In this document: positions 1-64,000 of the stretch, in pieces | Position numbering within the stretch: the stretch's first letter is position 1 | How the letters are laid out: the number at the start of each line of letters is the position of its first letter | Assembly: GCA_900315575.1 (NCBI GenBank) | Contig: OMZR01000001.1 | Coordinates: 16,071-80,070, forward strand | Direction of reading: 5' to 3' | Source of the DNA: an uncultured Veillonellaceae bacterium | Lineage (GTDB): Bacteria > Bacillota > Negativicutes > Selenomonadales > Selenomonadaceae | DNA length: 64,000 nucleotides | Position numbers and translations under genes: made by a program | Notes under the pieces: generated by a model | What the model was told of the DNA's origin: nothing | Database searches by the model: none | Seen by the model: the letters and a program-made list of their open reading frames with translations, nothing else

Positions 1-1227
1 CACCAAGAGGAAGATGACGATGCCCGCGAGATTTCGCGCGAACGAGCAGAGCGCCGAGGTGCGGCCGTCGGAGAGGGCGGTGAAGAAGCCAGAGGCAAAG
101 AGGTTGAAGCCGCAGAGCAGGAAGCTCAGCGAAAACAGGCGGAAGCCCGTCTCCGTCAGGGCGGCAACGCTGCCGCCCTGTGGCAGGAACAGCGCGACGA
201 GCGGCCCGGCGAGCACTTGCGCCGAGGCATAGGCGCCGACGCCGGCGATGGCGAGAATCGTGAGTGCGCATTTCAAGAGGTGCAGCAGCTCGCCGTCATG
301 CTTTGCACCGTAATGGTAGGAGAACACGGGTGCGACGCCATTCGAGAAGCCGACGAGGAAGCTTGTCAGCAGCATTTCGGCGTAGAGGATGACGCAGATG
401 GCTGCGACACCGTCCTCGCCCGCCCAGGCGAACGTGATGAGGTTGAAGAGGAACGTCGTAATGCCGACGGAGCACTGCGTGACCATTTCTGAAATGCCAT
501 TTGAAGCGGCCGACGCGAGCACGGAAAGCTCAGCCGTGAAGCGCGTGAAGCGCAGCGTGCGGCTGAAGCGCAGGAAGAACACGAAGCCGAGCGTTGCCGC
601 GAGCAGGTCGGCGAGCCCCGTCGCGAGGCCTGCGCCGAGAATGCCGAGATCCATGTGGGCGAGGAAGAGGTAGTCGAGCGCCGCATTCGTCACACCGCTC
701 GCGACAGCCACGAGGAAGCCGAGTCCTGCGCGGCCGTCTGCAATGCAGAACGTATCAAAGAGAATGCTGACAGCCGCAATCGGGAAGAACGGCAGCAGAA
801 CGCCGAGGTAGGCGCGGCAGTCCGGCAGCATTTCCGGGCTCGCGCCGAGGAACGCGAGCACCGGGCTGAAAAAAGCCCACAAAAAGAGCGCGAACACCGC
901 ACCAATCGTGAACGTCGCCACCGTGATCCATGTGAACCTCTGCCGCGCGAGCAGCGGCTGGCCTTCGCCGAGCGTTTTCGCGACGAGCGCCGAGCCGCCG
1001 GATGCGAGCATGATGGCGAGGCCGTAGAGGAGGTTGATCGCGGGATAGACGATGTTCGACGCAGCGAGCGCCGACGCGCCGGCATAGCGGCCGATAAAGA
1101 TGCCGTCCGTGACGGAATAAAGGGAGATGACGAGCATCATCCCGATGGAAGGAGCCGCGAAGCGCAAAAGGCCGGTCGCCGTGAATCTCTGCGCGAGCGG
1201 CGTCATACAGTGTTGGGTTGCTTTCAT
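1..1227 (-). CDS. MATE family efflux transporter (C-terminal part runs off the window)
   Basis: This frame is absent from the ORF track because it stays open to the window edge. My translation from the ATG at 1227..1225 gives MKATQHCMTPLAQRFTATGLLRFAAPSIGMMLVISLYSVTDGIFIGRYAGASALAASNIVYPAINLLYG..., which is hydrophobic throughout and a typical MATE N-terminus. The listed overlapping ORFs are Arg/Ser-rich off-frame artefacts. Confidence 0.8.
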   Translation of the reverse strand, partial: MKATQHCMTPLAQRFTATGLLRFAAPSIGMMLVISLYSVTDGIFIGRYAGASALAASNIVYPAINLLYGLAIMLASGGSALVAKTLGEGQPLLARQRFTWITVATFTIGAVFALFLWAFFSPVLAFLGASPEMLPDCRAYLGVLLPFFPIAAVSILFDTFCIADGRAGLGFLVAVASGVTNAALDYLFLAHMDLGILGAGLATGLADLLAATLGFVFFLRFSRTLRFTRFTAELSVLASAASNGISEMVTQCSVGITTFLFNLITFAWAGEDGVAAICVILYAEMLLTSFLVGFSNGVAPVFSYHYGAKHDGELLHLLKCALTILAIAGVGAYASAQVLAGPLVALFLPQGGSVAALTETGFRLFSLSFLLCGFNLFASGFFTALSDGRTSALCSFARNLAGIVIFLLV

Positions 1228-1321
1228 GATAAATCTTTCCTTTCGTGATAGAATCAACTATAATATTTGTATACATCCATCATATCGCATAACTCAAGAG
1301 TTTGTAAAGGGGGAGAACGAG

Positions 1322-1993
1322 ATGAAGACCCAGAAGCTCCTTGCCGTCCTTTTTGCCCTCGTACTCGTTGCCGTGGGAGGATATGCCTATGCAAAGAGTG
1401 CCGAGCGCACGCCGGAGTACGCCATGGAAAAAATCGTGCAGGCCATCCATGACAAGGACGCCGAGACGCTGGCGCGCTACGTCGATACCGAAGGGCTCGC
1501 GGCCGCGAGCTACGACGAGGGCACGGCCATCCTCGCGCGCGACATCGAAAAGCTCCATGCGCTTTATCCGGCCGACTGGTTCTTCCGTCATGACACGGCG
1601 TTCATGAAGGACTACATCGCTGACCGCCGCGACAGCGATCTCGCGCTGATCGGCCGCACGCTGACGTTCTACCTCCAGCCAAAGGAGACGCCCGTCACGC
1701 GCACGGATGGCGAAGCGCACTGGCTCGCGAATGAGTGCCGCAAATTCGAAGACCACTACACGGCGAAAGTCGCGGGCATCGAAGAGAACGGCGGCAATGC
1801 CGTCGCAACCATCGAGATCACAGGTGACGACAGTGACTATGGAAAGCTCGTTCCGAGCCTGACCGTCAAGGCGGAGCTCACACAGCAGGACGATGGCCAC
1901 TATCAGCTCACAAGAATCACGAACGGCGAAGACATCTTCTATCCGATCGTCAAGGGCATTGAAGATTACTGGACACTGCAAGGCTGGCAATGA
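1322..1993 (+). CDS. hypothetical membrane-anchored/exported protein
   Basis: Internal ATG of ORF 1127..1993 preceded by GGGGGAGAA. The N-terminus MKTQKLLAVLFALVLVAVGGYAYA is a signal/anchor. No family recognised. Confidence 0.65.
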   Translation: MKTQKLLAVLFALVLVAVGGYAYAKSAERTPEYAMEKIVQAIHDKDAETLARYVDTEGLAAASYDEGTAILARDIEKLHALYPADWFFRHDTAFMKDYIADRRDSDLALIGRTLTFYLQPKETPVTRTDGEAHWLANECRKFEDHYTAKVAGIEENGGNAVATIEITGDDSDYGKLVPSLTVKAELTQQDDGHYQLTRITNGEDIFYPIVKGIEDYWTLQGWQ

Positions 1994-1994
1994 T

Positions 1995-2633
1995 ATGGTC
2001 AATCCCATGGAACAACATATGAAGCACCGTGCGGAAGAGGCGCTGCGTTTGAACCGGAGCATGTCGTTCTGGCGCCGCCTGCTCGGCCATACCTGGATGA
2101 TCCTGCGCCACAAATACTGGGTCTTCCACTTCGCCTGCATCGCGGGCATCCCGTGGCAGGGCATCATGCACGACTGGTCGAAATTCTCGCGCATGGAATT
2201 CTGGGAGAGCGTCCATTGGTACAATGGTATCGGCTCGCCGATCTGGCTCTGCAAGATGTACAACCACGGCCTCAGCTACGCCTGGATTCATCACCACGGA
2301 CGCAATCTCCACCATTATGAAGCATGGCAGGACGACTTCGACCACGGCGCGCATCCCGTCGACATGCCGTACCCCTATGCCGTCGAGATGCTCTGCGACT
2401 TTCTCGCTGCCGGCAAAGCCTACGGCCGCGACAAGTTCACGTTCCAGAGCGAATACGAATGGTGGCAGCACAAAAAGGCGCGCGGCGTCGCCATGACCGA
2501 CCATATGAAAGCCTTCGTCGAAGCTGCTCTTGGCGGCCTCGCCCGTACGGAAGATGTCAGCCTGCTGCGGCCGGCCTCGACAAGGCGGCTGTATGAGCTG
2601 TATGTAGCGAATGCCGCAACAACCACAGAATGA
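1995..2633 (+). CDS. conserved hypothetical protein, DUF5662-like His-rich pattern
   Basis: Starts at MVNPMEQH just after the upstream stop. The pattern HDWSKFSRMEF ... HHHGRNLHHYEAW matches my recollection of the DUF5662 family, which is often mis-annotated as catalase. Confidence 0.55.
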   Translation: MVNPMEQHMKHRAEEALRLNRSMSFWRRLLGHTWMILRHKYWVFHFACIAGIPWQGIMHDWSKFSRMEFWESVHWYNGIGSPIWLCKMYNHGLSYAWIHHHGRNLHHYEAWQDDFDHGAHPVDMPYPYAVEMLCDFLAAGKAYGRDKFTFQSEYEWWQHKKARGVAMTDHMKAFVEAALGGLARTEDVSLLRPASTRRLYELYVANAATTTE

Positions 2634-2650
2634 AAGGAAGGACAATCTTC

Positions 2651-3505
2651 ATGAAACTTTTGGACCAAGTCCCCGCTGCTTCTTTTGCCATTGTCGGCGG
2701 CTCCGGCACGCTTTCGAGTGATTTTCCTGCGCGGTCAAAGGACGCGGATGTCGAGATTCTCGCGGACGAGCTGCACTTTGCAACGCCATATGGCGCCAGC
2801 CCGGCCATGCGGCTGTTCTCCGTCGCGGGCAAGCGCGTGCTGACGTGCCGTATGCATGGCTGGCGCTCGGGCGTCACGCGCGCTGATGCCTCGCGGCAGG
2901 TGTTCTGGGTGTTCCGCGAAGCGGGCGTGCGGCGCATCCTCTCCGAGGGCGGCGTCGGCACGGTGAACAAGCTGCTCGATCTGCGGGATTTCATGATTCC
3001 GGACGATTACCTCGATCTCTCGTGCCGCAAGGACGTCATGCTCGATGGCAGGTACCTGCTCATCATGCGCGACGCGCTCTGTCCCGAGCTCCGCAAGGCG
3101 CTGATTTCCGCAACGCGAAAACATTTCGACGGCCGCATTTTCACGCGCGGCACGTATGCCGTGACGGACGGCCGCCACTTCGAGAGTCCGGCCGAGGTGG
3201 CGATGATGCAGGGCCATGCCGACATCGTCGGCCAGAGCATCGCGCCCGAGGTCTATCTTGCACGCGAGATTGGTGCCTGCTATGCAGGGCTCTATTTTAC
3301 GGTCAACTACGGCGAAGGCATTCGCCGCGCCTGGTCGCACGAGGATATGAAAGACATCTTTTACGACGATGCCCCGATGATCGGCGAAATCCTGCTCGAC
3401 ACGATCCGCAGCGTGGATGCCGATGAAAAGCACTGCGAGTGCGAGAGCCTGCGGAAGGAAACGCTGCTGAAGGACGTGTATAACGAAGTTTCCAGCAAAG
3501 GATAA
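2651..3505 (+). CDS. MTAP-family purine nucleoside phosphorylase
   Basis: MKLLDQVPAASFAIVGGSGTLS ... GWRSGVTRADASRQVFWVFREAGVRRILSEGGVGTVN ... FESPAEVAMMQGHADIVGQSIAPEVYLAREIGACYAG. RBS AAGGAAGGA lies 8 nt upstream of the ATG at 2651. An alternative ATG at 2630 overlaps the upstream stop. Confidence 0.8.
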   Translation: MKLLDQVPAASFAIVGGSGTLSSDFPARSKDADVEILADELHFATPYGASPAMRLFSVAGKRVLTCRMHGWRSGVTRADASRQVFWVFREAGVRRILSEGGVGTVNKLLDLRDFMIPDDYLDLSCRKDVMLDGRYLLIMRDALCPELRKALISATRKHFDGRIFTRGTYAVTDGRHFESPAEVAMMQGHADIVGQSIAPEVYLAREIGACYAGLYFTVNYGEGIRRAWSHEDMKDIFYDDAPMIGEILLDTIRSVDADEKHCECESLRKETLLKDVYNEVSSKG

Positions 3506-3528
3506 TTTGTTGGAGGTGGGATGACGTT

Positions 3529-4707
3529 ATGCAAGAACCGGAGACATTCTTATACGGAGCCCCCTTCTCAGAGGGGGGACGGGCCCGAAGGGCGGGGGGA
3601 GTCCCTTGCAGGAAAAAGCAATTTGCAGGCAGTTTCTTCCGCGGGGGCGATATCAAACGACTTTTCGGTGTCCTTTTTTTGATGATGCTGATGATTTCAA
3701 CCACCGCCTGCGGCCGCGAGCCCTATACGAAGACGGCGGTCATCATGGACACGGTCGTCGAGCTGCAGGCGGATGACGGGGAGCAGGAGCAGGCCGTCGA
3801 CGAGGGGCTCGCCTATCTCAAGAAACTCGACGCGCTCGCGAGCCAGAAGGACGGCAGCGATCTTACGGCGCTGCGCCTCGCGGCCGGGACGGGCGAGTGG
3901 GTGCAGGTTTCGCCCGAGATTTATGAAATGCTCGCCTTTTCGAAAGACTGGTCGGAAAAGACGAATGGCGCGTTCGACATCACGACGGGGCCGCTTATCA
4001 AGCTCTGGGGCATTGGCACAGAGAGCGAGCGCGTCCCATCGGACGCCGAAATCGCCGAGGCGCGCAGCCATGTCGGCTGGAAAAAGCTCGAGCTCCGCGC
4101 GGAAGACCACAGCGCCCGCCTGACGGAAGCCGGCATGCGCGTCCACCTCGGCGCCGTCGCAAAGGGCTATGCCATCGACGGTTTGCGCAAGATCTACGAG
4201 AAGCATGGCGTCAAAAACGGCCTCGTGAGCCTCGGCGGCAGCTCGATCTATGCGCTCGGGGAGAATCCGAAGGGCAAGAAGTGGCGCATCGGCATCCGCC
4301 ATCCGCGCGCAGACGACCCGAAGACATATCTCGGCGTCGCGCCGCTCAGCGATGCCGCGCTCTCGAGCTCCGGCGATTACGAGCGCTATTTCGAGCAGGA
4401 CGGCCAGCGCTACCATCATATCTTCGACCCATCGACGGGGCGTCCGGCCGTGACGGGCCTCGAAGGCGTTACCGTCATCGCGCATGGCGAGCATGCCGGA
4501 GAGCTTTCCGACATCCTCACGACGGCGCTCTTCGTGCTCGGCGAGGAAAAGGGCAAGGCACTGATCGAAAGTTGCGGCGAAGACGTGACAGCGCTTTTCG
4601 TGCGGCAGGACGGCACGGTGTTCCGCCTCGGTACGGCCGCGAGCGGCGATTTGCCCGACCTCAGGGGCGTTCTCGAGGACGTCGATGACAGTGTCGCGTG
4701 GGAGTGA
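3529..4707 (+). CDS. apbE: FAD:protein FMN transferase ApbE, lipoprotein
   Basis: Motifs GAFDITTGPLIKLWG, LGAVAKGYAIDG, SSSGDYERYF..DGQRYHHIFDPSTGRP. Lipoprotein signal KRLFGVLFLMMLMISTTAC. The only in-frame start upstream of the signal peptide is the ATG at 3529, which lies before repeat A1, so the first ~42 codons are repeat-derived. Confidence 0.85.
   Translation: MQEPETFLYGAPFSEGGRARRAGGVPCRKKQFAGSFFRGGDIKRLFGVLFLMMLMISTTACGREPYTKTAVIMDTVVELQADDGEQEQAVDEGLAYLKKLDALASQKDGSDLTALRLAAGTGEWVQVSPEIYEMLAFSKDWSEKTNGAFDITTGPLIKLWGIGTESERVPSDAEIAEARSHVGWKKLELRAEDHSARLTEAGMRVHLGAVAKGYAIDGLRKIYEKHGVKNGLVSLGGSSIYALGENPKGKKWRIGIRHPRADDPKTYLGVAPLSDAALSSSGDYERYFEQDGQRYHHIFDPSTGRPAVTGLEGVTVIAHGEHAGELSDILTTALFVLGEEKGKALIESCGEDVTALFVRQDGTVFRLGTAASGDLPDLRGVLEDVDDSVAWE
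3559..3654 (+). repeat. family-A structured repeat, long form (copy A1), inside the 5' end of apbE
   Basis: GCCCCCTTCTCAGAGGGGGG-AC-GGGCCCGAAGGGC-GGGGGGAGTCCCTTGCAGG...TTCTTCCGCGGGGGCGATATC. Same architecture as the copies at 5761, 33298, 35463, 36405 and 43341. Confidence 0.85.
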
Positions 4708-4774
4708 ACCACAAAATGCGAATGAATACAAAAAGCTTGCAGTTTCCACCTAAAAATCCACTACGAACAGGAGC

Positions 4775-5752
4775 ATGACGTCTATGGCCGAACAACCTTC
4801 GACCCCGCCCACGAAAGAAACGTATCCCACCCCGCCCGTTCATGAAACGGAAGCGGAGAATCCCATCCCCGTCGTCCCGGCAGTGAAGAAGACCATCGCC
4901 CAGCACCGCAAGGCGTCGTTTTACATCAAGAAGTACGTGATGATTTTTCTCGGCGCCATCATCGCGTCCATCGGCCTCGAGCTCTTCCTGATTCCGAACC
5001 ACGTCATCGACGGCGGCGTCGTCGGCCTCTCCATCATGGCGAGCACGGTCACGCCGATGTCGTTCGGCTTCTTCCTCGTCGTGATGAACCTGCCGTTCCT
5101 CTATCTCGGCTACAAGCAGATTGGCAAGAACTTCGCCATCGCGACGCTCATCGCCATCTGCTTCCTCTCGGCGTGGTCGGCCGTGTTCGAGACGCTGCCG
5201 CGCGTCACGGAGGATCCGTTCCTCGCTGCCATTTTCGGCGGCATCATCGACGGCCTCGGCGTCGGCCTCATCATCCGCGCGGGCGGCTCGCTCGACGGCA
5301 CCGAGATCGTCGCCATCATCATGGACAAGCGCTCCGTCTTTTCCGTCGGCGAAGTCGTCATGTTCATCAACCTCTTCATCCTTTCGAGCGCGGGCCTGCT
5401 GTTCGGCTGGGACAAGGCGATGTATTCGCTCGTCGCCTACTTCGTCATCTCGAAGATGATCGACGTCGTCATCAAGGGCCTCGACGAAAGCTATGCCGTC
5501 ATGATCGTCACGAACGAGCACGAGGCCATTACGTCCGCCCTCAATGACCGCCTCGGCCGCGGCGTGACGCTCCTCCATGGTGCGGGCGGCTACACGGGTG
5601 ACAGCAAGGAAGTCCTCTACTGCGTCGTCACGCGCCTCGAGGTGGACAAACTCAAAGAAATCGTGCTCGAAAAAGACGAAAATGCCTTCGTCACCATCAA
5701 CGCCGTCCATGATATCGTCGGCGGACGGTTCAAGAAAAAGGCGATTCATTGA
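4775..5752 (+). CDS. YitT family membrane protein (DUF2179 C-terminal domain)
   Basis: IIASIGLELFLIPNHVIDGGVVGLSIM, GGIIDGLGVGLIIRAGGSLDGTEI, and C-terminal YAVMIVTNEHEAITSALNDRLGRGVTLLHGAGGYTG. Confidence 0.85.
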   Translation: MTSMAEQPSTPPTKETYPTPPVHETEAENPIPVVPAVKKTIAQHRKASFYIKKYVMIFLGAIIASIGLELFLIPNHVIDGGVVGLSIMASTVTPMSFGFFLVVMNLPFLYLGYKQIGKNFAIATLIAICFLSAWSAVFETLPRVTEDPFLAAIFGGIIDGLGVGLIIRAGGSLDGTEIVAIIMDKRSVFSVGEVVMFINLFILSSAGLLFGWDKAMYSLVAYFVISKMIDVVIKGLDESYAVMIVTNEHEAITSALNDRLGRGVTLLHGAGGYTGDSKEVLYCVVTRLEVDKLKEIVLEKDENAFVTINAVHDIVGGRFKKKAIH

Positions 5753-5760
5753 TACCCCCA

Positions 5761-5855
5761 GCCCCCTTCTCAGAGGGGGGGAGGGCCGCTTGCGGCGGGG
5801 GGAGTCCCCTGCATGTCATTTGAATATGCAGGACGTGGCTTCCGCGGGTGCGAAC
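5761..5855 (+). repeat. family-A structured repeat, long form (A2)
   Basis: GCCCCCTTCTCAGAGGGGGGG-AG-GGCCGCTTGCGGC-GGGGGGAGTCCCCTGCATG...GCTTCCGCGGGTGCGAAC. Hairpin 2 has stem GCCG/CGGC with a CTTG loop. Confidence 0.85.
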
Positions 5856-5874
5856 TCGTTCAGAGGTGTGACCT

Positions 5875-6555
5875 ATGCAAAAGAAATATTTGATGTTGTG
5901 TGCGGTACTTTCTTTGTTCCTTTGCCTGTTCTCTTCTGTCGCTCTCGCCGCAACAGAGCAATCAGCGAAGCCTCTGCGCCTCGCCCGCGTCCCCCTCGTC
6001 ATCCGCGCGTATTCTGCCGACGCCGAGGTCGAAAACATCATCGAGAACCGTCTCGACCTTGCGCTCCATGTACCGCTCAATGATACGATGCACTACGTCG
6101 AGGAGATCCCGTCGTCCGAGGTCGAGTCTGCGCTGAACGACGTGCTGGCCGATCTCAAGACGCAGCACCGCCGCGTGAAGATGAAGGACGCCATGCAGCC
6201 GCTCGCAGAGAAGCTCGGTGCCGACCTCGTCGTCTGCCCTGTGCTGACGACGTACTATGAACACATCTATTATGGTGGTGGCTGGGGCTGGGATTCTTTC
6301 GATGATATGATGATTCTTGACAGCGGTGCGACGGTGGAGCTCGACGGCTACGACCGCAGCACGCAGGAAAACTTCTCGCAGTCCGCGAGCCGTTATTTCC
6401 ACGAAGGCTACGCCCCGAGCGGCCGCGCGTCCATGCTGGCCAAAGACGCGCTTGAGACCCTCGTCAGCGCGACGGAGATCAACAAGCGCGTCATGCGGCT
6501 GGTGCGGGTAGCAGCAGGCTCCTTCTCTGAGGGAGCTGTCAGCGAAGCTGACTGA
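5875..6555 (+). CDS. hypothetical exported protein
   Basis: Signal peptide MQKKYLMLCAVLSLFLCLFSSVALA. The pattern RVPLVIRAY ... LGADLVVCPVLTTYYE ... ATVELDGYD resembles the CsgG/LpoB-like pattern seen in the 53.7-64 kb operon. Confidence 0.6.
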   Translation: MQKKYLMLCAVLSLFLCLFSSVALAATEQSAKPLRLARVPLVIRAYSADAEVENIIENRLDLALHVPLNDTMHYVEEIPSSEVESALNDVLADLKTQHRRVKMKDAMQPLAEKLGADLVVCPVLTTYYEHIYYGGGWGWDSFDDMMILDSGATVELDGYDRSTQENFSQSASRYFHEGYAPSGRASMLAKDALETLVSATEINKRVMRLVRVAAGSFSEGAVSEAD

Positions 6556-6615
6556 GTAGTCGGGTGCTGTCACCAAGCAAATACAAGAAACGTTGCGTCG
6601 CCTTCAAATTTTCTC

Positions 6616-6644
6616 TTGACAGATGACGTGTAACACTGTATAAT
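6616..6644 (+). promoter_or_regulatory. sigma-70-type promoter of metY
   Basis: TTGACA (6616..6621), 17-nt spacer, TATAAT (6639..6644). Confidence 0.6.
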
Positions 6645-6700
6645 TCCAAACATAGCAATCAGATATGTTTACTGGATGTGAGATACAGGAGGAACGTGTT

Positions 6701-7996
6701 ATGAGCGAAGAGAGAAAGTACCACTTTGAGACGCTGCAGCTGCATGTCGGCCAGGAAGAGGCTGATCCCGCGACGGATGCGCGCGCCGTGCCGATCTACC
6801 AGACGACGAGCTATGTGTTCCGCAACTGCCAGCATGCCGCTGACCGTTTCGGCCTGAAGGATGCGGGCAACATCTACGGCCGTCTGACGAACCCGACGGA
6901 GGATGTGCTCGAGAAACGCCTCGCGGCGCTCGAAGGCGGCGTCGCGGCGCTCGCGTTCGCATCCGGCGCGGCGGCAGTCACGGCAGCCGTTCAGGGGCTC
7001 GTCCATGCGGGCCAGCACATCGTCGCGGCCACGACGATCTACGGTGGCACGTTCAACCTCTTCGAGCACACGTTCCCCGATTTCGGCATCGAGACGACGT
7101 TCGTCGATCCAACGAAGGGCACGCAGGTCTTCGAGGATGCCATTAAGGACAACACGCAGATCATCTACATCGAGTCCGTCGGCAATCCGAACGCGAACCT
7201 CATCGACATCGAGGCTGTCGCGAAAATCGCGCATGCGCACAAGATCCCGCTCGTTGTCGATTCCACGTTCGCGACGCCGTACCAGCTGCGCCCGTTCGAC
7301 TACGGCGCGGACATCGTCGTGCATTCGGCGACGAAGTTCATCGGCGGCCACGGCACGACGCTCGGCGGCGTCGTCATCGACAGCGGCAAATTCGACTGGG
7401 CGGCGTCGGGCAAGTTCCCGTGGCTCGTCGAGAAGAACGTCAGCTACCACGGCCTGAGCTTCGCGAAAGACATTGGCGCGGCGGCGTTTGTCGTCTATCT
7501 GCGTGCGCTGCTGCTGCGCGACACGGGCGCGACGATTTCGCCGTTCAATGCGTTCCTGCTGCTGCAGGGCGTCGAGACGCTGTCGCTGCGCGTCGAGCGC
7601 CATGTCGAGAACGCGCTCAAAGTCGTCGACTACCTCGCGAAGAATCCGCATGTTGAGAAGGTCAATCATCCGGCCATCCCCGACCATCCGGATCACGAGC
7701 TTTACAAAAAATATTTCCCGAATGGCGGCATCTCGATCTTCACGTTTGAAATCAAGGGCGGCGCCGAGGCGGCAAAGAAGTTCATCGACCACCTCAAAGT
7801 CTTCTCCCTGCTCGCAAACGTCGCCGACGTCAAATCGCTCGTCATCCAGCCGGCGTCCACGACGCACTCCCAGATGAGCGAAGAAGAGCTCCTCGCCTCC
7901 GGCATCACCCCGTCGACGATCCGCCTCTCCATCGGCACGGAGCACATCGACGACATCATCTACGACCTCGACCAGGCGTTCGAGGCACTCGATTAA
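6701..7996 (+). CDS. metY: O-acetylhomoserine aminocarboxypropyltransferase / cysteine synthase (PLP-dependent)
   Basis: [85 protein letters not shown] lies 8 nt upstream of the ATG at 6701. Confidence 0.9.
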
Positions 7997-8018
7997 AAAT
8001 ATTTGGACATACTGAAAT

Positions 8019-8054
8019 GGGACGACCGCAAAAACGCGATCGCCCCGTTTTTTT
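8019..8054 (+). terminator. rho-independent terminator after metY
   Basis: Imperfect GC-rich hairpin GGGACGACCGC/GCGATCGCCCC followed by T8. Confidence 0.55.
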
Positions 8055-8241
8055 TGAGTGAACAACAAATTCTCCATTGCGCAGGTGTTTGTTAATCGTC
8101 TCGTGGTATCCTATGGCAAGCTAAAGAAACCGCGAACAAGAAAGGAAATCGACATGGCAGACGGACACATATTTTCAAGAAAAAGCATTGCTCGTCGGTG
8201 AGCGAACTGTGTGAGAAGTGTGGCGCAATAGGGAGGAGCTT

Positions 8242-11200
8242 ATGATCACAAAAGATAATTTGAGACAAGTTTTAGATGCCATCGGCTTCCAGCAGAATTC
8301 ACTTGGCATATATGAAAAGACGTATTCAATCTTTGACTGCTGCATCGCGGTGGACTTTCAGCACGAAATCATCCAGTATCCGGAAGATCATGGCATGAAA
8401 ATTGAACGGCATACAACGGATAATTTCGCGAAACCGGAGAATTTCGTCGTGCTGGAATGTGTCGACCGTCTGCTGACGAAAGGCTATCGACCGGAAGATA
8501 TTGAGCTCGAACGAAAATGGACGCTCGGCCATATGACATCGGGCAGTGAAGATAGTGGATTTGCAGATATTTGCGTTTTTCGGCAGACGTCGGACGGCAA
8601 GGAGAAGAAAGATGGCGAGGCGCGTCAACCTCTTTTCATCATTGAGTGCAAGACTGCAGGCAAGGCGTATAAAAAAGAATACAATAATATGCTGAGTGAC
8701 GGCGGGCAGTTGTTCAGTTACTGGTGGCAGGAGCATAGTTGCAAGTTTCTTGTCTTATATGCATCTGATTTTGAGCATGGAGCGGTAACTTACGTTACGG
8801 ATAGCGTCGATTGTAACGATGATAAAAATCTCTTGGTGATGGCAGAGAAAGCGAAGAAAGCACGGAGGGATGATACGATTCATCTTTATTGCGACGCAAA
8901 GAGCAAAGAGGAACTCTATACATGCTGGGACGAGACATATGACCGGCGTTTCTGTGGAGATGTCATCTTCCGCGATGATTCCGTGGCCTATGAAATCGGA
9001 GCGAAGCCGTTACGAAAGCGTGACCTTGACGATTTCAGCAAGAATGACAAGGTCGTGAACCGATTTGAAGAAATTTTGCGACACAATAACGTTTCCGACA
9101 AGGAGAATGCATTCAACCGTCTTATCGCGCTCTTCATCTGTAAGCTCGTTGATGAGATGCAGAAGCAAGAAGATGACGTGGTCGATTTCCAGTACAAGGT
9201 TGGAACGGATACTTACGAGACACTGCAAGACCGTTTGCAACGGTTGCACAAGGACGGCATGGAAAAATTCATGCGAGAGGAAATCTTCTATGTGCCGGAC
9301 ACATATGCAGAAAATGTCGTGCAGCAATTCACGGGGGCACAACGCGGCCAGTTGGTTGCGGAACTTAAGAAGACATTGCGCATCTTGAAGTTCTATACGA
9401 ATAATGACTTCGCGTTCAAGGATGTGCACAATGAAGAACTGTTTTATCAAAATGGCAAGATTGTCGTGGAAGTCGTTCAGCTGTTTCAAGGGTATCGTAT
9501 CATCGGCTCGTCAGACCTCCAGACACTTGGTGATCTGTTCGAGCAACTGCTGAACAAGGGCTTCAAGCAGAACGAGGGACAATTTTTCACGCCCGTTCCT
9601 ATCACACGCTTTATCTGGGATAGCCTGCCACTTCGCACGTTCGTTCAGAAAGATGGCCGCATTGAATATCCGAAGATCATCGATTACGCTTGCGGAGCAG
9701 GCCATTTTCTTACGCAGGGCATCGAGGCCGTTCGCGAACTGTTGACGGAGGGTAAAGATAAAAATGGAGACGAAGCATGGGTGAGCGATCATGTATATGG
9801 TGTGGAAAAAGATTACCGACTTGCTCGCGTGTCAAAGATTTCGCTCTTCATGCATGGTGCTGGCGACGCGAATGTTATTTTTGGCGACGGGCTGGAGAAT
9901 TACCGTGAGAAAGGCATTGCGCCGGGGACGTTCGATATCCTTGTCGCAAATCCGCCGTATGCCGTCAAATCATTTAAAAGCCACTTGAAGCTTCACGACA
10001 ACGACTTTCGCTTGCTCGATGCTATCTCGAACGATGGCGGTGAGATTGAGACGTTGTTCGTTGAGCGCATTGCACAGCTTTTGAAACCGGGCGGCCTCGC
10101 CGCAGTCATTCTTCCGTCGTCCATTCTCAGCAAAGATTCTGGCAGTTGCAATGGGGCGCGCGAAGAATTGTTACAGCATTTTTACATCCACGCTATTACG
10201 TGCTTTGGTGGAAAGACGTTCAGTGCAACGAACACGGATACGGTCGTTCTGTTCCTGCAAAAAATCAAAGAACCACCTATCCGTTTTCGTCTCGTCGCTG
10301 ACAGCGCCGATGCCATATTGTCAGGTAGGCCACTTTCCGATTGGGAAGATGAGAAGATTTTCGCACAATATTTGGCGCAGGTGGAATGTAGCGAAGAAGA
10401 CTATCGGAAATTCCTTGCAGAAACCATGCCTTATACGAATTTCGTCGAAACGCCGTACTTTCGAAATTATGTTGATGCGTTTGAGAATCTTGCTGAAACG
10501 AAAAACAAGCGCCGGCAGAAATCGTTTCAGAACATGAATGTCGAGGAACAATCTGCATGGCTCAACCAGCGTTTTTATACGCTCGTGAAGGAGCGAGAGC
10601 GGGAAAAATTGCGCTACTTTGCTATGGTCTATCAGCAAACAGTTCTTGTCATCACGGCCCCTGTGGAGAACAAAAAACAAAAAAGTTTCTTGGGATATGA
10701 TTGGACAAATCGTAGGGGAAACGAAGGGATCGTCATCCTCAACGAAGGCGGAATGTTATATAATCCTCAAAATCGTTCAGCACGGGATACATTTGCTGCT
10801 CTAATTCGTTCGACGTTCGAACATACGCAAGCTATAACTGAATATCCGAAAGAATATTATAAGTATTTTCCGCTCAAGGATATGATTGATTTTACGCGGA
10901 TTGATTTCAATAAATCTATTCGGACGACGGGGGTCAATCGGATGAAGCTGTCAAGCAAGTACCCGTTGAGACAACTGACAGATTTTGTAGATGTTATTCG
11001 TGGCGTGACATATGATAAGACGGATCAGGTTTTGGATGAAACCCCGAATGTTATCTTAACGGCTGACAATATTACGCTTGACGGTCATTTCGAAGTGTCA
11101 AAAAAGATTTATCTTCGCGAGAACAAAATAATTCCTGATGAAAAACGGTTGAAGGACAAGGATTGTTTCATATGTTTTTCGAGCGGAAGTTTGCAACATA

Positions 11201-11565
11201 TTGGAAAAGTAGCGTATATTTCCGGTGACACGAAGTATTATGCTGGCGGATTTATGGGGATTCTGAGACCGAAAGCAAAGGATGAAGTTCCGCAATATAT
11301 TTACTTTGTATTAAATACACCGTTCATGCGAGATTATGTCCGTAATGATGCCGCAGGTGCGAACATCAAGAACTTATCGAATCAGATAGGAAAGATAAAA
11401 ATTCCTGTTCCGCCAGTGGAAATCCAAAAGAAGATAGTTGACGAGTGCGTGGAGATTGAAGGAGAATATCAAACGACGCGAATGGCGATTGACGATTATC
11501 GCGCTCGTATTGAAGTCCTCTTCCAAAAGTTTGATGTAATCGGGGGGGGAGACAATAAAGCTTGA
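8242..11565 (+). CDS. fused restriction endonuclease / N6-adenine DNA methyltransferase / specificity (TRD1) protein, type IIB/IIG-like; truncated relative to the reading frame restored at the G8 tract
   Basis: N-terminal PD-(D/E)xK-like nuclease signature (ADICVF ... PLFIIECK at 8641..8652). Methylase motifs DYACGAGHFL and LVANPPYAV (NPPY at 9949..9960). C-terminal HsdS-like TRD (LRQLTDFVDVIRGVTYDK ... IKIPVPPVEIQKKIVDE). RBS GGGAGGAG lies upstream of the ATG at 8242. Confidence 0.85.
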   Translation: MITKDNLRQVLDAIGFQQNSLGIYEKTYSIFDCCIAVDFQHEIIQYPEDHGMKIERHTTDNFAKPENFVVLECVDRLLTKGYRPEDIELERKWTLGHMTSGSEDSGFADICVFRQTSDGKEKKDGEARQPLFIIECKTAGKAYKKEYNNMLSDGGQLFSYWWQEHSCKFLVLYASDFEHGAVTYVTDSVDCNDDKNLLVMAEKAKKARRDDTIHLYCDAKSKEELYTCWDETYDRRFCGDVIFRDDSVAYEIGAKPLRKRDLDDFSKNDKVVNRFEEILRHNNVSDKENAFNRLIALFICKLVDEMQKQEDDVVDFQYKVGTDTYETLQDRLQRLHKDGMEKFMREEIFYVPDTYAENVVQQFTGAQRGQLVAELKKTLRILKFYTNNDFAFKDVHNEELFYQNGKIVVEVVQLFQGYRIIGSSDLQTLGDLFEQLLNKGFKQNEGQFFTPVPITRFIWDSLPLRTFVQKDGRIEYPKIIDYACGAGHFLTQGIEAVRELLTEGKDKNGDEAWVSDHVYGVEKDYRLARVSKISLFMHGAGDANVIFGDGLENYREKGIAPGTFDILVANPPYAVKSFKSHLKLHDNDFRLLDAISNDGGEIETLFVERIAQLLKPGGLAAVILPSSILSKDSGSCNGAREELLQHFYIHAITCFGGKTFSATNTDTVVLFLQKIKEPPIRFRLVADSADAILSGRPLSDWEDEKIFAQYLAQVECSEEDYRKFLAETMPYTNFVETPYFRNYVDAFENLAETKNKRRQKSFQNMNVEEQSAWLNQRFYTLVKEREREKLRYFAMVYQQTVLVITAPVENKKQKSFLGYDWTNRRGNEGIVILNEGGMLYNPQNRSARDTFAALIRSTFEHTQAITEYPKEYYKYFPLKDMIDFTRIDFNKSIRTTGVNRMKLSSKYPLRQLTDFVDVIRGVTYDKTDQVLDETPNVILTADNITLDGHFEVSKKIYLRENKIIPDEKRLKDKDCFICFSSGSLQHIGKVAYISGDTKYYAGGFMGILRPKAKDEVPQYIYFVLNTPFMRDYVRNDAAGANIKNLSNQIGKIKIPVPPVEIQKKIVDECVEIEGEYQTTRMAIDDYRARIEVLFQKFDVIGGGDNKA
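11542..11549 (+). repeat. homopolymeric G8 tract at the junction of the RM fusion gene and the downstream TRD ORF
   Basis: The sequence cgggggggga was counted directly. The stop TGA at 11563 follows in the current frame. The alternative frame is open from the tract into ORF 11585..12061. Confidence 0.95.
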
Positions 11566-11584
11566 TGCAACGGACAAATTCCAG

Positions 11585-12061
11585 ATGACCATCGGCAAGC
11601 GCGTCTTGAGTTCCGAGCTTCTGCCAACTGGCATTCCCGTGTACAGCGCAAACGTGCAAGAGCCGTTCGGGTATATCCGTGCATCATTTTTCAAGGATTA
11701 TAATGTTGGCACGATCCTTTGGGGGATTGATGGGGATTGGGATGTTCGTTACATCCCGCCGCAGATGCCGTTCTATCCGACAGATCATTGCGGGACGTTG
11801 CGAGTACAGGCCACTGATGTCAATGCGCGTTACCTTGCTTTTGCGCTCCATGCCGAAGGGGAACGCCGGCGCTTTACACGGACAAATCGTCCGTCACTCG
11901 ATCGCGTGCGAGCGTTGCGGTTGGAGCTGCCACCTAAGCAACAGCAGGATGTTTTCGTCAACGAAGTTGAACGCATGGAATCCCAAATTGCAAAGTTGGA
12001 AGAAAAGCGAAAGATGCTGGAAGGAAAGAAGCAGGGGATTTTGAAAAAGTATTTGTTGTAA
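11585..12061 (+). CDS. HsdS-like target recognition domain (TRD2) plus coiled-coil tail; probably the detached C-terminus of the upstream RM protein
   Basis: MTIGKRVLSSELLPTGIPVYSANVQEPFGYI ... RPSLDRVRALRLELPPKQQQDVFVNEVERMESQIAKLEEKR is typical of a type I S-subunit half. The frame is open back to the G8 tract (..IKLDATDKFQ upstream of the ATG). Confidence 0.8.
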   Translation: MTIGKRVLSSELLPTGIPVYSANVQEPFGYIRASFFKDYNVGTILWGIDGDWDVRYIPPQMPFYPTDHCGTLRVQATDVNARYLAFALHAEGERRRFTRTNRPSLDRVRALRLELPPKQQQDVFVNEVERMESQIAKLEEKRKMLEGKKQGILKKYLL

Positions 12062-12195
12062 TCAAGCCTCTATCCGAATTCTCGCACGCACCAAAATAAA
12101 ATATCATCGCACGCCCAAAACAGCGTTCCTCCGTATTGAAGGATGCTGTTTTTTGTGTGTGGGGTCTGTCACTTCTTGTTATAGAGAGTGGGGAT

Positions 12196-13839
12196 TCAGG
12201 GAAGGAACGTTTCTTTCCAATCGGTAATCGTCCGTTCCTCCGGCGCATAGCAGAAGTTGATGCCGACGGCATGGATGGTCTGGCCTTTTTCGCGGGCGGG
12301 ACGGAGGTACTTTTCGGCGTAGGCTTTTTCATCAATCTGGGCGAGGGCGGCGTCTGCCGTTTTTTGGAGCTTGAACCCGAGGATGTAGAGATGTTTTCCC
12401 GCGTCGAGCACGGCATCGATGCGGCCTTTGTTCGTTACGACTTCTGTCAGGATGTCCATGCCGCAGAGGCGGCAGATGGTGTAGATGATGGACTGATAGT
12501 ATTTTTCCGCCTTGATCTGGATGTCGTAGGGGAGGCCGGCGAAGAAATCCTTCCAGACGTCCACCATATCCTCCGTGCGGCCGCTTTCTGCGGCTGAGAG
12601 GAGTTCATAGAGGTACTTTGTCGGACGGCGTGGAGCGGTGTAGGCACTGAGGAGTTCTCGCGCAAAGGAATAGGCGACTTCATGATTCGGGAAACGCATC
12701 TTGAAAAGGCGTTCTGGAAGTGTGGCGGCAAGCTGGTCGACGGTCAGATACCCTGTTTGGAAAAGCAGGTCGAGGATGCGCTCGTCCTCAACTTGTGTGC
12801 CTGCAAGTTCAGCGATGTCGAACGTATCCAGATAACTTTCGGAGAGCAACGTACCATCGATGTCAGGAACGGTCAGACAATTGCGCTTCAGGAGATTTAC
12901 GAGAAACGTTGGCGTTCCTGTCTCAAACCAAAAATTTTTAAAGGTATGATGATTGAGGAAAAATTTTCCGATTGAAATGGGATTGTAGACCGTTTCTGCG
13001 TTCTCCGAAAAACGAAAGCCGTCATACCAGAGCTTGATTTCCGTGAGGAGTTCAGTGCGGTTGAGGAGGCCGTCCTTGCTTAGAACAGCGTGGACGCCAT
13101 CTTTGACAGCCGCATCCAGCCAGGCAGAGAAGTTTGCTTCGAGCTCTTGCTGCGTGTAGCCGAACATGCAGGCGAATTCTGGACGCATGGTGATGTCCGT
13201 CAAGTGATTCAGCTTGCTGAAGACGGAGAGTTTTGCAATCTTTGTCACGCCCGTCAAAAATGTGAAGCGCAGGATGGGTTCGGCTCCTTTGATGATCTGA
13301 TAGAATGACGAAAGGAAATTGCGGTAGAGTTCCGCATCCTTGGCGTTGTCCAGATGCTCAAAGACCGGCTTGTCGTATTCATCGATGAGGAGGACAACTT
13401 CCGTGTCCGTTTTGTCATAGAGTGCGCGGATCAGCTTGTTGAAAAGCAGAGCAGGATCGTCATCCGTGAGTTTCAGTCCGTAACTTTTTGCAATCTCTTC
13501 CAGCTGGTAGCAGAGCGATTTCTGCAGCTGCGGCATCGTGTCCATGACGCATTGCGTGAAGTCGATATGGATGACGGGATATACCTGCCAGTCGTAATCG
13601 GCGCTGCCGAGATACAGCCCGTCAAAGAGCTCACGCCGGCCGCGGAAGACGGCTTCGAGTGTCGAGATGGTCAGGCTCTTGCCGAAGCGGCGCGGACGGG
13701 TGCAGAAGAACTGGCCTTTTGTGACTTTGAGCAGCTTGTAGATGTAAGCGGTCTTGTCGACGTAGAGGCAGTGGTTTTCGATGAGGTCGGAAAATGTGTA
13801 GACCGAGGTCGTGATTTCTTTCAGGTTCGTCGTGTCCAT
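12196..13839 (-). CDS. AAA-ATPase-like protein with C-terminal PD-(D/E)xK nuclease-like domain (AAA-ATPase_like/PDDEXK_9 architecture)
   Basis: The N-terminus YTFSDLIENHCLYVDKTAYIYKLLKVTKGQFFCTRPRRFGKSLTISTLEAVFRGRRELFDGL is the hallmark of this family. The C-terminus has GRIDAVLDAGKHLYILGFKL. Confidence 0.8.
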   Translation of the reverse strand: MDTTNLKEITTSVYTFSDLIENHCLYVDKTAYIYKLLKVTKGQFFCTRPRRFGKSLTISTLEAVFRGRRELFDGLYLGSADYDWQVYPVIHIDFTQCVMDTMPQLQKSLCYQLEEIAKSYGLKLTDDDPALLFNKLIRALYDKTDTEVVLLIDEYDKPVFEHLDNAKDAELYRNFLSSFYQIIKGAEPILRFTFLTGVTKIAKLSVFSKLNHLTDITMRPEFACMFGYTQQELEANFSAWLDAAVKDGVHAVLSKDGLLNRTELLTEIKLWYDGFRFSENAETVYNPISIGKFFLNHHTFKNFWFETGTPTFLVNLLKRNCLTVPDIDGTLLSESYLDTFDIAELAGTQVEDERILDLLFQTGYLTVDQLAATLPERLFKMRFPNHEVAYSFARELLSAYTAPRRPTKYLYELLSAAESGRTEDMVDVWKDFFAGLPYDIQIKAEKYYQSIIYTICRLCGMDILTEVVTNKGRIDAVLDAGKHLYILGFKLQKTADAALAQIDEKAYAEKYLRPAREKGQTIHAVGINFCYAPEERTITDWKETFLP

Positions 13840-14056
13840 CGCGCGTCAAGCCTTCCTTTCTGCAGAGGATTCGTTCTGTCTCTGATTATATCTTGCCTGT
13901 CGAAAGATTGCCAGAGCCATCGTCATGGACTTTTTCAAATTTTTTTCATGAAAGCAGGAACCTTCCTACAAGAAAGCGAATTATACCCAAAAGGATAGGA
14001 AGTATGTAGAATACCATGGGAAGTATTCAGATAGAGTGGAGAAGGGAAGCGGTTTC

Positions 14057-16030
14057 ATGAAAATCCGGCAGAAGTTTTTTGTCCTTGCGGCGCTTGTTGG
14101 CGTCATCATGGCGGTCATGTCGTGCGTGGGCTACTATGTGGCGTACAGCAACCTCGAGCAGAGCGTCGAGGGCGAGCTCAGTGCGACGGTCAGCGCCGAG
14201 GCGCAGGGGCTTGACGGGTGGATTCACGGCAAGTCGGAGTATGCTGTCGCGGCGGCGGAGGTCATGCCGACGGTCGGCAACAAGGGCGACATCGCAACGA
14301 TGCAGTCGCTCCTCAAGATGGTTTCCGGGGACAAGGAGATCGTCGGCCTCGTCAATGCGACGGAGACCGGCACGTTCGTCTCGGCGAAGAAAGACAACAC
14401 GGGCAAGGTGAACCCGCAGGAGCGCGGCTGGTACAAGCAGGCGAAAGCAGCGAACGGCAAGCTCTCATTCACCGAGGTCTACAAGGACTCGACGAATGGC
14501 AAGCTCGTCGTCACGGCGGCCATGCCGTATGAGGACGAGACGGGCAAGTTCGCAGGTGCCATCTGCGAGGACATCGAGCTCGGGACGCTCGAGCAGGCTG
14601 TGAAGAACCTCGACTATCACGGGCAGGGCAAGGGCATCCTGATCAGCCCGAAAGGCAACATCGTCGCTTCGACGGATGAGAGCGAGAACATGACGCCGGT
14701 CAGCGGCAACAAGGCGCTCGCGCCGCATTTCGACGAAATGGTGCAGAAGGGCGAAGGCTATTTCGAGGCCGATTCGTCCGAGGGCACGAAGGTCATCGCC
14801 TATCATTCCGTCCCGACGACGGGCTGGGTCATGGCGATTTCCGTGCCGCGCGACGTCGTTTTCGCCTCGCTGACGAAGCTCAAGATTGCGTACGGCATCC
14901 TGACGATTCTCGGCATCCTGATTGCCGTCGCGGCCTCGCTGAAATTCGCGGACAGCATCTCGACGCGCATCGAGGCCATCCGCAGCCATGCGGAGGATTT
15001 CGCGGGCGGCGACCTCTCGCAGGATGACATCATCGTCGATACGCAGGACGAGACAGGCGACCTCGCAGCCTCGTTCAACACGATGGGCGGCAAGCTCCGC
15101 CATCTCATCTCGGAAATCGCGAAGACATCGGAGCAGGTAGCGGCCTCGTCCGAACAGCTCACGGCAAATGCGCACCAGTCGGCCGAAGCCTCGACGCATG
15201 TCGCCGAGACCATCAGCGGCGTCTCGGGCAACATGGACCAGCAGGTCCAGAATGTCGAGGCGGCCATGAAGGAAGTCGACAATGTCTACACGAACATCGC
15301 GACGGTCAACGACAAGGCAACGCGCATCGGCGCGACATCGCAGCAGACCGTAGACGCCGCGCAGCAAGGCTCGGAACTCATGCAGGACGCGCTCGCGCGC
15401 ATGGAGGATATCGAGAAGAACGTCGCGGAGTCGGCAGTCATCGTGAAGAAGCTCGGCGCGAGCTCGCAGGAAATCGGCACGATTGTCGAGACCATCAGCG
15501 CCATCGCCGAGCAGACGAACCTGCTGGCGCTCAATGCGGCCATCGAGGCCGCGCGTGCAGGCGAGCACGGACGCGGTTTCTCCGTTGTCGCGGACGAAGT
15601 GCGCAAGCTCGCCGAGGAATCGCAGCAGTCGGCGGACGAAATCCGCGCGCGCATCGGGACCATCCAGAAGGATACGGACAACATCGTGCAGTCGATGGAG
15701 AGCGGCTCGGAGACGTTCCGTCAGGGCACGGAAGCTGTGCGCAACGTCAGCACGCAGTTCCAGAACATCCTTGACCAGGTGCACGACATGAGCAGCCAGA
15801 TGGGGGACATCGCAAATTCCGTCAAGACGCTCGAAGCGGGCGCAGGCAAGATCGTCGAAGCCGTCGACGGCATCCAGAAGATTAGTGCGACGACGTCGGA
15901 AAGTACGCAGTCCATCTCCGCCGCGACGGAAGAACAGAGCGCGTCGAACGAAGAAATCGCTGCCGCGTCCCAGACGCTCGCGCAGATGGCAGCCGATTTG
16001 CAGAAAGCGACGACGCAGTTCAAGCTGTAA
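14057..16030 (+). CDS. methyl-accepting chemotaxis protein (Cache-like sensor, HAMP, MA domain)
   Basis: [22 protein letters not shown], a periplasmic Cache-like region, a second TM, HAMP ([27 protein letters not shown]), and signalling domain [38 protein letters not shown]. Confidence 0.9.
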
Positions 16031-16040
16031 TGAAAAAGAG

Positions 16041-16076
16041 GACAGCTGTCATTCCAGAGATACAGCTGTCTTTTTG
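16041..16076 (+). terminator. rho-independent terminator after the MCP gene
   Basis: GACAGCTGT (16041..16049) pairs with ACAGCTGTC (16062..16070), followed by TTTTT. Confidence 0.75.
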
Positions 16077-16094
16077 CTTGTCAGGAGTTTTTAA

Positions 16095-17597
16095 ATGAAA
16101 CCGTTCAACCCAAGAGGCGCAGCATGCTTGTTGCTGGCATTTTTCCTCCTCCTGCTTTCTGCCTGTGCTTCTGATGTTTCAGACACGGGGGAGAGCAGCG
16201 GGGCGGCGACATCTGACGCGTCATCCTCCTCGACATCCGCACTTGCGTCTGGCATCGAAGCGCTTTCGAATGCTGACAGTACGCATTATGCGGTCTTTGT
16301 CGCCTATCCGCTCGACGGGCGCGAGTATGTCTACCAGTCATCGCCGATGCGGTCGGCGAGCATGATCAAGGTATTTTTGCTCGCCACGGCGATGGAGCGC
16401 GTGCAGCAGGGGACGCTGTCGCTCGACCAGACGCTGACGCTCCACAGTTCGGACAAGGTCGGCGGCGCGGGCGTCATCGCGGGGTATGCCTCGGGCACGG
16501 AGCTGCCGCTCGATACCGTCCTGCGCTTCATGATTACGGAGAGCGACAACACGGCGACGAACATGGTCATCGACCTTCTCGGCATGGACGCCATCAACGA
16601 ATACATCCAGCGGAACGGCTACCATGACACGATTCTCCAGCGCAAGATGATGGATTTTGACGCCGTCGCGGCGGGCCGTGAAAACTATACGTCGGCGGCC
16701 GACCTCGGCCATTTCTTCGTGAAGCTCTACAACCGCAGCTGCGTCACGCCGGAGCTCGACGATGTCATGCTCGGCTACCTCGCAGGGCAGACGGACACGG
16801 AGTGCTTCCCGGCCGCGCTGCCGGGCGTCATGATTGCGCATAAGACCGGCGAGCTCGGCGGCCTTTACGATGACGGCGGCATCATCTATCAGGAGGGCAA
16901 GCCGTTCATCATGGTTGGCATGACGGAGAACTATTCGAGCCGCAGCACGGCCATTGAGACGCTGCGCCAGATGGCGCGCGTCGCGGCAGAAAATGCTTCT
17001 CCTGCCTCGACCGAGTCTCTGGAGGATTTCGTCGTGGACAAGCCGATTGAATGGTCGGCAGAGCGCGAAAATCTGACGCGGGAATATGCCGAGCTGCACT
17101 ACGGCAAGGACACGGCGACCATCGTGCCGCAGGCCGTCGTGCTCCACTGGACGGCGGGCCCGACCTGGGAATCGGCCTACTATACGTTTTATCCGGCCGC
17201 GCGAGCGGACGGCACAGTGAACGTGTCGTCGCAGTTCCTTGTTGACCGCGACGGGACGGTGTACCGCCTGCTGCCCGAGACGACGCTCGCTCGTCATGTC
17301 ATCGGCTACAACTGGTGCGCCATCGGCGTGGAAAACGTCGGCGGCGAGGGCGGCGCGGAAGACCTGACAGACGCGCAGGTGGCGGCGAATGTCCGCCTGA
17401 TCCGCGCCCTGCATGAGAAGTATCCGACCATCCAGTATGTCTTCGGCCACTACCAGCAGACGGCAGCCCGCGCGAGCGGCCTCTATATCGAGCAGGTCGA
17501 GGGCTACCATTCCATAAAAAGCGACCCCGGACCGAGCTTCATGAGCGCGGTACGAGGCCAGCTTTCGGGTGAAGGGCTGATCTTCTATCCTGAGTGA
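16095..17597 (+). CDS. fusion of class-A beta-lactamase-like serine hydrolase and N-acetylmuramoyl-L-alanine amidase (Amidase_2/PGRP-like), exported
   Basis: Lipobox-like LLLLSAC. SxxK (SASMIK), SDN (ESDNTATN), KTG (HKTGEL). The C-terminal half has VVLHWTAGPTWESAYYTF ... HVIGYNWCAIGVENVG ... FGHYQ. Confidence 0.75.
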   Translation: MKPFNPRGAACLLLAFFLLLLSACASDVSDTGESSGAATSDASSSSTSALASGIEALSNADSTHYAVFVAYPLDGREYVYQSSPMRSASMIKVFLLATAMERVQQGTLSLDQTLTLHSSDKVGGAGVIAGYASGTELPLDTVLRFMITESDNTATNMVIDLLGMDAINEYIQRNGYHDTILQRKMMDFDAVAAGRENYTSAADLGHFFVKLYNRSCVTPELDDVMLGYLAGQTDTECFPAALPGVMIAHKTGELGGLYDDGGIIYQEGKPFIMVGMTENYSSRSTAIETLRQMARVAAENASPASTESLEDFVVDKPIEWSAERENLTREYAELHYGKDTATIVPQAVVLHWTAGPTWESAYYTFYPAARADGTVNVSSQFLVDRDGTVYRLLPETTLARHVIGYNWCAIGVENVGGEGGAEDLTDAQVAANVRLIRALHEKYPTIQYVFGHYQQTAARASGLYIEQVEGYHSIKSDPGPSFMSAVRGQLSGEGLIFYPE

Positions 17598-18974
17598 TTA
17601 CTTTTTCGATTTTTCCTGCGCCGGCTTCACGCATGCTGCGAACACGACCTGGTTCGCGAGTACGTCGAAGTCGGCGTTGTTGATCTGGGCGGCGCGTTCG
17701 AGGTCGGCCCAGGCTGCTTTGTAGTCTTTCTGCTGGAGCTCGGCGACGGCGCGGGCGTTCTGTGCGGGCGCGTTCTGCGGGTTCTGGGCGAGCGCGCGGT
17801 CAAAGTCCGCGATGGCGTCTTTCTGCTTCTTGTTTTCGAGCTGCAAGAGGCCGCGGTTGTACCAGGCGGCTGCAGAGAAGTTCGGGTGTGCGGCGAGGAG
17901 GTCATCATAGGCTTTCTTCGCTGCCTTTTTGTCGTCCGTGCGCGTCAGCACGATGGCGAGGTCGTAGCGGGCGGCGGCATCGGCAGCGCGGCCGGACGAT
18001 GCACTGCCATCATAGTCGAGCGGCGCACCGTCCTGCAGCGTGTTCTGCGTGGCGCCCGCGAGGCGAACGGCCGTCTCGAAATCGCCCTGCGCTTGCGCGA
18101 GGTTGCCGCGCTTTTCCGAGACGATGCCGCGATAGAGGTAGCCCGCGGGCTCGTCGGGCGCCTGACGGACTTTCTTTTCGGCCGCTGCGAGTGCGGCGTC
18201 GCTGGCGTCCGGCGCTTTCGCGGCGGCCCAGAGGCGCAGGATGTCCTGCCCGTACGTTTTGCCCGGCACGGCCCAGATGCCGTTGAGCCCCGTCCAGCGC
18301 GTGACGCTGCCGTGGATGTCGGGGCGGTTCTCTACGATCAGCGTGTAGCGCGGATCAACGATGGCTGTATGCGGGCGCTCCTTTGAGGCATAGGCGAGCA
18401 GGTGCTGGATGTGTGCGCGCACGCCGAGCTGCGGCGTCTGGAAAGCTGCGCCGCGCACGCCGCCGCCGGTCGTGCCGAGGCCGCAGAAATTGTTCTGGCT
18501 CGGCACGACGTCGCCGCCATAGGCGAAGAAGCCCGTTTCTTTCAGCGCCTGGCAGAGCGCGATGTCGGGCCGGATGCCCTCGCGGCCGGCTTCTTCGTAG
18601 TAATAGCGCACGATGTCGGCGACGGTGCAATTGAGCTTTGGGCTCGGGTTGCGCCGCGTGATGTAAGCAGCCATCTGCTCCTGCGTCGCCTCGGCCGCGC
18701 CGAAGATCGTGACAGTCTCGGGCGCCGCGTCCTCGGGCAGCAGCAGTTCGTCATAGGCTGGCGTCAGACGCCACTCTACGCCTTCGATGGCCTTCTTGTT
18801 GAGCTCGCCCGGCAGCTCCGCGCCAAAGTCGGGGCGTGCAATCGTGACGTTGCCTGCAATCGGGCGTTCGGCGATTTCAGAGACGGTGGGAGCGGACGCC
18901 GCAAAGGCTGACGGCAGGGGGAACAGGACACTCGCACAGAATGCGGCGAGTGAAAGGATGGCATATTTCTTCAT
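17598..18974 (-). CDS. exported glucosaminidase-domain (FlgJ/mannosyl-glycoprotein endo-beta-N-acetylglucosaminidase-like) protein with C-terminal TPR repeats
   Basis: Signal MKKYAILSLAAFCASVLFPLPSAFA. ALCQALKETGFFAYGGDVVPSQNNFCGLG. C-terminal TPR-like AAWYNRGLLQLENKKQKDAIADFDRALAQNPQNAPAQNARA. Confidence 0.75.
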   Translation of the reverse strand: MKKYAILSLAAFCASVLFPLPSAFAASAPTVSEIAERPIAGNVTIARPDFGAELPGELNKKAIEGVEWRLTPAYDELLLPEDAAPETVTIFGAAEATQEQMAAYITRRNPSPKLNCTVADIVRYYYEEAGREGIRPDIALCQALKETGFFAYGGDVVPSQNNFCGLGTTGGGVRGAAFQTPQLGVRAHIQHLLAYASKERPHTAIVDPRYTLIVENRPDIHGSVTRWTGLNGIWAVPGKTYGQDILRLWAAAKAPDASDAALAAAEKKVRQAPDEPAGYLYRGIVSEKRGNLAQAQGDFETAVRLAGATQNTLQDGAPLDYDGSASSGRAADAAARYDLAIVLTRTDDKKAAKKAYDDLLAAHPNFSAAAWYNRGLLQLENKKQKDAIADFDRALAQNPQNAPAQNARAVAELQQKDYKAAWADLERAAQINNADFDVLANQVVFAACVKPAQEKSKK

Positions 18975-19049
18975 GGAATCGAGTCTCCTATCTTGAAGTT
19001 ATCCATATGCGGATATTGCATCTTTTTCGGAACTATCGTATAATAAACA

Positions 19050-19146
19050 CAGAAACAGGCACCGTCCCGACGGCGCCCTCATAGATTTAACACGGTAAGA
19101 CCGCCTCTACAAGTTCGCAGCAAGGAGAGGCGGTTACTTCTTTTTC
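19050..19146 (+). ncRNA. candidate orphan small transcript (promoter plus intrinsic terminator, no ORF)
   Basis: TTGCAT (19016..19021), 17 nt, TATAAT (19039..19044). Then a 9-bp hairpin ACCGCCTCT/AGAGGCGGT (19100..19134) followed by TACTTCTTTTT. There is no ATG-initiated ORF between them. Confidence 0.25.
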
Positions 19147-19382
19147 GTTTCTATGAGAATCAACCAAAGGACGATAAGCGCCACAATCAATTGCTCCATA
19201 GGCGTTGCCCCCAATCCGAGGGCCAAGTTTTGCCGCCAAAACGATGCCTGCGTTTCTATCTTATCACAAATCGCGTCTTCTCTACAAGGGAAGGCGTTTC
19301 TTTTGTTGTGGACGTATTTTGGGGCATGTGATAGAATGCAAGAAAGAAGAAAAAACAGGAAGTTCGAAGGGAGCGTTCTTTC

Positions 19383-20369
19383 ATGGAAAGCAAGACGAAG
19401 CTGCGCTGGGCGACGCTCGGCGTCGGGGTCATCGGTCATCAGCTCGCGGATGCGATGCAGGCGCTCGGCGGCAATCTCTACGCTGTCGGCAACCGCACGC
19501 ATGAGAAGGCGGTCGCCTTTGCAAAGGAATATGGCATCGGCAAGGTCTACGACCATCCCGAGGACATGTTCGAAGACCCCTCCGTCGACATCGTCTACAT
19601 CTCGACGCCGCACAACACGCATATAAAGTACCTGCGGCAGGCGCTCGCGGCGGGCAAGCATGTGCTCTGCGAGAAATCGATCACGCTGAACAGCGCCGAG
19701 CTCGAAGAGGCCGTTGCTCTTGCCGAGGCGCATCACGTCGTGCTCGCCGAAGCGCAGACGATCTACCACATGCCGATTTACCGCAAGCTCGCCGAGGCGA
19801 TGGCCGAGGGCAAGTTCGGCCCGCTCAACGTCATCACGATGAATTTCGGCAGCTACAAAGACTACAATATGAAGAACCGCTTCTTCAACCGCAATCTCGC
19901 GGGCGGCGCGATGCTCGACATCGGCGTCTACGCGCTCTCGTTCGTGCGCTGGTTCATGAGCTCGTGCCCAACAGAGCTGCTGACGCAGGTGAAATACGCC
20001 GAGACTGGCGTCGACGAGCAGGCGAGCCTGCTGCTCAAGAACAAGGAGGAGCAGATGGCGACCGTCATGCTCTCTCTTCACTCGAAGCAGCCGAAGCGCG
20101 GCACGCTCTCGTTCGACAAGGCGTATGTCGAGCTCTTTGAATATCCGCGCGGCGACAAGGCTGTCATCACCTGGACGGAAGACGGCCGCAAGGAAGAAGT
20201 CCTCGCGGGCAGCACGGCCGAAGCGCTCCAGTACGAAGTGCTCGACATGGAGAAGGCCGTCGCAGGCGATCCGTCCGTCATGCACCTCGACTACACACGC
20301 GACGTCATGAAGCTCATGACGAAGGCGCGGGAAGTCTGGGGCATGAAGTACCCGGAGGAAGAAGCATGA
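19383..20369 (+). CDS. Gfo/Idh/MocA family oxidoreductase
   Basis: LRWATLGVGVIGHQLA Rossmann N-terminus, VYISTPHNTHIKYLRQALAAGKHVLCEKSITL. Confidence 0.85.
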   Translation: MESKTKLRWATLGVGVIGHQLADAMQALGGNLYAVGNRTHEKAVAFAKEYGIGKVYDHPEDMFEDPSVDIVYISTPHNTHIKYLRQALAAGKHVLCEKSITLNSAELEEAVALAEAHHVVLAEAQTIYHMPIYRKLAEAMAEGKFGPLNVITMNFGSYKDYNMKNRFFNRNLAGGAMLDIGVYALSFVRWFMSSCPTELLTQVKYAETGVDEQASLLLKNKEEQMATVMLSLHSKQPKRGTLSFDKAYVELFEYPRGDKAVITWTEDGRKEEVLAGSTAEALQYEVLDMEKAVAGDPSVMHLDYTRDVMKLMTKAREVWGMKYPEEEA

Positions 20370-21007
20370 TCTATGTCGTCCCGGTGCAGGGGCCGATTCT
20401 CACGAATTCGTATCTTTATGCGGACGATGCGACGCAGCATGCATTCGTCATCGACCCGGGATTCGAGCCGGAGCGCATCGTCGCGGCCGTGCGCGACAAG
20501 GGGCTGACGGTGGAGCGCGTTCTCGTGACGCACGGCCATTTCGACCATATCGGCGCGGCGCGCGACGTCGCGCAGACGCTCGGCGTGCCGATCTGCGCAG
20601 GCGAGCGCAGCCGAAAATATTTCAGAGATCCGACATACAACCTCTCGCGCCAGTTCCTCCCGCCCGACGGTTTCACGATTCCTGAGGACGAGGTCACGTT
20701 CCTCGCGGATGACGCGGTGATTTCGCTGTCAGAGGGCAGCCTCGCGCTGCGCCTCGTCCCGACGCCCGGGCATACGGAGGACGGCGTGATGTATGTCGCA
20801 GAGACGGAGCCGCATCTCGCGTTTGTCGGCGACACGATTTTCCTCGCGAGCTACGGCGCGACGCATTTCCCCGGCGGCGACGAGCGGACACTGCTCGCGA
20901 GCATCAAAGAGCGCATCCTGACGCTGCCCGACGATACGTATCTCCTCTCCGGCCACAGCGAGCCGACAACGGTCGGTGCAGAAAAGGGGCGGAGCTGGTA
21001 TCGGTGA
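20366..21007 (+). CDS. MBL-fold metallo-hydrolase (glyoxalase II-like)
   Basis: VLVTHGHFDHIGAA, TPGHTEDGVMY, LSGHSEPTTVG. Its ATG overlaps the upstream stop (ATGA). Confidence 0.85.
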   Translation: MIYVVPVQGPILTNSYLYADDATQHAFVIDPGFEPERIVAAVRDKGLTVERVLVTHGHFDHIGAARDVAQTLGVPICAGERSRKYFRDPTYNLSRQFLPPDGFTIPEDEVTFLADDAVISLSEGSLALRLVPTPGHTEDGVMYVAETEPHLAFVGDTIFLASYGATHFPGGDERTLLASIKERILTLPDDTYLLSGHSEPTTVGAEKGRSWYR

Positions 21008-21034
21008 AAAAGTGGCATGGAAGGGGACTGTCCT

Positions 21035-21919
21035 ATGCATATTTCAGCAGAGAATGCTTCATATTATGACCAGCTGATTGCCGCGTCGCCGGAGCTTTCG
21101 GGGAACCTCGATGCATGGCAGGCGTATCAGCAGCTGCACGCAAGGTATCATGCGTTCCTGGAAGGTCTTCCAAAGAGAAGTGTCCGCGAGGGGGGGACGC
21201 CAAAGGCCATCTGGTGGTGCTGGCTGCAGGGAGCCGAGAGCGCTCCACCGCTTTGTCAGGCTTGTTTCGATTCGCTCATGCGGAACATGCCGGACGATTG
21301 GCAGATCTTCATCATCACGGAGGCGAACTATCACGAGCTCGTCACATTGCCGTCGTTCATCGAGCAGAAATATAGGAAGGGCATCATCTCACGGACGCAT
21401 TTCTCTGACATACTGCGTCTCGCGCTTCTGACACGGTATGGCGGTGCTTGGATCGATGCGACGGTGTACTGCAGCGAAGATGCTGGGGACTTCCTTGCAG
21501 CGCAGCCGCTCTTTGCGTATCAGCATATCTGGCGCGGGAGCCCCGGCATTCCCGCATCGAACTGGCTCATTTCCGCTGTGCCGCATCATCCCATTCTGGA
21601 GGCGACACAATCATTGCTCTGCCATTTCTGGCAAGAAAATGATGTGTTGCCGAACTATTTCCTGTTCCACCTGCTTTGGAAGATGGCCGCAGAGAAATAT
21701 CCGATGCTTTGGCATCAGATGCCGCGCTATTCCAATGTTCCGCCACATTTTTTGCAGATGGAGCTTTTGGATCCATATACGGAGGAGCGAAAAGAACAGA
21801 TCTTCCGCATGTCGCGCTTCCACAAGCTGACGTATCATCTGCCAGCTTTGACAGAAGCACAGCTGCGGGGCACGTTCCTCGAAAAAATCCTTGCATCGCG
21901 CGAAAAGTTGCGGGGATGA
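21035..21919 (+). CDS. capsular polysaccharide synthesis protein family (Caps_synth-like glycosyltransferase)
   Basis: IWWCWLQGAESAPPLCQACFDSL ... GIISRTHFSDILRLALLTRYGGAWIDATVYC. RBS GAAGGGGA lies upstream of the ATG at 21035. Confidence 0.7.
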   Translation: MHISAENASYYDQLIAASPELSGNLDAWQAYQQLHARYHAFLEGLPKRSVREGGTPKAIWWCWLQGAESAPPLCQACFDSLMRNMPDDWQIFIITEANYHELVTLPSFIEQKYRKGIISRTHFSDILRLALLTRYGGAWIDATVYCSEDAGDFLAAQPLFAYQHIWRGSPGIPASNWLISAVPHHPILEATQSLLCHFWQENDVLPNYFLFHLLWKMAAEKYPMLWHQMPRYSNVPPHFLQMELLDPYTEERKEQIFRMSRFHKLTYHLPALTEAQLRGTFLEKILASREKLRG

Positions 21920-21954
21920 CGGACGCAGCTTCTGAAATCTATGGAGGAAAGCGT

Positions 21955-23620
21955 ATGAAGAAGAAACATTCCAAGCCAGCGGGGCAGGCAAAGGTCCGCC
22001 GCATTGGCAAGGTGCTGCTGGACGCAACACAGGATCGTTCGCGCGATCAGTATAGCGACGGCGACATCGAGGCGGAGCTGCTTGCAGCTGTCCGTGCGGG
22101 GCGGCAGGATGAGATGCTGCGTCAGGATACGCGTTGGCCGGTGCTGTATCATTTTTCCGAGGAGCGGCAGAACGTTCTTTCGTGGCTGCCGCTGACGAAA
22201 GAGGAAGACGTTCTTGAGATCGGTTGCGGCTGCGGCGCGGTGACGGGGGCGATCTGCCGCCGTGCCGGGCATGTTGATGCCGTGGAGATTTCGCCGCGCC
22301 GTGCGGAGATCGCGGCCTGGCGCAACAAAGACTGTGCGAACCTCGTCATCCATGTCGGAAATCTCAATGACCTCGCGTTCGAACGGAAATATGATGTCGT
22401 CACGCTGATCGGCGTGCTCGAGTATGCCGGGACGTTCACGCATACGGCCGATCCCTATCATGATTTCCTCGCGCAGTGCCAGTCGTATCTGAAGCCTGGC
22501 GGCCGCCTCGTCATTGCGATCGAGAACCGCCTCGGCATGAAGTATTGGTCGGGTGCGCATGAAGACCACACGGGCCGCCGTTTTGACGGCATTCTGGATT
22601 ATCCGTGGGGGGGGAGACATCCGTACGTTTTCGCGGAAAGAGCTCTCTGGCCTGCTTGCGGGCGCTGGCTTTCCCATGCAGCAATGGTACTACCCATTCC
22701 CTGACTATAAGCTTCCGTTCGAGATCCATTCCGACCGCTTTTTACCGACGCCAGAAGAAATGAAGAGCTATGGGAACGCGACATTTGATGCTGACCGTTG
22801 GGAGGTCTTTTCGGAGCAAGCGGCACTGGCGAGCGTGATTCCTGCGGGGCTTTATCCGGAGTTTGCGAATTCATTCCTTGTCGTGTGCTCAGCTGATCGA
22901 CTGGATGAGGAGGCATTGCCTTGCTACGTTCATTTCGCGAAGAACCGCCCAAAAGCCTATCGCATTGGGACAGCCGTTTATGAGCAGGCGGGAACGCGGC
23001 GCGTGGAAAAATTCGCACGGACGCTAGAGGCACGTGCGCATCTTGCAGCCATTGCAGAAAATGGTGTTGCCCTTGAGGCACTTTATGGAAAAGAGATGGT
23101 GGCGGCTTCTCGACTGCGTTCGTCAGATGTGCTTGTCTGTGATTATGCCGAAGGGATGTCGTTTACGTCGTTTTGTCTGCAATCCATCCGAGAGAGAGGC
23201 CTGGATGGGTTTCTTGACTGCTTGAATTTTTTTGCGGCATATCTTGTGCGGGGCAGTGAGACGCCTGTGCCGACGGGGATGGGCTGGCATCAGCCCGGAC
23301 GCCGCTACGATGTCGACCTGACGTTTGACAATGTCATCGTGCAGGGAGGATCTCTTAAGATTATCGATTATGAGTTTCTTGGGCAGCAACGCTGCCAGCT
23401 TTATGCAATCCTCCATGCACTGGCTGTTTTCCGTGAACGTTATGAATCCGTTTGGCTCTCGATGGGGCTCGATTTAGAAATGAAGTATTTTCGGGAGGCG
23501 TATCAGGTAACGCAGACAGAGTGGGAGGCGTTTTATCGTGATGAGAGCGCCTTTTACGCAGGCCTTTATGAGTCCATTATGGCACGCTACAAGCGTGAGC
23601 GAAGGCCGTGGCAGCCGTGA
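21955..23620 (+). pseudogene. class I SAM-dependent methyltransferase with large C-terminal domain, split into two frames at a G8 tract (phase-off state or assembly error)
   Basis: The first frame gives VLEIGCGCGAVTG ... YLKPGGRLVIAIENRLGMKYWSGAHEDHTGRRFDGILDYPWGG, then junk and a stop at 22704. The second frame continues with GDIRTFSRKELSGLLAGAGFPMQQWYYPFPDYKLP... to 23620. Confidence 0.8.
22607..22614 (+). repeat. homopolymeric G8 tract at the methyltransferase frameshift
   Basis: atccgtggggggggagac, with eight G counted across 22607..22614. Confidence 0.95.
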
Positions 23621-23724
23621 TCGGGCGGCCAGAAGGGATTGCAGGATCGATATATTTCTAGTATCATAGACCTCGACGGTACGCATGAAACCGGTGCGAC
23701 TGTACAAAGGAGGTCTATGGAAAA

Positions 23725-24012
23725 ATGAACAAACATTGGTCACCATATGAAAAATACCGGCAGGTGCGGAAAGAGGCAAAGGCGACGGGCGGGCTGCTCG
23801 TGCTTTTGATTCTCTTCTGGTGCTTTGCCGGTTTTGGTCTGTCTGGGGTGGATGTGGAGATTTTCGGCCTGCCGCTCTGGGCGGTGATGGGATCGGTCGG
23901 CGTCTGGGCATTTGCCATCATCGGCGTCTGCCTGCTCGTGCGCGGCGTGTTCTGCGACATGCCGCTTGACGAATCGGACGATGATACGGCGGAAGGGGGC
24001 GCGGCGAAATGA
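23725..24012 (+). CDS. YhdT-like small membrane protein (DUF997), panF partner
   Basis: Two TM helices. Its stop overlaps the start of the following SSS symporter, as in yhdT-panF pairs. Confidence 0.7.
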   Translation: MNKHWSPYEKYRQVRKEAKATGGLLVLLILFWCFAGFGLSGVDVEIFGLPLWAVMGSVGVWAFAIIGVCLLVRGVFCDMPLDESDDDTAEGGAAK

Positions 24013-25505
24013 CGGCGATTCCACAGACGGGCGGCAATCTCTTTGCGCTCGTTCCTCTTTTGCTCTTCATGGCGTTCATGGTGGCGATTGGCTTCTGGGT
24101 GCGGTCGCGCGCCGAACGCGGCGATTTTGCCTCGCAATATTTCATCGGCAACCGCAAGCTTGGCGGCTTCGTGCTTGCGATGACGACGGTCGCGACGTAC
24201 AGCTCGGTTTCGTCGTTCGTCGGCGGGCCGGGCATGGCGTGGAAAATCGGGTTCGGCTGGATTTACATGGCCGTCGTGCAGGTCACGGCCATCTTCCTCG
24301 TGCTCGGCATCTTCGGCAAGCGCGTGGCGCTGCTGTCGCGAAAATTCCATGCCGTGACAGTTGTCGACATCATCCGCGAGCGGTTCGAGTCGAACGGCCT
24401 CGCGGCGCTCGCGGCGTTCATCATCGTGCTGTTCTTCTGCGGGACGATGACGGCGCAGTTCGTCGGCGGCGCGCGGCTGTTCGCGGCGGCGACGGGGTAC
24501 AGCTACGAAATGGGGCTGTTGCTGTTCGGCCTCGTCGTCGTGCTCTACACGAGCATCGGCGGTTTCCGCGCCGTGGCGCTCACCGATACGTGCTGCGCCA
24601 TTATGATGATGATCGGCATCGTGCTGCTGCTGTACTATGTGCTGCAGGCAGGTGGTGGCTATACCGCGATTATGAACGGGCTGCATGTGGGGCATCCCGA
24701 GCTTTTCGACCCGCTGTCGGCCGGGCACATGCCGGTCGGTCTCTACCTCACGCAGTGGATTCTCGTCGGCATCTGCACGATTGCGCTGCCGCAGTCGGTC
24801 GTGCGCGGCATCAGCTACAAGGATACGCGGAGCCTGCACCGCGCGATGCTGATCGGCACGATTGTCGTCGGCTTCATGAATATCGGCGTGAATTTCACGG
24901 GCATCCTCGCGCACGGCGTACTGACGCAGCCCGAGAGCGCGTATGGCAGCGTGGACAACATCATCCCGCTGACGATTGCGCAGGCCATCCCGCAGGAACT
25001 CGTCGGCCTCGCGATCATCGGGCCGCTCGCGGCATCGATTTCGACGATTTCGGGTCTGCTGATCGTCGCGTCGTCAGCCATCGTCAAAGACGTCTATCTG
25101 CACAGCAAGCTCGCAAAGGGCGAGAGCGTGCCCGACGCGCGGCTCCGCCGCCTCTCGGTCGTCACGACGGCCGTCATCGGCGTCATCGTGTTCGTCATCG
25201 CCATGACGCCGCCGAGCCTCATCTGGATCATCAACATGTTCGCGTTCGGCGGGCTTGAGACGGCGTTCTTCTGGACGCTGCTGCTCGGCCTCTATTGGAA
25301 AAAAGCGAACCGCGCGGGTGCCATCCTCTCGATGGCGGGCGGCACGATCGCCTACTGCGCGACGCAGGCCATGGGCTTCAAAGTCATGGGCCTGCACCAG
25401 ATCACGATCGGTATCACCGTGTCGCTCGTGCTGTTCCTCGTGGGCTCGTACGTCGGGAAGCCGAGCGGGAAACGCGTGATGGACGTGTTCTTCCCCGAGA
25501 AATAA
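24009..25505 (+). CDS. panF: sodium/pantothenate symporter (SSS family)
   Basis: Polytopic. YFIGNRKLGGFVLAMTTVATYSSVSSFVGGPGMAWKIGFGWIY, followed by SSS-family topology. yhdT context. Confidence 0.75.
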   Translation: MTAIPQTGGNLFALVPLLLFMAFMVAIGFWVRSRAERGDFASQYFIGNRKLGGFVLAMTTVATYSSVSSFVGGPGMAWKIGFGWIYMAVVQVTAIFLVLGIFGKRVALLSRKFHAVTVVDIIRERFESNGLAALAAFIIVLFFCGTMTAQFVGGARLFAAATGYSYEMGLLLFGLVVVLYTSIGGFRAVALTDTCCAIMMMIGIVLLLYYVLQAGGGYTAIMNGLHVGHPELFDPLSAGHMPVGLYLTQWILVGICTIALPQSVVRGISYKDTRSLHRAMLIGTIVVGFMNIGVNFTGILAHGVLTQPESAYGSVDNIIPLTIAQAIPQELVGLAIIGPLAASISTISGLLIVASSAIVKDVYLHSKLAKGESVPDARLRRLSVVTTAVIGVIVFVIAMTPPSLIWIINMFAFGGLETAFFWTLLLGLYWKKANRAGAILSMAGGTIAYCATQAMGFKVMGLHQITIGITVSLVLFLVGSYVGKPSGKRVMDVFFPEK

Positions 25506-25555
25506 AGAGAGAAAGAGAAGGCGCTGCGATCGCAGCGCCTTCTCTTTCTCTCTCT

Positions 25556-26215
25556 TCACTCTTCTTTCTTGAACTTCAGCCCCGCCGTCATGAGCTTGAT
25601 GGAGGCGATGAGGCATTCTTCGGCGGTCGGGTGGTTTTCGGCCGTGCTGCCGATGGCTTCGAAGATGGCTTTGAGCTGGTTCGGATGCGGCTCGAGGATC
25701 GGGTAGATGCTCGCAAAATACGAGATCATCGTGAAGGTGAACGTATCGAACAGCATGTCGTCGGCTACGGAGCACTGGCTGCGCAGCAGATTCTTGACGG
25801 TCGGAAAGACCTGGAGCATCACGCGGTTGAACGCGACGAGGTTTTCGTAGCGGACGTTTTCTTCGAGCACGGTGTGGCGCAGGGAGAACAGCCGCAGCGT
25901 CGCCTTGTGCTCGATGAAGTGGTGCGCGACACGGCGGCAGAATTCGTCGCGCGTGAAGAGCTTTCCAGGCGGGAACAGCTGGTCGATGGATTCGTAGAAC
26001 TCTTTGAATTTGGCCGAGAGCAGGTCCAAGAGCACTTCTTCGCGCGTCTGATAATAGGTGTAGATCGTCTGGCGCGTGAATGAAACATCTTTCGCGATGC
26101 GGCTGAATGTCACGTCCTCAAGACAACCTTCATTGAAGAGGCGATCGGCTGCTGTGAGGATTTCTCGCCGCCGATCCTCGATCTGTTCTTTCTTTCGTGC
26201 TCGCTGGAATGTCAT
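25556..26215 (-). CDS. TetR/AcrR family transcriptional regulator
   Basis: N-terminal HTH: RRREILTAADRLFNEGCLEDVTFSRIAKDVSFTRQTIYTYYQTREEV. Confidence 0.9.
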   Translation of the reverse strand: MTFQRARKKEQIEDRRREILTAADRLFNEGCLEDVTFSRIAKDVSFTRQTIYTYYQTREEVLLDLLSAKFKEFYESIDQLFPPGKLFTRDEFCRRVAHHFIEHKATLRLFSLRHTVLEENVRYENLVAFNRVMLQVFPTVKNLLRSQCSVADDMLFDTFTFTMISYFASIYPILEPHPNQLKAIFEAIGSTAENHPTAEECLIASIKLMTAGLKFKKEE

Positions 26216-26443
26216 AAAAAGGCCTCATTTCTCGGAGCCTCCGGCCACCCGCCGAAGTTCTTGGAATCGATTTCTTGAACATTGAACAAACATATTTCCT
26301 GTTCATAGTATAGTATGGATACTTGCAGAGCGCAAGATATGATTGCAAGAGCCTGGAACGTTTCCAGTTTTCTTCCAGCTGTTTTTGAACGCCTGTTAAA
26401 TATCATCACGTCAATTATTAATGGACAAAATGCAGATTACTAA

Positions 26444-26472
26444 TTGACAACGTGCAAATAGTGATGTATACT
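26444..26472 (+). promoter_or_regulatory. sigma-70-type promoter of the SLH outer-membrane protein gene
   Basis: TTGACA (26444..26449), 17 nt, TATACT (26467..26472). It is immediately followed by TTGAC-TT-GTCAA and a GTCAAGAG direct repeat. Confidence 0.6.
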
Positions 26473-26587
26473 TTGACTTGTCAAGAGGTCAAGAGAGAGG
26501 CCGCAAGGAAACATGGACACTTCGGAAACTCGATCGGACACCTCCTTGGCACAACGGTTTTTCGTGATTCCAAAGGAGGAAATCATC

Positions 26588-27913
26588 ATGAAAAAGACAC
26601 TCGTTTCTGCACTCACCACGGCGCTCGTTATCGGCGCTGCTTCCACGACGTTCGCTGCTTCGAACCCGTTCTCCGATGTCCCGGCAGACCACTGGGCATA
26701 TGATGCTGTCAGCCAGCTCGCTGCCGACGGCGTCATCACGGGCTATGGCGACAGCACGTTCCAGGGCAACCGCAACATCACGCGTTATGAGATGGCGCAG
26801 ATGATTGCAAAGGCCATGGCAAAGACGGATGTTTCCGCTGCCGACAAGGCCATGATCGACAAGCTCGCTGCTGAGTTCTCCGATGAGCTCAACAACCTCG
26901 GCGTCCGCGTCTCGAACCTCGAGAAGCACTCCGATATGGTGAAGTGGAACGGCAAGCTGCGTTACACGTATGACAGCAAGCGCGTCGAGAAGGAAGACAG
27001 CAACGCGAAGGACAAGACGAACAAGGATGAGCTCCTGTTCCGCCTCGAGCCGACGGCGGAGGTCAATGACCACTGGAATGTCAAGGCACGTGTCGATGCC
27101 AAGACGTACATGGACAGCGACAGCGGTCAGAACGACAGCGACGAAGTCAAGCTGAAGAGAGCGTATGCAGAAGGCAACTACAAGAACTTCTCCACACAGC
27201 TCGGCAAATTCGGCCTCTACACGCCGGAGCAGGGCCTCGTCTTCGATGATGAGATGAGCGGCGCGAAAGTCACGTTCGGCAAGGATCTCAAGGCAAGTCT
27301 CTATGCTGGCCGCATCGACCTCTCTGACTCCGCGACGGCGAAGAACATGGCGAACGGCAGCACGCATTATGATGACACGGCCAACATCCAGGGCATCACG
27401 CTCCAGTATGACAACCCGGCGGCCAGCAAGCTCTCCGGCGGCGCTGCATACTATCATCTGAATTCCGACAGCTTCAAGGGCTCGACGGACAACAAGATCA
27501 ACAGCGGCATCCAGTATGCCGATGGCGATAACAAGGAAGACGAGGCCAATATCTGGTCCGTCAACGCTGCTTACAACTTCGATGGCACGAGCAAGCTCTC
27601 CGCTGCGTATGCGAACAACACGAGCGCAGATAACCTGAACTACAGCTGGCAGGCCCTCTACAACTACAAGGGCGCACAGGCTGAGAACAAGGGCACGTGG
27701 GGCGCTTACGCCGGCTACCGTTACCTCGGCACGAACGCTTCCCTCTTCGGCACGCAGGACGCTCAGATCGTCGGTGCCAAAGGCTGGGAGGTCGGCGCGA
27801 ACTACACGCCGTTCAAGAACGTCGTTGCTACGGCGAAGTACTTCAACGGCAAAGGCATCGAGTCCGATCGCGACGCAGAGACGCTCTGGGGCCGTGTCGA
27901 GTTCCTCTTCTGA
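26588..27913 (+). CDS. SLH-domain outer-membrane protein (Negativicutes porin/OM-anchor type, Mep45-like)
   Basis: Signal MKKTLVSALTTALVIGAASTTFA. SLH motif NPFSDVPADHWAYDAVSQLAADGVITGYGDSTFQGNRNITRYEMAQMIAKA. A coiled-coil, then a beta-rich C-terminus ending in F. Confidence 0.9.
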   Translation: MKKTLVSALTTALVIGAASTTFAASNPFSDVPADHWAYDAVSQLAADGVITGYGDSTFQGNRNITRYEMAQMIAKAMAKTDVSAADKAMIDKLAAEFSDELNNLGVRVSNLEKHSDMVKWNGKLRYTYDSKRVEKEDSNAKDKTNKDELLFRLEPTAEVNDHWNVKARVDAKTYMDSDSGQNDSDEVKLKRAYAEGNYKNFSTQLGKFGLYTPEQGLVFDDEMSGAKVTFGKDLKASLYAGRIDLSDSATAKNMANGSTHYDDTANIQGITLQYDNPAASKLSGGAAYYHLNSDSFKGSTDNKINSGIQYADGDNKEDEANIWSVNAAYNFDGTSKLSAAYANNTSADNLNYSWQALYNYKGAQAENKGTWGAYAGYRYLGTNASLFGTQDAQIVGAKGWEVGANYTPFKNVVATAKYFNGKGIESDRDAETLWGRVEFLF

Positions 27914-27974
27914 TGAACCAAGCTTCCTATCCTTTTATGGATCCCCATATATACTATGAGGTCATGTGCCTCAG

Positions 27975-28001
27975 CCCCCGCTTTTGCGGGGGTCTTTTTT
28001 T
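27975..28001 (+). terminator. rho-independent terminator after the SLH protein gene
   Basis: CCCCCGC-TTTT-GCGGGGG followed by a T-run. Confidence 0.8.
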
Positions 28002-28047
28002 GTGGGGGCGTATCTGGTAAAATGAAGAAAAATGTTGCTTTTAAGAG

Positions 28048-28229
28048 CAGCCCCCCTCATTGAGGGGGGACGGGCCCGAAGGGCGGGGGGAGTAGTAGGG
28101 AGCTATAGCCGAACAAAAAGCTGGTTGTAGGTAAAGGCTTTTAGCTGCAACGAAAAAACTCGTTCGGCTATCGCATCTTACTACTCCCACCACCGCTTCG
28201 CGGTCCCCCTCCCTCAATGAGGGAGGCTT
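28048..28229. mobile_element. MITE-like composite element: two inverted family-A heads flanking a palindromic core
   Basis: The left arm GCAGCCCCCCTCATTGAGGGGGGACGGGCCCGAAGGGCGGGGGGAGTAGTAGGG is an imperfect inverted repeat of the right arm CTTACTACTCCCACCACCGCTTCGCGGTCCCCCTCCCTCAATGAGGGAGGCTT. The core contains ATAGCCGAAC...GTTCGGCTAT. Confidence 0.8.
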
Positions 28230-28257
28230 AAGGTAGAATAGGAAGGAGCTTTTCCTC

Positions 28258-29064
28258 ATGCAGTCCCCCAAAATCATCTTTTCCGACATCGACGGCACGT
28301 TTCTCCAGGACGACCACACGGTCAGCGCACGCAATGCTGAGGCCGTCCGTGCCCTGCTAGCTTCGGGCATCCCGTTCGTCCTCGTCTCGGCGCGCATGCC
28401 CGAGGCCATTTACCCGATCATGCAGTCCATCGGTGTCACGATCCCGATTATCAGCTACAGCGGTGCGCTTGCGCTGACGGCGGAAGGCGAGACGCTCGAG
28501 GATGTCCGTGTCGATGCAGGTGCTGCGGGCATGGTGCTGAGCGCCCTCGAAGACCGCTACCCGGAGCTCACGGTCAACTATTACGCTGGCCGCCGCTGGT
28601 ACGTCCGCGACGAAGATGACCCGCGCGTGCGCCACGAAGAGGACATCACGCATGCAAAATCCGAGCGCGGCAACTTCGACATGCTGCTCTCCATCAACAC
28701 GCTGCCGAGCAAGATTCTGCTCATGGGCGAGCCCGCCGTCTGCGAGCGCGCCGAGAGCGACCTCGCGGCCGCCTACCCCATGCTCCACGTCGTCCGCTCC
28801 GCGCCGAACCTCGTCGAAATCATGGAAGCCAGCGTCTCGAAAGAAAGCGGCATCCGCGCCATGCTCGGCCATTACGGTCTGACCGCAGACGACGCCCTTT
28901 CGTTTGGCGACAACTACAACGACCTCGAGATGCTGCGTTTCACAAAGACGAGCGTCGCTATGGCCAACGCCCCAGAAGACATCAAAAAAGCCGCCACCGA
29001 CGTCACGAAAAGCAACGCCGAGGACGGCATCTGGTGGTGGCTGAAAGAGAAGGGGATTATCTGA
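28258..29064 (+). CDS. Cof-type HAD-IIB family hydrolase
   Basis: IIFSDIDGTFL, FVLVSARMP, SFGDNYNDLEML, DVTKSNAEDGI. Confidence 0.9.
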   Translation: MQSPKIIFSDIDGTFLQDDHTVSARNAEAVRALLASGIPFVLVSARMPEAIYPIMQSIGVTIPIISYSGALALTAEGETLEDVRVDAGAAGMVLSALEDRYPELTVNYYAGRRWYVRDEDDPRVRHEEDITHAKSERGNFDMLLSINTLPSKILLMGEPAVCERAESDLAAAYPMLHVVRSAPNLVEIMEASVSKESGIRAMLGHYGLTADDALSFGDNYNDLEMLRFTKTSVAMANAPEDIKKAATDVTKSNAEDGIWWWLKEKGII

Positions 29065-29071
29065 TGGAGTG

Positions 29072-29096
29072 GCTCCCTCTGAGAGGGAGCTTTTTT
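29072..29096. terminator. bidirectional terminator between convergent HAD and symporter genes
   Basis: GCTCCCTC-TGA-GAGGGAGC followed by TTTTTT. Confidence 0.75.
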
Positions 29097-30447
29097 ATTC
29101 TCCCTGTTTCTTCCTCCACTCCATATACGCTTTCGTCTCTGCCACAATGACACCGGAGAGAGCGAGCAGCGCGATGAGGTTCGGGATGGCCATGAGGCCG
29201 TTGACGATGTCGGCGAGAATCCAGATGGCTTCGAGCTTCAGGAACGCGCCCGAGGCGATCAGGACGATGAAGATCAGGCGGTACGGCAGGACGCCTTTTG
29301 TGCCGAAGAGGTAGATGCAGGCGCGCTCGCCATAATAGTTCCAGCCGAGGATGGTCGTGAAAGCGAACAACACGAGCGAAATCGTGAGCAGGCTGCTGCC
29401 GACCGTGCCGTACGTCGAGGCGAATGCTGCGCTCGTCATGGCCGCGCCGGCCGCATCGCCCTGCCAGACGCCCGTCAGCACGAGCGCGATGCCCGTCATC
29501 GTGCAGATGATGATTGTGTCGATGAACGTGCCCGTCATGGAAATGAGGCCCTGCTCGGCCGGCCATTTCGTTTTCGCAGCGGCCGCTGCAATCGGCGCGG
29601 AACCGAGGCCGGACTCATTCGAGAATACGCCGCGCGCGATGCCGTTCTGCATGGCCATCATGATGGTCGAGCCTGCGAAACCGCCGACGGCTGCCGTGCC
29701 CGTGAAAGCGCTTTCGACAATCATGCCGATGGCTTCGGGAATGCGCGTGTAGTCCGCGACGATGAGGCCGAAGGAAATGGCGATGTAGAGGAATGCCATG
29801 AACGGGATGATTTTCGAGGCGACTTTCGCGATGCTCTGCAGGCCGCCGATCGTGATGGCGGCGATGAAGAACGTCAGGATGGCGTCCGTCGCGATTTTCG
29901 GGAAGCCGAACGACAGCTCCATGCTGTCGACGATGGCGTTGACCTGCGGGAACGTGCCGATACCGAAGTACGCGACGCCGATGCAGGCGAGCGCGAAGAA
30001 TGTCGCAAGCGGCTTCCACTTCTCGCCCATGCCGTTCTTGATGTAGAACATCGGGCCGCCGGCAATTTCGCCCTTTTCATCGACAGAGCGGTATTTGACG
30101 GCGAGCAGGCCCTCGGAATATTTCGTCGCCATGCCGAAGAACGCCGCGACCCACATCCAGAAAATCGCGCCGGGGCCGCCGACCTTGACGGCTGTTGCGA
30201 CGCCGACGATGTTGCCTGTGCCGACCGTCGCCGCGAGCGCGACGCAGAGCGCCTTGAACGATGAGACGTCGCCCTCGCCGTTGTTCTTCGCGGAGAAAAT
30301 GAGCCGCAGCGCGGTCGGGAGCTTGAAGACCTGGATGAGCCCGAGCCGCACGGTCAGGTAGATGCCCGTGCCGACGAGCAGCGTGATGAGCGGCGGCCCC
30401 CACATGAAGGAGTCGATCGCGTTGAGCATGGGGATGAGTGATTCCAT
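29095..30447 (-). CDS. alanine/glycine:cation symporter (AGCS) family protein
   Basis: LVGTGIYLTVRLGLIQV, ALCVALAATVGTGNIVGVATAVKVGGPGAIFWMW, GIARGVFSNESGLGSAPIAAAAAKT. Confidence 0.9.
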   Translation of the reverse strand: MESLIPMLNAIDSFMWGPPLITLLVGTGIYLTVRLGLIQVFKLPTALRLIFSAKNNGEGDVSSFKALCVALAATVGTGNIVGVATAVKVGGPGAIFWMWVAAFFGMATKYSEGLLAVKYRSVDEKGEIAGGPMFYIKNGMGEKWKPLATFFALACIGVAYFGIGTFPQVNAIVDSMELSFGFPKIATDAILTFFIAAITIGGLQSIAKVASKIIPFMAFLYIAISFGLIVADYTRIPEAIGMIVESAFTGTAAVGGFAGSTIMMAMQNGIARGVFSNESGLGSAPIAAAAAKTKWPAEQGLISMTGTFIDTIIICTMTGIALVLTGVWQGDAAGAAMTSAAFASTYGTVGSSLLTISLVLFAFTTILGWNYYGERACIYLFGTKGVLPYRLIFIVLIASGAFLKLEAIWILADIVNGLMAIPNLIALLALSGVIVAETKAYMEWRKKQGE

Positions 30448-30574
30448 AAAATTGCTGCCTCCTTGCGCGTACGTGTGTGACGTACATTTTGGATTAAAAA
30501 TAAGGACAGTTCCTATTGTAGCACAAGAAAGGACAGCTGTCTCCTGATTCGCGAGAAAAAGTTACAGAGAGTTC

Positions 30575-30703
30575 GTGGTCGCGGAGATTTGTTCGTGCTC
30601 GGACGCGGCCATGGGAGGTCTGTCGAAACCCACGGACGATTCCTTAACGGGTTTCTTGCAGACCTCCCATGGCCGCTCGAAGTTTGGCCTGGCGCACGCG
30701 AAG
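30575..30703 (+). repeat. family-B structured repeat (copy B1)
   Basis: Perfect 18-bp outer stem GCGGCCATGGGAGGTCTG (30605..30622) / CAGACCTCCCATGGCCGC (30659..30676). Inner stem GAAACCC/GGGTTTC. Conserved loop ACGGACGATTCCTTAAC. Flanks GTGGTCGCGGAG ... GGCGCACGCGAAG. Confidence 0.9.
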
Positions 30704-30715
30704 TTGATTTTTCGT

Positions 30716-30800
30716 CAGCCCCCCCCCTCATTGAGGGGGGACGGGCCCGAAGGGCGGGGGGAGTAGTTGGGTGCTGGAGCCTGACAAATCATCGCTTCCC
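30716..30800 (+). repeat. family-A head plus fragment of the composite-element core
   Basis: CAGCCCCCCCCTCATTGAGGGGGGACGGGCCCGAAGGGCGGGGGGAGTAGTTGGGTGCTGGAG. The last part matches the reverse complement of 39172..39190. Confidence 0.75.
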
Positions 30801-30810
30801 TAAGCTCATT

Positions 30811-32940
30811 TCATAAAATCCCCACCATCTTCAGCAGATACTCCGCATTCGTCGTGACGCACCGTCCCTCCCTCAGCCGGTAGTCAAACGCGATCTTTCC
30901 ATCCTCATAGTGTTCTTCAAAATGGGCGTTGCGGATGATGCCGCCTGGGGGTTCGAGCGTGCACAGTTCGAAATCATGCGTGGAGACGAGGGCGATGGTG
31001 TGGTCGTTTGTGAGACGCGAGAGCGCGGCTTCGGCACCGGTGATACGGTCGGCGCTGTTCGTGCCTTTGAAGATTTCATCGATGAGCAGCAGCAGCGGCT
31101 GGCCGGTTTCTTCAGCGGCGACCATGGTTTTGATGCGCAGGAGTTCGGCGTAGAAGGTGGAGATGCCGTGTGCGAGGTCGTCGTCGACGCGGATGGAGGT
31201 GTAGAGGGCGAGGGGCGAGAGGGCAAAGCGCTCAGCACAGACGGGGGCACCGGCCCAGGCGAGGATCGCGCTCATGCCGAGGGTGCGGAGCCAGGTGGTT
31301 TTGCCACTCATGTTCGATCCTGTGACGATGGTGGTGGAGGCGGCGAGGTCAGCGCTGTTTGGAACGGCGGTGGTTTCGGAGAGCAAGGGATTTTCGAGGG
31401 CCTGCGCAGTGATGTGCGGGCCTTTTTCTGCTGGCAGAAATTCGGGGTAGCAGAAGTGTACGCGCGTCGCAGGGATGGTGGAGAGGGAGAGCAGGACTTC
31501 GAATTCGCTCCAGACGGCGAGAAATCGTGGCAGGCGGGCGCCGTCCGTGCGGCACCAGCGGCGGAAAGAGAGGCCGGCGGCGAAGTCGAAGAGGAAGAGG
31601 GCGTTCGCGAGGGCGTAGAAGAAGAAGTTGCGGCGGGCTGCGACCCACGAGGCCAGGAGGGCGAGGCGGTGGAGGGATTGGGAGGCAGTGGTCGTGGTCG
31701 CGGAGGTTGGCTCGACGTTCGCGGAGTCGGGCTCGAGGTCGGACGCGGGCACGGGGGATTCACCGAAATCCACGGACGATTCCTTAACGGATTTCTTGTG
31801 AATCCCCCGTACCCGCTCGAAGGTTGGCTCGGCGCACGCGGAGTCGCTGTTCGTGGTCGCGGAGGTGGGCTCGTGGTCGGACGCGGTCAGGGGAGGCCTG
31901 CCGAAACCCACGGACGATTCCTTAACGGGTTTCTTGCAGGCCTCCTCTGCCCGCTCGAAGATGGGCTTGGCGCACGCGGAGGCACGATTCGTGGGCGCGA
32001 AGATTTGTTCGTGATCGGGCGTCGGCGCATCGCCGAGGAGGATGGATTGGAGTTCTGCTAAGTGGGGGCTGTGAAAGTGGGATTGTTCGATGGTGCGGAA
32101 GAGTTGCTCGTAGGCGGCAAGCGACGTTGCGAGGGGGCCGAGGAGAGCGAGGGCTTGGTCGGTTTGGCGGGCGGTGAGCCAGGCGAGGAGGAAGGAGAGG
32201 GCGAGGAGGGTGCCGGGGATGAGCCAGGAGAGGAGGCCCGCGGCGGCGCAGAGGAGGGTGATGAGGTTCAGGGGGACAAGCGTGACGCAGGCTGTGATGC
32301 GCCAGCGGGAGAGGCGGGGGCCTTCGCGGTCGAGGAGAGCGAGCAGGGGCGCTGTGTCGTGGCCTTCGGGCAGCAGGGCGCCGCAGGTTTCGAGCGTGAG
32401 GGCGAGGCGACGGTGTTCGGCGAGTTCGCGCAGGGCACCATGGCGAGCGCGGAGCAGGGTGGTGTCGTCAGGGGCTTTGGTGCGGAACGAGGCGGCGAGG
32501 CGGTCGCGGCCGGCTTTTGTGCGCGCACGGCAGAGATACTGATAGAGGGAGGCGGGGCCGAAGACGTGGAGGTCGGCGAACTGCGGCGGGGCACCCGGGG
32601 AGAGGCGGCCCGCGCCATCTTCGGGGAGCTGTTTCCAGCTGTCATCGAAACGTGCGAGAATGTCGGAGAGGACGGAGAGCTCGGCATCGCAGGTGAGAAT
32701 CTGCTGCGCGATGCGGTGGTGGCGCGTGACGAGCCGTACGAAAATGAACGCGAGCGCGATGGCGAGTGCATAGAATGGCGTGCGGCCGTCATAGCCCGCT
32801 GCGAAGGTGAAGACAGCGAGCGCGAAGGTCGCCGTGCGGAGAAATACAATCCGGCGGGATTCGCGGCGGAGCGTCGTACGGGTAGAAAGGGAGGTCTCGC
32901 GGGCGGAGAGGTAGAATTGGGAGAGGGAAGGAGCTGGCAT
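30811..32940 (-). CDS. MutS-related protein (membrane-associated N-terminal region plus MutS domain-V ATPase), carrying an in-frame repeat-derived insert
   Basis: C-terminal IVTGSNMSGKTTWLRTLGMSAILAWAGAPVCAE ... GISTFYAELLRIK ... LLLIDEIFKGTNSADRITGAEA ... LVSTHDFEL. Several hydrophobic helices lie N-terminally. The start MPAPSLSQFYL at 32940 is preferred because 32941..33153 is family-B repeat sequence. Confidence 0.8.
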   Translation of the reverse strand: MPAPSLSQFYLSARETSLSTRTTLRRESRRIVFLRTATFALAVFTFAAGYDGRTPFYALAIALAFIFVRLVTRHHRIAQQILTCDAELSVLSDILARFDDSWKQLPEDGAGRLSPGAPPQFADLHVFGPASLYQYLCRARTKAGRDRLAASFRTKAPDDTTLLRARHGALRELAEHRRLALTLETCGALLPEGHDTAPLLALLDREGPRLSRWRITACVTLVPLNLITLLCAAAGLLSWLIPGTLLALSFLLAWLTARQTDQALALLGPLATSLAAYEQLFRTIEQSHFHSPHLAELQSILLGDAPTPDHEQIFAPTNRASACAKPIFERAEEACKKPVKESSVGFGRPPLTASDHEPTSATTNSDSACAEPTFERVRGIHKKSVKESSVDFGESPVPASDLEPDSANVEPTSATTTTASQSLHRLALLASWVAARRNFFFYALANALFLFDFAAGLSFRRWCRTDGARLPRFLAVWSEFEVLLSLSTIPATRVHFCYPEFLPAEKGPHITAQALENPLLSETTAVPNSADLAASTTIVTGSNMSGKTTWLRTLGMSAILAWAGAPVCAERFALSPLALYTSIRVDDDLAHGISTFYAELLRIKTMVAAEETGQPLLLLIDEIFKGTNSADRITGAEAALSRLTNDHTIALVSTHDFELCTLEPPGGIIRNAHFEEHYEDGKIAFDYRLREGRCVTTNAEYLLKMVGIL
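31695..32020 (+). repeat. family-B tandem array (2 full units plus a partial) lying inside the MutS-related CDS
   Basis: Units have stems GCGGGCACGGGGGATTCAC/GTGAATCCCCCGTACCCGC and GCGGTCAGGGGAGGCCTG/CAGGCCTCCTCTGCCCGC around the conserved loop. They are translated on the minus strand as ..ACAKPIFERAEEACKKPVKESSVGFGRPP.. and ..ACAEPTFERVRGIHKKSVKESSVDFGESP.. Confidence 0.9.
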
Positions 32941-32955
32941 GGGAAAGATCCTTTC

Positions 32956-33296
32956 GTGGTCGCGGAGATTGGTTCGAGGTCGGACGTGGGCAGGGGGAGG
33001 TCTGCCGAACCCCACGGACGAGTCCTTAACGGGTTTCTTGCAGACCTCCCCTGCCCGCTCGAAGAATGGATTGGCGCACGCGAAGCTGCGGTTTGCGGTC
33101 GCGCAGATTTGTTTGAGGTCGGACGCGGACACGGGGGATTCACCGAAATCCACGGACGATTCCTTAACGGATTCCTTGCGAATCTCCCGTACCCGCTCGA
33201 AGTCTGGATTGGCGCACGCGGAGACGCTGTTCGAGGCCGCGGAGATTTGTTCGTGCGCGGGAGGAGGCCTGATGCACGCGGAGTAGCCTCGGAGCC
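32956..33296 (+). repeat. family-B tandem array (2 full units plus a partial)
   Basis: Same unit structure as B1. It lies between the MutS-related start and the stop of the upstream M48 gene. Confidence 0.9.
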
Positions 33297-33297
33297 A

Positions 33298-33390
33298 GCC
33301 CCCTTCTAGAGGGGGGACGGGCCCGAAGGGCGGGGGGAGTCCCTTGTACGGCTTAACAAAAAGCAGGGACAGATTTCCGCGGGTGCGATA
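33298..33390 (+). repeat. family-A structured repeat, long form (A3)
   Basis: GCCCCCTTCTAGAGGGGGG-AC-GGGCCCGAAGGGC-GGGGGGAGTCCCTTGTACGG...ATTTCCGCGGGTGCGATA. Confidence 0.85.
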
Positions 33391-33399
33391 GAGCGACGT

Positions 33400-34080
33400 T
33401 TACCGGTTTAAAAGCGTCCGTACCTTTTTCCACTCCGGCATAAACTTCGTCATGAGCCCATAGAACCTTGCATTGTGATATTTCTCGACAAGGTGCAGCA
33501 GCTCATGCAGCAGAATATAGTCGAGGCAGACCCTCGGATGATGGACGAGCTGCAAATTGATCCAGATCCTGCGGTCGCGGGTATTGCATGTCCCCCATCT
33601 TGTTTTCATGTCTTTTGTGCGCCATTCTTCGGCATAGAGGCCGGTGAGGTGCTCGATGACGGGCAGGCGCTCGGCGATGGCTTTGGAAAGTTCGCCGCGC
33701 AGGATCTCGCGCAAGAGCGCGGCGCGGTGGGCGGCATCGGTGCCGGGACGGACGCTGAGGATGATGCGCGTGCCGTCTTTTGCTGCATGCGGATGGCAGC
33801 CCGGCACTTCGTGCACGACGAGCACGTGCGGCTTGCCCCAGAGATAGAGCGTTTCGCCAGTCGCTGTGGAGGCGGGCGTCATCGGCGGGCGGCGTTGCAC
33901 GTCGGCGTATGCTTTTTGCAGCCAGCCCGCGCGGGCGCGCAAAAAAGCGTCGATGTCTTCGCGCCGCATGCGGATCGGGGCGGAGAGCAGCGCACGGCCG
34001 TCGGGCTTGACGCGCAGGTAGATGTTTTTGATACGTTTCTGCGTGACTTCGACCGGAATGCCGGCAACGGTGAGCTTCAT
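33400..34080 (-). CDS. M48-family/YgjP-like metallopeptidase (DUF45)
   Basis: RWGTCNTRDRRIWINLQLVHHPRVCLDYILLHELLHLVEKYHNARFYGLM (HExxH). Confidence 0.85.
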   Translation of the reverse strand: MKLTVAGIPVEVTQKRIKNIYLRVKPDGRALLSAPIRMRREDIDAFLRARAGWLQKAYADVQRRPPMTPASTATGETLYLWGKPHVLVVHEVPGCHPHAAKDGTRIILSVRPGTDAAHRAALLREILRGELSKAIAERLPVIEHLTGLYAEEWRTKDMKTRWGTCNTRDRRIWINLQLVHHPRVCLDYILLHELLHLVEKYHNARFYGLMTKFMPEWKKVRTLLNR

Positions 34081-34217
34081 GGAGATCGCCTCGCTTGCTG
34101 GAAGTTTCCTTCATTGTAAAGGAAAGCGGGAGGCGAGGCAAGCGCCTGACGCTTCGGGACAAGGATTTTTTCGCCGGATGTAGAATATAGACGGGAGAAA
34201 GGGAGGCGGAGCATTTT

Positions 34218-34988
34218 ATGAACGAACAGAAAGCGCAGGAACGGCCCGTCGTCGTGCAGGGCGCGATGTCCGTGGAGACAGCGGAGCTCATCGGGGCGAT
34301 GTCGGACGCGGTCGAGGAGCCGTTCGGCCCGTGGCGCATGGTGCGCGGGCAGCTCTTCGGCCATCCGCTCGTCGTTTGCGAGACGCAGTGGGGCATGGCG
34401 AATGCGGCGGCGCTTGCGGCCATCGCGATCGATCGGTATCATCCGGCCGCGCTCATCAGCCAGGGGACGGCGGGCGCGCATGAGGCGTCGCTCAATGTCT
34501 ACGACATCGTGCTCGGCGTGCAGACGGTCAATGAATCGGCATGGCAGTCGCATTATCGTCCGGTGGGCGCGGGTGCGCCTTATGACGATCTCAAGAAGCT
34601 CGGTGTCTTTGCCTGGGATGCGGAGAAAAAGGAATTTACGCAGGAGGTATCTCATGCGGCAGACGCGGGGCTGCTCGCGGCGGCGCGGCGGGCGGTGCCG
34701 CAGTATGCGCGCGGCAAGGTCGTGGAGGGCGTCATCGGGACGTGTGACAGCTGGAACTGCGCGATTGACCGCGTGAATTTCCTGCATGATTTCTATGGCT
34801 CGCTCTGCGAGGAAATGGAGGGCGACGCTGTTGCGCAGATCACGCAGTCGCTTGGTGTGCCGTTCCTTGCCATCCGGATCATTTCGAACAGCATTCTGCA
34901 TAATCAGGATCCGTGGGATCTCGGGACAGGGCCGGCGTGCCAGAGATTTGTGATGGAGGTGCTGAGGGAATGGTGGTCGCGGAAGTAG
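34218..34988 (+). CDS. mtnN: 5'-methylthioadenosine/S-adenosylhomocysteine nucleosidase
   Basis: VVVQGAMSVE, ISQGTAGA, EEMEGDAVAQI, FLAIRIISN. The last codons (..EWWSRK-stop) coincide with the left end of a family-B unit. Confidence 0.8.
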   Translation: MNEQKAQERPVVVQGAMSVETAELIGAMSDAVEEPFGPWRMVRGQLFGHPLVVCETQWGMANAAALAAIAIDRYHPAALISQGTAGAHEASLNVYDIVLGVQTVNESAWQSHYRPVGAGAPYDDLKKLGVFAWDAEKKEFTQEVSHAADAGLLAAARRAVPQYARGKVVEGVIGTCDSWNCAIDRVNFLHDFYGSLCEEMEGDAVAQITQSLGVPFLAIRIISNSILHNQDPWDLGTGPACQRFVMEVLREWWSRK

Positions 34989-35455
34989 GGCTCGTGGTTG
35001 CGGAGACAGGTTCGTGCGCGGACGCGGCCAGGGGAGGCCTGCCGAAACCCACGGACGATTCCTTAACGGGTTTCTTGCAGGCCTCCCCTGACCGCTCGAA
35101 GATGGGCTGGTGTGCGCGAAGAGGGGCATGGCTTCGCAGTCGCGGAGGCGGGCTTGTAGTCGGACGCGGGCACGGGGGATTCACCGAAATCCACGGATGA
35201 TTCCCTGCGGGCGCAATGATAAATTCGTCCGTCCATCTTGGCGCATCTTTTTTACCCTCTCTTCGTCGGCAAATCCTTGACGTAGCTTTGCTACGCCTGC
35301 GGACTTGCCTCCTCGATAGGGCAAAAAATCTGCGACAATCTGGACGAACTCATTTTATCATTGCGTCCTTGACGGAGTTCTTGCGAATCCCCCGTGCCCG
35401 CTCGAAGATAGATCTGACGCACGCGAAGTTGAGATTTGTACACGCGGCGCAACCT
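34972..35455 (+). repeat. family-B tandem array (one intact unit, one unit interrupted by a nested element, plus partials)
   Basis: Intact unit with stem GCGGCCAGGGGAGGCCTG/CAGGCCTCCCCTGACCGC. The second unit GCGGGCACGGGGGATTCAC...GCGAATCCCCCGTGCCCGC has its loop split at 35204/35366. Confidence 0.9.
35205..35365. mobile_element. small TIR-bounded insertion (MITE-like) nested in the loop of a family-B unit
   Basis: Terminal inverted repeats GCGCAATGATAAATTCGTCC (35211..35230) and GGACGAACTCATTTTATCATTGCG (35342..35365). The loop sequence ACGGATGATTCC | insert | TCCTTGACGG shows a short TCC duplication. Confidence 0.7.
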
Positions 35456-35462
35456 TGGAGCT

Positions 35463-35556
35463 AGCCCCCTTCTAGAGGGGGGACGGGCCCGAAGGGCGGG
35501 GGGAGTCCCCTGTAGGGCGATTGAAATAGCAGGTCGTTTCTTCCGCGGGTGCGATA
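35463..35556 (+). repeat. family-A structured repeat, long form (A4)
   Basis: GCCCCCTTCTAGAGGGGGG-AC-GGGCCCGAAGGGC-GGGGGGAGTCCCCTGTAGGG...TTCTTCCGCGGGTGCGATA. It ends 24 nt before the larE ATG. Confidence 0.85.
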
Positions 35557-35579
35557 TTGATATTTTGGAGGGCATTTTC

Positions 35580-36404
35580 ATGGAACAAAATCTCGTTGCG
35601 AAATCAGAGCGGCTGAAGTCCCTTCTCACCCGTCTCACCTCCGTCGCCGTCGCTTTTTCCTCTGGCGTCGATTCGACGTTCCTTTTGGACGTCGCACACG
35701 AAGTTCTCGGCGCGAAGGCTGTGGCTTTCACGGCGTCATCTCCATTCGTGCCGCAGAGGGATGTGGACGAGGCGGCGGCCTTTTGCCGCGAAAAGAGCAT
35801 CGAGCATGTGGTCGTGCCGTTCGATACGCTGGCGATTCCGGGCGTTGTGGAAAATCCTGAGAATCGTTGCTATCTCTGCAAGCACGCGCTTTTTTCCCGC
35901 ATGGTGGAGCTGGCGCAGGCGCACGGGCTCGCAGCGGTCGTGGACGGCTCGAACCTGGATGATGATGGCGATTACCGGCCCGGGCGGCGGGCACTTCAGG
36001 AGCTCGGCATTGTGAGTCCCTTGCACGCGGCAGGCATGACGAAGGCGGACATCCGCACACTGTCAAAGGAACGCGGCCTCGTGACCTGGGACAAGCCGTC
36101 GTTTGCGTGCCTCGCGTCGCGATTTGCCTATGGCGAGACGCTGACGGCAGAGGGGCTCGACCGCGTGAATCAGGCCGAGGAATTCTTGATGGCAAAGGGC
36201 TTCCGCCAGCTGCGCGTGCGTGTGCACGAGGATGGCACGCTCGCGCGGATCGAGCTGCTGCCGGAGGATATCGGGCGGTTTTTCGCGACGGCGGGCTTGC
36301 GCGAAGAAACGGAGCAGAAGCTCCGCGCGCTCGGTTTCCGCTACGTTTCGCTCGACCTCCGAGGCTTCCGGTCGGGGAGCATGAATGAGGGGCTGAACTC
36401 TTGA
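35580..36404 (+). CDS. larE: ATP-dependent sacrificial sulfur transferase LarE (PP-loop ATP pyrophosphatase)
   Basis: VAVAFSSGVDSTFLL (PP-loop), ENRCYLCK, PSFACLASRF. The upstream part of ORF 35436.. is repeat-derived. Confidence 0.8.
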   Translation: MEQNLVAKSERLKSLLTRLTSVAVAFSSGVDSTFLLDVAHEVLGAKAVAFTASSPFVPQRDVDEAAAFCREKSIEHVVVPFDTLAIPGVVENPENRCYLCKHALFSRMVELAQAHGLAAVVDGSNLDDDGDYRPGRRALQELGIVSPLHAAGMTKADIRTLSKERGLVTWDKPSFACLASRFAYGETLTAEGLDRVNQAEEFLMAKGFRQLRVRVHEDGTLARIELLPEDIGRFFATAGLREETEQKLRALGFRYVSLDLRGFRSGSMNEGLNS

Positions 36405-36500
36405 GCCCCCCTCTAGAGGGGGGACGGGCCGCGTGAGCGGCGGGGGGAGTCCCCTGCATGGCGGGGCAAGCAGCAGAATGTGTTTTCCGCGGGTGCGAAT
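36405..36500 (+). repeat. family-A structured repeat, long form (A5)
   Basis: GCCCCCCTCTAGAGGGGGG-AC-GGGCCGCGTGAGCGGC-GGGGGGAGTCCCCTGCATGG...TTTTCCGCGGGTGCGAAT. Hairpin 2 is GCCGC-GTGA-GCGGC. The repeat starts directly after the larE stop. Confidence 0.85.
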
Positions 36501-36560
36501 CCGATGCAAATGTGCTAGAATAAAAAGAAAGAAATTTCGTACGCAAAAGGATGTGGTCTC

Positions 36561-37757
36561 ATGCGATACCTGCGACGCCTGCTTGAAGCCATCAGCCTCT
36601 TTTTTGCAGGCTTTGCGGCGGTCTGTGCCTGGGTAGGAAACGACATGGCAGCCGCAGGATGCCTGCTTTTCGCAGGCGTATCTGCCGTCGTGCGTTTTGC
36701 TGTGCGGCGGATGCCGGAAAAGGGCAGGCTGGCGACGCTCTCGAAGGACGCATTGGCGGCCATCCCGGAAGCGGAGCAGCAAACGTATGCCGAGCTTTAT
36801 GAAAAGGCGCAGAAGGATTATCTGGCCATCGACGCGGCTGAGAAAACTTTGCAGGATGGCGACATCCGTGCCGAGCTCGCGGAGCTCCAGCCCATCTCGG
36901 TGCGGATCATGGACTACATGGGCACGCACCCCGAGAAAATTCCGCTTGCGCGGAAGTTCGTGACGTACTATCAGGATCGTACGGCGGCGCTCGTGAAAGA
37001 ATATCTGGAGTTTGAGCGTACAGGCCTTTCGACAGAACAAGTCGAGGCGACGAAGGCAAAGATCCGCGGGACGCTCGCGGCGATGGACGAGGCGTATACG
37101 GCCGAATTCGAAAAACTGCTGTCGGACAAGCTGCTCGACGTCGATGCCGAGCTCAAGGTCATGGAGCAAACGCTGGCGGCCGAGGGCATCGAGGATCGCA
37201 CGGAGCCGGGAGGAAGCAGGGAAAACGCGGCGGGCGGCACGGCTGACACAGATGAAAGCGCGACGGGCGGCTCGTTTGCCGTTGACGGCGCTGGCATGCC
37301 GAAGCCGGACGAGACGCTGCAGCCGACCGGCCCGCGCTCGTGGGCGGAGCGCCTTGCTGACCGCGCAAAGACGGCGGCCGAGCAGGAACAGGCGCGAAAG
37401 GAAGGGCGCGCGGCACCCTGGGCAGGGCATCCGCAGGCCGGACGCGCGCACCGCGGCCATGGTTTCGGCATCGGGCGCGGCGACATGATCCGCCAGCCAG
37501 GTTCTGACCTCGCCATCATCCCCGCGCCGCTCTATGAAGACGTGCGCCGCCAGCGCATCCTCATGAGCGTGCTGGCCATCGTGCTCGGCACGTTCGGCGC
37601 GCACCGTTTCTACCAGGGCCGCATCGGCCTCGGCATCCTCTACGTGCTGTTCTGCGGCACAGGGCTTTCGACCATCGTCAGCCTCTGCGAGGGGCTGCGC
37701 TACGCGACCATGCCGCTCGCGAGGTTCTATGAAAAGGTATATCGACCAGTCGGGTGA
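36561..37757 (+). CDS. XpaC-like (5-bromo-4-chloroindolyl phosphate hydrolysis protein family) fused to a C-terminal TM2 domain
   Basis: Two N-terminal TM helices. IRAELAELQPISVRIMDYMGTHPEKIPLARKFVTYYQDRTAALVKEYLEFE. C-terminus LAIVLGTFGAHRFYQGRIGLGILYVLFCGTG (TM2 signature). Confidence 0.7.
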   Translation: MRYLRRLLEAISLFFAGFAAVCAWVGNDMAAAGCLLFAGVSAVVRFAVRRMPEKGRLATLSKDALAAIPEAEQQTYAELYEKAQKDYLAIDAAEKTLQDGDIRAELAELQPISVRIMDYMGTHPEKIPLARKFVTYYQDRTAALVKEYLEFERTGLSTEQVEATKAKIRGTLAAMDEAYTAEFEKLLSDKLLDVDAELKVMEQTLAAEGIEDRTEPGGSRENAAGGTADTDESATGGSFAVDGAGMPKPDETLQPTGPRSWAERLADRAKTAAEQEQARKEGRAAPWAGHPQAGRAHRGHGFGIGRGDMIRQPGSDLAIIPAPLYEDVRRQRILMSVLAIVLGTFGAHRFYQGRIGLGILYVLFCGTGLSTIVSLCEGLRYATMPLARFYEKVYRPVG

Positions 37758-37871
37758 TACTTTTTGAAGCCCCCTCATTGAGGGAGGCTGGCATAGAAGC
37801 TGCGTTCGGCAGAAAAAATCACCCTGTTAATGCCGCATTGATTTCGTTTGATACAAGAAAGGACGACCGCC

Positions 37872-39023
37872 ATGGCAGATATCAATTTGGACGACCTCCT
37901 CAAAGCGAAGAAGGCCGAGGCGCCGGAGGGGGACGCGAACGTCCCTGTCCCGACGGCGGCCGAGGTAGAAAAGACCGTGACGGCGCTCTCGCCCGAGGAA
38001 CGGGCGAAGGTCGACAAGATCAAGGACGCCATCGACCTGCAGGATTCGCAGACGGCGCTGACGTTTGGCGCGCCCGCGCAGAAGGAGATTGCCGACTTTT
38101 CCGACAGCATCTTGCAGAAAGTCCGCACGAAGGACAGCGGCCCCGTCGGCGAGCTCCTGACGTCGCTCGTCTCGGACGTGCGCGCCTATGACGCGAGCCA
38201 ACAGAAGGGCTTTCTGCAGAAAATCCCATTCGTCAGCGGCCTCGTGGACAAGGCCAAAGAGAAGAAGGCGGGCTACGACAAGCTTTCGGCGCAGGTCGAC
38301 AAGATCCAGGCCGGGCTCGAAGAAGCGCGCCTCCAGATGATGAAGGACGTCGCGCTTTTCGATGCGCTCTACGACAAGAATCTCGGCTATTTCAAAGACC
38401 TGCAACTCTACATCCAGGCCGGCGAGGAAAAGCTCGAAGAGATGAAGACGCAGACGCTGCCGAAACTCCACGCGCAGGCGCAGGCGTCGCAGGATCCGAT
38501 GGCCGTGCAGGTCGTCGCCGATTTCGAGGCAGGCGTCGACCGGTTTGAGAAAAAGGTGCACGACCTGAAGCTCAGCCGCACAATCGCCATCCAGACCGCG
38601 CCGCAGATCCGCCTGATCCAGAACAATGACAAGGCGCTGATCGACCGCGTGCAGACGGCGATCTACAGCACGATTCCACTCTGGAAGAACCAGCTCGTCA
38701 TCGCGCTCGGCCTCCAGAGCCAGCGCCGCGTGCTCGATATGCAGCGCGCCGTCAGCGACACGACGAACGAGCTTTTGAAGCGCAATGCCGAGATGCTCAA
38801 GGCCAACACGCTCGAAACGGCCGCCGAGAACGAGCGCGGCATCGTCGACATCGACACGGTCAAGAAAGTCAATGAAGACCTCATCGCGACGATCGAGGAG
38901 ACGGTCAAAATCCAAAGAGACGGCCGTGCCAAACGCGCCGCCGCTGAGCAGGAACTCGCTCAGATCGAAGGACGGCTGAAAGAAACGCTTCTCAAGTATA
39001 GTGGGAGAACAGAACAAAAGTAA
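37872..39023 (+). CDS. telA: toxic anion resistance protein (TelA family)
   Basis: LQDSQTALTFGAPAQKEIADFSDSIL, LSAQVDKIQAGLEEARLQMMKDVALFDALYDKNLGYFKDLQLYIQAGEEKL, plus the xpaC neighbour. Confidence 0.85.
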   Translation: MADINLDDLLKAKKAEAPEGDANVPVPTAAEVEKTVTALSPEERAKVDKIKDAIDLQDSQTALTFGAPAQKEIADFSDSILQKVRTKDSGPVGELLTSLVSDVRAYDASQQKGFLQKIPFVSGLVDKAKEKKAGYDKLSAQVDKIQAGLEEARLQMMKDVALFDALYDKNLGYFKDLQLYIQAGEEKLEEMKTQTLPKLHAQAQASQDPMAVQVVADFEAGVDRFEKKVHDLKLSRTIAIQTAPQIRLIQNNDKALIDRVQTAIYSTIPLWKNQLVIALGLQSQRRVLDMQRAVSDTTNELLKRNAEMLKANTLETAAENERGIVDIDTVKKVNEDLIATIEETVKIQRDGRAKRAAAEQELAQIEGRLKETLLKYSGRTEQK

Positions 39024-39050
39024 TGGCAGAAGTGGAACTGACCTTATACA

Positions 39051-39236
39051 GCAGCCTCCCTCATAGAGGGAGGGGGACCGCGAAGCGGTGGTGGGAGTAG
39101 TAGGATACTGAAGCCGAACGAGGTCGTTGTTTTCACTAAAGTCCTTTAGCAACGTTCCACATACTTGTGTGTCTCCAGCATCCAACTACTCCCCCAGTCT
39201 CGCTTCGCTCGACAGCCCCCTCAATGAAGGGGCCTT
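39051..39236. mobile_element. second copy of the MITE-like composite element (inverted relative to 28048..28229)
   Basis: Left arm GCAGCCTCCCTCATAGAGGGAGGGGGACCGCGAAGCGGTGGTGGGAGTAGTAGG. Right arm ACTACTCCCCCAGTCTCGCTTCGCTCGACAGCCCCCTCAATGAAGGGGC. The core shares AGCCGAACGAG with the other copy. Confidence 0.75.
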
Positions 39237-39296
39237 GCAGAAAAGTGCCATTCCGTTTCTATTGCTAATTTTATAATATAGGGAGGACATACTCAC

Positions 39297-40484
39297 ATGC
39301 AGAACTTCACGTTCAAATGCCCGACGGACATCGTCTTTGGCAAAGACGCCGAGCTCCAGGTCGGCAAGAAGATCAAGGAGTATGGCGGCAGCCATGTCTT
39401 CATCGTCTACGGCGGCGGCTCCGTCGTGAAGACAGGCCTGCTGTCGCGCGTCGAGCGCGTGCTGACCGAGAGCGGCATCGCATTCACCGTGCGCGGCGGC
39501 GTCAAGCCGAACCCGCTCGTCTCCCATGCACGCGACGGCGTGCGCGAAGCCATCGCGTTCGGCGCCGACTTCATCCTCGCTGTCGGCGGCGGCTCCGTCA
39601 TCGACACGGCAAAGGCCATCGCCCACGGCGTCGCGAATCCTGAGACGGACATCTGGGATTTCTGGTGCGGCCGCGCAAAGCTCACGAAGACAACGCCGGT
39701 CGCCGTCGTTCTGACGCTCGCGGCGGCGGGCAGCGAAACGAGCGACAGCGCCGTGCTGACGAACGAGGAAATGGGCGTCAAGGGCGGCATCAACACGCCG
39801 TTCAACCGTCCGACGCTCGCGTTCATGAACCCGGAGCTCACGTACACTGTGCCGAAAAAGCAGCTCGTCGCGGGCGTCAGCGACATCCTCATGCACACGC
39901 TCGAACGCTATTTCACGAAATTCTCCGGCAACGAATTTACCGACCTCGTCGCCGAAGTGCTCATCAAAGACGTCGTGAAGAGCGCCCGCGTCGCCGTCAA
40001 GGACCAGCGCAGCTACGACGCCATGAGCGAGATCATGTGGTGCGGCAGCGTCTCGCACAGCAATTTTACCGAGCTTGGCCGCTGCAAGGATTTCTCGTGC
40101 CACAAGCTCGGCCATGCCATCAGCGCGAAATTCGACACGACGCACGGCGAGAGCCTGACGGCCATCTGGGGCTCATGGGCCGAGTACGTCTATCATGACG
40201 ACGTTGCGCGCTTCGCGCATTTTGCCGAAAAAGTCTGGGATGTGCCCGCCGACTTCGGCGACGATGAGGCCAAGGCGAAAGAGGGCATCCATCGCCAGAT
40301 CGCATTCTTTACGGAGCTCGGCATGCCGACAAGCCTCGGCCAGCTGCCGAGCGGCGTGCTCAAAGAAAGCACCATCAAAGACCTCGCCGACCAGGTTACG
40401 GCCAAAGGAACAAAGACCGTCGGCAACTTCCACCCGATTGATTGGAAAGCCGCCGTCGAGATCTATACGATGGCAAATCACTAA
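39297..40484 (+). CDS. iron-containing alcohol dehydrogenase (butanol dehydrogenase/YqhD-like)
   Basis: FIVYGGGSVVKTGL, ILAVGGGSVIDTAKAIA, LAAAGSETS, HKLGHAISAKFDTTHGESL. Confidence 0.9.
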   Translation: MQNFTFKCPTDIVFGKDAELQVGKKIKEYGGSHVFIVYGGGSVVKTGLLSRVERVLTESGIAFTVRGGVKPNPLVSHARDGVREAIAFGADFILAVGGGSVIDTAKAIAHGVANPETDIWDFWCGRAKLTKTTPVAVVLTLAAAGSETSDSAVLTNEEMGVKGGINTPFNRPTLAFMNPELTYTVPKKQLVAGVSDILMHTLERYFTKFSGNEFTDLVAEVLIKDVVKSARVAVKDQRSYDAMSEIMWCGSVSHSNFTELGRCKDFSCHKLGHAISAKFDTTHGESLTAIWGSWAEYVYHDDVARFAHFAEKVWDVPADFGDDEAKAKEGIHRQIAFFTELGMPTSLGQLPSGVLKESTIKDLADQVTAKGTKTVGNFHPIDWKAAVEIYTMANH

Positions 40485-40496
40485 TAGATAGGTAGA

Positions 40497-40620
40497 GCGC
40501 TCGCGGAGAGGCAGTCGTGCCCGGACGCGGCAAACAGGGGCCTGCCGAAACCCACGGACGATTCCTTAACGGGTTTCTTGCAGGCTCCTTTTTGCTGCTC
40601 GAAGATGAGCAGCGGACGCT
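40497..40620 (+). repeat. family-B structured repeat (B6)
   Basis: GCGGCAAACAGGGGCCTG-CCGAAACCCACGGACGATTCCTTAACGGGTTTCTTG-CAGGCTCCTTTTTGCTGC. Confidence 0.85.
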
Positions 40621-40677
40621 ATCTCTTTTTTGCTCTGCATGATATAATGAGAAAAAGAGTTGCGAGGAGGGAGTTGC

Positions 40678-41571
40678 ATGAAAAAGGTTCCACACTACGA
40701 CCCGACAAATGACCTCGTGTTCAAGTTCGTTTTCGGCCGTGAGGAACGGAAGAACGTCACGCTCAGGTTCATCAACGACATGACAGGGCGCGAAGGAAGC
40801 AATGCCTTTGTTGACCTTGATTTCCGGAACTCCGAACTCGTGCCGGACAAGGAAGATGACAAGCTCGGGCGACTGGATGTCTTCGGTATCCTTGACGACA
40901 GGACGCGCGTCGATGTCGAGATGCAGGTCTTCAATCATCGGAACATGGAAAAGCGCTCGCTTTTCTATTGGGCGCACATGTACCTGCATTTTGATGCGCT
41001 GAAAAGCGGACAGGGCTATCGACAGATCAAGCCGGCCATTGCCATCAACATCTTGCGGTTCCCATTCCTACCGACGGAGGCGCCGTTCTCGCAGTATGGT
41101 ATCTATAACATCAAGAATCAGCATAAGCTGACGGATGACCTCGAACTTGATTTTCTCGAAATCCCGAAATACAGGAACAAGCCTGTGAAAGAGATGAACC
41201 GCGTCGAGCGTTGGCTCGCATATTTTGCGAACCGGCTGGACGATGATGGGAAGGAGGAACTCGCCATGTCGAATCCGGAGATTGCTGAGGCGATGGAGGC
41301 CTCGGATCGCTTCATGATGGACGACAAAGCTTATTTCGAGTACCTGCAGCGCGAATCCGCCATCTGGGATTATAACAACGACATGGCGGGGAGCCGTGAA
41401 GAGGGCCGCGAAGAAGGCCGCGAGGAGGGACGCGAAGAGGGCGAGCGTTTGAAGACGGAGAGCTTCGTCCGTAATTTGCTTGCAGCAAAGATGTCGTATG
41501 AAGAAATTGCACGTTTGGCAGAGACGACAATCGAAAATGTCGAACGGATTGCAAAGGCGTCAGGACAGTAA
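40678..41571 (+). CDS. Rpn family recombination-promoting nuclease/putative transposase (YhgA-like PD-(D/E)xK)
   Basis: DLVFKFVFGREERKNVTLRFINDM ... DDKLGRLDVFGILDDRTRVDVEMQV ... KRSLFYWAHMY. Contains an (EEGR)x4 tandem repeat. Confidence 0.85.
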   Translation: MKKVPHYDPTNDLVFKFVFGREERKNVTLRFINDMTGREGSNAFVDLDFRNSELVPDKEDDKLGRLDVFGILDDRTRVDVEMQVFNHRNMEKRSLFYWAHMYLHFDALKSGQGYRQIKPAIAINILRFPFLPTEAPFSQYGIYNIKNQHKLTDDLELDFLEIPKYRNKPVKEMNRVERWLAYFANRLDDDGKEELAMSNPEIAEAMEASDRFMMDDKAYFEYLQRESAIWDYNNDMAGSREEGREEGREEGREEGERLKTESFVRNLLAAKMSYEEIARLAETTIENVERIAKASGQ

Positions 41572-41594
41572 TAAGAACAGAAGATTATTGAGAG

Positions 41595-42242
41595 ATGGCA
41601 GCAATGACAAAGCAGAAGAAAGAGCTCCCTTTGTGGATGCAGTTGCAAGTAGTGTCATCTTATAGCCGTGGCTGGGCATTGCTTTTATGCCTTTGCGGGT
41701 TCTTCACGATAGGCGGGTTGCATCGATTTTATGTACGACGTTGGATATCTGGCATCCTTTATCTTTTAACAGGCGGAGTGTTCATGGTAGGGACGCTTTA
41801 TGATCTGATTCAGATACTTCGTGGAGAGTTTGACGATGATTGTGGACTGCATCTGGAATCGGCATTGCGTAAACGCTGGGATGATCGACATGCTGTTTGG
41901 CGATATATTGGAAGTACACCAGGGGTGGGTCGCTACTATATCAATCGAGACACGATAGATCATTCGGTTCCAAACCAGGTCACTTGCAGCTTCCTCGTAA
42001 AAATCAATTCGCTGGGTGCAGCGGCTATGAAGTCACATGGGATGCCGGGCAACGTTGTTTATGGAATTAGTCGGGTATGTTTCGAAAATGACGATGGCTC
42101 TGTTTATGTAACACCCCTTGAAGGAGAGTTTTGGGATAAAACAAAATGCATCATGCAACGAGATGAAAATCTTGGGGGAGCAGAATATGTCGATCCAAAC
42201 TCGATGTATGATACAGTTTATCAGGCTGCATACCGATTTTAA
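41595..42242 (+). CDS. TM2 domain membrane protein with an extra C-terminal domain (possibly adhesin-E-like)
   Basis: LLCLCGFFTIGGLHRFYVRRWISGILYLLTGGVFMVGTLYDLIQIL is the TM2 signature. The C-terminal family call is only a weak impression. Confidence 0.6.
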   Translation: MAAMTKQKKELPLWMQLQVVSSYSRGWALLLCLCGFFTIGGLHRFYVRRWISGILYLLTGGVFMVGTLYDLIQILRGEFDDDCGLHLESALRKRWDDRHAVWRYIGSTPGVGRYYINRDTIDHSVPNQVTCSFLVKINSLGAAAMKSHGMPGNVVYGISRVCFENDDGSVYVTPLEGEFWDKTKCIMQRDENLGGAEYVDPNSMYDTVYQAAYRF

Positions 42243-42256
42243 CGATAGCGTCTATG

Positions 42257-42300
42257 AAAAAGGCGTGACTTCTGCAGTGCACAGGAGTCACGCCTTTCTT
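42257..42300. terminator. bidirectional terminator between convergent TM2 and TauE genes
   Basis: Perfect 10-bp stem AGGCGTGACT (42261..42270) / AGTCACGCCT (42286..42295), flanked by an A-run and a T-run. Confidence 0.8.
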
Positions 42301-43101
42301 TTACCGCCCGATCATCATGATGGCGCCGCCGATCGTCGGCATGGCGACGATGCAGAATTTCAGGACGGGCATAGGGGCGAGGTGGGTGCCTTTCGCACCG
42401 AACCAGGCGCCGATCATGAGGCCGGAGAGGGTCTGGAGAAAGATGGAGAGGTCGAGGTGGCCAGACACCAGGTAGCCGAGGCCACCGGCGGCGGAGACGG
42501 GCAGGATGATCATCATGCAGGTGCCGATGGCCTGGATGAGCGGGACGCCGAAGATGACCATGAGCGCGAGCTGGATGTAGGCGGCTGCGCCGATGCCGAA
42601 TGCGCCGGAGAGGAAGCCGCAGATGAGGCCCGTGAGGATGCCGTAAATCCAGAGCTTCCGTCCTGTGAGCAGCGTCTCGCGTACAGGGAAGTGGGCGGCG
42701 AGCCATTCGGCGTGGTAGAGCTTGACGTAGAGGATGACGGCGGACGAAAGGATCATGAGCGCCGTCATGAACGAGAGGTCGGCGGCGGGCAGAATGTTCG
42801 ACGTGGCCGCGCCGAGCAGAGCGCCGACGATGCCGCCGGAGCCGATAATGGCACCGACTTTCGGGATGACTTCGTGTTGGCGGAAATGGGAGAGGGCGCC
42901 CGAGAGCATGGTGAAGACCATGGAGGCGAGTGCGACGGCAAGGGCCGTGTGGATGGGGACGCCGAAGCCGACGACGAGCAGGGTGATGGTGACGCCGGCC
43001 CCGCCCGCACCGACAAAGCCGATGAGGGCGCCGAGGATGAGCATGGATGCAAAGATCATAAAAGTTCCTTTCGTAGTCGCTGGCATCGCGGGGGCTTTCA
43101 A
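42301..43101 (-). CDS. sulfite exporter TauE/SafE family protein
   Basis: Polytopic. LIGFVGAGGAGVTITLLVVGFGVPIHTALAVALASMV, GAFGIGAAAYIQLALMVIFGVP. Confidence 0.85.
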   Translation of the reverse strand: MKAPAMPATTKGTFMIFASMLILGALIGFVGAGGAGVTITLLVVGFGVPIHTALAVALASMVFTMLSGALSHFRQHEVIPKVGAIIGSGGIVGALLGAATSNILPAADLSFMTALMILSSAVILYVKLYHAEWLAAHFPVRETLLTGRKLWIYGILTGLICGFLSGAFGIGAAAYIQLALMVIFGVPLIQAIGTCMMIILPVSAAGGLGYLVSGHLDLSIFLQTLSGLMIGAWFGAKGTHLAPMPVLKFCIVAMPTIGGAIMMIGR

Positions 43102-43262
43102 CGAAATCCGGGACGTTCGCTGCGCTCACTAAAACGGATTTCTTATGAAAGTCCCCGTGATGCCCGAAGTTGCGAGGATGCAACAGAACCCACGGACGAT
43201 TCCTTAACGGGTTCCTTATGCATCCCCGTTTCCGCCCGAAGAAGTATTCGCGAACGCGCAGG
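43075..43262 (+). repeat. two degenerate family-B units (B7 with a divergent loop, B8 with the canonical loop)
   Basis: B7 has stem GGCATCGCGGGGGCTTTCA/TGAAAGTCCCCGTGATGCC, inner stem GAAATCC/GGATTTC, and a different loop. B8 is GGATGCA-ACAGAACCCACGGACGATTCCTTAACGGGTTCCTTA-TGCATCC. Confidence 0.75.
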
Positions 43263-43340
43263 AAAGCCCAACGCCGCGAAGAGACGTTGTCGAGAGACAG
43301 CATGGCGCTTTTGAAGAAACGGAGCGTTTCTTTTTGCGAA

Positions 43341-43437
43341 GCCTCCCTCTTTGAGGGAGGGGGACCGCGAAGCGGTGGTGGGAGTCCCCTGCATGGCGAA
43401 ACAATTCGTACGGCAGAACTTTCGCGGGTGCGATATA
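43341..43437 (+). repeat. family-A structured repeat, long form (A6)
   Basis: GCCTCCCTCTTTGAGGGAGG-GGG-ACCGCGAAGCGGT-GGTGGGAGTCCCCTGCATGG...CTTTCGCGGGTGCGATATA. Both hairpin stems carry compensatory changes relative to A1. Confidence 0.85.
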
Positions 43438-43469
43438 CGAAAAAGGCTGTCGCGAAAAGCAACAGCCTT
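43438..43469 (-). terminator. rho-independent terminator after the tRNA-Glu pair
   Basis: AAGGCTGT (43443..43450) / ACAGCCTT (43462..43469), with a T-run on the minus strand (A-run 43440..43444). Confidence 0.7.
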
Positions 43470-43477
43470 ATAATTTC

Positions 43478-43552
43478 TGGTGACACCTATGGGATTCGAA
43501 CCCATGAACCCGGCGTGAGAGGCCGGTGTCTTAACCGCTTGACGAAGGTGCC
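43478..43552 (-). tRNA. tRNA-Glu (anticodon CUC)
   Basis: Reverse complement GGCACCTTCGTCAAGCGGTTAAGACACCGGCCTCTCACGCCGGGTTCATGGGTTCGAATCCCATAGGTGTCACCA. It folds as a cloverleaf with anticodon stem CCGGC/GCCGG, loop CT-CTC-AC, T-arm ATGGG/CCCAT, and an encoded CCA. Confidence 0.9.
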
Positions 43553-43554
43553 GA

Positions 43555-43629
43555 TGGTGACGCCTATGAGATTCGAACTCATGAACCCGGCGTGAGAGGC
43601 CGGTGTCTTAACCGCTTGACGAAGGCGCC
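43555..43629 (-). tRNA. tRNA-Glu (anticodon CUC), second tandem copy
   Basis: Reverse complement GGCGCCTTCGTCAAGCGGTTAAGACACCGGCCTCTCACGCCGGGTTCATGAGTTCGAATCTCATAGGCGTCACCA. It differs from copy 1 only by compensated acceptor and T-stem changes. Confidence 0.9.
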
Positions 43630-43689
43630 ATTTGCTTGTGCCGTTTGCGGGCAGTTCATACCACCGCGCTAAGGACAAGCATTATTATA

Positions 43690-45150
43690 TTACATCGCGT
43701 TGAGCGCGTCAAGACTTTTTTTGAGGCGCGCGAGGGAATTTTCTTTGCCGAGGAGCGTAAGGATTTCGGTCGCGCCGCCTGGCGTGACGATCTTCCCTGC
43801 CGCTGCGATGCGGACGACCCACATCATGAGGCCTTTCTTGACGCCCGTGGCCTCGATGTGCGCTTCGAGTTTTGCATAGAGGCTGTCGTTCGTCCACTCG
43901 CTTTCGGGGACGGCTTCGAGCAGCTCGATGACGGCGGGCAGCAGGTCTTTGGCCTTTTCGGGCGTGACCTTGTTGCGCTTGTTGACGTAGAGCTCGGCGT
44001 CAAAGGCCGGCTGCTCGCAGAGGAAGCCGATTTCCTGAGGAATCTGGCCGAGGCGCTCGATGCGCGTGCGCAGGAGCTCGGCGAGGCTCGCCCAATGTGC
44101 CGCGAGATAGTCCGGCAGGTCGCCGGCGAACGGTTTCGCCATTTCAGCGAATTTTGCAGGCTCCATGGCCTTGAAGTATTCGCCGCTGACCCAGCCGAGT
44201 TTCTGGTAGTCGAAGACGGCCGGGGACTTCGAGAGGCCTTCGAGCGAGAAATGCTCGATGAGTTCCTGCATCGAGAAGATTTCCTGGTTCGTCGTCTTCG
44301 GGTTCCAGCCGAGCAGGGCAACGTAGTTGACGATGGCCTCCGGGAGGTAGCCCATCTTGACGAGGTCGTCGAACGATGTGGCACCATGGCGCTTCGAGAG
44401 TTTCGAGACGCTGCCGTCCTCGTTCTTGCCCATGACCGGGGCGAGGTGGATGAAGACGGGGACGTCCCAGCCGAACGACTGGTACAAGAGGATGTATTTC
44501 GGCGTCGAGGTGATGAATTCCGCGCCGCGCATGATGTGCGTGATGCCCATGAGATGGTCGTCGATGACGTTGGCGAAGTTGTACGTCGGCATGCCGTCGC
44601 GCTTCAAGAGCACCTGGTCTTCGAGCTCGCTGTTCGGGATCGTGACGGTGCCGTGGAGGACGTCCTGATACGACGTCTCGCCGTCGAGCGGCATCTTCTG
44701 GCGGATGACATACGGGTCGCCGTTTTTCAGGTGCTCGTCGATGACGTCCTGCGGCAGGTTGCGGCATGTGCGGTCATAGCCGCCGAATTCGCCCGTCGTG
44801 TGGTCTTCTTTCGGGTCGCAGAAGCAGTAGTAGGCGTGGCCGGTCTTGACGAGTTCTTCGGCGTATTTCTTGTAGAGGTCCATGCGCTCGCTCTGGACGT
44901 ACGGGCCGCAGTCGCCGCCGTAGCCCGGGCCTTCGTCGGGCGTGATGCCCGCGAGTTTCAGCGTGCGCTCGATGAAGTCGACGGCATCGGCGACGTAGCG
45001 CGTGCGGTCGGTATCCTCGATGCGCAGGATGAAGTCGCCGCCGTTGGCCTTGGCGAAGAGATAGGCGTAAAGCGCCGTGCGCAGGTTGCCGATGTGCATG
45101 TACCCCGTCGGGCTCGGCGCGAAGCGCGTGCGTACTTTCTTGTCTGTCAA
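43690..45150 (-). CDS. gltX: glutamate--tRNA ligase
   Basis: VRTRFAPSPTGYMHIGNLRTALYAYLFA (HIGH), VSKLSKRHG (KMSKS-type). I prefer the TTG start at 45150 (RBS AAGGAGGA 7 nt upstream) to the ORF-track ATG at 45279. Confidence 0.9.
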   Translation of the reverse strand: MTDKKVRTRFAPSPTGYMHIGNLRTALYAYLFAKANGGDFILRIEDTDRTRYVADAVDFIERTLKLAGITPDEGPGYGGDCGPYVQSERMDLYKKYAEELVKTGHAYYCFCDPKEDHTTGEFGGYDRTCRNLPQDVIDEHLKNGDPYVIRQKMPLDGETSYQDVLHGTVTIPNSELEDQVLLKRDGMPTYNFANVIDDHLMGITHIMRGAEFITSTPKYILLYQSFGWDVPVFIHLAPVMGKNEDGSVSKLSKRHGATSFDDLVKMGYLPEAIVNYVALLGWNPKTTNQEIFSMQELIEHFSLEGLSKSPAVFDYQKLGWVSGEYFKAMEPAKFAEMAKPFAGDLPDYLAAHWASLAELLRTRIERLGQIPQEIGFLCEQPAFDAELYVNKRNKVTPEKAKDLLPAVIELLEAVPESEWTNDSLYAKLEAHIEATGVKKGLMMWVVRIAAAGKIVTPGGATEILTLLGKENSLARLKKSLDALNAM

Positions 45151-45317
45151 AATATTGTCCTCCTTAAGCAGTGAGCCAAATCTGAAGGAGCGTAAGCGAC
45201 GCGCAGATTTGTGCGAATCGCTTACACAAAATTGCGAAGCAATTTTATGATCCTTTACACTGGTAATTTTCTGGTTCACAGTATACTACAAATGGAAAGG
45301 AAAAAAAAGACGCGGAA

Positions 45318-45722
45318 TCATTCGCCGCTTTGCTCGATCGGGCACGAGACAACCTGTCCGTCCGCACCTCTCCGCGCTGCATTCGTGCCTTCGAACAGCG
45401 CCTGGCTCATCTTGCGCATGAGTTCGTCCTGCTCCTGCGATGCGGAGTAGACGAGGACGCTGCCGCCTTCGGGCGTCTCGCCTTCGAGCGGCGTGATGGC
45501 GAGCTGGAGACGGTGGCTCTTGTCCTTGCGGAACGAGTGCTTCTTGCGCGTGCGCAGCCATTCCGTGATGACTTCGACGTTTTGAAATGAGGCGTTCGTG
45601 TTGTATTCTTTGTAGGCAGCCGCCGCGATTTCGGCGGCGCGGCCCTCGTCCTGCGTGAGGCCGAGGATCGAGAACTCCTGCGAATCGCCTTCGGTGACGA
45701 GCTTTGTGACAATGTAGTTCAT
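45318..45722 (-). CDS. hypothetical protein
   Basis: Starts MNYIVTKLVTEGDSQEF with AAAGGA 8 nt upstream. No family recognised. Confidence 0.55.
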   Translation of the reverse strand: MNYIVTKLVTEGDSQEFSILGLTQDEGRAAEIAAAAYKEYNTNASFQNVEVITEWLRTRKKHSFRKDKSHRLQLAITPLEGETPEGGSVLVYSASQEQDELMRKMSQALFEGTNAARRGADGQVVSCPIEQSGE

Positions 45723-45827
45723 GTGAGTGGTCCTTTCTGACATGACTGGCATGTGCAATCTTTCAAAACTGGATATTTCATAGGATCACTTTTTGCGTTA
45801 GAATGAAGCGCAAAAGGAGTGATATTC

Positions 45828-46355
45828 ATGGTTTCTTCGACATCTCCAGCCGCTGTGCAGCAGCGCCCCGCCTTTACGGCGCGCGAGCTCACAGTCACGG
45901 CTGTTATGACGGCCCTTGTCTTTCTTGCAACATTCGTGCCGCGCATTCCGATTCCACTCGGCTACGCGCACCTCGGCGATGCCGTCATCTTTTTGCTCGC
46001 ACTTTCCATTGGGCGGCGCGAGGCGCTGATTGCCGCGTGCCTCGGCTCGGCGCTTTCCGACGTGCTCGGCGGCTTCCTGCTCTGGGCCGTGCCGACGCTT
46101 GTCATCAAGTTTTTCATGGCGGACATCGTCTGGCGTATCGCAGGGCGCGGCAATGCTAGCCGTCTGCGCGTATTCGTTGCATTCATCGCTTCGTCCATCT
46201 GGATGGCGGCGGCCTACACGGCATTTGGCGCTGCGCTCTATGCGAGCGTGGCGGCTGGCCTCGCTTCAACGCCGGGCCTTTTGATGGAGGGCGCGGTCAA
46301 TACCGTCGCGGCTTTCATCGTCTGGCCGGCCGTGCAGCGGTTTTTGAAAAAGTGA
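45828..46355 (+). CDS. ECF-transporter S component-like membrane protein (substrate unknown)
   Basis: FTARELTVTAVMTALVFLATFV.RIPIPLGYAHLGDAVIFLLA ... ALSDVLGGFLLWAVPTLVIKF. About 6 TM helices. RBS AGGAG lies 8 nt upstream of the ATG at 45828. Confidence 0.65.
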   Translation: MVSSTSPAAVQQRPAFTARELTVTAVMTALVFLATFVPRIPIPLGYAHLGDAVIFLLALSIGRREALIAACLGSALSDVLGGFLLWAVPTLVIKFFMADIVWRIAGRGNASRLRVFVAFIASSIWMAAAYTAFGAALYASVAAGLASTPGLLMEGAVNTVAAFIVWPAVQRFLKK

Positions 46356-46392
46356 ACGAGCAAGAAAAAGCCTCCCTCGCGGGAGGCTTTCT

Positions 46393-46854
46393 TCATTTCT
46401 TTTCCTTGCGGCCCTTCGCGCGTTCCTTCGAGGCTTTTTCTTTCGCCTTGATCTTGTCGTCGAGCTTTTTCTGCTGCTCATAGCGCGCGTAGTCGACGCC
46501 CATGCTTGCGAGCTTGTGCTTGACGGCCATGACGGGGTGCTTGAGGTACATCTTGCGGCTGCCCGTGTTCATGATTGTCAGGAACTCGCGCGCCTGGCGC
46601 TCGCCGAAGCACTGACCCGCGAACTCGCACTTGTCGCAGATCGGTTTCGTGATGCCATAGCGGCAGCGGTTCATGCGCGTCATGACGGTCGCGAGCAGCG
46701 CCGTGCACTTCGGGCAGAGCTTTTCGCCGGACGTGCCGTGATGGCTGTGGCAGTAGACGCCGAAGGTCTTCTTGATGTTCGCCTTCTCCTTCGGCATATT
46801 GTTCTTGATCTCTACCGGCTTCTTCTTCGGCAGGAATCTCGATAAGATGCTCAT
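46393..46854 (-). CDS. nitrous oxide-stimulated promoter family protein (YgbA-like, Cys-rich)
   Basis: FGVYCHSHHGTSGEKLCPKCTALLATVMTRMNRCRYGITKPICDKCEFAGQCF. Starts at MSILSRF. Confidence 0.7.
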   Translation of the reverse strand: MSILSRFLPKKKPVEIKNNMPKEKANIKKTFGVYCHSHHGTSGEKLCPKCTALLATVMTRMNRCRYGITKPICDKCEFAGQCFGERQAREFLTIMNTGSRKMYLKHPVMAVKHKLASMGVDYARYEQQKKLDDKIKAKEKASKERAKGRKEKK

Positions 46855-47174
46855 GGAAAAATCACCCTTTGATGTTTTGAAATATAAGTTCAAGTGCATA
46901 CAGCACGATACTATCATTTTACGTGTTTTCCGTTCGGATTGCAAGCGCGAGCCTTGCCTTTTCACCGCCGGTGTGCTAGCATGAGGGGCGTAGCAGAAGA
47001 TGACACCGCTCCGGCGGGTTGTACTTTTCACAATTTCAAACCGCGCGGGCCGAAGTGCTGCCTGTATCCATGAGGAACGGGATGGCCGGAAAACGCCTGT
47101 GTTTCCAAAACATGCATACCGCCTTCTTTTGCTGCAAAGCCGTTGATTCTTTCCAGCAAAGGGAGGTTTTTCTT

Positions 47175-48020
47175 TTGAAAATTTTCACGACCGTCGCAGA
47201 AACCGTTGCCTACGCCAAAGAGCAGAAAGAGGCGGGCAAGACCATCGGCCTCTGCCCGACGATGGGCGCGCTCCACGAGGGCCACATGACGCTGATGCGC
47301 GCAGCGCGCAAAGCCTGCGACATCGTCATCGCGTCCGTCTTCGTCAACCCCGTCCAGTTCGGCCCGAACGAGGACTATGACAAGTATCCGCGCCAGTTCG
47401 ACGCCGACTGCGAAAAGCTCAAAGCCGAGGGCGTCGATGCCGTGTTCCATCCGAGCCCGGAGGAAATGTATCCGGCGGGCTACGGCACGTACATCACGGT
47501 CGAGAATGGCATCACGGACATCCTCTGCGGTGCGCGCCGTCCGGGGCATTTCCGCGGCGTCGCGACGGTCGTGACAAAGCTCATGAACATCACGCGGGCC
47601 GACAAGGCATTCTTCGGCCAGAAAGATGCGCAGCAGGTCGCCGTCGTGCGCCGTTTCGTTGCCGATCTGAACCTCCCCGTCGAGGTCTGCATGGTGCCGA
47701 TCTGCCGCGAGGAAAGCGGCCTGGCACGCAGCTCGCGCAACAGCTATATGAGTGCTGAGGAAAAACAGGCTGCCGTCGTCCTTTCGCGCAGCCTGCGCAA
47801 GGCAAAAGCAGCCTACGAAGCGGGCGAGCGCAGCGCGGAAGCGCTCAAGGCCGTCACACGCGCCGAGCTCGAAGGCGAGCCAATGGCTAAAGTGGATTAC
47901 GTCGATCTCTACACGTATCCGGCGCTCCAGGCGGCGGACACGGTCACGGAGCCGTGCCTGCTCGCCATCGCCGTCTACATCGGCAAGACGCGCCTGATCG
48001 ACAATGTCATCCTCGGCTGA
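47175..48020 (+). CDS. panC: pantoate--beta-alanine ligase
   Basis: [64 protein letters not shown] start at 47175 with AGGGAGG upstream. Confidence 0.9.
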
Positions 48021-48036
48021 AAGAAAGGAACGCATC

Positions 48037-48420
48037 GTGATTCTCAACCTTTTGAAATCAAAAATCCACGCTGCCAAAGTCACGGAAGCAAATCTCCAGT
48101 ACATGGGCAGCATCACGATCGACCGCGCGCTCATAGAGGCGGCGGGCATCCTCGAAAACGAGCGCGTGCAGGTCGTCGACAACGAGAGCGGCGCCCGCCT
48201 CGAAACGTACGTCATCCCGGGCGAGCGCGGTTCCGGCGTCATCTGCCTCAACGGCGCAGCTGCCCGCCTCGTCCAGCCCGGCGATACCGTCATCATCATG
48301 TGCTACGCCTTCTTCACGCAGGAAGAAGCGGCAGATTACCAGCCGACTGTCGTCATGGTCGATGACAAGAACCACGTCAAGGAAATCCGCCACCTCGAAA
48401 AGCACGGGCAGGTCGGATAA
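48037..48420 (+). CDS. panD: aspartate 1-decarboxylase
   Basis: [25 protein letters not shown] (processing site G-S), [14 protein letters not shown] start at 48037. Confidence 0.9.
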
Positions 48421-48441
48421 AAAGTCTGTCGATAGAAAACG

Positions 48442-48494
48442 GAGCTCCCCATTGCAATCGAAAATGCAACGGGGAGCTCGTCTTGTATCTTTTT
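48442..48494 (+). terminator. rho-independent terminator after panD
   Basis: GAGCTCCCC (48442..48450) / GGGGAGCTC (48471..48479), then a T-rich tail. Confidence 0.65.
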
Positions 48495-48633
48495 CAGATA
48501 TTTTTCATCGGGTTGCAGGGATTTTTCTCCTGGAGTTGAATACTATACAATAGAAAATACGATAACAACAAGAATGCCGATGAAGATCGGCGAAGCAGTG
48601 TTTTATGAAGCATACCAAGAAGGAGTGGGATGA

Positions 48634-50430
48634 ATGCGTAGGGAATGGTGGATCTGTTTTTGTGTGCTTGCGTCGCTCTTGGCCATCTTTGCATTTGCGG
48701 GATGCGGCAAAAATGGTGCTTCGGGAGATCAGGGGGCAGGCAAGGGAAAATTTTATGAGGTCAAGGCGGCCGGCGACTATCGCGGGCTGGTGATGCAGCC
48801 GGATGGCAAGTTCCTGGTACGCGACAAAGTCAAGGACGGAGAATCCGTCTCTGGCGTGATCTACCGCGTGGAAGTCGGCGATGACAAGAAGATCTCGAAG
48901 ATCACGTCCATGTACGGTGACAAGGTCATCAGCACGGCCTGGCGGGATACGAAGGGACAGGAGTACAACATCAGCGCCGTTGCGGTGGATTATCAGGACA
49001 ATGGCTATGTCCGCTATACGTTCAAGAATAGCCGGGCCGGGTCGAAGAGCGGATATTATGGCGCGTTTGCGATCCGCTACAAGATTGACGAAAAGAGCAA
49101 GCAGCCAAAGGTCGCGTATCTGTACAACAAAGAAGGCACACAGGTCGGAAACCAGCAGGGCTTTGCCCAGATGCTGTTCACGTACGATGAGGGTGGCAAG
49201 CTGACGAAGGTCGGGTATGCGAATACGAATGGCGATCGCGTGACCACGAACCGCAAGGAATATGAGACGCGCTTTGAATATGGCAAGGAGTCTCAGCTGC
49301 CGACGGCCATTGGCAACTATGGCAAGGACGAGTCTCTGTCAGTGGACGATACAGGCATTGCAAAAATCAAGAAAACGTATGATGCACAGGATCGTGTGAC
49401 GGAAGTGCGGCACTTTGGTGCTGATGAAAGCTTGAAAGAGCGCAAGCTGAAGCCATATCATTTTGAGGAGGCATGGTTCGACATCACGGCGGGCGCCATC
49501 ACGAAGCTGACGTATGAGGGCGACAACCGCATCCCGAGCAAGGTTGCGTTCTTCGGCAAGGATGAGCAGCCGCTGGGCATCAAGGAGTGGGGGAACATCG
49601 CGTCCTTTACCTATACGCTCACCGAAAATGGTGAGGCGAAATCCATCGCGTCCTTTGGGCCGGATGATACGCCGGTGGCACTGGACAAGAACGAGCTGGG
49701 CAGCAACGTCGTCAAGCTGGAAATTTCGCGGGATGATGACGGGAACATCGCATCCATTTCGACGTATGGGCGTGACGACACGCTCGTCGTGGCGGACAAG
49801 CTGAAGGCGGCGCAGATCCGGTACAAGTATGATGAAAAGCGTCGTGAGACGGAACAGGCCTTCTTTGGCACGAGCGAAGACCCCGTGGAAGTCACGAACA
49901 AAGGTCACAAGTATCATCGCATGACAGAAGAATATAACGACGATGACGAATTGGTTCTGTGCGTGTATTACGACAAGAACGATAAAGAAGTCGCGCGCGA
50001 ACAGCCGCAGCCAGACAAGGGGAAGACCGTTGCCACGAACACGTCGTCCAATTCCAATGATCTGAATGGCTTTATTGCAAAGAAAGACGCATATGACCAG
50101 CAGATTGCTTCGCTGGCAAGCGACATCAACGGTTATCTGAATACGCATACGAATTTCGTAGGCGCGAACCAGCTCATGTCGCGGGGGGCGAATATCAGAA
50201 GCAATGTACAGGCAGCGCGGAATCAGCTGCAGGGCTCGAACGTTGGCACGGCGGAGCAGAAAAACAAGCTCCTCGCTGTGTTTGATGCCGAGCTCGGCCG
50301 CGTGGACGGCCTGCTCGAAGGCATGCGCCTCTCGTCCAAGGGCGGCGATTACAAGGCCGCGTTCAAACGCGGGACGGATGCAGCATATCGGTATGATGAT
50401 GCAAATGCGGCGTTCAATCAGGTGAGATGA
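48634..50430 (+). CDS. large lipoprotein with degenerate internal repeats (unknown family)
   Basis: Lipobox LAIFAFAGCG. Recurrent roughly 40-50 aa blocks of the type ..I.KI/V.Y/F.GxD...V....G... (e.g. ISKITSMYGDKVIS, LTKVGYANTNGDRV, VTEVRHFGADESL, PSKVAFFGKDEQPL, AKSIASFGPDDTPV, IASISTYGRDDTLV). Confidence 0.7.
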   Translation: MRREWWICFCVLASLLAIFAFAGCGKNGASGDQGAGKGKFYEVKAAGDYRGLVMQPDGKFLVRDKVKDGESVSGVIYRVEVGDDKKISKITSMYGDKVISTAWRDTKGQEYNISAVAVDYQDNGYVRYTFKNSRAGSKSGYYGAFAIRYKIDEKSKQPKVAYLYNKEGTQVGNQQGFAQMLFTYDEGGKLTKVGYANTNGDRVTTNRKEYETRFEYGKESQLPTAIGNYGKDESLSVDDTGIAKIKKTYDAQDRVTEVRHFGADESLKERKLKPYHFEEAWFDITAGAITKLTYEGDNRIPSKVAFFGKDEQPLGIKEWGNIASFTYTLTENGEAKSIASFGPDDTPVALDKNELGSNVVKLEISRDDDGNIASISTYGRDDTLVVADKLKAAQIRYKYDEKRRETEQAFFGTSEDPVEVTNKGHKYHRMTEEYNDDDELVLCVYYDKNDKEVAREQPQPDKGKTVATNTSSNSNDLNGFIAKKDAYDQQIASLASDINGYLNTHTNFVGANQLMSRGANIRSNVQAARNQLQGSNVGTAEQKNKLLAVFDAELGRVDGLLEGMRLSSKGGDYKAAFKRGTDAAYRYDDANAAFNQVR

Positions 50431-50459
50431 TAGAGATTCAATCATCGTGCATCCTGCAG

Positions 50460-50495
50460 GCGGGTTTCTCGCAAGAGAGACCCGCTTGTTGTTTT
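50460..50495 (+). terminator. rho-independent terminator after the lipoprotein gene
   Basis: GCGGGTTTCTC-GCAA-GAGAGACCCGC (GNRA loop) followed by TTGTTGTTTT. Confidence 0.7.
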
Positions 50496-50539
50496 CTCGC
50501 TGTTCTTCCTGTGGTATAATATTTTTCAGCGTGGACCAG

Positions 50540-50568
50540 TTGACAATGCAACACTTCCATGCTATCAT
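50540..50568 (+). promoter_or_regulatory. sigma-70-type promoter of metNIQ
   Basis: TTGACA (50540..50545), 17 nt, TATCAT (50563..50568). Confidence 0.55.
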
Positions 50569-50620
50569 CAAAACATATCACAATACTATGTTTGTTGTGA
50601 GACGAAAGAAGTGATCGTAT

Positions 50621-51670
50621 TTGATCGAACTCTCGCATATCGTCAAGACGTATGACAGCCCCGCTGGGCCTGTCCATGCGCTGAAGGATATCAATCTCGA
50701 GATCGGACGCGGGGAAATCTATGGCATCATCGGCCTTTCGGGTGCGGGCAAGTCGACGCTGATCCGCTGCATCAACATGCTCGAACGGCCGACGAGCGGC
50801 ACGGTGACCGTCGATGGCCAGGACCTCACGGCCATGAGCGACAGCGAGCTCCGCAAGGTGCGCAAGAGCATCGGCATGATTTTCCAGCATTTCAACCTGC
50901 TCTCCTCCGCGACGGTCTATGACAACATCGCGTTTCCGTTGCGGCTCGTCGGTACCGACGAAAGCACCATCAAGGCGAAAGTCGAGGAACTGCTCGGCGT
51001 CGTCGGCCTGGCCGACAAGGCGCACCAGTATCCGTCGCAGCTCTCAGGCGGGCAGAAGCAGCGCGTCGGCATTGCCCGCGCGCTCGCGAGCGACCCGAAG
51101 GTCCTGCTCTGCGACGAGGCGACAAGCGCCCTCGACCCGCAGACGACGAAAGCCATCCTTTCGCTGATCCAGGACATCAACAAGAAGCTCGGCCTGACGG
51201 TCGTCGTTATCACGCACGAGATGCAGGTTATCAAGGACATCTGCGACAAGGTCGCGGTCATCGACAAGGGCGTCATCGCCGAGCAGGGCACGGTCTTCGA
51301 CATCTTCACGAATCCGCAGCAGCCGATTACAAAGGAATTCATCAGCGTGCTGCTTTCGAACGACCTGCCCGCCGCGTTCCGCGGGAGCGCCATTTCGCAG
51401 GAAAAGACGCCGGGCAGCTACCTGCTCCTCCGGCTGACGTTCCTCGGCGAAAGCGCTGACGATCCCGTGCTTGCGGGCATGATCCGCAAATTCCCCGACG
51501 TCGAGACGACGATGCTGTTCGGCAACCTCGACCAGATCAAGGCGACGCCGTTCGGCCGCATGATCATCGGCGTCACGGGCCCGGACGCGAGCGTCCAGGC
51601 GGCAATGGACTACCTGCGCGCGCAGGATCTCAAGGAGGAGGTGATCGGCTATGTCCGCAGGAATGGTTGA
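50621..51670 (+). CDS. metN: methionine ABC transporter ATP-binding protein
   Basis: GIIGLSGAGKSTLIRC, LSGGQKQRVGIARAL, LLCDEATSALD. C-terminal NIL domain. TTG start. Confidence 0.9.
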   Translation: MIELSHIVKTYDSPAGPVHALKDINLEIGRGEIYGIIGLSGAGKSTLIRCINMLERPTSGTVTVDGQDLTAMSDSELRKVRKSIGMIFQHFNLLSSATVYDNIAFPLRLVGTDESTIKAKVEELLGVVGLADKAHQYPSQLSGGQKQRVGIARALASDPKVLLCDEATSALDPQTTKAILSLIQDINKKLGLTVVVITHEMQVIKDICDKVAVIDKGVIAEQGTVFDIFTNPQQPITKEFISVLLSNDLPAAFRGSAISQEKTPGSYLLLRLTFLGESADDPVLAGMIRKFPDVETTMLFGNLDQIKATPFGRMIIGVTGPDASVQAAMDYLRAQDLKEEVIGYVRRNG

Positions 51671-52304
51671 TCTCCTCACGAAAGCGCTCGGCGAGACCGT
51701 CTACATGGTCGCCGTCTCGATGATCATCGCGACGCTCCTCGGCGTGCCGCTCGGCGTGCTTTTGCAGACGACGAAAAAAGGCGGTATCCTAGAAGCGCCG
51801 GCGCTCAACAAGGCCGTCGGCGGCGTCGTCAATGCCGTGCGTTCCATCCCGTTCATCATCCTCATGGTCGCCATCATCCCGTTCACGCGCCTCATCGTCG
51901 GCAGCGCGATCGGCACGACGGCCGCCATGGTCCCGCTCGTCATCGCCGCCATCCCGTTCATCGGGCGGCAGGTCGAGACGAGCCTGACGGAAGTGCCGTA
52001 CGGCCTCGTCGAAGCCGCGCTCTCCATGGGGGCAACGCCGGTGCAGATCATCCGGCGCGTGCTGTTGCCGGAGGCCATGCCAAGCATCATCCAGCAGCTC
52101 ACGACGGTCGTCATCAGCCTCGTCGGCGAGTCCGCAATGGCGGGCGCGATCGGCGGCGGCGGCCTCGGCGACCTCGCCATCCGCTACGGCTACCAGCGCT
52201 TCCGTCCCGATGTCATGATCGCGACGGTCATCATCCTCATCGTGCTCGTACAGCTCGTACAGTTTCTCGGCAATCTCCTCGCAAAGAGGTTGAATAAAAA
52301 ATAA
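51651..52304 (+). CDS. metI: methionine ABC transporter permease
   Basis: RSIPFIILMVAIIPFTRLIVG, EAALSMGATPVQII. Overlaps metN. Confidence 0.9.
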   Translation: MSAGMVDLLTKALGETVYMVAVSMIIATLLGVPLGVLLQTTKKGGILEAPALNKAVGGVVNAVRSIPFIILMVAIIPFTRLIVGSAIGTTAAMVPLVIAAIPFIGRQVETSLTEVPYGLVEAALSMGATPVQIIRRVLLPEAMPSIIQQLTTVVISLVGESAMAGAIGGGGLGDLAIRYGYQRFRPDVMIATVIILIVLVQLVQFLGNLLAKRLNKK

Positions 52305-52332
52305 TTTCAGGGTCAAAAGGGAGGAAGTATTT

Positions 52333-53184
52333 ATGAAGAAAGTTTTCGCACTCATCGCGACGCTCGCCCTTGCCGCGTTCGCTTTCGCCGGCTGCGGCGG
52401 GCAGCAGGCGGCGACGAGCTCCAGCTCCGGTTCGGGCTCGACGGTCACGTCGTCCTCGGGCGCCAAGACGCTCAAAGTCGGCGCAACGGCTGTGCCGCAT
52501 GCCGAAATTCTCGAGCAGGCGAAGCCGCTGCTCGCCAAGGAGGGCATCGATCTCCAGATCGTCGAATTCAACGACTACGTCCAGCCGAACCTCGCGCTCA
52601 ACGACAAGGAGCTCGACGCCAATTACTTCCAGCATGAGCCGTACCTGAAGAACTTCATGGACGAGCACAAGGAAGTCAAGCTCAAGAACGCCGCCGGCGT
52701 CCACATCGAGCCGATGGGCATCTACTCCCATAAAGTCAAGAAGCTCGACGAGCTCAAGGACGGCGCGTCCATCGCCATCCCGAACGACCCGACGAATGGC
52801 GGCCGTTCGCTGCTCCTGCTCGAGAAGGCCGGCCTCTTGAAGCTCAAAGCCGGCGTTGGCGAGAAAGCCACGGTGCAGGACATTGTCGAGAATCCGAAGA
52901 ACCTCAAGTTCCAGGAAGTCGAAGCTGCCCAGGTGCCGCGCACGCTGGATGACGTCGATGCGGCCATCATCAACTCGAACTTCGCGATGCAGGTGCCCCT
53001 CGATCCGACGAAGGACGCTCTGTTCATCGAGGACAGCACGAGCCCGTACGTCAACATCATCGCCGTCCGCGAAGGTGATGAGAACCGCCCGGAGATCCAG
53101 GCGCTCATCAAAGTCCTCCACAGCGACGAGATCAAGAACTTCATCAACGAGAAATACAAAGGTGCCGTCGTTCCGGCATTCTGA
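52333..53184 (+). CDS. metQ: MetQ/NlpA family lipoprotein (methionine-binding)
   Basis: Lipobox AFAFAGCG. LKVGATAVPHAEILE, FNDYVQPNLAL, ANYFQH, IAIPNDPTNGGR. Confidence 0.9.
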   Translation: MKKVFALIATLALAAFAFAGCGGQQAATSSSSGSGSTVTSSSGAKTLKVGATAVPHAEILEQAKPLLAKEGIDLQIVEFNDYVQPNLALNDKELDANYFQHEPYLKNFMDEHKEVKLKNAAGVHIEPMGIYSHKVKKLDELKDGASIAIPNDPTNGGRSLLLLEKAGLLKLKAGVGEKATVQDIVENPKNLKFQEVEAAQVPRTLDDVDAAIINSNFAMQVPLDPTKDALFIEDSTSPYVNIIAVREGDENRPEIQALIKVLHSDEIKNFINEKYKGAVVPAF

Positions 53185-53201
53185 GCCGCTGCTTGCAGCA
53201 C

Positions 53202-53231
53202 GGAGCTCCCTCTTTGCGAGGGAGCTTTTTG
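53202..53231 (+). terminator. rho-independent terminator after metQ
   Basis: GAGCTCCCTC-TTTGC-GAGGGAGCT followed by TTTTT. Confidence 0.7.
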
Positions 53232-53393
53232 TGTTTGTGGACGGTCTGCACCTCACAGCATGTACTTCGATAGAACAAGGACGTTATGTATACATAAAAA
53301 GACATATTGACAAGAAAACCCACTTTTGTTAGAATATGCCATAGAAAAAAGAGCATAAAGAATATCCTTTACAGAAAAAAGAAAGTCTCTATC

Positions 53394-53549
53394 ATGGAAA
53401 AGAAAAACTTTACGGCCGCAAGCGTCCTTGTCGCCATGCTCATTGCCTCTGGTCATTTCATCCCAGCTACAGTCCGCGAGGGTGCCGGCACGGGCCAGCA
53501 GATGACGGAGACGGATCCCTGCCTGGCCAATACGCCCGAGCAGGCATGA
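53394..53549 (+). CDS. possible small exported peptide (51 aa)
   Basis: MEKKNFTAASVLVAMLIASGHFIP.. has a hydrophobic N-terminus. It is followed by the hairpin CCCTC-TTTT-GAGGG plus a T-run (53594..53616). Support is weak. Confidence 0.3.
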   Translation: MEKKNFTAASVLVAMLIASGHFIPATVREGAGTGQQMTETDPCLANTPEQA

Positions 53550-53627
53550 CGGCAGCCATGGGAGGAGCCATCTGACGAACGTGCCATCTTTTGTCCCTCT
53601 TTTGAGGGGCTTTTTTCATATTGCCTC

Positions 53628-53656
53628 TTGACATGTTCTATGGTCTCTGGTAAATT
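53628..53656 (+). promoter_or_regulatory. sigma-70-type promoter upstream of the ten-gene secreted-protein operon
   Basis: TTGACA (53628..53633), 17 nt, TAAATT (53651..53656). Confidence 0.5.
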
Positions 53657-53773
53657 TAATGGATATAGGAGACAGATGTCCTTTCAAACAAGAATTCCAC
53701 TGTTTTTGTGACATTCTTTGAAAAAACGACATCAAAAGGTTAGGAAGAAACAAAAACGAAGGGGATCATCATC

Positions 53774-54565
53774 ATGGAAGAAAAAATGAAGAAACGGATG
53801 TTTTCTGGAATGCTCGTAGCGGCCGTTGCCGTTGCGGGGCAGTTCGTCCAGCCGCAGGCGGGGATGCCTGCGGTCGGCATGCAGCAGGCGGAAGCCTTCA
53901 GCCTCGGCGGTGCGCTGGGCAGCGTCCTCAATGCGGTGTTCCAGCTCGACATGGGCAGCATGCAGAGCCATCAGCAGAGCCTGATGAAGAATCTCGCCTG
54001 GGCGGCACAGCTCGAAGCCGTTTCGGCGGAGCGCTGGGGTCATGTCGCGAATGTCGATACGGCGCGCGCAGCCGCTGCTTCGAACAGCGCGAAGGCGTTC
54101 CTCCAGAACGGCGACTATTCCCTGCCGAAATTCAAGGCATTCCATTCGTCGTTCGCATCGAACATCGCGCTTTCCGATGGCGACAAGACGCAGATGACGA
54201 CGTCGCTCGACAACCTGATGACGGACAAGGACAAGCTGACGACGGAGCAGAACACGCAGTACGTCACGGAGGCAAAGAAAGCGCGCCGCATGGCGGCAAC
54301 GTATAACGCGCTGGCGGCCAAAGATGCGGCCTACATCATCCATGGCGCCGTGAAGGCATTCGCGAGCGGCAATCTCGGCGACCAGCTTTCGGCTGTGCAG
54401 AGCATGGCTGATGTTGCGAAGGAAGCTCAGTCCTTCCTGAAGCTTCAGCGGGACGTTTCGAAGGAGCGCGCCAATCTGACGCAGAAAGCCGAAAAAGCCA
54501 TGAACGTCAAGGATCCGAGCGACAAGGATGCGAAAGCATACGCAAAAAGCCTCGGCATGGAATAA
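53774..54565 (+). CDS. secreted, predicted alpha-helical protein, paralog 1 (unknown family)
   Basis: Signal MKKRMFSGMLVAAVAVAGQ. Shares the blocks LAWAAQLEAVSAERWG, ASNSAKAFLQNGDYSL, KDKLTTEQNTQYVTEAKKARRMAATYNALA, SKERANLTQKAEKAMNVKDP and a C-terminal SLGME with the next gene. Confidence 0.75.
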   Translation: MEEKMKKRMFSGMLVAAVAVAGQFVQPQAGMPAVGMQQAEAFSLGGALGSVLNAVFQLDMGSMQSHQQSLMKNLAWAAQLEAVSAERWGHVANVDTARAAAASNSAKAFLQNGDYSLPKFKAFHSSFASNIALSDGDKTQMTTSLDNLMTDKDKLTTEQNTQYVTEAKKARRMAATYNALAAKDAAYIIHGAVKAFASGNLGDQLSAVQSMADVAKEAQSFLKLQRDVSKERANLTQKAEKAMNVKDPSDKDAKAYAKSLGME

Positions 54566-54603
54566 GATTTCGGACGAAAGAAAAAAGAAGATCGGTTCAA
54601 ATA

Positions 54604-54645
54604 GGAGAAACGTCTTGACATCTGGACGTTTCTCCTTTAAAATTT
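54604..54645 (+). terminator. intrinsic terminator/attenuator hairpin between the two paralogs
   Basis: GGAGAAACGTC (54604..54614) / GACGTTTCTCC (54625..54635), perfect 11 bp, followed by TTTAAAATTT. Confidence 0.6.
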
Positions 54646-54689
54646 ACAGTGAAAAAAGTTCTTTTTGAGTGAAGATAGGAGTCTTGGTC

Positions 54690-55541
54690 ATGAAGAAGAA
54701 AAACATGGTTGTTTCCGGCGTCCTCGCAGCTGTTGTTGCAGTTTCCGGGCAGTTCGTCCAGGTTGGCCAGGGAAATGGCATCCACTTCGGCACGCAGAGC
54801 GCGGCGGCCTTCGGCCTCAAGATGCCGAAGATCAAGACGGGCATTTCGTCCGTGGATGACCAGGCAAACAAGGCTGCCAAGCAGACGGCGGAAAACGCTG
54901 TGAAAAAGGCGTTCAACGTTGACATCTCGAGCATGGGCAACCGCAAGCAGGATATGCTGAAGCACCTCGCATGGGCAGCACGCCTCGAAGCTGTCTCGGC
55001 CGATCGCTGGGGCAAGGTCGCAGGCACGGATACGGCAGAAGCACAGGCCGCTTCGAACAGCGCGCAGGCATTCCTCGCGAACGGGGACTTCTCTCTTTCG
55101 ACGTTCAAGAACTTCAGCTCGAACTACCAGTCGAAGATGAAGCTTTCCGATAATCAGAAACAGGCCTATGCGGCGCTGGACAAGGCACTCGTTTCGGAGA
55201 AAGACAAGCTGACGACGGAGCAGAACAAGACATATGTGACGGATGCAAAGAAAGCCCGCAAGATGGCTGCCGTCTACAATGCGCTGGCGGTGCGTGATGC
55301 CGGCCTGCTGCTCTCGGATACGGCAAAAGCGCTCGCGCACAAGTCGGATCTCGGCAGCCAGCTCGATGAAGTGCAGGAGCTTGCTTCGTTCGCCAATGAG
55401 GCAAAATCGTTTGTCGATGCGCAGAAGAAGATTTCGAAGGAGCGTGCCGATCTGACGAAGAAAGCCGAGAAGGCCATGAATGTCAAGGAGCCGACGGAGC
55501 AGGAGAACAAGGATTTCGCCAAGACGCTCGGCATGGAATAA
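54690..55541 (+). CDS. secreted, predicted alpha-helical protein, paralog 2 (unknown family)
   Basis: Signal MKKKNMVVSGVLAAVVAVSGQ. The shared blocks are listed under paralog 1. RBS AGGAG lies 8 nt upstream of the ATG at 54690. Confidence 0.75.
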   Translation: MKKKNMVVSGVLAAVVAVSGQFVQVGQGNGIHFGTQSAAAFGLKMPKIKTGISSVDDQANKAAKQTAENAVKKAFNVDISSMGNRKQDMLKHLAWAARLEAVSADRWGKVAGTDTAEAQAASNSAQAFLANGDFSLSTFKNFSSNYQSKMKLSDNQKQAYAALDKALVSEKDKLTTEQNKTYVTDAKKARKMAAVYNALAVRDAGLLLSDTAKALAHKSDLGSQLDEVQELASFANEAKSFVDAQKKISKERADLTKKAEKAMNVKEPTEQENKDFAKTLGME

Positions 55542-55562
55542 TGCTTTGGAGGGGCCAGAACG

Positions 55563-56726
55563 ATGAAACGAAATCTTTGGAAACGGTGTGCGATGGCCCT
55601 TGCCTGCTGCGTGCTCGCCGCGTTCCCGCTGACGGCCGATGCCGCGCAGAAGGAACTCCCGACAGTCAACTGGGCACCGAATGTCTTCACGGTTGGCGAG
55701 ACGTCGGATGAGAGCCTGCTCTCCGTGCCAGGCACGACGGGCAAGGTCGCAAGCGCGATTACGGAGCGCCTCGAAACGCTTTCAAAAGCAGGGAAGCTGC
55801 CATTCGCACTCAAGACCGACAGTGCGGCGGGCGATCTGCAGGCGGTGTCGGATGACACGGCGATCTCGATCCAGCCGTTCTCCGTGCTCGATGCCTCGTT
55901 TGACAGCCAGATGACGGTCAACGGCAAGAACGTCTATCATGCGCTGATCCTCAGTGCGCTCGACGTCTCCGTCGTCAGCCGCTATGAAGAGGATGGCAAG
56001 GAAGAATATCGCATGCTCGGCATGGTGCCGCTCCACGTCGCGGGCGAGATCACACAGATGACGCCGATCACGGCACAGCAGAAAGCGGACAAGTATGCAG
56101 AAATCACCCAGGCGGCCATCGCCTCGGATCTCGATTTCAGCAAGAATCCAAAACTCTTCAAGAACCTTGAAGAGCGCATGCTGAGTCCGGACGAGGATAC
56201 GTGGCAGGTCTCTGATGTCGCCATGAGCTCGAAGAAGGCGCAGACCGTCTATGGCAGCCAGCAGGACAAGCTGCGCCGCCTTGTCGCCGCCTTTGCGGCC
56301 GCGAGCTTCCAGCAGGCGACGTCGAAGACCGTCCTGCCGTCGCCGATTGAGACGGGCCATTATGCAAAGAGCGTCGAAGCCAATATGAACGCCTTCACGA
56401 TCAGCAGCGCGCTCGGCAAGAAAACGCTGACGATCCCGCAGGCAAAGCACCAGATCGCGCTCGACATCTGCGGCGTGAACAGCGGCGTCATGGACGAAGA
56501 TAAGTCCGATGTCCTGCGCCATGTCATGTACAAGGCATGGCTCCGTGCACGTCCGGCACAGGATGCGCCGGGCTCATCGTCGGAAAAGACGCTCGACGCC
56601 AACAAGGTCGTGCGCGAGTCGAAGACGGAGAACGTACAGTTCAGCAGCAATCCTATCGACATTTATTCTGCGCTCTACATCGACCTCTCGACCCGTATCG
56701 GGTCGCAGGTGAAAGCGAAGAAATAA
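55563..56726 (+). CDS. secreted protein, unknown family
   Basis: Signal MKRNLWKRCAMALACCVLAAFPLTADA. RBS GGAGGGG. 21-nt gap to the upstream gene. Confidence 0.7.
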   Translation: MKRNLWKRCAMALACCVLAAFPLTADAAQKELPTVNWAPNVFTVGETSDESLLSVPGTTGKVASAITERLETLSKAGKLPFALKTDSAAGDLQAVSDDTAISIQPFSVLDASFDSQMTVNGKNVYHALILSALDVSVVSRYEEDGKEEYRMLGMVPLHVAGEITQMTPITAQQKADKYAEITQAAIASDLDFSKNPKLFKNLEERMLSPDEDTWQVSDVAMSSKKAQTVYGSQQDKLRRLVAAFAAASFQQATSKTVLPSPIETGHYAKSVEANMNAFTISSALGKKTLTIPQAKHQIALDICGVNSGVMDEDKSDVLRHVMYKAWLRARPAQDAPGSSSEKTLDANKVVRESKTENVQFSSNPIDIYSALYIDLSTRIGSQVKAKK

Positions 56727-56739
56727 AGGGGGCAGTCCT

Positions 56740-57894
56740 ATGAAATCATTTGCACGGCCGTTTGCGGCCCTTGCCGCCTGCGTGCTGCTCAGTGCAGCAC
56801 CGGCACTCTGCTCGGCAGAGATCGTCGAGGGACAGGCCCCCATCATCGACGGCAACGTGGATCAGGCCCGCTATGCCGCGCGCCAGGATGCCATGCGCAC
56901 CTACGTCGAAGGAAAGGTCGGCGTCCACGTCCAGAGCTCGACGGAAGTCGATATGGGCATGGTCGTCTCCGACCGTATCCTCACGAACTCGAACGGCTAC
57001 GTACAGCTGAAACGTATCGTCGACGAGAAGCAGGCGGGCGGCATCTATATCGTCCATCTCGATCTCGATGCCGATACGCACCTCATGGAGACGGCGGTCG
57101 CTGATGTCCAGTCGCGCCTCGAGGCACTCGAAGCCAACTCGTCGCGTTCTGGCGTTTCCGTTGCCGTTGGTGGCGTGGATGAGAATGGACGGTTTGAATC
57201 CGTGCCAAAGATCAACAACTACGTTCGCGGAATGATGGAAGACAAGGGCTTCTATGCCGTGACGAATGATGGCGTGCTCCAGTACATGGCAACGCACCGC
57301 GACCTTGACGACCCGAATGCGCTCGTCGAGATCCGCCAGCTCGCCCGCCAGTATCGTGAGGCGGAGAATTCGCTTCTGCGCGGTACGCTCTCGACGCAGA
57401 GCATTACGCGGCAGGGCGGCTCGTATGTTGCCGTCGTCCATGCCTCATTCGAGCTCATCGGCCTCGACAACAACGACTCGAACAGCTTTGCGAACTACTT
57501 CACGGCCTCAGCCTCGTCGCCCGTCGGCGCGAAGCAGAAAGCCCAGGAAATGGCTGTGCGGGAAGCTGTGAATTCCCTCGGACAGAAAGCGCTCAAGACG
57601 GATCAGCGCGAGAACCGTGGCGGCGTTCACCACATCAAGACGATGCTGGCCTTCACGAATCTCGGCGATCCGGCTGGACGCGCAAAGCAGATCCTTGCGG
57701 CGCTCTCGAACTTGGGCATCCATGTCATCCGCTCCGGCCTCACGAGCAACGGCGGTTTCCAGGCCTTCATTGATGCGACACAGTATCAGGACACGGGCGC
57801 ACTGCAGGAAGCGATCACCCAGAGCCTCGGCTGCACGTCGATGATGGATGAGGGCGCTTCGATCGGCAGCTCGAAGATGCAGTTCACATTCTGA
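56740..57894 (+). CDS. secreted three-module protein, FlgT-like architecture (LPP20/FlgT_N-like N-domain, CsgG/LpoB-like middle, alpha/beta C-domain)
   Basis: Signal MKSFARPFAALAACVLLSAAPALCSA. N-module GNVDQARYAARQDAMRTYVEGKVGVHVQSSTEV...NGYVQLKRIVDEKQAGGIYIVHLDLDAD. Middle VSVAVGGVDENGRF..NYVRGMMEDKGFYAV...YVAVVHASFELIG. The gene call is strong; the family call is by motif pattern only. Confidence 0.55.
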   Translation: MKSFARPFAALAACVLLSAAPALCSAEIVEGQAPIIDGNVDQARYAARQDAMRTYVEGKVGVHVQSSTEVDMGMVVSDRILTNSNGYVQLKRIVDEKQAGGIYIVHLDLDADTHLMETAVADVQSRLEALEANSSRSGVSVAVGGVDENGRFESVPKINNYVRGMMEDKGFYAVTNDGVLQYMATHRDLDDPNALVEIRQLARQYREAENSLLRGTLSTQSITRQGGSYVAVVHASFELIGLDNNDSNSFANYFTASASSPVGAKQKAQEMAVREAVNSLGQKALKTDQRENRGGVHHIKTMLAFTNLGDPAGRAKQILAALSNLGIHVIRSGLTSNGGFQAFIDATQYQDTGALQEAITQSLGCTSMMDEGASIGSSKMQFTF

Positions 57895-57913
57895 GGCCGT
57901 TGGAGGGATGGAT

Positions 57914-58780
57914 ATGAAGAAATGGAAATGCGCCCTTGCGGCGCTCGTGCTCGGCGCGGGCAGCTTCCTGTCCCTGCCGGCACCGCCCGCCGAAGCGGCC
58001 GCTTCGCTCTTCACCGTCTGCGGCGAAGCTGCGGATGGCAAGAAGGACACAGCTGTGCGCGACGCGCAGAAGAAAGCCGTGCGCAAAGTCCTCAGCCAGC
58101 TCATGACGGAAGACAACCCGCAGTTTGCCTCCCTGCTCGCAAACTACCGCTCGTATGCGGCCGAGCCGCAGGTCTTCAACAAGAAATCGCAAGGCGGCAA
58201 GCTCCTGCTCTTTTCCAAAGTGCCGGTCGATGTCGATGCGATCAAGACCGCGATCAGCAACGCCAATGAGGCAAAGCAGGAGCGCCACAGCGACCAGACA
58301 GCCTATTTCCTCGTGCGTGTCACGGGCCTGCCTGCGAATGGCGACGATGCGAAAGGCCAGGCACAGGTCGTGAAGACGTACAATGACACGTTCGCCCGTC
58401 TCGGCTTTGAGACCGGCACGCTCGATGCCGTTTTCAACGCGCTCGCGCCGTATCGCGAGACGCCTTACGATGCGTTCTACCAGCAGATGGTGCAGCGCGT
58501 CGAGACGGATCCCGATTTCATGGCCGTCACGATGGCCGTTGTCGGCGAGATTGCCGTCACGGGGAAATCCCATGACGCAAACGGTTTCACACGCGAAGTC
58601 AGCGTCCGCGTCGATGCGTATGACGTTCTCGCGAAGAAACGGATTGCTTCCTACAGCGACGTCTACGAGCTCTGGAACAAAGACCCGAAGCTCGCCGACC
58701 AGATGCTGCTCGACAAAGCGGCCGTCAACTCCGCTCGCGCCATCGCCGACCAGACATCGACGTATTGGCAGAAGCGGTGA
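57914..58780 (+). CDS. secreted two-module protein (LPP20/FlgT_N-like plus CsgG/LpoB-like pattern)
   Basis: Signal MKKWKCALAALVLGAGSFLSLPAPPAEA. GKKDTAVRDAQKKAVRKVLSQL...GGKLLLFSKVPVDVD. Then AYFLVRVTGL..FARLGFET...MAVVGEIAV...REVSVRVDAYDVLAKKRIAS. Confidence 0.5.
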   Translation: MKKWKCALAALVLGAGSFLSLPAPPAEAAASLFTVCGEAADGKKDTAVRDAQKKAVRKVLSQLMTEDNPQFASLLANYRSYAAEPQVFNKKSQGGKLLLFSKVPVDVDAIKTAISNANEAKQERHSDQTAYFLVRVTGLPANGDDAKGQAQVVKTYNDTFARLGFETGTLDAVFNALAPYRETPYDAFYQQMVQRVETDPDFMAVTMAVVGEIAVTGKSHDANGFTREVSVRVDAYDVLAKKRIASYSDVYELWNKDPKLADQMLLDKAAVNSARAIADQTSTYWQKR

Positions 58781-58899
58781 ACCCGATAAAATTTCGGCAG
58801 GAATGCTAGACATATTCCGTCTGGCTACCTATAATATAAGAGTGAGAAAAGTCTCTACCGCTCCTGCTCGCAGGAGAAAAAACAAGGAGGTTGTATCCT

Positions 58900-59859
58900 A
58901 TGAAGTGTGTTTCCCGCATGATGACGGCGCTGCTTGCAGCTGCGCTGCTCATCGTCATGACGGCAGCGAGCGCGTTCGCTGCAGATTCCGGCGTTGACTG
59001 GTCGGAACAGAAGATCGTGGTGCAGGGCATGGGCGTCGCTCCGACGAATGCCCGCACGGCATCGCAGGCATACATGCTTGCACGCCGCGCAGCCATGGTG
59101 GATGGCTATCGCCAGATCGCTGAGTCCGTCAAGGGCGTCAATGTCGATTCGGAATCGACGGTCGAGAACATGATGGTCACGAGCGATGTCACGAAGACGA
59201 AGGTCTCGGCTCTCATCAAGGGCGCGCGCGTCATCTCCGAGCAGAAGACGGCAGATGGCGGCGTCATCCTGACGATGGAAGTTCCTCTCTTCGGTGTTTC
59301 GGATTCCCTCGCAAGCGCTGTCTTTGAGAAGCCTGCCCAGCAGGAGAGCTTCCCGCAGCCGGTTGCGAATGTCGCTCCGAGCATGCCGACGACGGTCGAT
59401 GTCCATGTCCAGGTTGGCACGGGCGCAACGACGCCGAGCACGCCGTCCGCCACGGTGCCGAGCACGACGCCGGCTGCGACGGTCCCGGCAACGACGGGTT
59501 CTTCGGCAGCACCGGCTCCGACGGGCAAGGCCATCGGCGGCTACACGGGCCTCATCGTGGATTGCCGCGGCCTCGGCCTCAAGCCGGCTATGAGCCCGGT
59601 CATCAAGAATGCGAATGGCCAGGCCATCTATGGCTACAAGAACCTCAACTATGACAAGGTCGTCTCCGGCGGCATGGCTGGCTACACGACGGATATGGGC
59701 CGCGCATCCCGCGCTGGTTCGAACCCGCTCGTCGTCAAGGCTGTGAGCCTCGATGGCGGTGCAAACCCGGTCCTCTCGGTTGCTGACGCAAACCGCGTCC
59801 TCATCGAGAACGGTGCTTCGGGCTTCCTCGATGCGACGAATGTTGTCTTCGTCCGCTGA
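58900..59859 (+). CDS. LPP20-family-like secreted protein with Thr/Pro/Ala-rich linker and a conserved C-terminal domain
   Basis: Signal MKCVSRMMTALLAAALLIVMTAASAFA. QGMGVAPTNARTASQAYMLARRAAMVDGYRQIAESVKGVNVDSESTVENMMVTSD...GARVISEQKTADGGVILTMEVPL. Linker TTPSTPSATVPSTTPAATVPATTGSSAAPAPTG. Confidence 0.6.
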   Translation: MKCVSRMMTALLAAALLIVMTAASAFAADSGVDWSEQKIVVQGMGVAPTNARTASQAYMLARRAAMVDGYRQIAESVKGVNVDSESTVENMMVTSDVTKTKVSALIKGARVISEQKTADGGVILTMEVPLFGVSDSLASAVFEKPAQQESFPQPVANVAPSMPTTVDVHVQVGTGATTPSTPSATVPSTTPAATVPATTGSSAAPAPTGKAIGGYTGLIVDCRGLGLKPAMSPVIKNANGQAIYGYKNLNYDKVVSGGMAGYTTDMGRASRAGSNPLVVKAVSLDGGANPVLSVADANRVLIENGASGFLDATNVVFVR

Positions 59860-59954
59860 GGCAGTGACAGAATTCCAGAGGAAACAGGAAACCTCGCCTG
59901 CGGGCGGGGCTTTCCTTTTATCTGGACATCTTTTTTAGAAATGGGGAATTTTCA

Positions 59955-61076
59955 ATGAAGAAAGGATTCGGAAGAAGTTTGGTTGCAGCGTTCGCGCTGC
60001 TGCTGGCCGCGCATACGGGCTTTGCGCAGGCCGTTGTCGTGGATGGCACCGGCAGCGATCGCCAGAGCGCGATCAAGGACGCTTCGCGCAATGCGGTCGA
60101 GCAGGTCGTCGGCGCGCTTGTCGATTCGAAGACGCTCGTGGAGAATGCGCAGGTGCAGCTCGACGAGATTTACACGAAGTCACAGGGCTTCGTGAAAGAT
60201 GTACAGGTTCTCAGCGAGACGAGCCAGGGCGGGCTCGTGCAGGTGCACGCCCGGATCGATGTGGATACGAGCCCGAATGCCGGCCTCATGAGCAATCTGC
60301 AGATGATCATGGCGCTGAATGATCCGCGCATTGCGGTCGTCATCCTCGACATGAACCGCAATGGCGCGATCGAAGGGCACAATTTCACGGCGGAGTCGGC
60401 GCTCGGCGACAAGCTCCTGAGCCTCGGCTTCCATCATGTCGTCGATCCGCAGGTCGTGGCGAGCCGCAGCGACGCACAGCTGCTCGCGAACATTTATAAC
60501 GGCAGCACGCAGCCGTCGGCCATCGGCAGCAGCCTGGGCGCGGACTACCTCGTCGTCGGCCGCGTGCAGAAGAATGCGCAGACGATCCAGCTGCCGGATG
60601 GCCATGGCGGCTACGAGTCGACGCTGCTGCATTCGGCGAATGCCATCCTTTCGGTGAAAGTCATCCGCTTTGATACGGGCGACATCGTCGGCACGTTCCA
60701 GACTTCAGCGAAGGGTGTCGAGAACAGCGACGATATGGCAGAGCAGAAAGCCGCAGAGACGGCGGCGGCGCAGGCGGCGACGAAACTGGAGGAAAAGTTC
60801 CGTCATTTCAGCAGCGAGGCGACGGGGAACTCGGTCGAGCTCGATGTCTTCACGAGTGACGCGGCAGCCGTGCAGCAGCTCGTGACGGACCTGCGCGGCA
60901 TTTCGTCCGTGCGCAATGTCTATCTGCGCGAGCAGGGCAGCGGCAAGGCAGTCCTTTCCGTCGAGACGAGCGAAAGCCCGTCCGGCCTCATCGCGCGCCT
61001 GCAGAATCAGACGAAGCTCGGCCTGTTCGTTGCGGGCATGACAGGCACGACGGCGAAGATTTCGGTTTCGCGCTGA
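59955..61076 (+). CDS. secreted three-module protein, FlgT-like architecture (373 aa)
   Basis: Signal MKKGFGRSLVAAFALLLAAHTGFAQA. N-module GTGSDRQSAIKDASRNAVEQVVGALVDSKTLVENAQVQ..GFVKDVQVLSETSQGGLVQVHARIDVD. Middle PRIAVVILDMN..LGDKLLSLGFHHVV..LGADYLVVGRV..ANAILSVKVIRFDTGDIVG. C-module VELDVF..VQQLVTDLRGISSVRNVYL. Confidence 0.6.
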   Translation: MKKGFGRSLVAAFALLLAAHTGFAQAVVVDGTGSDRQSAIKDASRNAVEQVVGALVDSKTLVENAQVQLDEIYTKSQGFVKDVQVLSETSQGGLVQVHARIDVDTSPNAGLMSNLQMIMALNDPRIAVVILDMNRNGAIEGHNFTAESALGDKLLSLGFHHVVDPQVVASRSDAQLLANIYNGSTQPSAIGSSLGADYLVVGRVQKNAQTIQLPDGHGGYESTLLHSANAILSVKVIRFDTGDIVGTFQTSAKGVENSDDMAEQKAAETAAAQAATKLEEKFRHFSSEATGNSVELDVFTSDAAAVQQLVTDLRGISSVRNVYLREQGSGKAVLSVETSESPSGLIARLQNQTKLGLFVAGMTGTTAKISVSR

Positions 61077-61124
61077 TCTGCGGGACCCTTTGGAAAATCC
61101 AGCAGGGAAAGGAATCCTGAAACC

Positions 61125-61964
61125 ATGAAGGAAAAACAGATGTTTTGCGGATGGTGGCTGCTCCTCGGTCTGCTCGCAGCTGTGCTCGTGCTGCCAGCGC
61201 GAGGGGCGGAGGCGGCCGGCCTCTTCCAGAAAGCGGCGGGCAGCACGCTCATCTATCTCGGCGAAGTGCAGAGTTATGGTGATGCGGAGCTCAAGGATGT
61301 CTATTTCAACACGTTTGCCGACAAGCTCGCGGCCGCACTCCAGGCGCAGGGACTCGGCTACCAGGGCAATGCCGACCTCACGAACGAGGGCGGACGCCAT
61401 GCGGCGACCGGCGCGGATGGCGAAGCGGCCGACCTCTCGGAGATCCACATGGACGCCATCGTGCACGGCCATCAGTATGACCGGGGCAATACGGCTGCAA
61501 AGCTCGCGCATTATGCTGACGCCGTCATGGGGCGCGGCTATTTTCATGATGAGGAGCGTCTGAAAGCCTGGCGTTCGCAGCCGGATCTGACGTATCCGCT
61601 CGGCCCGGACAAGCAGCGCCTCGCGAAAGCCATCGCAGAGCGCCATGGCGCGAAATACCTGCTCTTCGTCAACATCAAGGATGTCGACGTGCGGCTGAAG
61701 CACGGTATCTTTGCGACGCATACGGAGCGCGAGACGAAGGGCAAGAAGATGACGTCGTCCCTCGATTACTATCTCGTGAATGCCGAGACGGGCCGCGTCT
61801 ATGAGCACCATTTCGAAGACAAGAAGACGGCACAGATGGTGAATTTCGGCCTCGGCCAGACCGGCAAGGGCATGGCCGTCGACACGCTGCTCGGCGAAGT
61901 GCTCGAGGCGCAGGCCAATGCGCTCGCAAAAGACCTTGCAAAGCACATCCCATCCGCGAAATAA
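61125..61964 (+). CDS. secreted protein with CsgG/LpoB-like sequence pattern
   Basis: Signal ..WWLLLGLLAAVLVLPARGAEA. TLIYLGEVQSYG..FADKLAAALQAQGLGY..HGAKYLLFVNIKDVDV..MTSSLDYYLVNAETGRVYE. Confidence 0.5.
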   Translation: MKEKQMFCGWWLLLGLLAAVLVLPARGAEAAGLFQKAAGSTLIYLGEVQSYGDAELKDVYFNTFADKLAAALQAQGLGYQGNADLTNEGGRHAATGADGEAADLSEIHMDAIVHGHQYDRGNTAAKLAHYADAVMGRGYFHDEERLKAWRSQPDLTYPLGPDKQRLAKAIAERHGAKYLLFVNIKDVDVRLKHGIFATHTERETKGKKMTSSLDYYLVNAETGRVYEHHFEDKKTAQMVNFGLGQTGKGMAVDTLLGEVLEAQANALAKDLAKHIPSAK

Positions 61965-62009
61965 CGAGAGTCCGGGGAAGGGATTCAAAGGAAAGGATAT
62001 GGAAGTTTG

Positions 62010-63314
62010 ATGAAACAGCAGATACCTCATGTTTGCCGTGGCATCGCGCTGGGCGCGGCACTCGCGTTTGGCACGATGGCGGCCGCGCCGCTCGCGGCGC
62101 TTGCCCATGGCAACATCTGGATGGATGAGAACGTGCCCGAGAATGAGCGGATGACGAAGTACAAGGACATCGTCGTGTTCCCGATTCATGACCAGACATC
62201 GGCTGACGGGCGCCCCGACCAGTACCAGGCGTGGAACCAGGAGTTCGCGAAGCGCATCAACAAGCGCATCAAGAGGACGAATTTTCATTGGTTCGAGGAT
62301 CCAAGCGATGCCAAGGCGGCGGACAAGAAGAAAGAGAAGCTCATGATCACGCGCGAGAATTCGTCGTACAAGGATCTTTTGCAGCATTTTCCGAGCGAGG
62401 AAGCGCGCGGCAAGGCCGTCTATGACAAGACGGGCGCAGAGGGCTATCTCCTGCCGCACCTGCGCTATTACAACGAGCGCGTCGATGTCTCGCCTGCGAC
62501 GTGGACGAATGTCAAGATGGAGAGCTACTACGACGTCGAGAATGGCCCGAATGGCGACCAGAACAAGCTCGGCTACCAGAGCTGGTACGCTTCGCACTTG
62601 ATTCCAGAGCATCGGCGCACGCTCGAGATGGTGGATTTCGATTTCGTCCTTTATGATGCCTACACGCAGAAAAAGGCCATGACGCTCATCGACTATTATC
62701 GCTGTTACGATGTCGACAAGACGCATGCGTTCGAGCAGATCGCAAAGAATTTTACGGGCGACTGGAACCGCCTGAAGGACGATCATGAAAACGATGTCCC
62801 TGCCGGGGCGCCGACGCTCGGTTTCCGCAGCCTCGACCTGCCGTGGAATGCCGCGCAGGATGAGTTCGCCATCAAGACGATCTATTATGCGTACAAGGAT
62901 GAGGCCGGCGACACGCTGAAGGGCGTGAAAGTCGACTATCAGCCCAATGGCGGCCGCTACTACGTGACGGGCGCGATCAAAAGCTATGACCGCGGTGAAC
63001 GCTGGACGCCGCCTTCGGCCTCGACGTATACGAGCCTTGACCGGACGGAAGAATTCACATGGTACGACCGGAATGGCAACGCACATAAGGGCAAACGCAA
63101 ATACTATAAGACGAACATCAATGACAACTTTGGCTACAATAGCTTCTACTATGGCGCGACGGCCGATCTGAGTCTCGTCGACAGCCGCACGGGCGAGACG
63201 GTGCTCCATCGCATTCTCTCGGCCGAGGATCCCGACCGCTATGCCAATGCCCTGCGCCAGATCTTTGGCGACTTCTATCGCGAGGTCGACAAGACCATCG
63301 GCGTGAAAGCCTGA
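62010..63314 (+). CDS. secreted protein, unknown family (Trp/Tyr-rich)
   Basis: Signal MKQQIPHVCRGIALGAALAFGTMAAAPLAALAHG. YKDIVVFPIHDQT..GAEGYLLPHLRYYNE..LEMVDFDFVLYDAYTQKKAM. Confidence 0.55.
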   Translation: MKQQIPHVCRGIALGAALAFGTMAAAPLAALAHGNIWMDENVPENERMTKYKDIVVFPIHDQTSADGRPDQYQAWNQEFAKRINKRIKRTNFHWFEDPSDAKAADKKKEKLMITRENSSYKDLLQHFPSEEARGKAVYDKTGAEGYLLPHLRYYNERVDVSPATWTNVKMESYYDVENGPNGDQNKLGYQSWYASHLIPEHRRTLEMVDFDFVLYDAYTQKKAMTLIDYYRCYDVDKTHAFEQIAKNFTGDWNRLKDDHENDVPAGAPTLGFRSLDLPWNAAQDEFAIKTIYYAYKDEAGDTLKGVKVDYQPNGGRYYVTGAIKSYDRGERWTPPSASTYTSLDRTEEFTWYDRNGNAHKGKRKYYKTNINDNFGYNSFYYGATADLSLVDSRTGETVLHRILSAEDPDRYANALRQIFGDFYREVDKTIGVKA

Positions 63315-63354
63315 TATACGGACGAGAATGAAAGGAAAAAAGGAGGGAATCGCG

Positions 63355-63984
63355 ATGAAGAGGAGCAGCTTCGCCATCCTGCGGGCCGCTGCCATGCTGC
63401 TCGCGCTCCTGCTGCTGCCGCTCCCCGTTTCGGCGGCTGGCACGCCGCGCCTCATGGTGGCCGGCTTCTCGAGCCGTGTGGAAAAGACGGACATCACGAT
63501 GAACGATATTGATGTGCCCATCGCGCAGATCCTCGGAGGCGCGCGTGACGTGTTCAAGACGGAGCTCGCGGGGAGCCCCGCGTACACGCTCGTCGATTTC
63601 GACGGCGAAGTCACGCGCATGCGCCTCGATGAGGCTGCCGTCCTGCAGAGCCTCGGTGCAGGCACCGTCACGCCAGAGCTCGCCGCCTCAGCGGACTACA
63701 TCGTCTATGGCTATCTCGCGACGCTCAGCAATGTGAAAGCGCAGAGCGGCGCTCTCGTCTTTTCCGGAAAAGACCGGACGGTCTATGCCGAGCTGAGCCT
63801 GCGCGTCATTGATGCGCACACGGGCACGGTCGTCTTCGTCACGAAAGCCGACTCGCGCCGCAAGTCCGAACTCAAGTACCATGCCATCGTAGAGCGCGAC
63901 GACCTCGGCGTCGAGGATGCCGTCCGTCAGGCGGTCGAAGACGCTGCCGTCAACCTCGCGGCCAATGTCCGGGCGGCCATTTGA
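63355..63984 (+). CDS. CsgG/LpoB-fold-like secreted protein
   Basis: Signal MKRSSFAILRAAAMLLALLLLPLPVSAAG. PRLMVAGFSSRV...VFKTELAGSPAYTLVDFDGEVTRMRLDEAAVLQSLG...ASADYIVYGYLATL...VYAELSLRVIDAHTGTVVFV follows the CsgG-family consensus layout. RBS AAGGAGGGA upstream of the ATG at 63355. Confidence 0.6.
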   Translation: MKRSSFAILRAAAMLLALLLLPLPVSAAGTPRLMVAGFSSRVEKTDITMNDIDVPIAQILGGARDVFKTELAGSPAYTLVDFDGEVTRMRLDEAAVLQSLGAGTVTPELAASADYIVYGYLATLSNVKAQSGALVFSGKDRTVYAELSLRVIDAHTGTVVFVTKADSRRKSELKYHAIVERDDLGVEDAVRQAVEDAAVNLAANVRAAI

Positions 63985-64000
63985 ACGCGCAAAAGAATGC

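What the first reader, a model, noticed from the sequence alone, without database searches (positions are those of the whole stretch)
11520..11600. G8 tract truncates a fused nuclease-methylase-specificity restriction enzyme; loss of one G would re-attach the second TRD (candidate phase-variable RM / phasevarion switch)
Seen: the 1107-aa ORF (ATG 8242) reads ...FDVIGGGDNKA-stop through cgggggggga (G8 at 11542..11549). In the frame reached by deleting one G the sequence reads IGGETIKLDATDKFQMTIGKRVLSSELLPTGIPVYSANV... with no stop and runs straight into ORF 11585..12061. That ORF is a typical HsdS-type TRD plus coiled-coil tail. By my count a G7 allele would encode a single 1272-aa protein from the ATG at 8242 (about 1,280 aa from the ORF-track start at 8218), with the order nuclease, gamma-class methylase (NPPY), TRD1, TRD2. 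This is the organisation of type IIB/CjeI-like enzymes. Established: poly-G slippage in such genes drives ON/OFF or specificity switching and epigenetic phase variation in Campylobacter, Helicobacter, Neisseria and Haemophilus. I am not aware of such switches being described for Negativicutes. With G8 the enzyme keeps the nuclease, methylase and one TRD, which might change specificity rather than abolish activity.
Basis: partly seen in the sequence, partly recalled or inferred. Interest (0 to 1): 0.7.

Follow-up and report, generated by a model that had tools for sequence, protein, structure and literature searches.

The report
Poly-G switch in a restriction enzyme
A run of eight G's cuts the second DNA-reading domain off a large all-in-one restriction-modification enzyme of a pig-gut Selenomonas, wild strains carry both the cut (G8) and the intact (G7) version, and the same slippery run recurs at this spot in related enzymes of many gut bacteria, so it is a real length-variable switch of a known general kind in a new setting.

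Summary
G8 (11542..11549) ends the 1107-aa ORF, and removing one G gives a 1272-aa nuclease / N6A-methylase / TRD1 / TRD2 protein.

That predicted G7 protein exists in nature. P0131 is identical to it and lies at the same locus in four independent gut metagenomes. G8 is the commoner allele (roughly 74 versus 13 contigs). G7 and G8 each occur on two strain backgrounds, one G7 contig showing 0 SNPs over 4.1 kb from G8 contigs, so tract length changed at least twice.

The tract encodes the Gly-Gly loop between the central coiled-coil helix and TRD2 of an HsdS-like module. In nine other homologue lineages G8 to G12 tracts sit at this same junction, most of them out of frame. Nowhere else in these genes is a G/C run longer than 6. 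One other lineage shows all three reading frames.

This is the Type I hsdS/NgoAV logic (a repeat between the TRDs) in a single-chain Type IIB-like enzyme. Whether the truncated form is active with a symmetric specificity, and whether any regulon is controlled, is untested. The same population also carries irreversible knock-outs of the gene. A second G7/G8-polymorphic tract splits a methyltransferase gene at 22607.

The parts
8242..11565 (+). G8-allele ORF, 1107 aa: nuclease, N6-adenine methylase, TRD1, central coiled-coil helix, then GGGDNKA and stop
   Evidence: The exact protein P0122 is on 42 contigs.
8560..8652 (+). PD-(D/E)XK-type nuclease motif region (FADICVF ... IIECK, aa 107-137)
   Evidence: Read from the sequence. 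These columns are nearly invariant in the 45-sequence alignment.
9682..9960 (+). Methylase motif I (DYACGAGHF, aa 481) to motif IV (NPPY, aa 570-573), gamma-class order
   Evidence: Pfam N6_Mtase 9e-32 and Eco57I 2e-11. Positions.
10966..11406 (+). TRD1 (aa 909-1055)
   Evidence: Pfam Methylase_S 910-1067. AF2 model of the 86%-identical homologue. Matches to HsdS structures.
11416..11535 (+). Central conserved coiled-coil helix CR1 (aa 1059-1098), fully retained in the truncated protein
   Evidence: AF2 helix 179-218 of the fragment, pLDDT about 93.
11542..11549 (+). Poly-G tract (G8 here, G7 in other strains). It encodes the Gly-Gly loop (VIGG) between CR1 and the first strand of TRD2.
11563..11565 (+). 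TGA stop reached in the G8 frame, 4 codons after the tract
11549..12061 (+). TRD2 plus C-terminal coiled-coil helix CR2 (aa 1103-1272 of the G7 protein; CR2 about 11936..12055). [quoted passage not shown]
   Evidence: P0121 is on 65 contigs. All 3 within-species SNPs here are synonymous in this frame.

Best explanation
The gene encodes a horizontally acquired, single-polypeptide restriction-modification-specificity enzyme with the TstI/AloI-type (Type IIB) layout: PD-ExK nuclease, gamma-class N6-adenine methylase, and an HsdS-like module of TRD1, coiled-coil helix CR1, TRD2 and coiled-coil helix CR2.

The codons for the Gly-Gly loop between CR1 and TRD2 form a pure G run that slips during replication. 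G7 gives the complete 1272-aa enzyme. By analogy with two-TRD enzymes (inferred), it would read an asymmetric bipartite site, TRD1 half-site, spacer, TRD2 half-site. G8, the state in this window, and G9 both stop within 2 to 4 codons after the loop and give an enzyme of 1105-1107 aa that keeps the nuclease, the methylase, TRD1 and the whole CR1 helix.

Shown here: both alleles circulate in the species, tract length changed repeatedly on different strain backgrounds, TRD2 stays intact and under purifying selection, and the same junction carries G8-G12 tracts in many unrelated homologues.

Inferred: the change is reversible and frequent enough to count as phase variation. Also inferred: the truncated protein pairs through CR1 with a second copy, as NgoAV half-HsdS and engineered M-half-S fusions do, and then recognises a symmetric TRD1/TRD1 site, so that the tract switches specificity rather than simply turning the enzyme off.
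For: 1. P0131 (1272 aa) is identical to the predicted G7 fusion and sits at the same locus in 4 samples. G8 is in all 10 sampled contigs that carry the separate 158-aa ORF.
2. All four combinations of SNP 9573 and tract length occur. L088 (G7) shows 0 SNPs over 4.1 kb from L091/L095/L097 (G8). L085-L087 (G7) lie on other backgrounds.
3. All 5 within-species SNPs in the gene are synonymous, including 3 in TRD2 read in the fused frame. dN/dS of TRD2 against L001 is 0.11.
4. The tract maps to the loop after a 40-residue helix in a confident model (pLDDT 88.8), and that model matches complete HsdS subunits (1ydx 5e-20; PacII S; BsaXI S).
5. Of 42 species-representative homologues covering the junction, 6 carry G8, G8, G9, G10, G11 or G12 there, in loci of 30-43% GC. 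The longest G/C run elsewhere in any of these genes is 6. Further cases: L109/L110 G8, L112 G9, L111 G12.
6. Tract-bearing genes are interleaved with tract-less sisters on the tree, and the window's nearest relatives read GGTGGGATG, so there were at least 2 origins.
7. In the P0071 cluster, proteins at least 99% identical over the first 1070 aa end in all three frames: 1269 aa full length...NRGGV*, and ...NRGINSND*.
8. Precedents: NgoAV polyG between hsdS1 and hsdS2 switches GCAN8TGC to GCAN7STCA (PMC9577141). Repeats in hsdS genes always lie between the TRDs (PMC7383803). Half-HsdS and M-half-S fusions dimerise and are active (PMC6158711).
Against: 1. The tract is short. G7/G8 lies below the cut-offs usually applied to phase-variable homopolymers (9 in PMC7383803; more than 8 in PMC3936762), and no switching rate was measured.
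2. The closest relatives lack the tract.
3. About 85% of contigs carry the truncated allele.
4. The same population holds irreversible knock-outs: a 3350-bp deletion on at least 24 contigs, an IS-like insertion on 13, and another frameshift on 2. This fits relaxed or negative selection on the enzyme.
5. Two GGG Gly codons in a row would arise by chance in about 5% of Gly-Gly pairs at this gene's codon usage.
6. Activity and specificity of either form are unknown.
7. The direction of change (G7 to G8 only, or both ways) cannot be read from the data.
Confidence: 0.7

Rival explanations
1. Non-adaptive decay. The G run is only a mutational hot spot in a dispensable, horizontally acquired restriction gene. 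G8 is a loss-of-function frameshift that arose more than once, the truncated protein is inert, and the locus is on its way to being lost.
For: The truncated allele predominates. The deletion, IS-like insertion and second frameshift alleles occur in the same species. Gene GC is 46% against about 59-60% in the flanks, which marks it as an acquired island. The tract is short and absent from the nearest relatives.
Against: TRD2 is intact on more than 70 G8 contigs, and its 3 SNPs are all synonymous. G7 and G8 occur within one otherwise identical lineage. G8-G12 tracts lie at the same junction, and nowhere else, in low-GC homologues from several phyla. All three frames occur in another lineage.
Confidence: 0.22
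2. Split but complete enzyme. In the G8 state the 158-aa TRD2-CR2 peptide is translated on its own from ATG 11585 and joins the 1107-aa protein through the coiled coil, so specificity does not change.
For: An ATG is present 36 nt after the tract, the ORF is conserved on 65 contigs, and BcgI- and BsaXI-type enzymes do use a separate S subunit (PMC4027205).
Against: There is no Shine-Dalgarno-like sequence before 11585. The ATG that overlaps the stop (TGATG at 11563) is in the wrong frame and gives only a 7-codon ORF. The product would lack the first strand of TRD2 (aa 1103-1106). In NgoAV the equivalent hsdS2 gives no active protein (PMC9577141).
Confidence: 0.05
3. Sequencing or assembly artefact: the true tract is G7 and G8 is a homopolymer consensus error.
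For: Homopolymer errors are common in some platforms. A second G8 in the window also needs G7 to restore a gene.
Against: The exact G8 products are on 42 and 65 contigs from many samples and several assemblers. The G7 products are on separate contigs. The second tract likewise has both alleles on many contigs.
Confidence: 0.02

Closest known systems
NgoAV Type I system of Neisseria gonorrhoeae (polyG between hsdS1 and hsdS2)
   Same: A homopolymeric G tract lies right after TRD1 plus the central conserved region. One frame gives a truncated one-TRD specificity module and loss of one G fuses TRD2. Natural strains carry 6-9 G. The truncated form is common, and many strains have additional inactivating mutations (PMC9577141).
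   Different: [quoted passage not shown] Here the TRDs are fused to the nuclease and the methylase in one chain. NgoAV specificities were measured (GCAN8TGC against GCAN7STCA), whereas none is known here.
Simple-sequence repeats in Type I hsdS genes (REBASE survey, Atack et al., PMC7383803)
   Same: The repeats lie between the two TRD coding regions and are predicted to toggle between full-length HsdS and a dimerising half-HsdS. They occur in pathogens and non-pathogens.
   Different: [quoted passage not shown] Single-chain R-M-S enzymes were not examined.
TstI / AloI / PpiI single-polypeptide Type IIB enzymes
   Same: The domain order is the same (nuclease, N6A methylase, HsdS-like module with two TRDs) and so is the size: TstI is 1251 aa (PMC4027205) and this protein is 1272 aa. 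The G7 protein matches a 1271-position R-M fusion profile end to end (PADLOC PDLC03624, E 1.4e-289).
   Different: No repeat-mediated switching turned up for TstI or AloI in the papers I searched. Cutting on both sides of the site is untested.
Helicobacter pylori Hpy99XIV (JHP1272, Type IIG) and the BcgI-like HP1471/JHP1364 S subunit
   Same: In Hpy99XIV a second homopolymer decides whether an extra C-terminal recognition domain is attached, which changes the motif (GGWTAA to GGWCNA). The Type IIB S subunit carries a G13/G14 tract (PMC3936762).
   Different: Different enzyme families, and the extra domain is not an HsdS-type TRD2 joined by a coiled coil. H. pylori tracts are longer. The host is a pathogen with many such loci.
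HaeIV-type single-chain Type IIB enzymes acting as homodimers
   Same: It is a single polypeptide that associates as a homodimer (PMC4027205). This is the architecture predicted for the 1107-aa G8 product.
   Different: This is an analogy only, and no sequence comparison was made. The one-TRD layout and symmetric site of HaeIV are from my own knowledge and were not checked here.

Membership tests
Single-polypeptide Type IIB R-M-S enzymes (AloI/TstI-like) | N-terminal PD-(D/E)XK nuclease motif | tested here: met
   FADICVF ... IIECK at aa 107-137. These columns are nearly invariant in 45 homologues. The evidence is at motif level only.
Single-polypeptide Type IIB R-M-S enzymes (AloI/TstI-like) | Gamma-class N6-adenine methylase with motif I before NPPY | tested here: met
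   Pfam N6_Mtase 9e-32 and Eco57I 2e-11. DYACGAGHF at aa 481 and NPPY at aa 570. The best PDB match is RM.BsaXI, 3e-27.
Single-polypeptide Type IIB R-M-S enzymes (AloI/TstI-like) | C-terminal HsdS-like module with two TRDs and two coiled-coil helices in the same chain | tested here: met
   Met for the G7 allele: AF2 model with pLDDT 88.8 and Foldseek hits to full HsdS subunits and to the BsaXI S subunit. In the G8 allele of this window only TRD1 and CR1 remain attached.
Single-polypeptide Type IIB R-M-S enzymes (AloI/TstI-like) | Full-length agreement with the family (about 1250 aa) | tested here: met
   PADLOC PDLC03624 aligns 1-1271 of the protein to 1-1269 of a 1271-position profile, E 1.4e-289. 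Most of the 120 homologues listed are 1230-1270 aa. TstI is 1251 aa (PMC4027205). PADLOC labels the profile 'Type IIG'.
Single-polypeptide Type IIB R-M-S enzymes (AloI/TstI-like) | Cleaves on both sides of a bipartite site; SAM-dependent | not testable with these tools
   This needs enzyme assays.
Repeat-mediated phase-variable (contingency) locus | Homopolymer inside the reading frame whose length sets the frame | tested here: met
Repeat-mediated phase-variable (contingency) locus | Tract length differs among closely related strains, with repeated changes | tested here: met
   G7 in L085-L088 and G8 in L089-L098, at 98.9-99.99% identity. All four allele combinations occur, and there are 0 SNPs over 4.1 kb between G7 and G8 contigs.
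Repeat-mediated phase-variable (contingency) locus | High-frequency, reversible switching within a clonal population | not testable with these tools
   No reads or cultures were available. The direction of change is unresolved.
Repeat-mediated phase-variable (contingency) locus | Tract long enough by customary thresholds (at least 8-9 nt for G/C) | tested here: inconclusive
   G7/G8 here. Homologues carry G8-G12 at the same site.
NgoAV-type specificity switch (half-S against full S) | Repeat located between TRD1 plus the central helix and TRD2 | tested here: met
   The tract corresponds to loop VIGG (aa 1099-1102), after helix 1059-1098 and before strand 1103-1106.
NgoAV-type specificity switch (half-S against full S) | The truncated form is active and recognises a symmetric site | not testable with these tools
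   This needs a methylome or biochemistry. Early stops follow the tract in both off frames and in the homologues, which fits clean truncation.
Phasevarion (methylation-controlled regulon) | Switching changes genome-wide methylation and gene expression | not testable with these tools
   No methylome or transcriptome data were available.

The most novel reading that the evidence does not exclude
The Gly-Gly linker between TRD1/CR1 and TRD2 of single-chain R-M-S (Type IIB-like) enzymes is a recurrently evolved poly-G switch in gut and rumen commensals of several phyla (Selenomonas, Clostridia, Bacteroidales, Synergistaceae, Christensenella, Moraxella). It would flip a complete restriction enzyme between a two-TRD form reading an asymmetric site and a one-TRD homodimer reading a symmetric site. 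Each lineage would then alternate between two methylomes and two restriction barriers, and would have to survive exposure of its own unmethylated new sites at every switch.
Probability: 0.4. Interest if true: 0.72.

Novelty: new variant of a known kind. Interest (0 to 1): 0.58.

Why it matters
Repeat-driven switching of restriction-modification specificity has been worked out almost entirely in pathogens (Neisseria, Haemophilus, Helicobacter, Campylobacter) and in Type I, III and IIG systems. Here the same logic appears in a single-chain enzyme that carries its own nuclease, in an uncultured commensal Selenomonas of the pig gut. Both alleles are already visible in public metagenomes, and the same junction tract recurs across phyla.

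If the truncated form is active, these enzymes offer a natural two-state system for three purposes:
- studying how a cell survives a change of self-marking when restriction and modification sit in one protein;
- a source of within-strain methylome heterogeneity and shifting phage and plasmid barriers in gut communities;
- ready-made pairs of related specificities for enzyme engineering.

There is also a practical point. Annotation pipelines will call these genes frameshifted or split, which hides the switch.

Tried and rejected
- The GTDB species-representative scan did not contain the window's own genome (best match 62% identity), so it gave no same-species comparison. It did supply the cross-family data.
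- A pattern scan of JGI metagenomes for the tract flanks with a variable gap found nothing.
- No 100%-identical hit appeared in the first homologue search, which I first took to mean the protein was absent from the collection. The exact look-up showed that it is present.
- NCBIfam gave no family above its cut-off.
- The promoter and terminator scan of 7900..12300 was no better than shuffles.
- I considered translational coupling at TGATG (11563). I rejected it because that ATG is in the wrong frame and opens only a 7-codon ORF.
- I considered the G6 in L027 as a junction tract. I rejected it because it lies elsewhere, inside TRD2.
- The gut 'epigenetic phase variation' preprint (PMC11741434) does not mention repeats, Type IIB or Selenomonas.
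- The downstream AAA-ATPase_like/PDDEXK_9 gene has no PADLOC match and persists in the deletion allele, so I did not count it as part of the system.
Full report
**1. Observation**

The window reads ...gatgtaatcGGGGGGGGagacaataaagcttga..., with G8 at 11542..11549. The ORF from ATG 8242 (or GTG 8218) ends ...FDVIGGGDNKA* at 11565 and is 1107 aa. ORF 11585..12061 (158 aa) is in the +1 frame. Removing one G joins them into a 1272-aa protein that reads ...FDVIGGETIKLDATDKFQMTIGKRV... A G9 allele would stop after IGGGRQ.

Pfam finds N6_Mtase (427-677), Eco57I and Methylase_S (910-1067) in ORF1, and a weak Methylase_S match in ORF2. The nuclease motif FADICVF...IIECK, motif I DYACGAGHF and NPPY lie at aa 107-137, 481 and 570.

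A G8 alone is not unusual in this 58% GC window: 4 matches against 1.19 +/- 1.34 in shuffles, with 7 of 100 shuffles reaching 4.

**2. What the gene is**

The hypothetical G7 protein has thousands of homologues. Most of the 120 listed are 1230-1270 aa and many cover it end to end. The best are P0001 (86% identity, also 1272 aa) and P0002 (75%). PADLOC profile PDLC03624, an R-M fusion enzyme profile of 1271 positions, aligns over 1-1271 with E 1.4e-289. The best solved relatives are the RM subunit of the Type IIB enzyme BsaXI and the EcoKI S subunit.

I modelled aa 881-1272 of P0001 with AlphaFold2 (pLDDT 88.8). The elements, in the window protein's numbering, are:
- TRD1, aa 909-1055
- a 40-residue helix, aa 1059-1098
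- a 4-residue loop VIGG, aa 1099-1102
- TRD2, from aa 1103
- a second 40-residue helix, aa 1232-1271

Foldseek matches the model to complete HsdS subunits (1ydx 5e-20, 1yf2, PacII S) and to the BsaXI S subunit. So the intact state is a single-chain nuclease / methylase / two-TRD enzyme of the TstI/AloI layout (TstI is 1251 aa; PMC4027205). The G tract encodes the Gly-Gly loop exactly between the central coiled-coil helix and TRD2.

The gene has 46% GC in a region of 59-60% GC, which marks it as an acquired island. It lies between a Cys/Met PLP enzyme gene and an AAA-ATPase_like/PDDEXK_9 gene.

**3. Same-species evidence**

Exact look-ups place the window in an uncultured Selenomonas sp. from gut metagenomes. 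The 1107-aa protein (P0122) is on 42 contigs and the 158-aa ORF (P0121, WP_294146767.1) on 65.

The same 90% cluster holds P0131, which is 1272 aa and identical to my predicted G7 fusion. It lies on four contigs from four samples, with the same neighbours. In the DNA these four contigs have G7. Ten sampled contigs carrying the separate 158-aa ORF all have G8. Identity to the window is 98.9-99.99%. Fragmentary proteins spanning a fused junction add about 9 more G7 contigs, so the totals are roughly 13 G7 against 74 G8.

The strain backgrounds are as follows:

| Lineage | Members | Tract |
|---|---|---|
| 1 | window, L089, L090, L092-L094, L096 | G8 |
| 2 | L091, L095, L097 | G8 |
| 2 | L088 (0 SNPs over 4.1 kb from the three above) | G7 |
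| 3 | L085, L086 | G7 |
| separate | L087 | G7 |

All four combinations of SNP 9573 and tract length exist. Tract length therefore changed at least twice, and in lineage 2 it changed faster than any substitution accumulated in 4.1 kb.

All five within-species SNPs in the gene are synonymous, including three in TRD2 read in the fused frame. dN/dS of TRD2 against the 86% relative is 0.11. TRD2 is thus still being kept as coding sequence.

**4. Counter-evidence in the same population**

The gene is also destroyed irreversibly in some strains:
- A 3350-bp in-frame deletion (window 8334..11683) leaves a 153-aa remnant (P0128, at least 24 contigs, L105-L108).
- An IS-like sequence interrupts the gene after 9025 (P0125, 13 contigs, L099-L104).
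- A further frameshift truncates it at 592 aa (P0134, 2 contigs).

The full-length allele is therefore a minority state. The locus looks dispensable or at times counter-selected, much as reported for NgoAV, where 47% of strains carry additional inactivating mutations (PMC9577141).

**5. Family-wide evidence**

The nearest relatives (L001-L004) read ATC GGT GGG ATG at the site. The window's tract therefore arose by base changes that made the run pure, followed by slippage.

Among 42 species-representative homologues that cover the junction, six carry a tract there. Their loci have 30-43% GC:

| Locus | Organism | Tract |
|---|---|---|
| L033 | Clostridia | G8 |
| L039 | Bacteroidales | G8 |
| L055 | Christensenella | G9 |
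| L044 | Synergistaceae | G10 |
| L045 | Moraxella caprae | G11 |
| L038 | Prevotellaceae | G12 |

Five of the six are out of frame, and each is one G away from fusion. No other G/C run in any of the 42 genes exceeds 6. Three further cases came from the protein collection: G8 truncated (L109/L110), G9 truncated (L112) and G12 intact (L111).

On a tree of the R-M part, the tract-bearing genes sit on separate long branches next to tract-less sisters, and the window lies in a different clade. There were therefore at least two origins.

In the P0071 cluster, proteins at least 99% identical over the first 1070 aa end in all three frames: a 1269-aa full-length form...NRGGV*, and ...NRGINSND*.

Many full-length homologues have GG, GGG or GGGG at this linker. 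The loop supplies the raw material for a G run, and in many lineages the run has become long.

**6. Mechanism**

Shown: a length-variable homopolymer decides whether TRD2 and CR2 are attached. Both off frames stop within 2 to 4 codons, so the truncated product ends cleanly after a complete CR1 helix.

Inferred from established work:
- Half-HsdS proteins that keep the central helix dimerise and direct methylation of symmetric sites. NgoAV switches from GCAN8TGC to GCAN7STCA on loss of one G (PMC9577141).
- Engineered half-HsdS and M-half-S fusions are active (PMC6158711).
- Repeats in hsdS genes always lie between the TRDs (PMC7383803).

By analogy, the G8 protein would form a dimer with two nucleases, two methylases and two copies of TRD1, and would read a symmetric site. 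The G7 protein would read an asymmetric one.

An independently translated TRD2 is unlikely. There is no ribosome-binding site before ATG 11585, the ATG overlapping the stop is in the wrong frame, and the first TRD2 strand would be missing. Control of a regulon (a phasevarion) is pure conjecture at this point.

**7. Comparison and novelty**

The logic is the same as in NgoAV and in repeat-bearing Type I hsdS genes. It also resembles the second homopolymer of H. pylori Hpy99XIV, which attaches an extra recognition domain, and the G13/G14 tract in the BcgI-like S subunit HP1471 (PMC3936762).

Three things differ. The enzyme type is a single chain with nuclease, methylase and both TRDs. The hosts are commensal anaerobes, including a Negativicute; only one paper in the library holds both 'phase-variable' and 'Negativicutes', and it deals with invertons. 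And the tract recurs across phyla at one linker. I rate it a new variant of a known kind.

**8. Verdict**

Still open are the switching rate and its direction, the activity and specificity of the truncated form, and any regulatory role.

A second G7/G8-polymorphic tract at 22607 splits a methyltransferase gene in a polysaccharide locus. This suggests the species uses poly-G tracts more widely.

Noticed in passing
window 22607..22614 (genes about 21958..22704 and 22559..23620): A second G8 splits a class I SAM methyltransferase gene next to a Caps_synth glycosyltransferase gene. Deleting one G gives a 554-aa protein whose methylase fold runs across the tract. Both states exist in nature: the split products are on 44, 36 and 5 contigs, the exact predicted G7 fusion (P0182) on 11, and other 554-aa variants on more.
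   Followed up: partly
window 8334..11683; loci L105-L108: A 3350-bp in-frame deletion allele of the restriction gene leaves a 153-aa remnant (first 31 aa joined to the last ~122 aa, P0128). It is on at least 24 contigs of about 98-99% identical strains.
   Followed up: yes
window 9025/9026; loci L099-L104: In 13 short contigs the gene matches the window up to 9025 and then continues as GGGAATGTCAATAGTTTTGTGTAAATTTTTCAG... This looks like the end of an insertion element at which the assemblies break. The element was not identified.
   Followed up: partly
window 8242..12061 against its flanks: The restriction gene has 46% GC, against 59-60% in the 8 kb on either side. This indicates horizontal acquisition.
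   Followed up: no
L004 1894..5712 compared with window 10900..12061: The pig-gut homologue P0002 shares TRD2 (84% aa identity) but has an unrelated TRD1 (20%). This is a TRD swap, as seen in specificity diversification.
   Followed up: no
window 30719..30727: The C9 (G9 on the minus strand) is the 3' arm of a cccccc-tcaatga-ggggggggg hairpin. It lies downstream of a gene with a MutS domain V and upstream of a sodium:alanine symporter gene. It looks like a terminator-type stem rather than a coding tract.
   Followed up: partly
L109 705..1501, L112 1049..1465, L111 1..99: Several homologues have small HTH (XRE-type) genes just upstream of the R-M-S gene, possibly controller proteins. None is present upstream in the window.
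   Followed up: no
cluster of P0071 (L112 and related contigs): In another lineage, proteins at least 99% identical over the first 1070 aa end in all three reading frames at the junction tract: 1269 aa, 1078 aa and 1081 aa. Two of the contigs differ in length by one base, 5583 against 5584.
   Followed up: partly

Follow-up and report, generated by a model that had tools for sequence, protein, structure and literature searches.

Interspersed palindromic repeats such as REP, ERIC, RPE and Correia elements are known mainly from Proteobacteria, and both the maintenance of such repeats and the question of whether they act as DNA or as RNA are still argued. ERIC or IRU sequences are said to be imperfect palindromes of ~127 bp located at gene boundaries within transcription units, to be conserved at orthologous sites with compensatory changes, and to occur in longer variants that represent insertions at fixed internal points. 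For REP sequences, a link to the single-stranded DNA (ssDNA) of the lagging-strand template has been proposed (PMC3733652, PMC6006769); the stems of CGTC-family REPs measure roughly 8-9 bp, and REP dimers are arranged head-to-head or tail-to-tail, head-to-tail pairs being rare (PMC3733652). RPEs are palindromic units of ~100-150 bp found in frame in unrelated protein genes, to which they contribute an extra peptide stretch within a linker, as well as in intergenic DNA (PMC10969869, where ERIC/IRU sequences are listed as well). The substrates of the Y1 transposases of the IS200/IS605 family are hairpins formed by ssDNA of the lagging-strand template (PMC6006769, PMC5027513).

In the window, i.e. 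the whole stretch of 64,000 nucleotides analysed, the repeat family B comprises eight intact units, one split unit interrupted by a nested 160-nt palindrome, one variant-loop unit and two hairpin-less remnants, all of them on the + strand at six sites that span 30.57-43.27 kb (Table 1). The loop ACGGACGATTCCTTAAC occurs eight times with at most one mismatch, always on the + strand, against a chance expectation of 0.11. A covariance model built from 48 copies of the family and used to scan the window yielded eight full units at 99-145 bits (30567, 31707, 31845, 32948, 33097, 34986, 40489 and 43128), together with the two halves of the interrupted unit (35134.., ..35438) and the hairpin-less remnant at 33235-33293; it detected no true minus-strand copy in the window, the weak minus-strand matches being the same palindromes read backwards. 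Loop count, repeat search and covariance model agree that the repeat reported by the first-pass annotation is real, and the single orientation it described, irrespective of the strand of neighbouring genes, was borne out in the window.

Each unit consists of the flanks TTCGTGGTCGCGGAG / TTCGTGSTCGSNSGCGG, a hairpin of 23-26 bp with a loop of 17-21 nt, and the subsequent motifs CCGCYCGAAG and CGCGRAG. The period within arrays is exactly 138 nt from start to start (46 codons, 3n), as measured in the 7-9-copy families of the repeat search, and replaces the unit length of 110-130 nt given earlier. All arrays run head-to-tail and every one is a heterodimer that pairs a ..GGGGATTCAC unit with a ..GGAGGYCTG unit, either of which may come first, a rule that holds also in the loci L009, L017, L031, L004 and L046; the alternation of subtypes described before takes the precise form of one of each. 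The loop is near-invariant in canonical units but not universal, since variant-loop units with B flanks occur in the wider family.

Table 1. Family-B units and associated features, in positions of the window
Feature	Position	Strand	Evidence
Solo B unit, site S	30567..30713	+	Covariance-model match, 145.2 bits
Family-A element directly right of B	30717..30765	+	Repeat families D5, D7, D8
MutS domain V host gene, 709 aa	30811..32940	-	Pfam MutS_V 5e-26; Walker A GSNMSGKT
Intragenic array, two full units (ATTCAC type, then CCTG type)	31691..31991	+	Covariance model
Hairpin-less partial unit (flank motifs r1, r2 only), closes intragenic array	31982..32027	+	Motif match 31988; L027 alignment
Array M, two units (CTG type, one loop substitution; then ATTCAC type)	32948..33233	+	132, 115 bits
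Remnant: flanks retained, hairpin deleted, only 5' arm GGAGGAGGCCTG left	33235..33293	+	13.6 bits
Array P unit 1 (CCTG type)	34970..35131	+	Covariance-model match, 140 bits
Array P unit 2 (ATTCAC type), loop-split by ~160-nt palindrome	35134..35446	+	Covariance-model half-matches
Solo B unit, site X7	40489..40633	+	Covariance-model match, 113 bits
Variant-loop unit, loop GGGACGTTCGCTGCGCTCACTAAAAC, B flanks	43060..43168	+	DNA fold -27.6 kcal/mol, z = -4.9
Canonical-loop unit, site T	43166..43271	+	Covariance-model match, 98.9 bits; four-genome alignment

The unit at site S lies between the stop codon of the MutS-like gene, together with a family-A element, and the promoter of a Na/Ala symporter gene; its outer stem of 18 bp is perfect, its DNA fold reaches -37.1 kcal/mol (z = -5.3), and orthologous copies are present in L004, L012, L017 and L028. 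The two units inside the MutS-like gene score 119 bits (31707-31844) and 139 bits (31845-31991), and array M begins 7 nt upstream of the start codon of this gene, the adjacent remnant spanning model positions 11-144 with the middle missing. In array P, the left flank of unit 1 contains the stop codon (34986-34988) of the PNP_UDP_1 gene, and unit 2 carries an insert at 35205-35365, a nested palindrome of ~160 nt that has no second copy among the sequences compared; the loop remnants on its sides bear two substitutions, and the region folds at -140 kcal/mol. Site X7 is located 4 nt past the stop codon of the Fe-ADH gene at the left edge of a 1.77-kb insertion (40486-42253), which encodes a PDDEXK_2 (Rpn-like) gene and a TM2 ORF (Pfam) and is absent from HCA3. 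Finally, a copy does exist at 43075-43262, but the element recorded there as solo turned out to be a dimer: a variant-loop unit is followed at site T by a canonical unit that precedes the start of the TauE gene and has forfeited its outer 5' arm to the neighbouring variant unit. In a four-genome alignment the variant-loop unit is shared by the window and RUG371, while RUG12578 and SUG490 lack it.

Covariation was assessed in 48 copies, including 40 extra copies beyond the window from four rumen Selenomonas MAGs. Throughout this set, 92.5% of cells in the 23-26 bp hairpin are paired, compared with 77% after shuffling and 37-57% with slid partners; none of 500 shuffles reached the observed value, and 19 of the 23 stem pairs display double changes. 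Preserved stem pairing by compensatory change around a fixed loop, as proposed by the first-pass annotation, is hence confirmed. The counter-reading named there, according to which the stems merely reflect the copying of whole palindromes, fails because 14 double changes from one Watson-Crick pair to another were found within orthologous groups. Six of the seven full-length canonical units fold as DNA at -33 to -40 kcal/mol (z -2.7 to -5.3), the weakest canonical fold being that of 33088-33232 (-22.9 kcal/mol, z = +0.6). Pairwise loop divergence at orthologous sites amounts to 4/697 (0.6%), a constraint ~30-fold below the synonymous rate, and in L046, which was retrieved via a protein rather than via the loop, five of five loops are perfect. 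The corresponding values are 0.10-0.14 for the arms, 0.21-0.29 for the flanks and 0.12-0.35 for third codon positions of neighbouring genes; the arms evolve ~2-fold slower than the flanks, and >5-fold slower in several groups. Judged from these sequence comparisons, the loop at orthologous sites is shown to be under purifying selection. The upkeep of the stem could in part be due to arm-to-arm template switching rather than to selection.

Replication direction was taken from the sign of the GC skew over MAG contig pieces of 2-8 kb, which serves as a proxy and not as a map of origins. The orientation of B equals this sign in 28 of 30 loci and continues to do so after repeat masking; counted by independent site, agreement is found in ~15 of 17 (p = 0.002; L040 agrees too), and two or three sites disagree (L019; X6 in L013/L020). 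Over the entire window the skew is positive. With respect to the majority gene strand, ~14 loci are co-oriented and ~12 anti-oriented, and within the window B is antisense to transcription at four of six sites and sense at two. As far as GC skew stands for replication, the orientation of B is shown to be tied to the replication strand and not to transcription, a comparison suggested by the first-pass annotation.

We consider it about an even call that family B constitutes a lineage-specific, non-autonomous DNA hairpin element of BIME- or RPE-like behaviour, which would act as ssDNA of the lagging-strand template. The combination of a paired but free stem, a frozen loop and replication-strand orientation argues that a DNA hairpin is recognised rather than an RNA. 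The working form would most likely be a hairpin extruded from ssDNA on the lagging-strand template. A putative trans-acting protein would recognise it by its invariant loop and G-rich inner stem; for the remaining stem, pairing would be enough. Recognition of this ssDNA would probably take place at the replication fork, candidate proteins being an HUH/Y1 enzyme (RAYT, IS200 TnpA) or another structure-specific nuclease or recombinase. Slippage or unequal recombination would lengthen and shorten the arrays, and dispersed copies may serve as substrates of homologous recombination.

Several rearrangements involve the element. B copies coincide with indel and rearrangement junctions, including B-flanked gene indels; array length varies between genomes, filled as well as empty sites are seen, a hairpin was deleted at an AAGTT microhomology, and a clustered substitution tract in one strain is consistent with ectopic conversion. 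Site P is empty in HCA3, where the two flanking genes overlap by ATGA; comparison of the filled with this empty site, one pair in all, revealed an imperfect 8-nt repeat, GAGGG[A/C]AT, at both junctions of the whole block of B array plus family-A element, and around single B units no duplication is evident. In the window and the MAG loci taken together, more than half of the sites have an A-type element of the same orientation on the right-hand side of B; further family-A copies of the window are situated at 33297-33389, 35463-35555 and 43342-43434, and an exact family-A 31-mer occurs five times on the + strand. Flank motif r1 bears a weak inverted resemblance to the conserved end of the A/D5 module (CTTCCGCGGGTGCGA), of ~10/15 bases by eye.

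In-frame copies or arrays reside in three host genes (3 of about 60 copies), namely the MutS-domain-V ATPase, HypF, where the copy occupies the YrdC-Kae1 interdomain linker, and a nitrogenase-like Oxidored_nitro gene. All three run antisense to B with their reading open through the element; the ORF of the MutS_V gene is open across the array, which is read in frame on the minus strand. The HCA3 ortholog of this gene is devoid of both hairpins, and in strain L045 the gene is split by a +1 frameshift within the array. B-A repeats flank the gene on both sides, and its presence varies among related genomes (absent in L004, L012 and L017/L031, present in L027/L028). In both canonical-loop intragenic copies, those of the MutS-like gene and HypF, the minus-strand loop reads V-K-E-S-S-V within a common frame, ..KKPVKESSVGF...

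Exact matches to the 21-nt loop core were obtained only from rumen MAGs labelled Selenomonas, Selenomonadaceae or Veillonellaceae; by this measure family B, with ~12 unrelated genomic regions in five genomes, is confined to a handful of uncultured rumen Selenomonas species. Several points speak against the non-autonomous element favoured above, among them the reliance on GC skew for replication direction, the possible template switching in the stem and the conservation of individual orthologous copies. In addition, Pfam assignment of essentially all genes in the 64-kb window disclosed no Y1/HUH transposase, integrase or classical IS gene, and tblastn of 31 related loci (~310 kb) gave no Y1 transposase match, a weak test with two approximate Y1 query sequences; the sole gene of mobile-DNA type, PDDEXK_2 (Rpn-like), stands beside one B copy and was not found near B at other sites. 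The sites also cluster in a way that is not typical of freely transposing elements: six of them fall within 12.7 kb of the 64 kb (p ~0.002), and on a rough reading half or more of the canonical copies of each genome share one neighbourhood of ~15-20 kb (50-60% of the copies per MAG by rough count).

The clustering and the failure to find a transposase would suit a host-retained DNA signal, a tentative and on balance unlikely alternative in which B copies, no longer mobile, would be orientation-dependent hairpin sites for a host ssDNA process such as replication restart or priming, repair or recombination polarity, or chromosome organisation. In its favour, the orientation tracks GC skew and loop and arms at orthologous sites change far below the neutral rate; individual orthologous copies are conserved, unlike those of a purely selfish decaying repeat, which suggests that they have a role for the host or that some process is still under way. 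On the other hand, the copies are dispensable (empty sites in HCA3, deleted or interrupted hairpins, variable array length), some lie within unrelated coding genes, only a handful of species possess them, variant-loop subfamilies exist, and we know of no host system with sites of this kind. Rather doubtful is also the proposal that B hairpins are more than selfish palindromes and represent a new type of replication-strand-specific ssDNA site, with a long, sequence-free stem and an invariant 17-nt loop on the lagging-strand template, that is selected locus by locus and read by a protein; candidates would be an HUH enzyme that has been domesticated or a factor of replication or repair. If true, the local cluster would influence how genes recombine and turn over within a single chromosomal neighbourhood.

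It is improbable that B operates at the RNA level, either as a cis element (mRNA 3' or 5' stabiliser, processing site or protein-binding loop) or as the sRNA family considered by the first-pass annotation. Compensatory stem changes with a conserved loop are a classic RNA signature, most copies adjoin a gene end and would be co-transcribed, and the insertion between two formerly overlapping genes left their operon undestroyed; the UAAGGAA carried by the minus-strand loop could bind 30S subunits like a STAB-SD stabiliser. However, the host gene determines in which sense a copy is transcribed, as reflected in the ~14 and ~12 loci mentioned above; the loop sequences of the two strands are non-equivalent; stem mismatches comprise 28 G·T and 34 A·C, treated as equal, and hence no G·U excess; and some copies are placed inside coding sequence. 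Moreover, neither a promoter nor an intrinsic terminator was found in or next to B units, no window sequence on either strand is complementary to the loop at >=14/17 bases, and Rfam 15 returned no B match, with only two tRNAs passing and sub-threshold matches representing generic miRNA-hairpin noise. A strand-specific RNA role is thus not upheld, and neither is the Shine-Dalgarno-like minus-strand loop as a ribosome-binding site, a position it never occupies.

Little probability attaches to a functionless, decaying palindromic repeat, the relic of a past burst whose stems stay paired via quasi-palindrome self-correction by template switching: in its favour, slippage has removed hairpins, other elements have interrupted them and recombination has affected them, the counts of G·T and A·C mismatches are symmetric, and neither the window nor the 31 loci yielded a mobilising gene, but self-correction cannot fix an unpaired loop of 17-21 nt, in which ~150 neutral differences are expected and four are seen, and neither the slow arms nor the replication-linked orientation bias would be explained. 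The least credible reading, already close to refuted, is a protein-coding 46-residue repeat module copied into intergenic DNA, as the period of 46 codons and the three open antisense cases, two in a shared frame, are outweighed by the intergenic location of most copies, by stops of that frame in 12 of 48 copies with three other frames about equally open, by a peptide search that hit only two short ORFs among 5.8 billion sequences and by a constraint pattern that is hairpin-like, not codon-like.

Compared with known systems, the REP/BIME- or RPE-like nature suggested at first holds for behaviour (interspersion, in-frame copies, presence/absence polymorphism) but not for REP membership. As with REP, BIME and REPIN sequences, B copies are interspersed, mostly extragenic palindromes with occasional intragenic copies that would form ssDNA hairpins, and as in BIMEs several subtypes are combined into mosaic clusters that contain other motifs too, in this case families A and C. 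REPs, however, are 20-40 nt long with a 4-5 nt loop, a conserved stem and a free loop or spacer, whereas B is a 138-nt unit with a variable stem of 23-26 bp and an invariant loop of 17-21 nt, and its exclusively head-to-tail arrays of 138-nt period depart from the inverted pairs of REP clusters. REP hairpins bear a conserved, unpaired GT[AG]G or CGTC tetranucleotide at one foot. In many B copies GTGG or GTAG is found in flank motif r2 ~5-9 nt 5' of the hairpin foot, other copies show GTGC, GAGG or GCGG at this position, and in one subtype only the foot is overlapped by GACG, which reads CGTC on the opposite strand; a fixed GTAG/CGTC tag is not apparent in B. No RAYT, the gene that its cognate REPs flank in a REPtron, was found in the window or, by weak tblastn, in the 31 loci. 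DDE-derived MITEs feature conserved terminal inverted repeats that match those of a parent IS; B does not qualify as a MITE, its arms being different in each copy and the window having yielded no IS. No covariance model of a curated RNA family in Rfam 15 matched at or near its gathering score.

IS200/IS605-derived PATEs and other HUH substrates (rolling-circle and single-strand origins) share with B a hairpin on one DNA strand, recognition of structure plus a short conserved sequence in place of terminal inverted repeats, and a fork-biased orientation, the strand specificity of IS200/IS605 being matched in the 28/30 loci and ~15/17 sites of the GC-skew proxy. They differ in possessing two different subterminal hairpins and cleavage tetranucleotides that are defined. 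For B, a gene for TnpA, Rep or a relaxase was not found, and its loop resembles no nick site known to us. B and A could be read as two different end structures in the manner of IS200/IS605. Integron attC sites are likewise structure-defined ssDNA sites of one orientation with variable paired arms, and B copies similarly enclose gene blocks that some genomes have and others lack (the MutS_V gene; the Rpn/TM2 islet). In attC, though, it is not the loop that is conserved but the paired R''/R' core (GTTRRRY) at the stem base, and B units stand in direct tandem and inside genes; B does not qualify as attC, given that its bottom-strand GTTAAGG deviates from GTTRRRY at the last position and that the window holds no integrase.

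ERIC sequences resemble B in having an internal insertion (in B, within the loop), orthologous copies and compensatory changes, yet they occur in both orientations relative to replication, are thought to act as RNA, form no tandem arrays and show no similarity to the B sequence. The likeness to RPEs lies in the in-frame copies within the MutS_V gene, the HypF inter-domain linker and the Oxidored_nitro gene. RPEs, as they have been described, belong to Alphaproteobacteria, as opposed to the Negativicutes for B; intragenic copies make up only 3 of about 60 in B, and tandem arrays, replication-linked orientation and a conserved-loop architecture are not among their features. Family B would provide a second, independent non-Rickettsia example of palindromic repeats in frame within proteins, and it shows such repeats at the edges of gene gain and loss. 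With its free paired stem, frozen loop and replication-strand orientation it offers an unusually clean natural experiment in an uncultured Negativicutes lineage, and since these features argue for recognition of a DNA hairpin, the question of the reader protein becomes directly testable. Taken together, the reading as an RNA gene is not supported, and family B is best regarded as a new family of unusual character that is related to the palindromic repeats REP, ERIC and RPE.

Family B, the hairpin repeat with a conserved loop that the first-pass annotation had reported, was confirmed and proved stronger than the sequence alone could show. Its loop, ACGGACGATTCCTTAAC, has eight matches in the window, all on the plus strand and each with at most one mismatch, against a chance expectation of 0.11, and a repeat search of the window recovered families of 7-9 copies with an intra-array spacing of exactly 138 nt. 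The units are modular, running in the order r1 (TTCGTGGTCGCGGAG), r2 (TTCGTGSTCGSNSGCGG), hairpin, CCGCYCGAAG and r3 (GCRCGCGRAG), and the hairpin comprises an outer helix of 16-19 bp, a small internal loop (CC/TTG), an inner helix of 7 bp and the 17-nt loop. Each array combines one ..GGGGATTCAC unit with one ..GGAGGYCTG unit. A covariance model built on 48 units and run on the window returned no genuine minus-strand copies; the six sites are confined to 30.57-43.27 kb, a clustering with a chance probability of ~0.002.

Features of the window, in window positions
Feature	Position	Strand	Basis or remark
Complete B units	starts 30567, 31707, 31845, 32948, 33097, 34986, 40489, 43128	+	covariance model, 99-145 bits
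B unit split in loop	halves 35134.. and ..35438	+	covariance-model half-hits
Hairpin-less B remnant	33235-33293	+	covariance model
Variant-loop B unit	43060-43168	+	canonical flanks, strong hairpin (z = -4.9), other loop
Intragenic B array	31691-32027	+	within the 709-aa ORF
709-aa ORF	30811-32940	-	MutS domain V (Pfam 5e-26)
Nested imperfect palindrome	35205-35365		~160 nt, arms ~65 nt
Insertion (islet)	40486-42253		1.77 kb, left edge at solo B unit 40489
Family A copies	3559-3651, 5762-5854, 28046-28117, 30717-30788, 33297-33389, 35463-35555, 36407-36499, 39028-39098, 43342-43434	+	repeat search
Tandem tRNA genes	43481-43552, 43558-43629	-	95% identical
Low-GC island	8000-14000		GC 0.46-0.48 vs 0.58 for window
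Tandem paralogous genes	53774-54565, 54669-55541	+	71-79% identity (direct repeats D9, D12), no Pfam match
FlgT_N-domain lipoprotein-like genes	56740-57894, 59955-61076	+	

RNAalifold predicted the hairpin from the 48-unit alignment, with 19 of 26 pairs staying paired through two-sided changes. In a 23-pair version, 92.5% of cells were standard pairs, compared with 77.1 ± 0.7% after shuffling (0 of 500 shuffles reached the observed value); sliding the 3' partner by 1-3 columns lowered pairing to 37-57% of cells, and the covariation score over the 48 units was 0.489 vs 0.191 for shuffled alignments. Copying of whole palindromes, which the first-pass annotation had named as the explanation that would undo its reading of the stems, fails: among orthologous copies, defined by common flanking genes in different genomes, Watson-Crick to Watson-Crick double changes occur at 14 pair positions in 13 groups. 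An extension of the pairing into the flank motifs, seen in some single-sequence folds via G·T pairs, was discarded, the alignment fold giving it no support.

Pairwise divergence between orthologs was 4/697 (0.006) in the loop, 0.137 in the 5' arm, 0.101 in the 3' arm, 0.29 in the left flank and 0.21 in the right flank, while third codon positions of adjacent genes in the same genome pairs diverged by 0.12-0.35. Since these loci had been fetched through an exact loop match, L046, a metagenome locus retrieved via its identical Fe-ADH protein, was checked as an unbiased case; all five of its B units carry perfect 21-nt loop cores, in a locus whose YgjP-PNP region is only ~82% identical to the window. 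Moreover, the interrupted unit at 35134-35446, the sole unit with a physically broken loop, has two substitutions in its loop remnants. Taken together, these three observations show purifying selection at individual loci on the loop and, less strongly, on the arms; the drift of the flank motifs is close to neutral.

The imperfect palindrome of the interrupted unit is nested exactly within the loop and has the central hairpin GACGTAGC-TTT-GCTACGCC; neither the window nor the fetched loci contain a second copy. B units at L026 and L005_5536 have additional sequence in the loop as well, so this part of the unit is apparently a hot spot for insertions. Only two differences from the window are shared by the near-identical scaffolds L044 and L047: the poly-C arm of one family-A hairpin varies in length (C9/C6, 30719-30721), and an inner-stem position of the split B unit (35377) is G/T, the pairing base being that of the other strains.

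The exact loop 21-mer CCACGGACGATTCCTTAACGG, searched in one genome per species across 185,579 species, matched at 31 loci, all of them in four rumen MAGs labelled Selenomonas, Selenomonadaceae or Veillonellaceae (RUG371, RUG12578, SUG490 and HCA3 bin22); a single shared neighbourhood holds, roughly counted, at least half of the canonical copies of each genome. In rumen metagenome scaffolds of ENA, the window itself was found at 99.7-99.98% identity. IMG/VR viral contigs held no match to the 21-mer, and plasmid and phage collections held none to one B unit by blastn, so there is no sign that B came from a plasmid or phage. Rfam contained no family for B at gathering or permissive thresholds, and a literature search for such a repeat in Selenomonas found none. 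Because units with B flanks but other loops exist (L005_5536, L017_1641, L010_3550, L014_5025, L026, L040 and the variant unit of the window), the fixed loop marks the dominant subfamily and not the entire family. A flank-based pattern, aimed at removing loop ascertainment, yielded only four true matches in metagenome contigs, one of them the variant-loop copy L040, besides eight chance matches in high-GC DNA. A protein search for in-frame insertions with the 103-aa B-encoded peptide returned only two short ORFs, the lineage thus being hardly represented among the proteins searched.

Copies also lie inside three genes, each of them antisense to B. The frame of the MutS_V gene stays open through its array, and the HCA3 ortholog aligns on both sides of the array without the hairpins, with a flank-motif scar (..ACGCGGAG..CTCGTGGTCGCGGAG..) where the array would be. 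At the related locus L010, one unit is in frame in HypF, within the 70 aa that link its YrdC-like and Kae1-like domains, and a variant unit lies within an Oxidored_nitro-family gene. In the two canonical-loop cases (MutS_V and HypF) the loop is read as V-K-E-S-S-V, a common frame that is not significant by itself because stops are scarce in four of the six frames.

Presence of the repeat differs between genomes. At site P, ~600 nt of B array and family A part the PNP_UDP_1 gene from its successor in the window; the HCA3 versions of these two genes overlap by ATGA. Two genomes have the variant unit before the TauE gene (site T) and two lack it cleanly, with AAGTT microhomology bounding one of the deletions; the two tandem tRNA genes adjoin the B-A block of this site directly on its right. 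The MutS_V gene is flanked by B-A repeats on both sides, and in RUG371, RUG12578 and SUG490 it is missing with a single B(-array)-A left, MAG assembly being a caveat. A variable islet, located upstream of the bidirectional terminator that the Fe-ADH and TauE genes have in common, separates these two genes; it contains B, a PDDEXK_2 (Rpn-like) gene and a TM2 ORF with low GC3 in the window, contains B, an AAA_5 ATPase, a DUF2357/PDDEXK_7 (McrBC-like) gene and a divergent PDDEXK_2 in RUG371 (L008 800-6100), and is empty in HCA3 (L027 7165-7183). Strain L045, 99.7% identical to the window, shows a cluster of 18 differences in the intragenic array (31799-31887), which bring unit 2 closer in sequence to the site-P unit and include one added base that splits the MutS_V gene; this tract is either an ectopic conversion or an assembly chimera.

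Other structured repeats accompany B. Over half of the B sites have a co-oriented family A copy 60-190 nt to the right of their last unit. Family A consists of a hairpin CCCCCC..GGGGGG, a short stem whose loop is GAA or of GNRA type (GGGCCC-GAA-GGGC, CCGC-GAA-GCGG or GCCGC-GTGA-GCGGC) and GGGGGGAG, and its stems covary between copies. Alternative modules follow. One of them terminates in the strongly conserved TTCCGCGGGTGCGA(T/A), a sequence resembling an extended -10 (TGnGATAnn), and lies just upstream of a plus-strand gene in four of six cases. Family C, a palindromic element (GAGTGTCGGAGGTAGGG...CTACCTTCGACACT) absent from the window, occurs at L009 (~1755-1865), L046 (~6275-6385), L025, L029 and L004 (~1640); the sequence GGGGAG directly precedes its insertion point, whether this is where family A ends or within the 5' arm of a B unit, which suggests a small mobile element with a specific target. 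Elsewhere in the window, the low-GC island is probably an acquired restriction or defence islet: it encodes a 1115-aa protein that joins N6_Mtase and Eco57I to a type I specificity domain, an ORF of 158 aa without family and, on the minus strand, an AAA-ATPase_like + PDDEXK_9 protein; the tandem paralogs and the FlgT_N genes belong to a run of uncharacterised plus-strand genes.

With regard to a partner enzyme, Pfam searches of essentially all genes in the window found no Y1/HUH transposase, integrase or IS transposase, and tblastn against the related loci with approximate IS200 TnpA and E. coli RAYT queries gave only noise, a weak negative. The PDDEXK_2 gene, the sole gene of mobile-DNA type in the window, adjoins one B copy only and has no homolog near B at other loci, its counterpart in the equivalent RUG371 islet being divergent; three genomes have conserved B copies although they lack the MutS-domain-V gene. 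Both genes were rejected as partners.

GC skew is positive along the entire window and 72% of coding bases lie on the plus strand, which makes this strand leading-strand sequence and thus the lagging-strand template. Taking skew sign on MAG pieces as a proxy for replication direction, B orientation matches the local skew in 28 of 30 loci, with repeats masked or not; by independent site (roughly 17), ~15 agree (binomial p = 0.002), and the independent variant copy L040 fits too. Relative to the majority gene strand, on the other hand, ~14 are co-oriented and 12 anti-oriented, and of the six window sites, four belong to minus-strand and two to plus-strand transcription units. No sigma-70-like promoter or intrinsic terminator was found within or beside B units. 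This combination argues against a strand-specific RNA role and in favour of a hairpin whose importance lies at the DNA level, in one template strand. Stem mismatches, in addition, are equally often G·T (28 cells) and A·C (34 cells), so that wobble tolerance favours neither RNA strand. Of the first-pass proposals, structural selection and REP- or RPE-like behaviour hold, and the sRNA family, which likewise lacks an Rfam match, is not borne out. In the likeliest mechanism, at about an even chance, a putative protein would recognise the loop of a DNA hairpin on the lagging-strand template. Hairpins acting in one template strand are documented for IS200/IS605 Y1 transposases and have been proposed for REP/RAYT (PMC6006769, PMC5027513).

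Among known repeats, terminators and attC sites were rejected on anatomy, the conserved core of B lying in the loop and that of attC at the stem base, and unlike MITEs, B has no conserved terminal inverted repeats; as to target-site duplication, the B-A block of site P shows an imperfect 8-nt repeat, GAGGG[A/C]AT, at its two junctions. B behaves like the interspersed palindromes REP/BIME, ERIC and RPE but, by their defining features, does not qualify as REP, MITE or attC. Compared with REP (PMC3733652, PMC6006769), it differs in size, its conserved and variable parts are reversed, its dimers are head-to-tail instead of inverted, it has no fixed tag, and no RAYT was found in the window or related loci. 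With RPEs it shares the in-frame habit, the intragenic copies matching the behaviour described for those elements (PMC10969869), and with IS200/IS605-type single-stranded DNA elements it shares the replication-strand bias. Family B is therefore a member of a familiar general class, but one with an unusual anatomy and constraint pattern.

Follow-up and report, generated by a model that had tools for sequence, protein, structure and literature searches.

How can a gene stay open with more than two units of a dispersed hairpin repeat inside it, and does its protein gain anything from them? The question is raised by a MutS-related gene of an uncultured Veillonellaceae bacterium of the family Selenomonadaceae, which lies in the 64,000-nucleotide stretch analyzed here (the window; positions 16,071 to 80,070 of contig OMZR01000001.1, assembly GCA_900315575.1). 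The repeat-derived segment is likely a lineage-specific array of a repeat designated family B, carried within a membrane-associated MutS-related ATPase in a loop permissive to changes in length; it is best seen there as a tolerated passenger, comparable to the Rickettsia palindromic elements (RPEs), and not as a new functional module.

The array and its host gene

The initial annotation had placed about 110 codons, or two and a half family-B units, at 31695-32020 of a minus-strand open reading frame (ORF) that stays open throughout. The ORF and its translation run through the repeat as quoted there, and the measured limits match well.

30811..32940, minus strand: MutS-related ATPase gene, 709 aa from ATG 32940; hydrophobic helices at the N-terminus, helical core, MutS domain V ATPase
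31690..32022, minus strand: in-frame family-B array, 333 nt = 111 codons, 2.4 units, residues ~306-416
31690..31710, plus strand: 21-nt unit start GGTCGTGGTCGCGGAGGTTGG, bounding the array on its 3′ side in the reading direction of the gene
31711..31848, plus strand: full B unit 1, stem type GGGGGATTCAC..GTGAATCCCCC, constant core 31770-31790, nhmmer score 125
31849..31986, plus strand: full B unit 2, stem type GGGGAGGCCTGC..GCAGGCCTCC, constant core 31908-31928, nhmmer score 135
31987..32022, plus strand: 36-nt partial unit, bounding the array on its 5′ side in the reading direction of the gene, nhmmer partial match 31988-32022 to model positions 2-36

By repeat search and nhmmer, the array consists of two full 138-nt units and two partial ones. 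Tandem Repeats Finder gives a period of 138 with 2.0 copies at 31719-31999, and an exact 14-mer of the unit start, TCGTGGTCGCGGAG, is found at 31692.

Outside the insert the protein had been described as an ordinary member of the MutS-related family, a view that the analysis supports. MutS_V is the sole Pfam match (E 5e-26), the best Foldseek matches are MutS/MSH chains (E 1e-13 to 1e-11) to which the helical core aligns, and all ATPase residues invariant across the family are kept. In the protein alignment, the Met equivalent to ATG 32940 is the start in orthologs. Scores against the NCBIfam equivalogs fall far under the cut-offs for both MutS1 (107.6, cut-off 641.7) and MutS2 (67.4, cut-off 400). 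Like other MutS paralogs with domain V only, the gene combines the MutS ATPase domain with a helical core. No mismatch-binding or clamp domain was detected in its product, which has predicted hydrophobic helices. We know of no function for this domain-V-only family. Extrapolation from the NCBIfam alignment (query 476 = MutS model position 533) suggests that the array may occupy the position of the MutS clamp domain.

The family-B repeat

Family B is a previously undescribed 138-bp hairpin repeat dispersed in the spacers of a narrow gut and rumen Selenomonadaceae clade. Only four species genomes, all of Selenomonadaceae, were found to contain it; the hosts are a limited set of Selenomonas genomes from gut and rumen, and most copies are intergenic. 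Each unit is a single long hairpin, within the ~100-150 bp expected of an RPE-like element, with a constant 21-nt tip and covarying stems. Minimum free energies range from -51 to -77 kcal/mol, with z of about -3.5 to -5.8 in six of seven folds; the exception is the upstream unit at 33091-33228 (z -1.0, with 38 of 200 shuffles equally stable). In the gene, unit 1 reaches -77 kcal/mol on the plus strand and -70 on the minus strand (z ~ -5.4 to -5.8), and unit 2 reaches -77 and -60 kcal/mol. The stems covary: 95.7% of cells are paired, as against at most 63% in slid controls, changes occur on both sides in 14 of 22 pairs, and double-change cells number 167 where shuffles give 54 ± 9.

In the window, the Rfam 15 gathering score was reached by two tRNAs only and by no family-B unit, and a relaxed search added only chance matches to miRNA hairpins. 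A scan of viral contigs and plasmids with the core returned no match, and hence no sign of phage or plasmid origin. The literature on Selenomonas repeats and on the core sequence itself likewise yielded nothing.

When reading frames are anchored on the constant core, four of the six are fully open in 63-90% of 48 copies, while the remaining two are always closed by a TTAA in the core. As 138 nt corresponds to 46 codons and four frames are normally stop-free, an open frame through the array needs no special explanation. The frame used in the MutS-related gene, open in 37 of the 48 copies, encodes the mildest peptide, polar and near-neutral.

Gain, length variation and predicted structure

Ortholog alignment, which the initial annotation had proposed as a check, sets the boundaries of the segment and shows it to be lineage-specific. 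In protein and DNA alignments the array is absent from the nearest insert-free ortholog (P0006, 79% identical, locus L032) and from all distant orthologs. The otherwise empty sister site in L032 holds a close 21-nt match to the unit start, GCTCGTGGTCGCGGAGCTGGG, which could be a footprint or a seed, and the array at the filled site is bounded by partial units. The retained unit start is compatible both with a sister lineage that never had the array and with one that lost it. No target-site duplication was observed around the array in the MutS-related gene, where the partial units at the array edges blur the comparison of filled and empty sites.

Between alleles sharing 98-99% identity, indels of 138, 138, 42 and 36 nt all preserve the frame; of six alleles, five are intact ORFs. 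The P0002 allele lies on three contigs from different samples; the insert is therefore no assembly artifact.

In the AlphaFold model, pLDDT falls below 50 for residues 307-313 and 315-414, that is, only in the insert, with confident helices on either side; the low values may partly reflect the thin alignment there. The insert is predicted to be a hydrophilic stretch of ~105-111 residues that is probably disordered. The same site in other Selenomonas species carries unrelated Ala/Pro-rich inserts of ~25-90 aa, and the site, which the model places between two helices, varies in length across the genus and is probably a length-tolerant loop. Structure prediction, also proposed at the outset, to that extent favors a disordered insert between ordered elements, within the limits of a model built on few insert sequences.

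In-frame copies in other genes

Loci with the repeat core were scanned for ORFs spanning a copy. In related genomes, in-frame copies of family B are carried by RecF, by a CobT-like VWA protein and, at two sites each, by HypF and a NifE/N-like oxidoreductase; insert-free relatives served as comparison. The HypF insert in L010 is predicted to fall between the YrdC and Kae1 domains. Family A, a second repeat family, is likewise carried in frame in a gene. In-gene copies of family B use at least three frames and both orientations; a single frame for all of them is ruled out by the CobT-like protein, which has sense-orientation copies in two other frames. Family B thus occurs, as an RPE would, in spacers and in several unrelated protein genes, which strengthens the analogy first drawn from the MutS-related gene alone.

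Peptide searches contributed less. When the insert peptide was compared exhaustively with 1.84 billion cluster representatives by phmmer, the only matches were two short spurious ORFs over spacer repeats and false positives among TPR proteins. A word-indexed search was uninformative, returning one short ORF and missing the known positives P0001-P0005. Long ORFs spanning copies in L007, L065, L056 (4993-6066), L068 and L039 were rejected as antisense artifacts, having no Pfam match and an Arg/Gly-rich junk composition.

Passenger, decay or function

As a tolerated passenger, the ~2.4 units in the MutS-related gene would be translated within a permissive loop. The gene would survive because the unit is 46 codons long, because four of its six frames are normally stop-free, because the frame in use gives the mildest peptide and because the site lies between two helices where length varies across the genus. 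Recombination between units would shift copy number, and selection would retain only the in-frame outcomes. Alternatively, a dispensable MutS paralog may be decaying, with the repeat invasion as a stage of that process and the frame open merely because the repeat is stop-poor. The default openness of this frame fits such decay, as does allele L074, in which a 5-nt deletion shifts the frame near the N-terminus. In the metagenome-assembled genome RUG371 (L004), YgjP, one B unit and the symporter are present and the MutS-related gene is missing between them at the syntenic site, so that the gene may be dispensable in the clade; however, this genome was assembled from short reads of a metagenome, and the B units on either side could have been collapsed. 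Within the species, synonymous and non-synonymous differences of 5/10, 7/10 and 3/2 correspond to dN/dS of 0.24-0.70, and with so few changes neutrality since the insertion is not rejectable. Against decay, the five intact alleles span 1992-2130 nt, the two indels other than whole units, of 42 and 36 nt, are divisible by three, and no invariant motif is lost, the Walker motifs included. Relative to the insert-free sister, dN/dS is 0.22 with the insert excluded, and the insert-bearing lineage shows no faster protein change (relative-rate test: of the amino-acid changes, 38 are window-specific and 29 sister-specific, p ~0.3; six further outgroups gave similar results). Decay is accordingly considered unlikely.

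The array might instead be functional in the gene, either as a selected flexible linker of variable length or, at the mRNA level, as a hairpin that pauses ribosomes or starts a separate C-terminal ATPase product. Each unit corresponds to an mRNA hairpin of -60 to -70 kcal/mol, and the constant loop UUAAGGAAUCGUCCGUG contains a Shine-Dalgarno-like AAGGA 7 nt before an in-frame GUG. All eight full units of the window, chosen independently of this motif, contain it, although it was noticed post hoc. The loop GUGs of the two full units in the gene lie at 31778-31776 and 31916-31914. The ORF listing and public gene callers start ORFs exactly at the loop GUG (P0001, P0002). The repeat is antisense to the model orientation in 31 of 42 co-directional gene contexts, a count based on crude gene calls and non-independent copies, so that the mRNA would carry the AAGGA..GUG strand. 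Yet copy number varies between near-identical strains, the peptide is not conserved because the stems covary at the DNA level, and the insert-free sister keeps the same gene. Stem mismatches, 19 G-U and 16 A-C, also lack the strand preference expected of a structure that acts only as RNA. A function of this kind appears quite improbable, and the term exaptation, used in the initial annotation, finds no indication of a gained function: copy number changes among near-identical strains and the peptide follows compensatory stem changes. Least probable by far is that the segment is ancestral coding sequence lost elsewhere, or an assembly artifact. The 21-nt unit piece retained at the sister site might be taken to favor ancestry, but no ortholog beyond the two sister lineages has the segment, its identity to spacer copies of family B is 74-87%, and it recurs on independent contigs from several samples. 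Of the three outcomes envisaged at first, namely tolerance of a disordered insert, inactivation and regulation by the hairpins, tolerance best fits the alignment, the AlphaFold model, the allele comparison and the relative rates.

A broader reading, offered tentatively and open to considerable doubt, is that family B and its partner family A are an undescribed structured repeat whose constant 21-nt loop is a handle for a dedicated trans-acting factor, such as a recombinase, a transposase or an RNA-binding protein. Such a repeat would have colonized operon spacers and permissive protein loops across the Selenomonadaceae clade, and its loop AAGGA-N7-GUG may give internal translation starts in genes that carry a copy. 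If true, it would constitute a second, independent and experimentally tractable system of protein-coding palindromes outside Rickettsia.

Comparison with known repeat systems

REP/BIME elements and REPINs of proteobacteria are GC-rich hairpins in spacers and operons, often clustered, and are candidates for mRNA stabilization or protein binding. Family B resembles them in its GC-rich spacer hairpins and in stems that vary with structure kept. Its hairpin is much longer, however, at ~55-75 nt within the 138-nt unit compared with a REP palindrome of 20-40 nt, and its stem foot lacks a GTAG or CGTC head, the constant part being the loop.

Other small, non-autonomous and strongly structured elements, the MITEs ERIC, BOX and Correia, sometimes extend or interrupt ORFs in frame (PMC10969869). 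Family B shares with MITEs the strong secondary structure and the in-frame changes to ORFs. No terminal inverted repeats were found in its consensus, the ends of which, GnTCGTGGTCGCGGAG and GCnCGCGAAG, share CGCGRAG in direct orientation. To our knowledge, family B has no parent insertion sequence.

The closest parallel in behavior is offered by the RPEs. As far as the work of Ogata et al. (2000, 2002) is summarized in PMC10969869, these are palindromic elements of ~140-150 bp located in spacers and in frame in unrelated housekeeping genes, where they add ~45-50 residues at fold-compatible sites, the recognizable peptide coming mostly from one frame. Family B is alike in palindromic size and in having both spacer and in-frame gene copies. 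It differs in its GC-rich sequence, its head-to-tail tandem arrays of strain-variable copy number, its constant 21-nt tip with covarying stems, its use of several frames and both orientations in genes, and the second repeat family also found in frame. Hosts differ as well, being free-living anaerobic Negativicutes for family B and obligate intracellular alpha-proteobacteria for RPEs. Homology to RPE families 1-10 is unlikely, as family B is GC-rich and its host a distant one; the likeness is one of behavior.

A 2024 review considered similar events in prokaryotes beyond Rickettsia conceivable, though not documented at scale (PMC10969869). In-frame palindromic repeats have been described as a Rickettsia peculiarity, and here a different repeat does likewise in a free-living group. 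Described species of this group, for instance Selenomonas bovis, are cultured, at least five genes are affected, and natural alleles differ by whole units. The existing alleles therefore allow a direct comparison of insert tolerance, of frame filtering by selection and of repeat-driven loop growth in protein evolution.

Neighboring copies and gene models

Further copies of both repeat families flank the MutS-related gene.

30571..30708, plus strand: lone B unit, with the MutS-related stop codon on one side and the start of an alanine/sodium symporter on the other
30717..30788, plus strand: family-A copy CCCCCCTCATTGAGGGGGGACGGGCCCGAAGGGCGGGGGGAGT (repeat families D5, D7, D8), adjoining the preceding B unit
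32949..32954, minus strand: likely ribosome-binding site AAAGGA, read from sequence, 8 nt ahead of ATG 32940 and directly next to where the upstream B unit ends
32952..33260, plus strand: upstream B array of two units and a partial one, in the spacer between a YgjP-like gene and the MutS-related start
33293..33389, plus strand: family-A copy (repeat families D5, D7, D8) at the distal end of the upstream B array

The upstream array, to which Tandem Repeats Finder assigns a period of 138 and 2.2 copies (32953-33253), makes up the apparent N-terminal extension 32941-33153 of the ORF. The repeat there had been correctly recognized, but the extension is merely an open frame and is rejected as coding sequence, not being conserved in frame in L032: the upstream unit of that sister species is read in another frame than the window's. 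The arrangement of AAAGGA and upstream B unit recurs in L032. Gene callers that run ORFs through such repeats produce false N-termini, as in models of 734 and 754 aa, and short-read metagenome-assembled genomes may collapse or drop genes flanked by repeats. At least four other species have a B unit in the same position beside the leader of the symporter, with a left flank common to L004, L012, L017 and L028. Within the window, more family-B copies lie at 34990-35446, 40493-40630 and 43078-43261.

The in-gene array and its reading frame

The insert in the MutS-related gene is read as a real, lineage-specific and tolerated in-frame array of family B, a 138-nt hairpin repeat. Seven units were used to build a profile, and searching the window with it yields ten family-B copies, each on the plus strand. 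In Tandem Repeats Finder the 138-nt period shows up twice: 2.0 copies span 31719-31999 and 2.2 copies span 32953-33253. The initial annotation described about 110 translated codons of repeat; its quoted reading through the repeat DNA is reproduced exactly, and the array spans 111.

The MutS-related gene and its array (full and partial units from the unit-profile search)
30811..33153, minus strand: MutS-related ORF, 780 aa from GTG, 709 aa from ATG 32940
31690-32022: in-gene family-B array, 333 nt (111 codons)
31690-31710: unit start of 21 nt at the array edge
31711-31848, plus strand: full B unit
31849-31986, plus strand: full B unit
31987-32022, plus strand: partial B unit of 36 nt

Across 48 core-anchored copies, the TTAA of the constant 21-nt core always stops two frames, while the four remaining frames run without a stop in 30, 35, 37 (the MutS frame) and 43 copies. 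As the array unit is 138 nt, or 46 codons, and the partial pieces total 57 nt, the open frame needs no special cause. The peptide encoded by the frame in use is polar and near-neutral, with GRAVY values of -0.45 to -0.71. Read in one of the other open frames, each unit would add a charge of +6 to +9, and both open plus-strand frames are more hydrophobic than the frame in use.

Orthologues, alleles and the N-terminal extension

The segment is missing from the closest orthologue in another species (P0006, 79% identity, 598 aa) and from every distant orthologue in protein alignment A1, which bears out its lineage specificity. It is present, at differing lengths, in P0001, P0002 and P0004, which are 98-99% identical to the window protein. 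Aligned DNA from orthologous loci places the length differences between alleles at 138, 138, 42 and 36 nt, each in frame. An assembly artefact is ruled out, since contigs from different samples, three in all, carry the P0002 allele. The ‘empty’ site of the sister species (locus L032) retains GCTCGTGGTCGCGGAGCTGGG, a near-perfect unit start. This lineage may thus have lost an array through recombination between partial end units, or may have kept a mere seed. At the same point of the protein, other Selenomonas species have unrelated Ala/Pro/Gly-rich inserts of ~25-90 residues (A1 columns 398-510; P0011, P0012, P0015, P0021, P0025, P0047, P0076), some with tandem ~13-residue repeats (ADAPxGxAAPGxA).

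The upstream array in the window is also open in the gene's frame, from a GTG within a unit's loop, and the public models P0001 and P0002 include this N-terminal extension. A genuine coding extension is rejected, as in the sister species a 1-nt difference ahead of the ATG places the single upstream unit in another frame. In both species the upstream unit abuts a likely ribosome-binding site, AAAGGA, which precedes the ATG by 8 nt. The frame mismatch and the end of the unit at this site argue that the extension is an artefact produced by open frames in the repeat. On the minus strand, the B loop (for example 31790-31770, 31928-31908 and 33165-33151) reads TTAAGGAATCGTCCGTG, with a Shine-Dalgarno-like AAGGA 7 nt upstream of the MutS-frame GTG; ORF predictions and public gene models start at this GTG (MDFGESPV...). 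The plus-strand loop contains UCCUUA, similar to the 16S rRNA 3′ tail.

State of the host protein

MutS_V is the sole Pfam domain of the host protein, which falls well short of the cut-off scores for MutS1 and MutS2. Its predicted model matches MutS/MSH structures, and it is homologous to Selenomonas ‘MutS family’ proteins. AlphaFold gives a mean pLDDT of 78. Values drop below 50 at residues 307-313 and 315-414 alone, and confidently predicted helices (292-302 and 419-437) flank the insert. The suggestion of a disordered insert is consistent with this prediction, with the caveat that the alignment is thin there.

A minor rival explanation is that the gene is decaying. So few changes are seen within species that neutrality cannot be rejected, and one allele (L074, P0005) has a 5-nt deletion (CGCAT) shifting the frame in the N-terminal part, equivalent to window 32711-32715. 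In RUG371, a related metagenome-assembled genome (L004, scaffold_3525, 2766-5210), a single B unit (3601-3735) lies between the YgjP-like gene and the alanine/sodium symporter, and the MutS-related gene is absent from this interval. Direct B units flank the gene in the window and in the sister species, and the absence reflects either deletion by recombination between such units or short-read assembly collapse. Against decay, dN/dS relative to the insert-free sister is 0.22 with the insert excluded, and all family-invariant residues are present in A1. A relative-rate test likewise found no acceleration where the insert is present (38 changes specific to that lineage, 29 to the sister, p ~0.3), with six other outgroups giving similar results. 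The L074 contig derives from a pig-gut metagenome; the frameshift leads the gene caller to a false start and a reported product of 605 aa.

Structure and distribution of family B

Each B unit forms one long hairpin. Six of seven fold at -60 to -77 kcal/mol (z ~-3.5 to -5.8), the exception being the upstream unit 33091-33228 (-51 kcal/mol, z -1.0, equalled by 38 of 200 shuffles). Stems diverge widely across 43 aligned copies yet remain complementary: 95.7% of stem cells are paired, 14 of 22 pairs have changes on both sides, and double-change cells number 167 versus 54 ± 9 in shuffles, while slid controls are at most 63% paired. Mismatches are balanced (19 G-U, 16 A-C), so neither strand is favoured. 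Part of the tip constancy among the fetched loci follows from their retrieval by that motif; all eight full window copies, chosen independently of it, carry the tip.

When each species is represented by a single genome, exact matches to the 21-nt tip CCACGGACGAKTCCTTAACGG occur in only four, all of them metagenome-assembled and from Selenomonas/Selenomonadaceae. The tip also occurs in 36 metagenome contigs and is absent from viral contigs and plasmids in a core scan. Rfam has no match to the B unit, and literature searches for Selenomonas repeats and the core sequence returned no description. In several species B units occupy common spacer positions, beside the symporter leader and after a PNP_UDP_1 gene, with stem types varying between species. 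Among spacer copies between co-directional genes, 31 of 42 are antisense to the model orientation, which suggests a mostly antisense placement; these copies are non-independent and the gene calls rough.

The ~70-nt conserved leader (window 30500-30570, plus strand, TAAGGACAGTTCCTATTGTAGCAC...GAGAAAAAGTTACAG) lies between a B unit and the symporter start. It is found in five species, including the left flanks of B copies at L004 3601, L012 3679, L017 4403 and L028 7086, and has no Rfam match. Across these species identity is 97-98% for the symporter protein and 78-89% for neighbouring genes.

Other host genes

ORFs spanning copies in repeat-bearing loci were checked by Pfam, NCBIfam, PDB and orthologue alignments.

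Other genes with in-frame family-B copies
HypF (L010): between the YrdC and Kae1 domains, ~58 extra residues versus 4g9i
HypF (L038): within a YrdC-domain loop
RecF (L014): ~37-46 extra residues, score still above the RecF equivalog cut-off
NifE/N-like oxidoreductase (L010, L046, L052): two sites
CobT-like VWA protein (L056, L073): insert-free ~556-585 aa, insert-bearing 633-802 aa, whole-unit differences

From these sequences, in-frame insertion appears general in the clade. Exact-core copies use the MutS frame in the MutS-related, HypF and NifE/N-like proteins; those in the CobT-like protein lie in sense orientation in two other frames. The CobT-like protein also contains, beside its B units, an in-frame stretch (QPPSLRGEGLKGGGSPLYG/SLKRQPPSLRGEGLKGGGSPLYG) derived from family A, a second dispersed repeat (L073 2341-4443; P0129, columns ~670-700 of alignment A3), so more than one repeat family is predicted to be translated in the clade. 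The L038 HypF (1120-3543, minus strand) has a further ~170-residue Ser/Pro/Arg-rich low-complexity insert between YrdC and Kae1 (residues ~250-415). It ends in SPRPTATTNQP, similar to the B-unit end EPTSATTN, and may represent decayed repeat copies.

Relation to known repeats

Rickettsia palindromic elements are summarised in PMC10969869 as palindromic units of ~140-150 bp that occur both in spacers and, in frame, within unrelated genes. Family B matches them in behaviour; membership by homology is unlikely. The initial annotation's view of an RPE-like exaptation thus stands for in-frame behaviour, seen in several genes; exaptation gives way to tolerance as the favoured reading. By analogy, family B is read as belonging to the ‘protein-coding palindrome’ kind, with further features of its own: tandem units that vary in copy number, a loop that stays constant and a second repeat as partner. 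On the features examined it falls outside the definitions of a MITE and of a REP. Terminal inverted repeats were not found in the consensus, and alignments of the MutS site and other loci give no clear target duplication.

The partner, family A, regularly adjoins B arrays, usually at one end. Its window copies lie at 3555-3651, 5762-5854, 28046-28117, 30717-30788, 33293-33389, 35459-35555, 36407-36499, 39028-39098 and 43315-43434. The repeat, with core CCCCCYTCnnnGAGGGGGGACGGGCCCGAAGGGCGGGGGGAGT, contains four G-runs fitting the G-quadruplex pattern G3+N1-7G3+N1-7G3+N1-7G3+, as well as two short GC hairpins. Tandem tRNA-Glu(CTC) genes (43478-43552 and 43555-43629, minus strand, 95% identical) adjoin degenerate B copies (43078-43261) and the last of these A copies. 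Elsewhere in the window, adjacent paralogous ORFs of 263 and 290 aa (53774-54565 and 54669-55541, plus strand), sharing blocks of 71-79% DNA identity, look like a tandem gene duplication.
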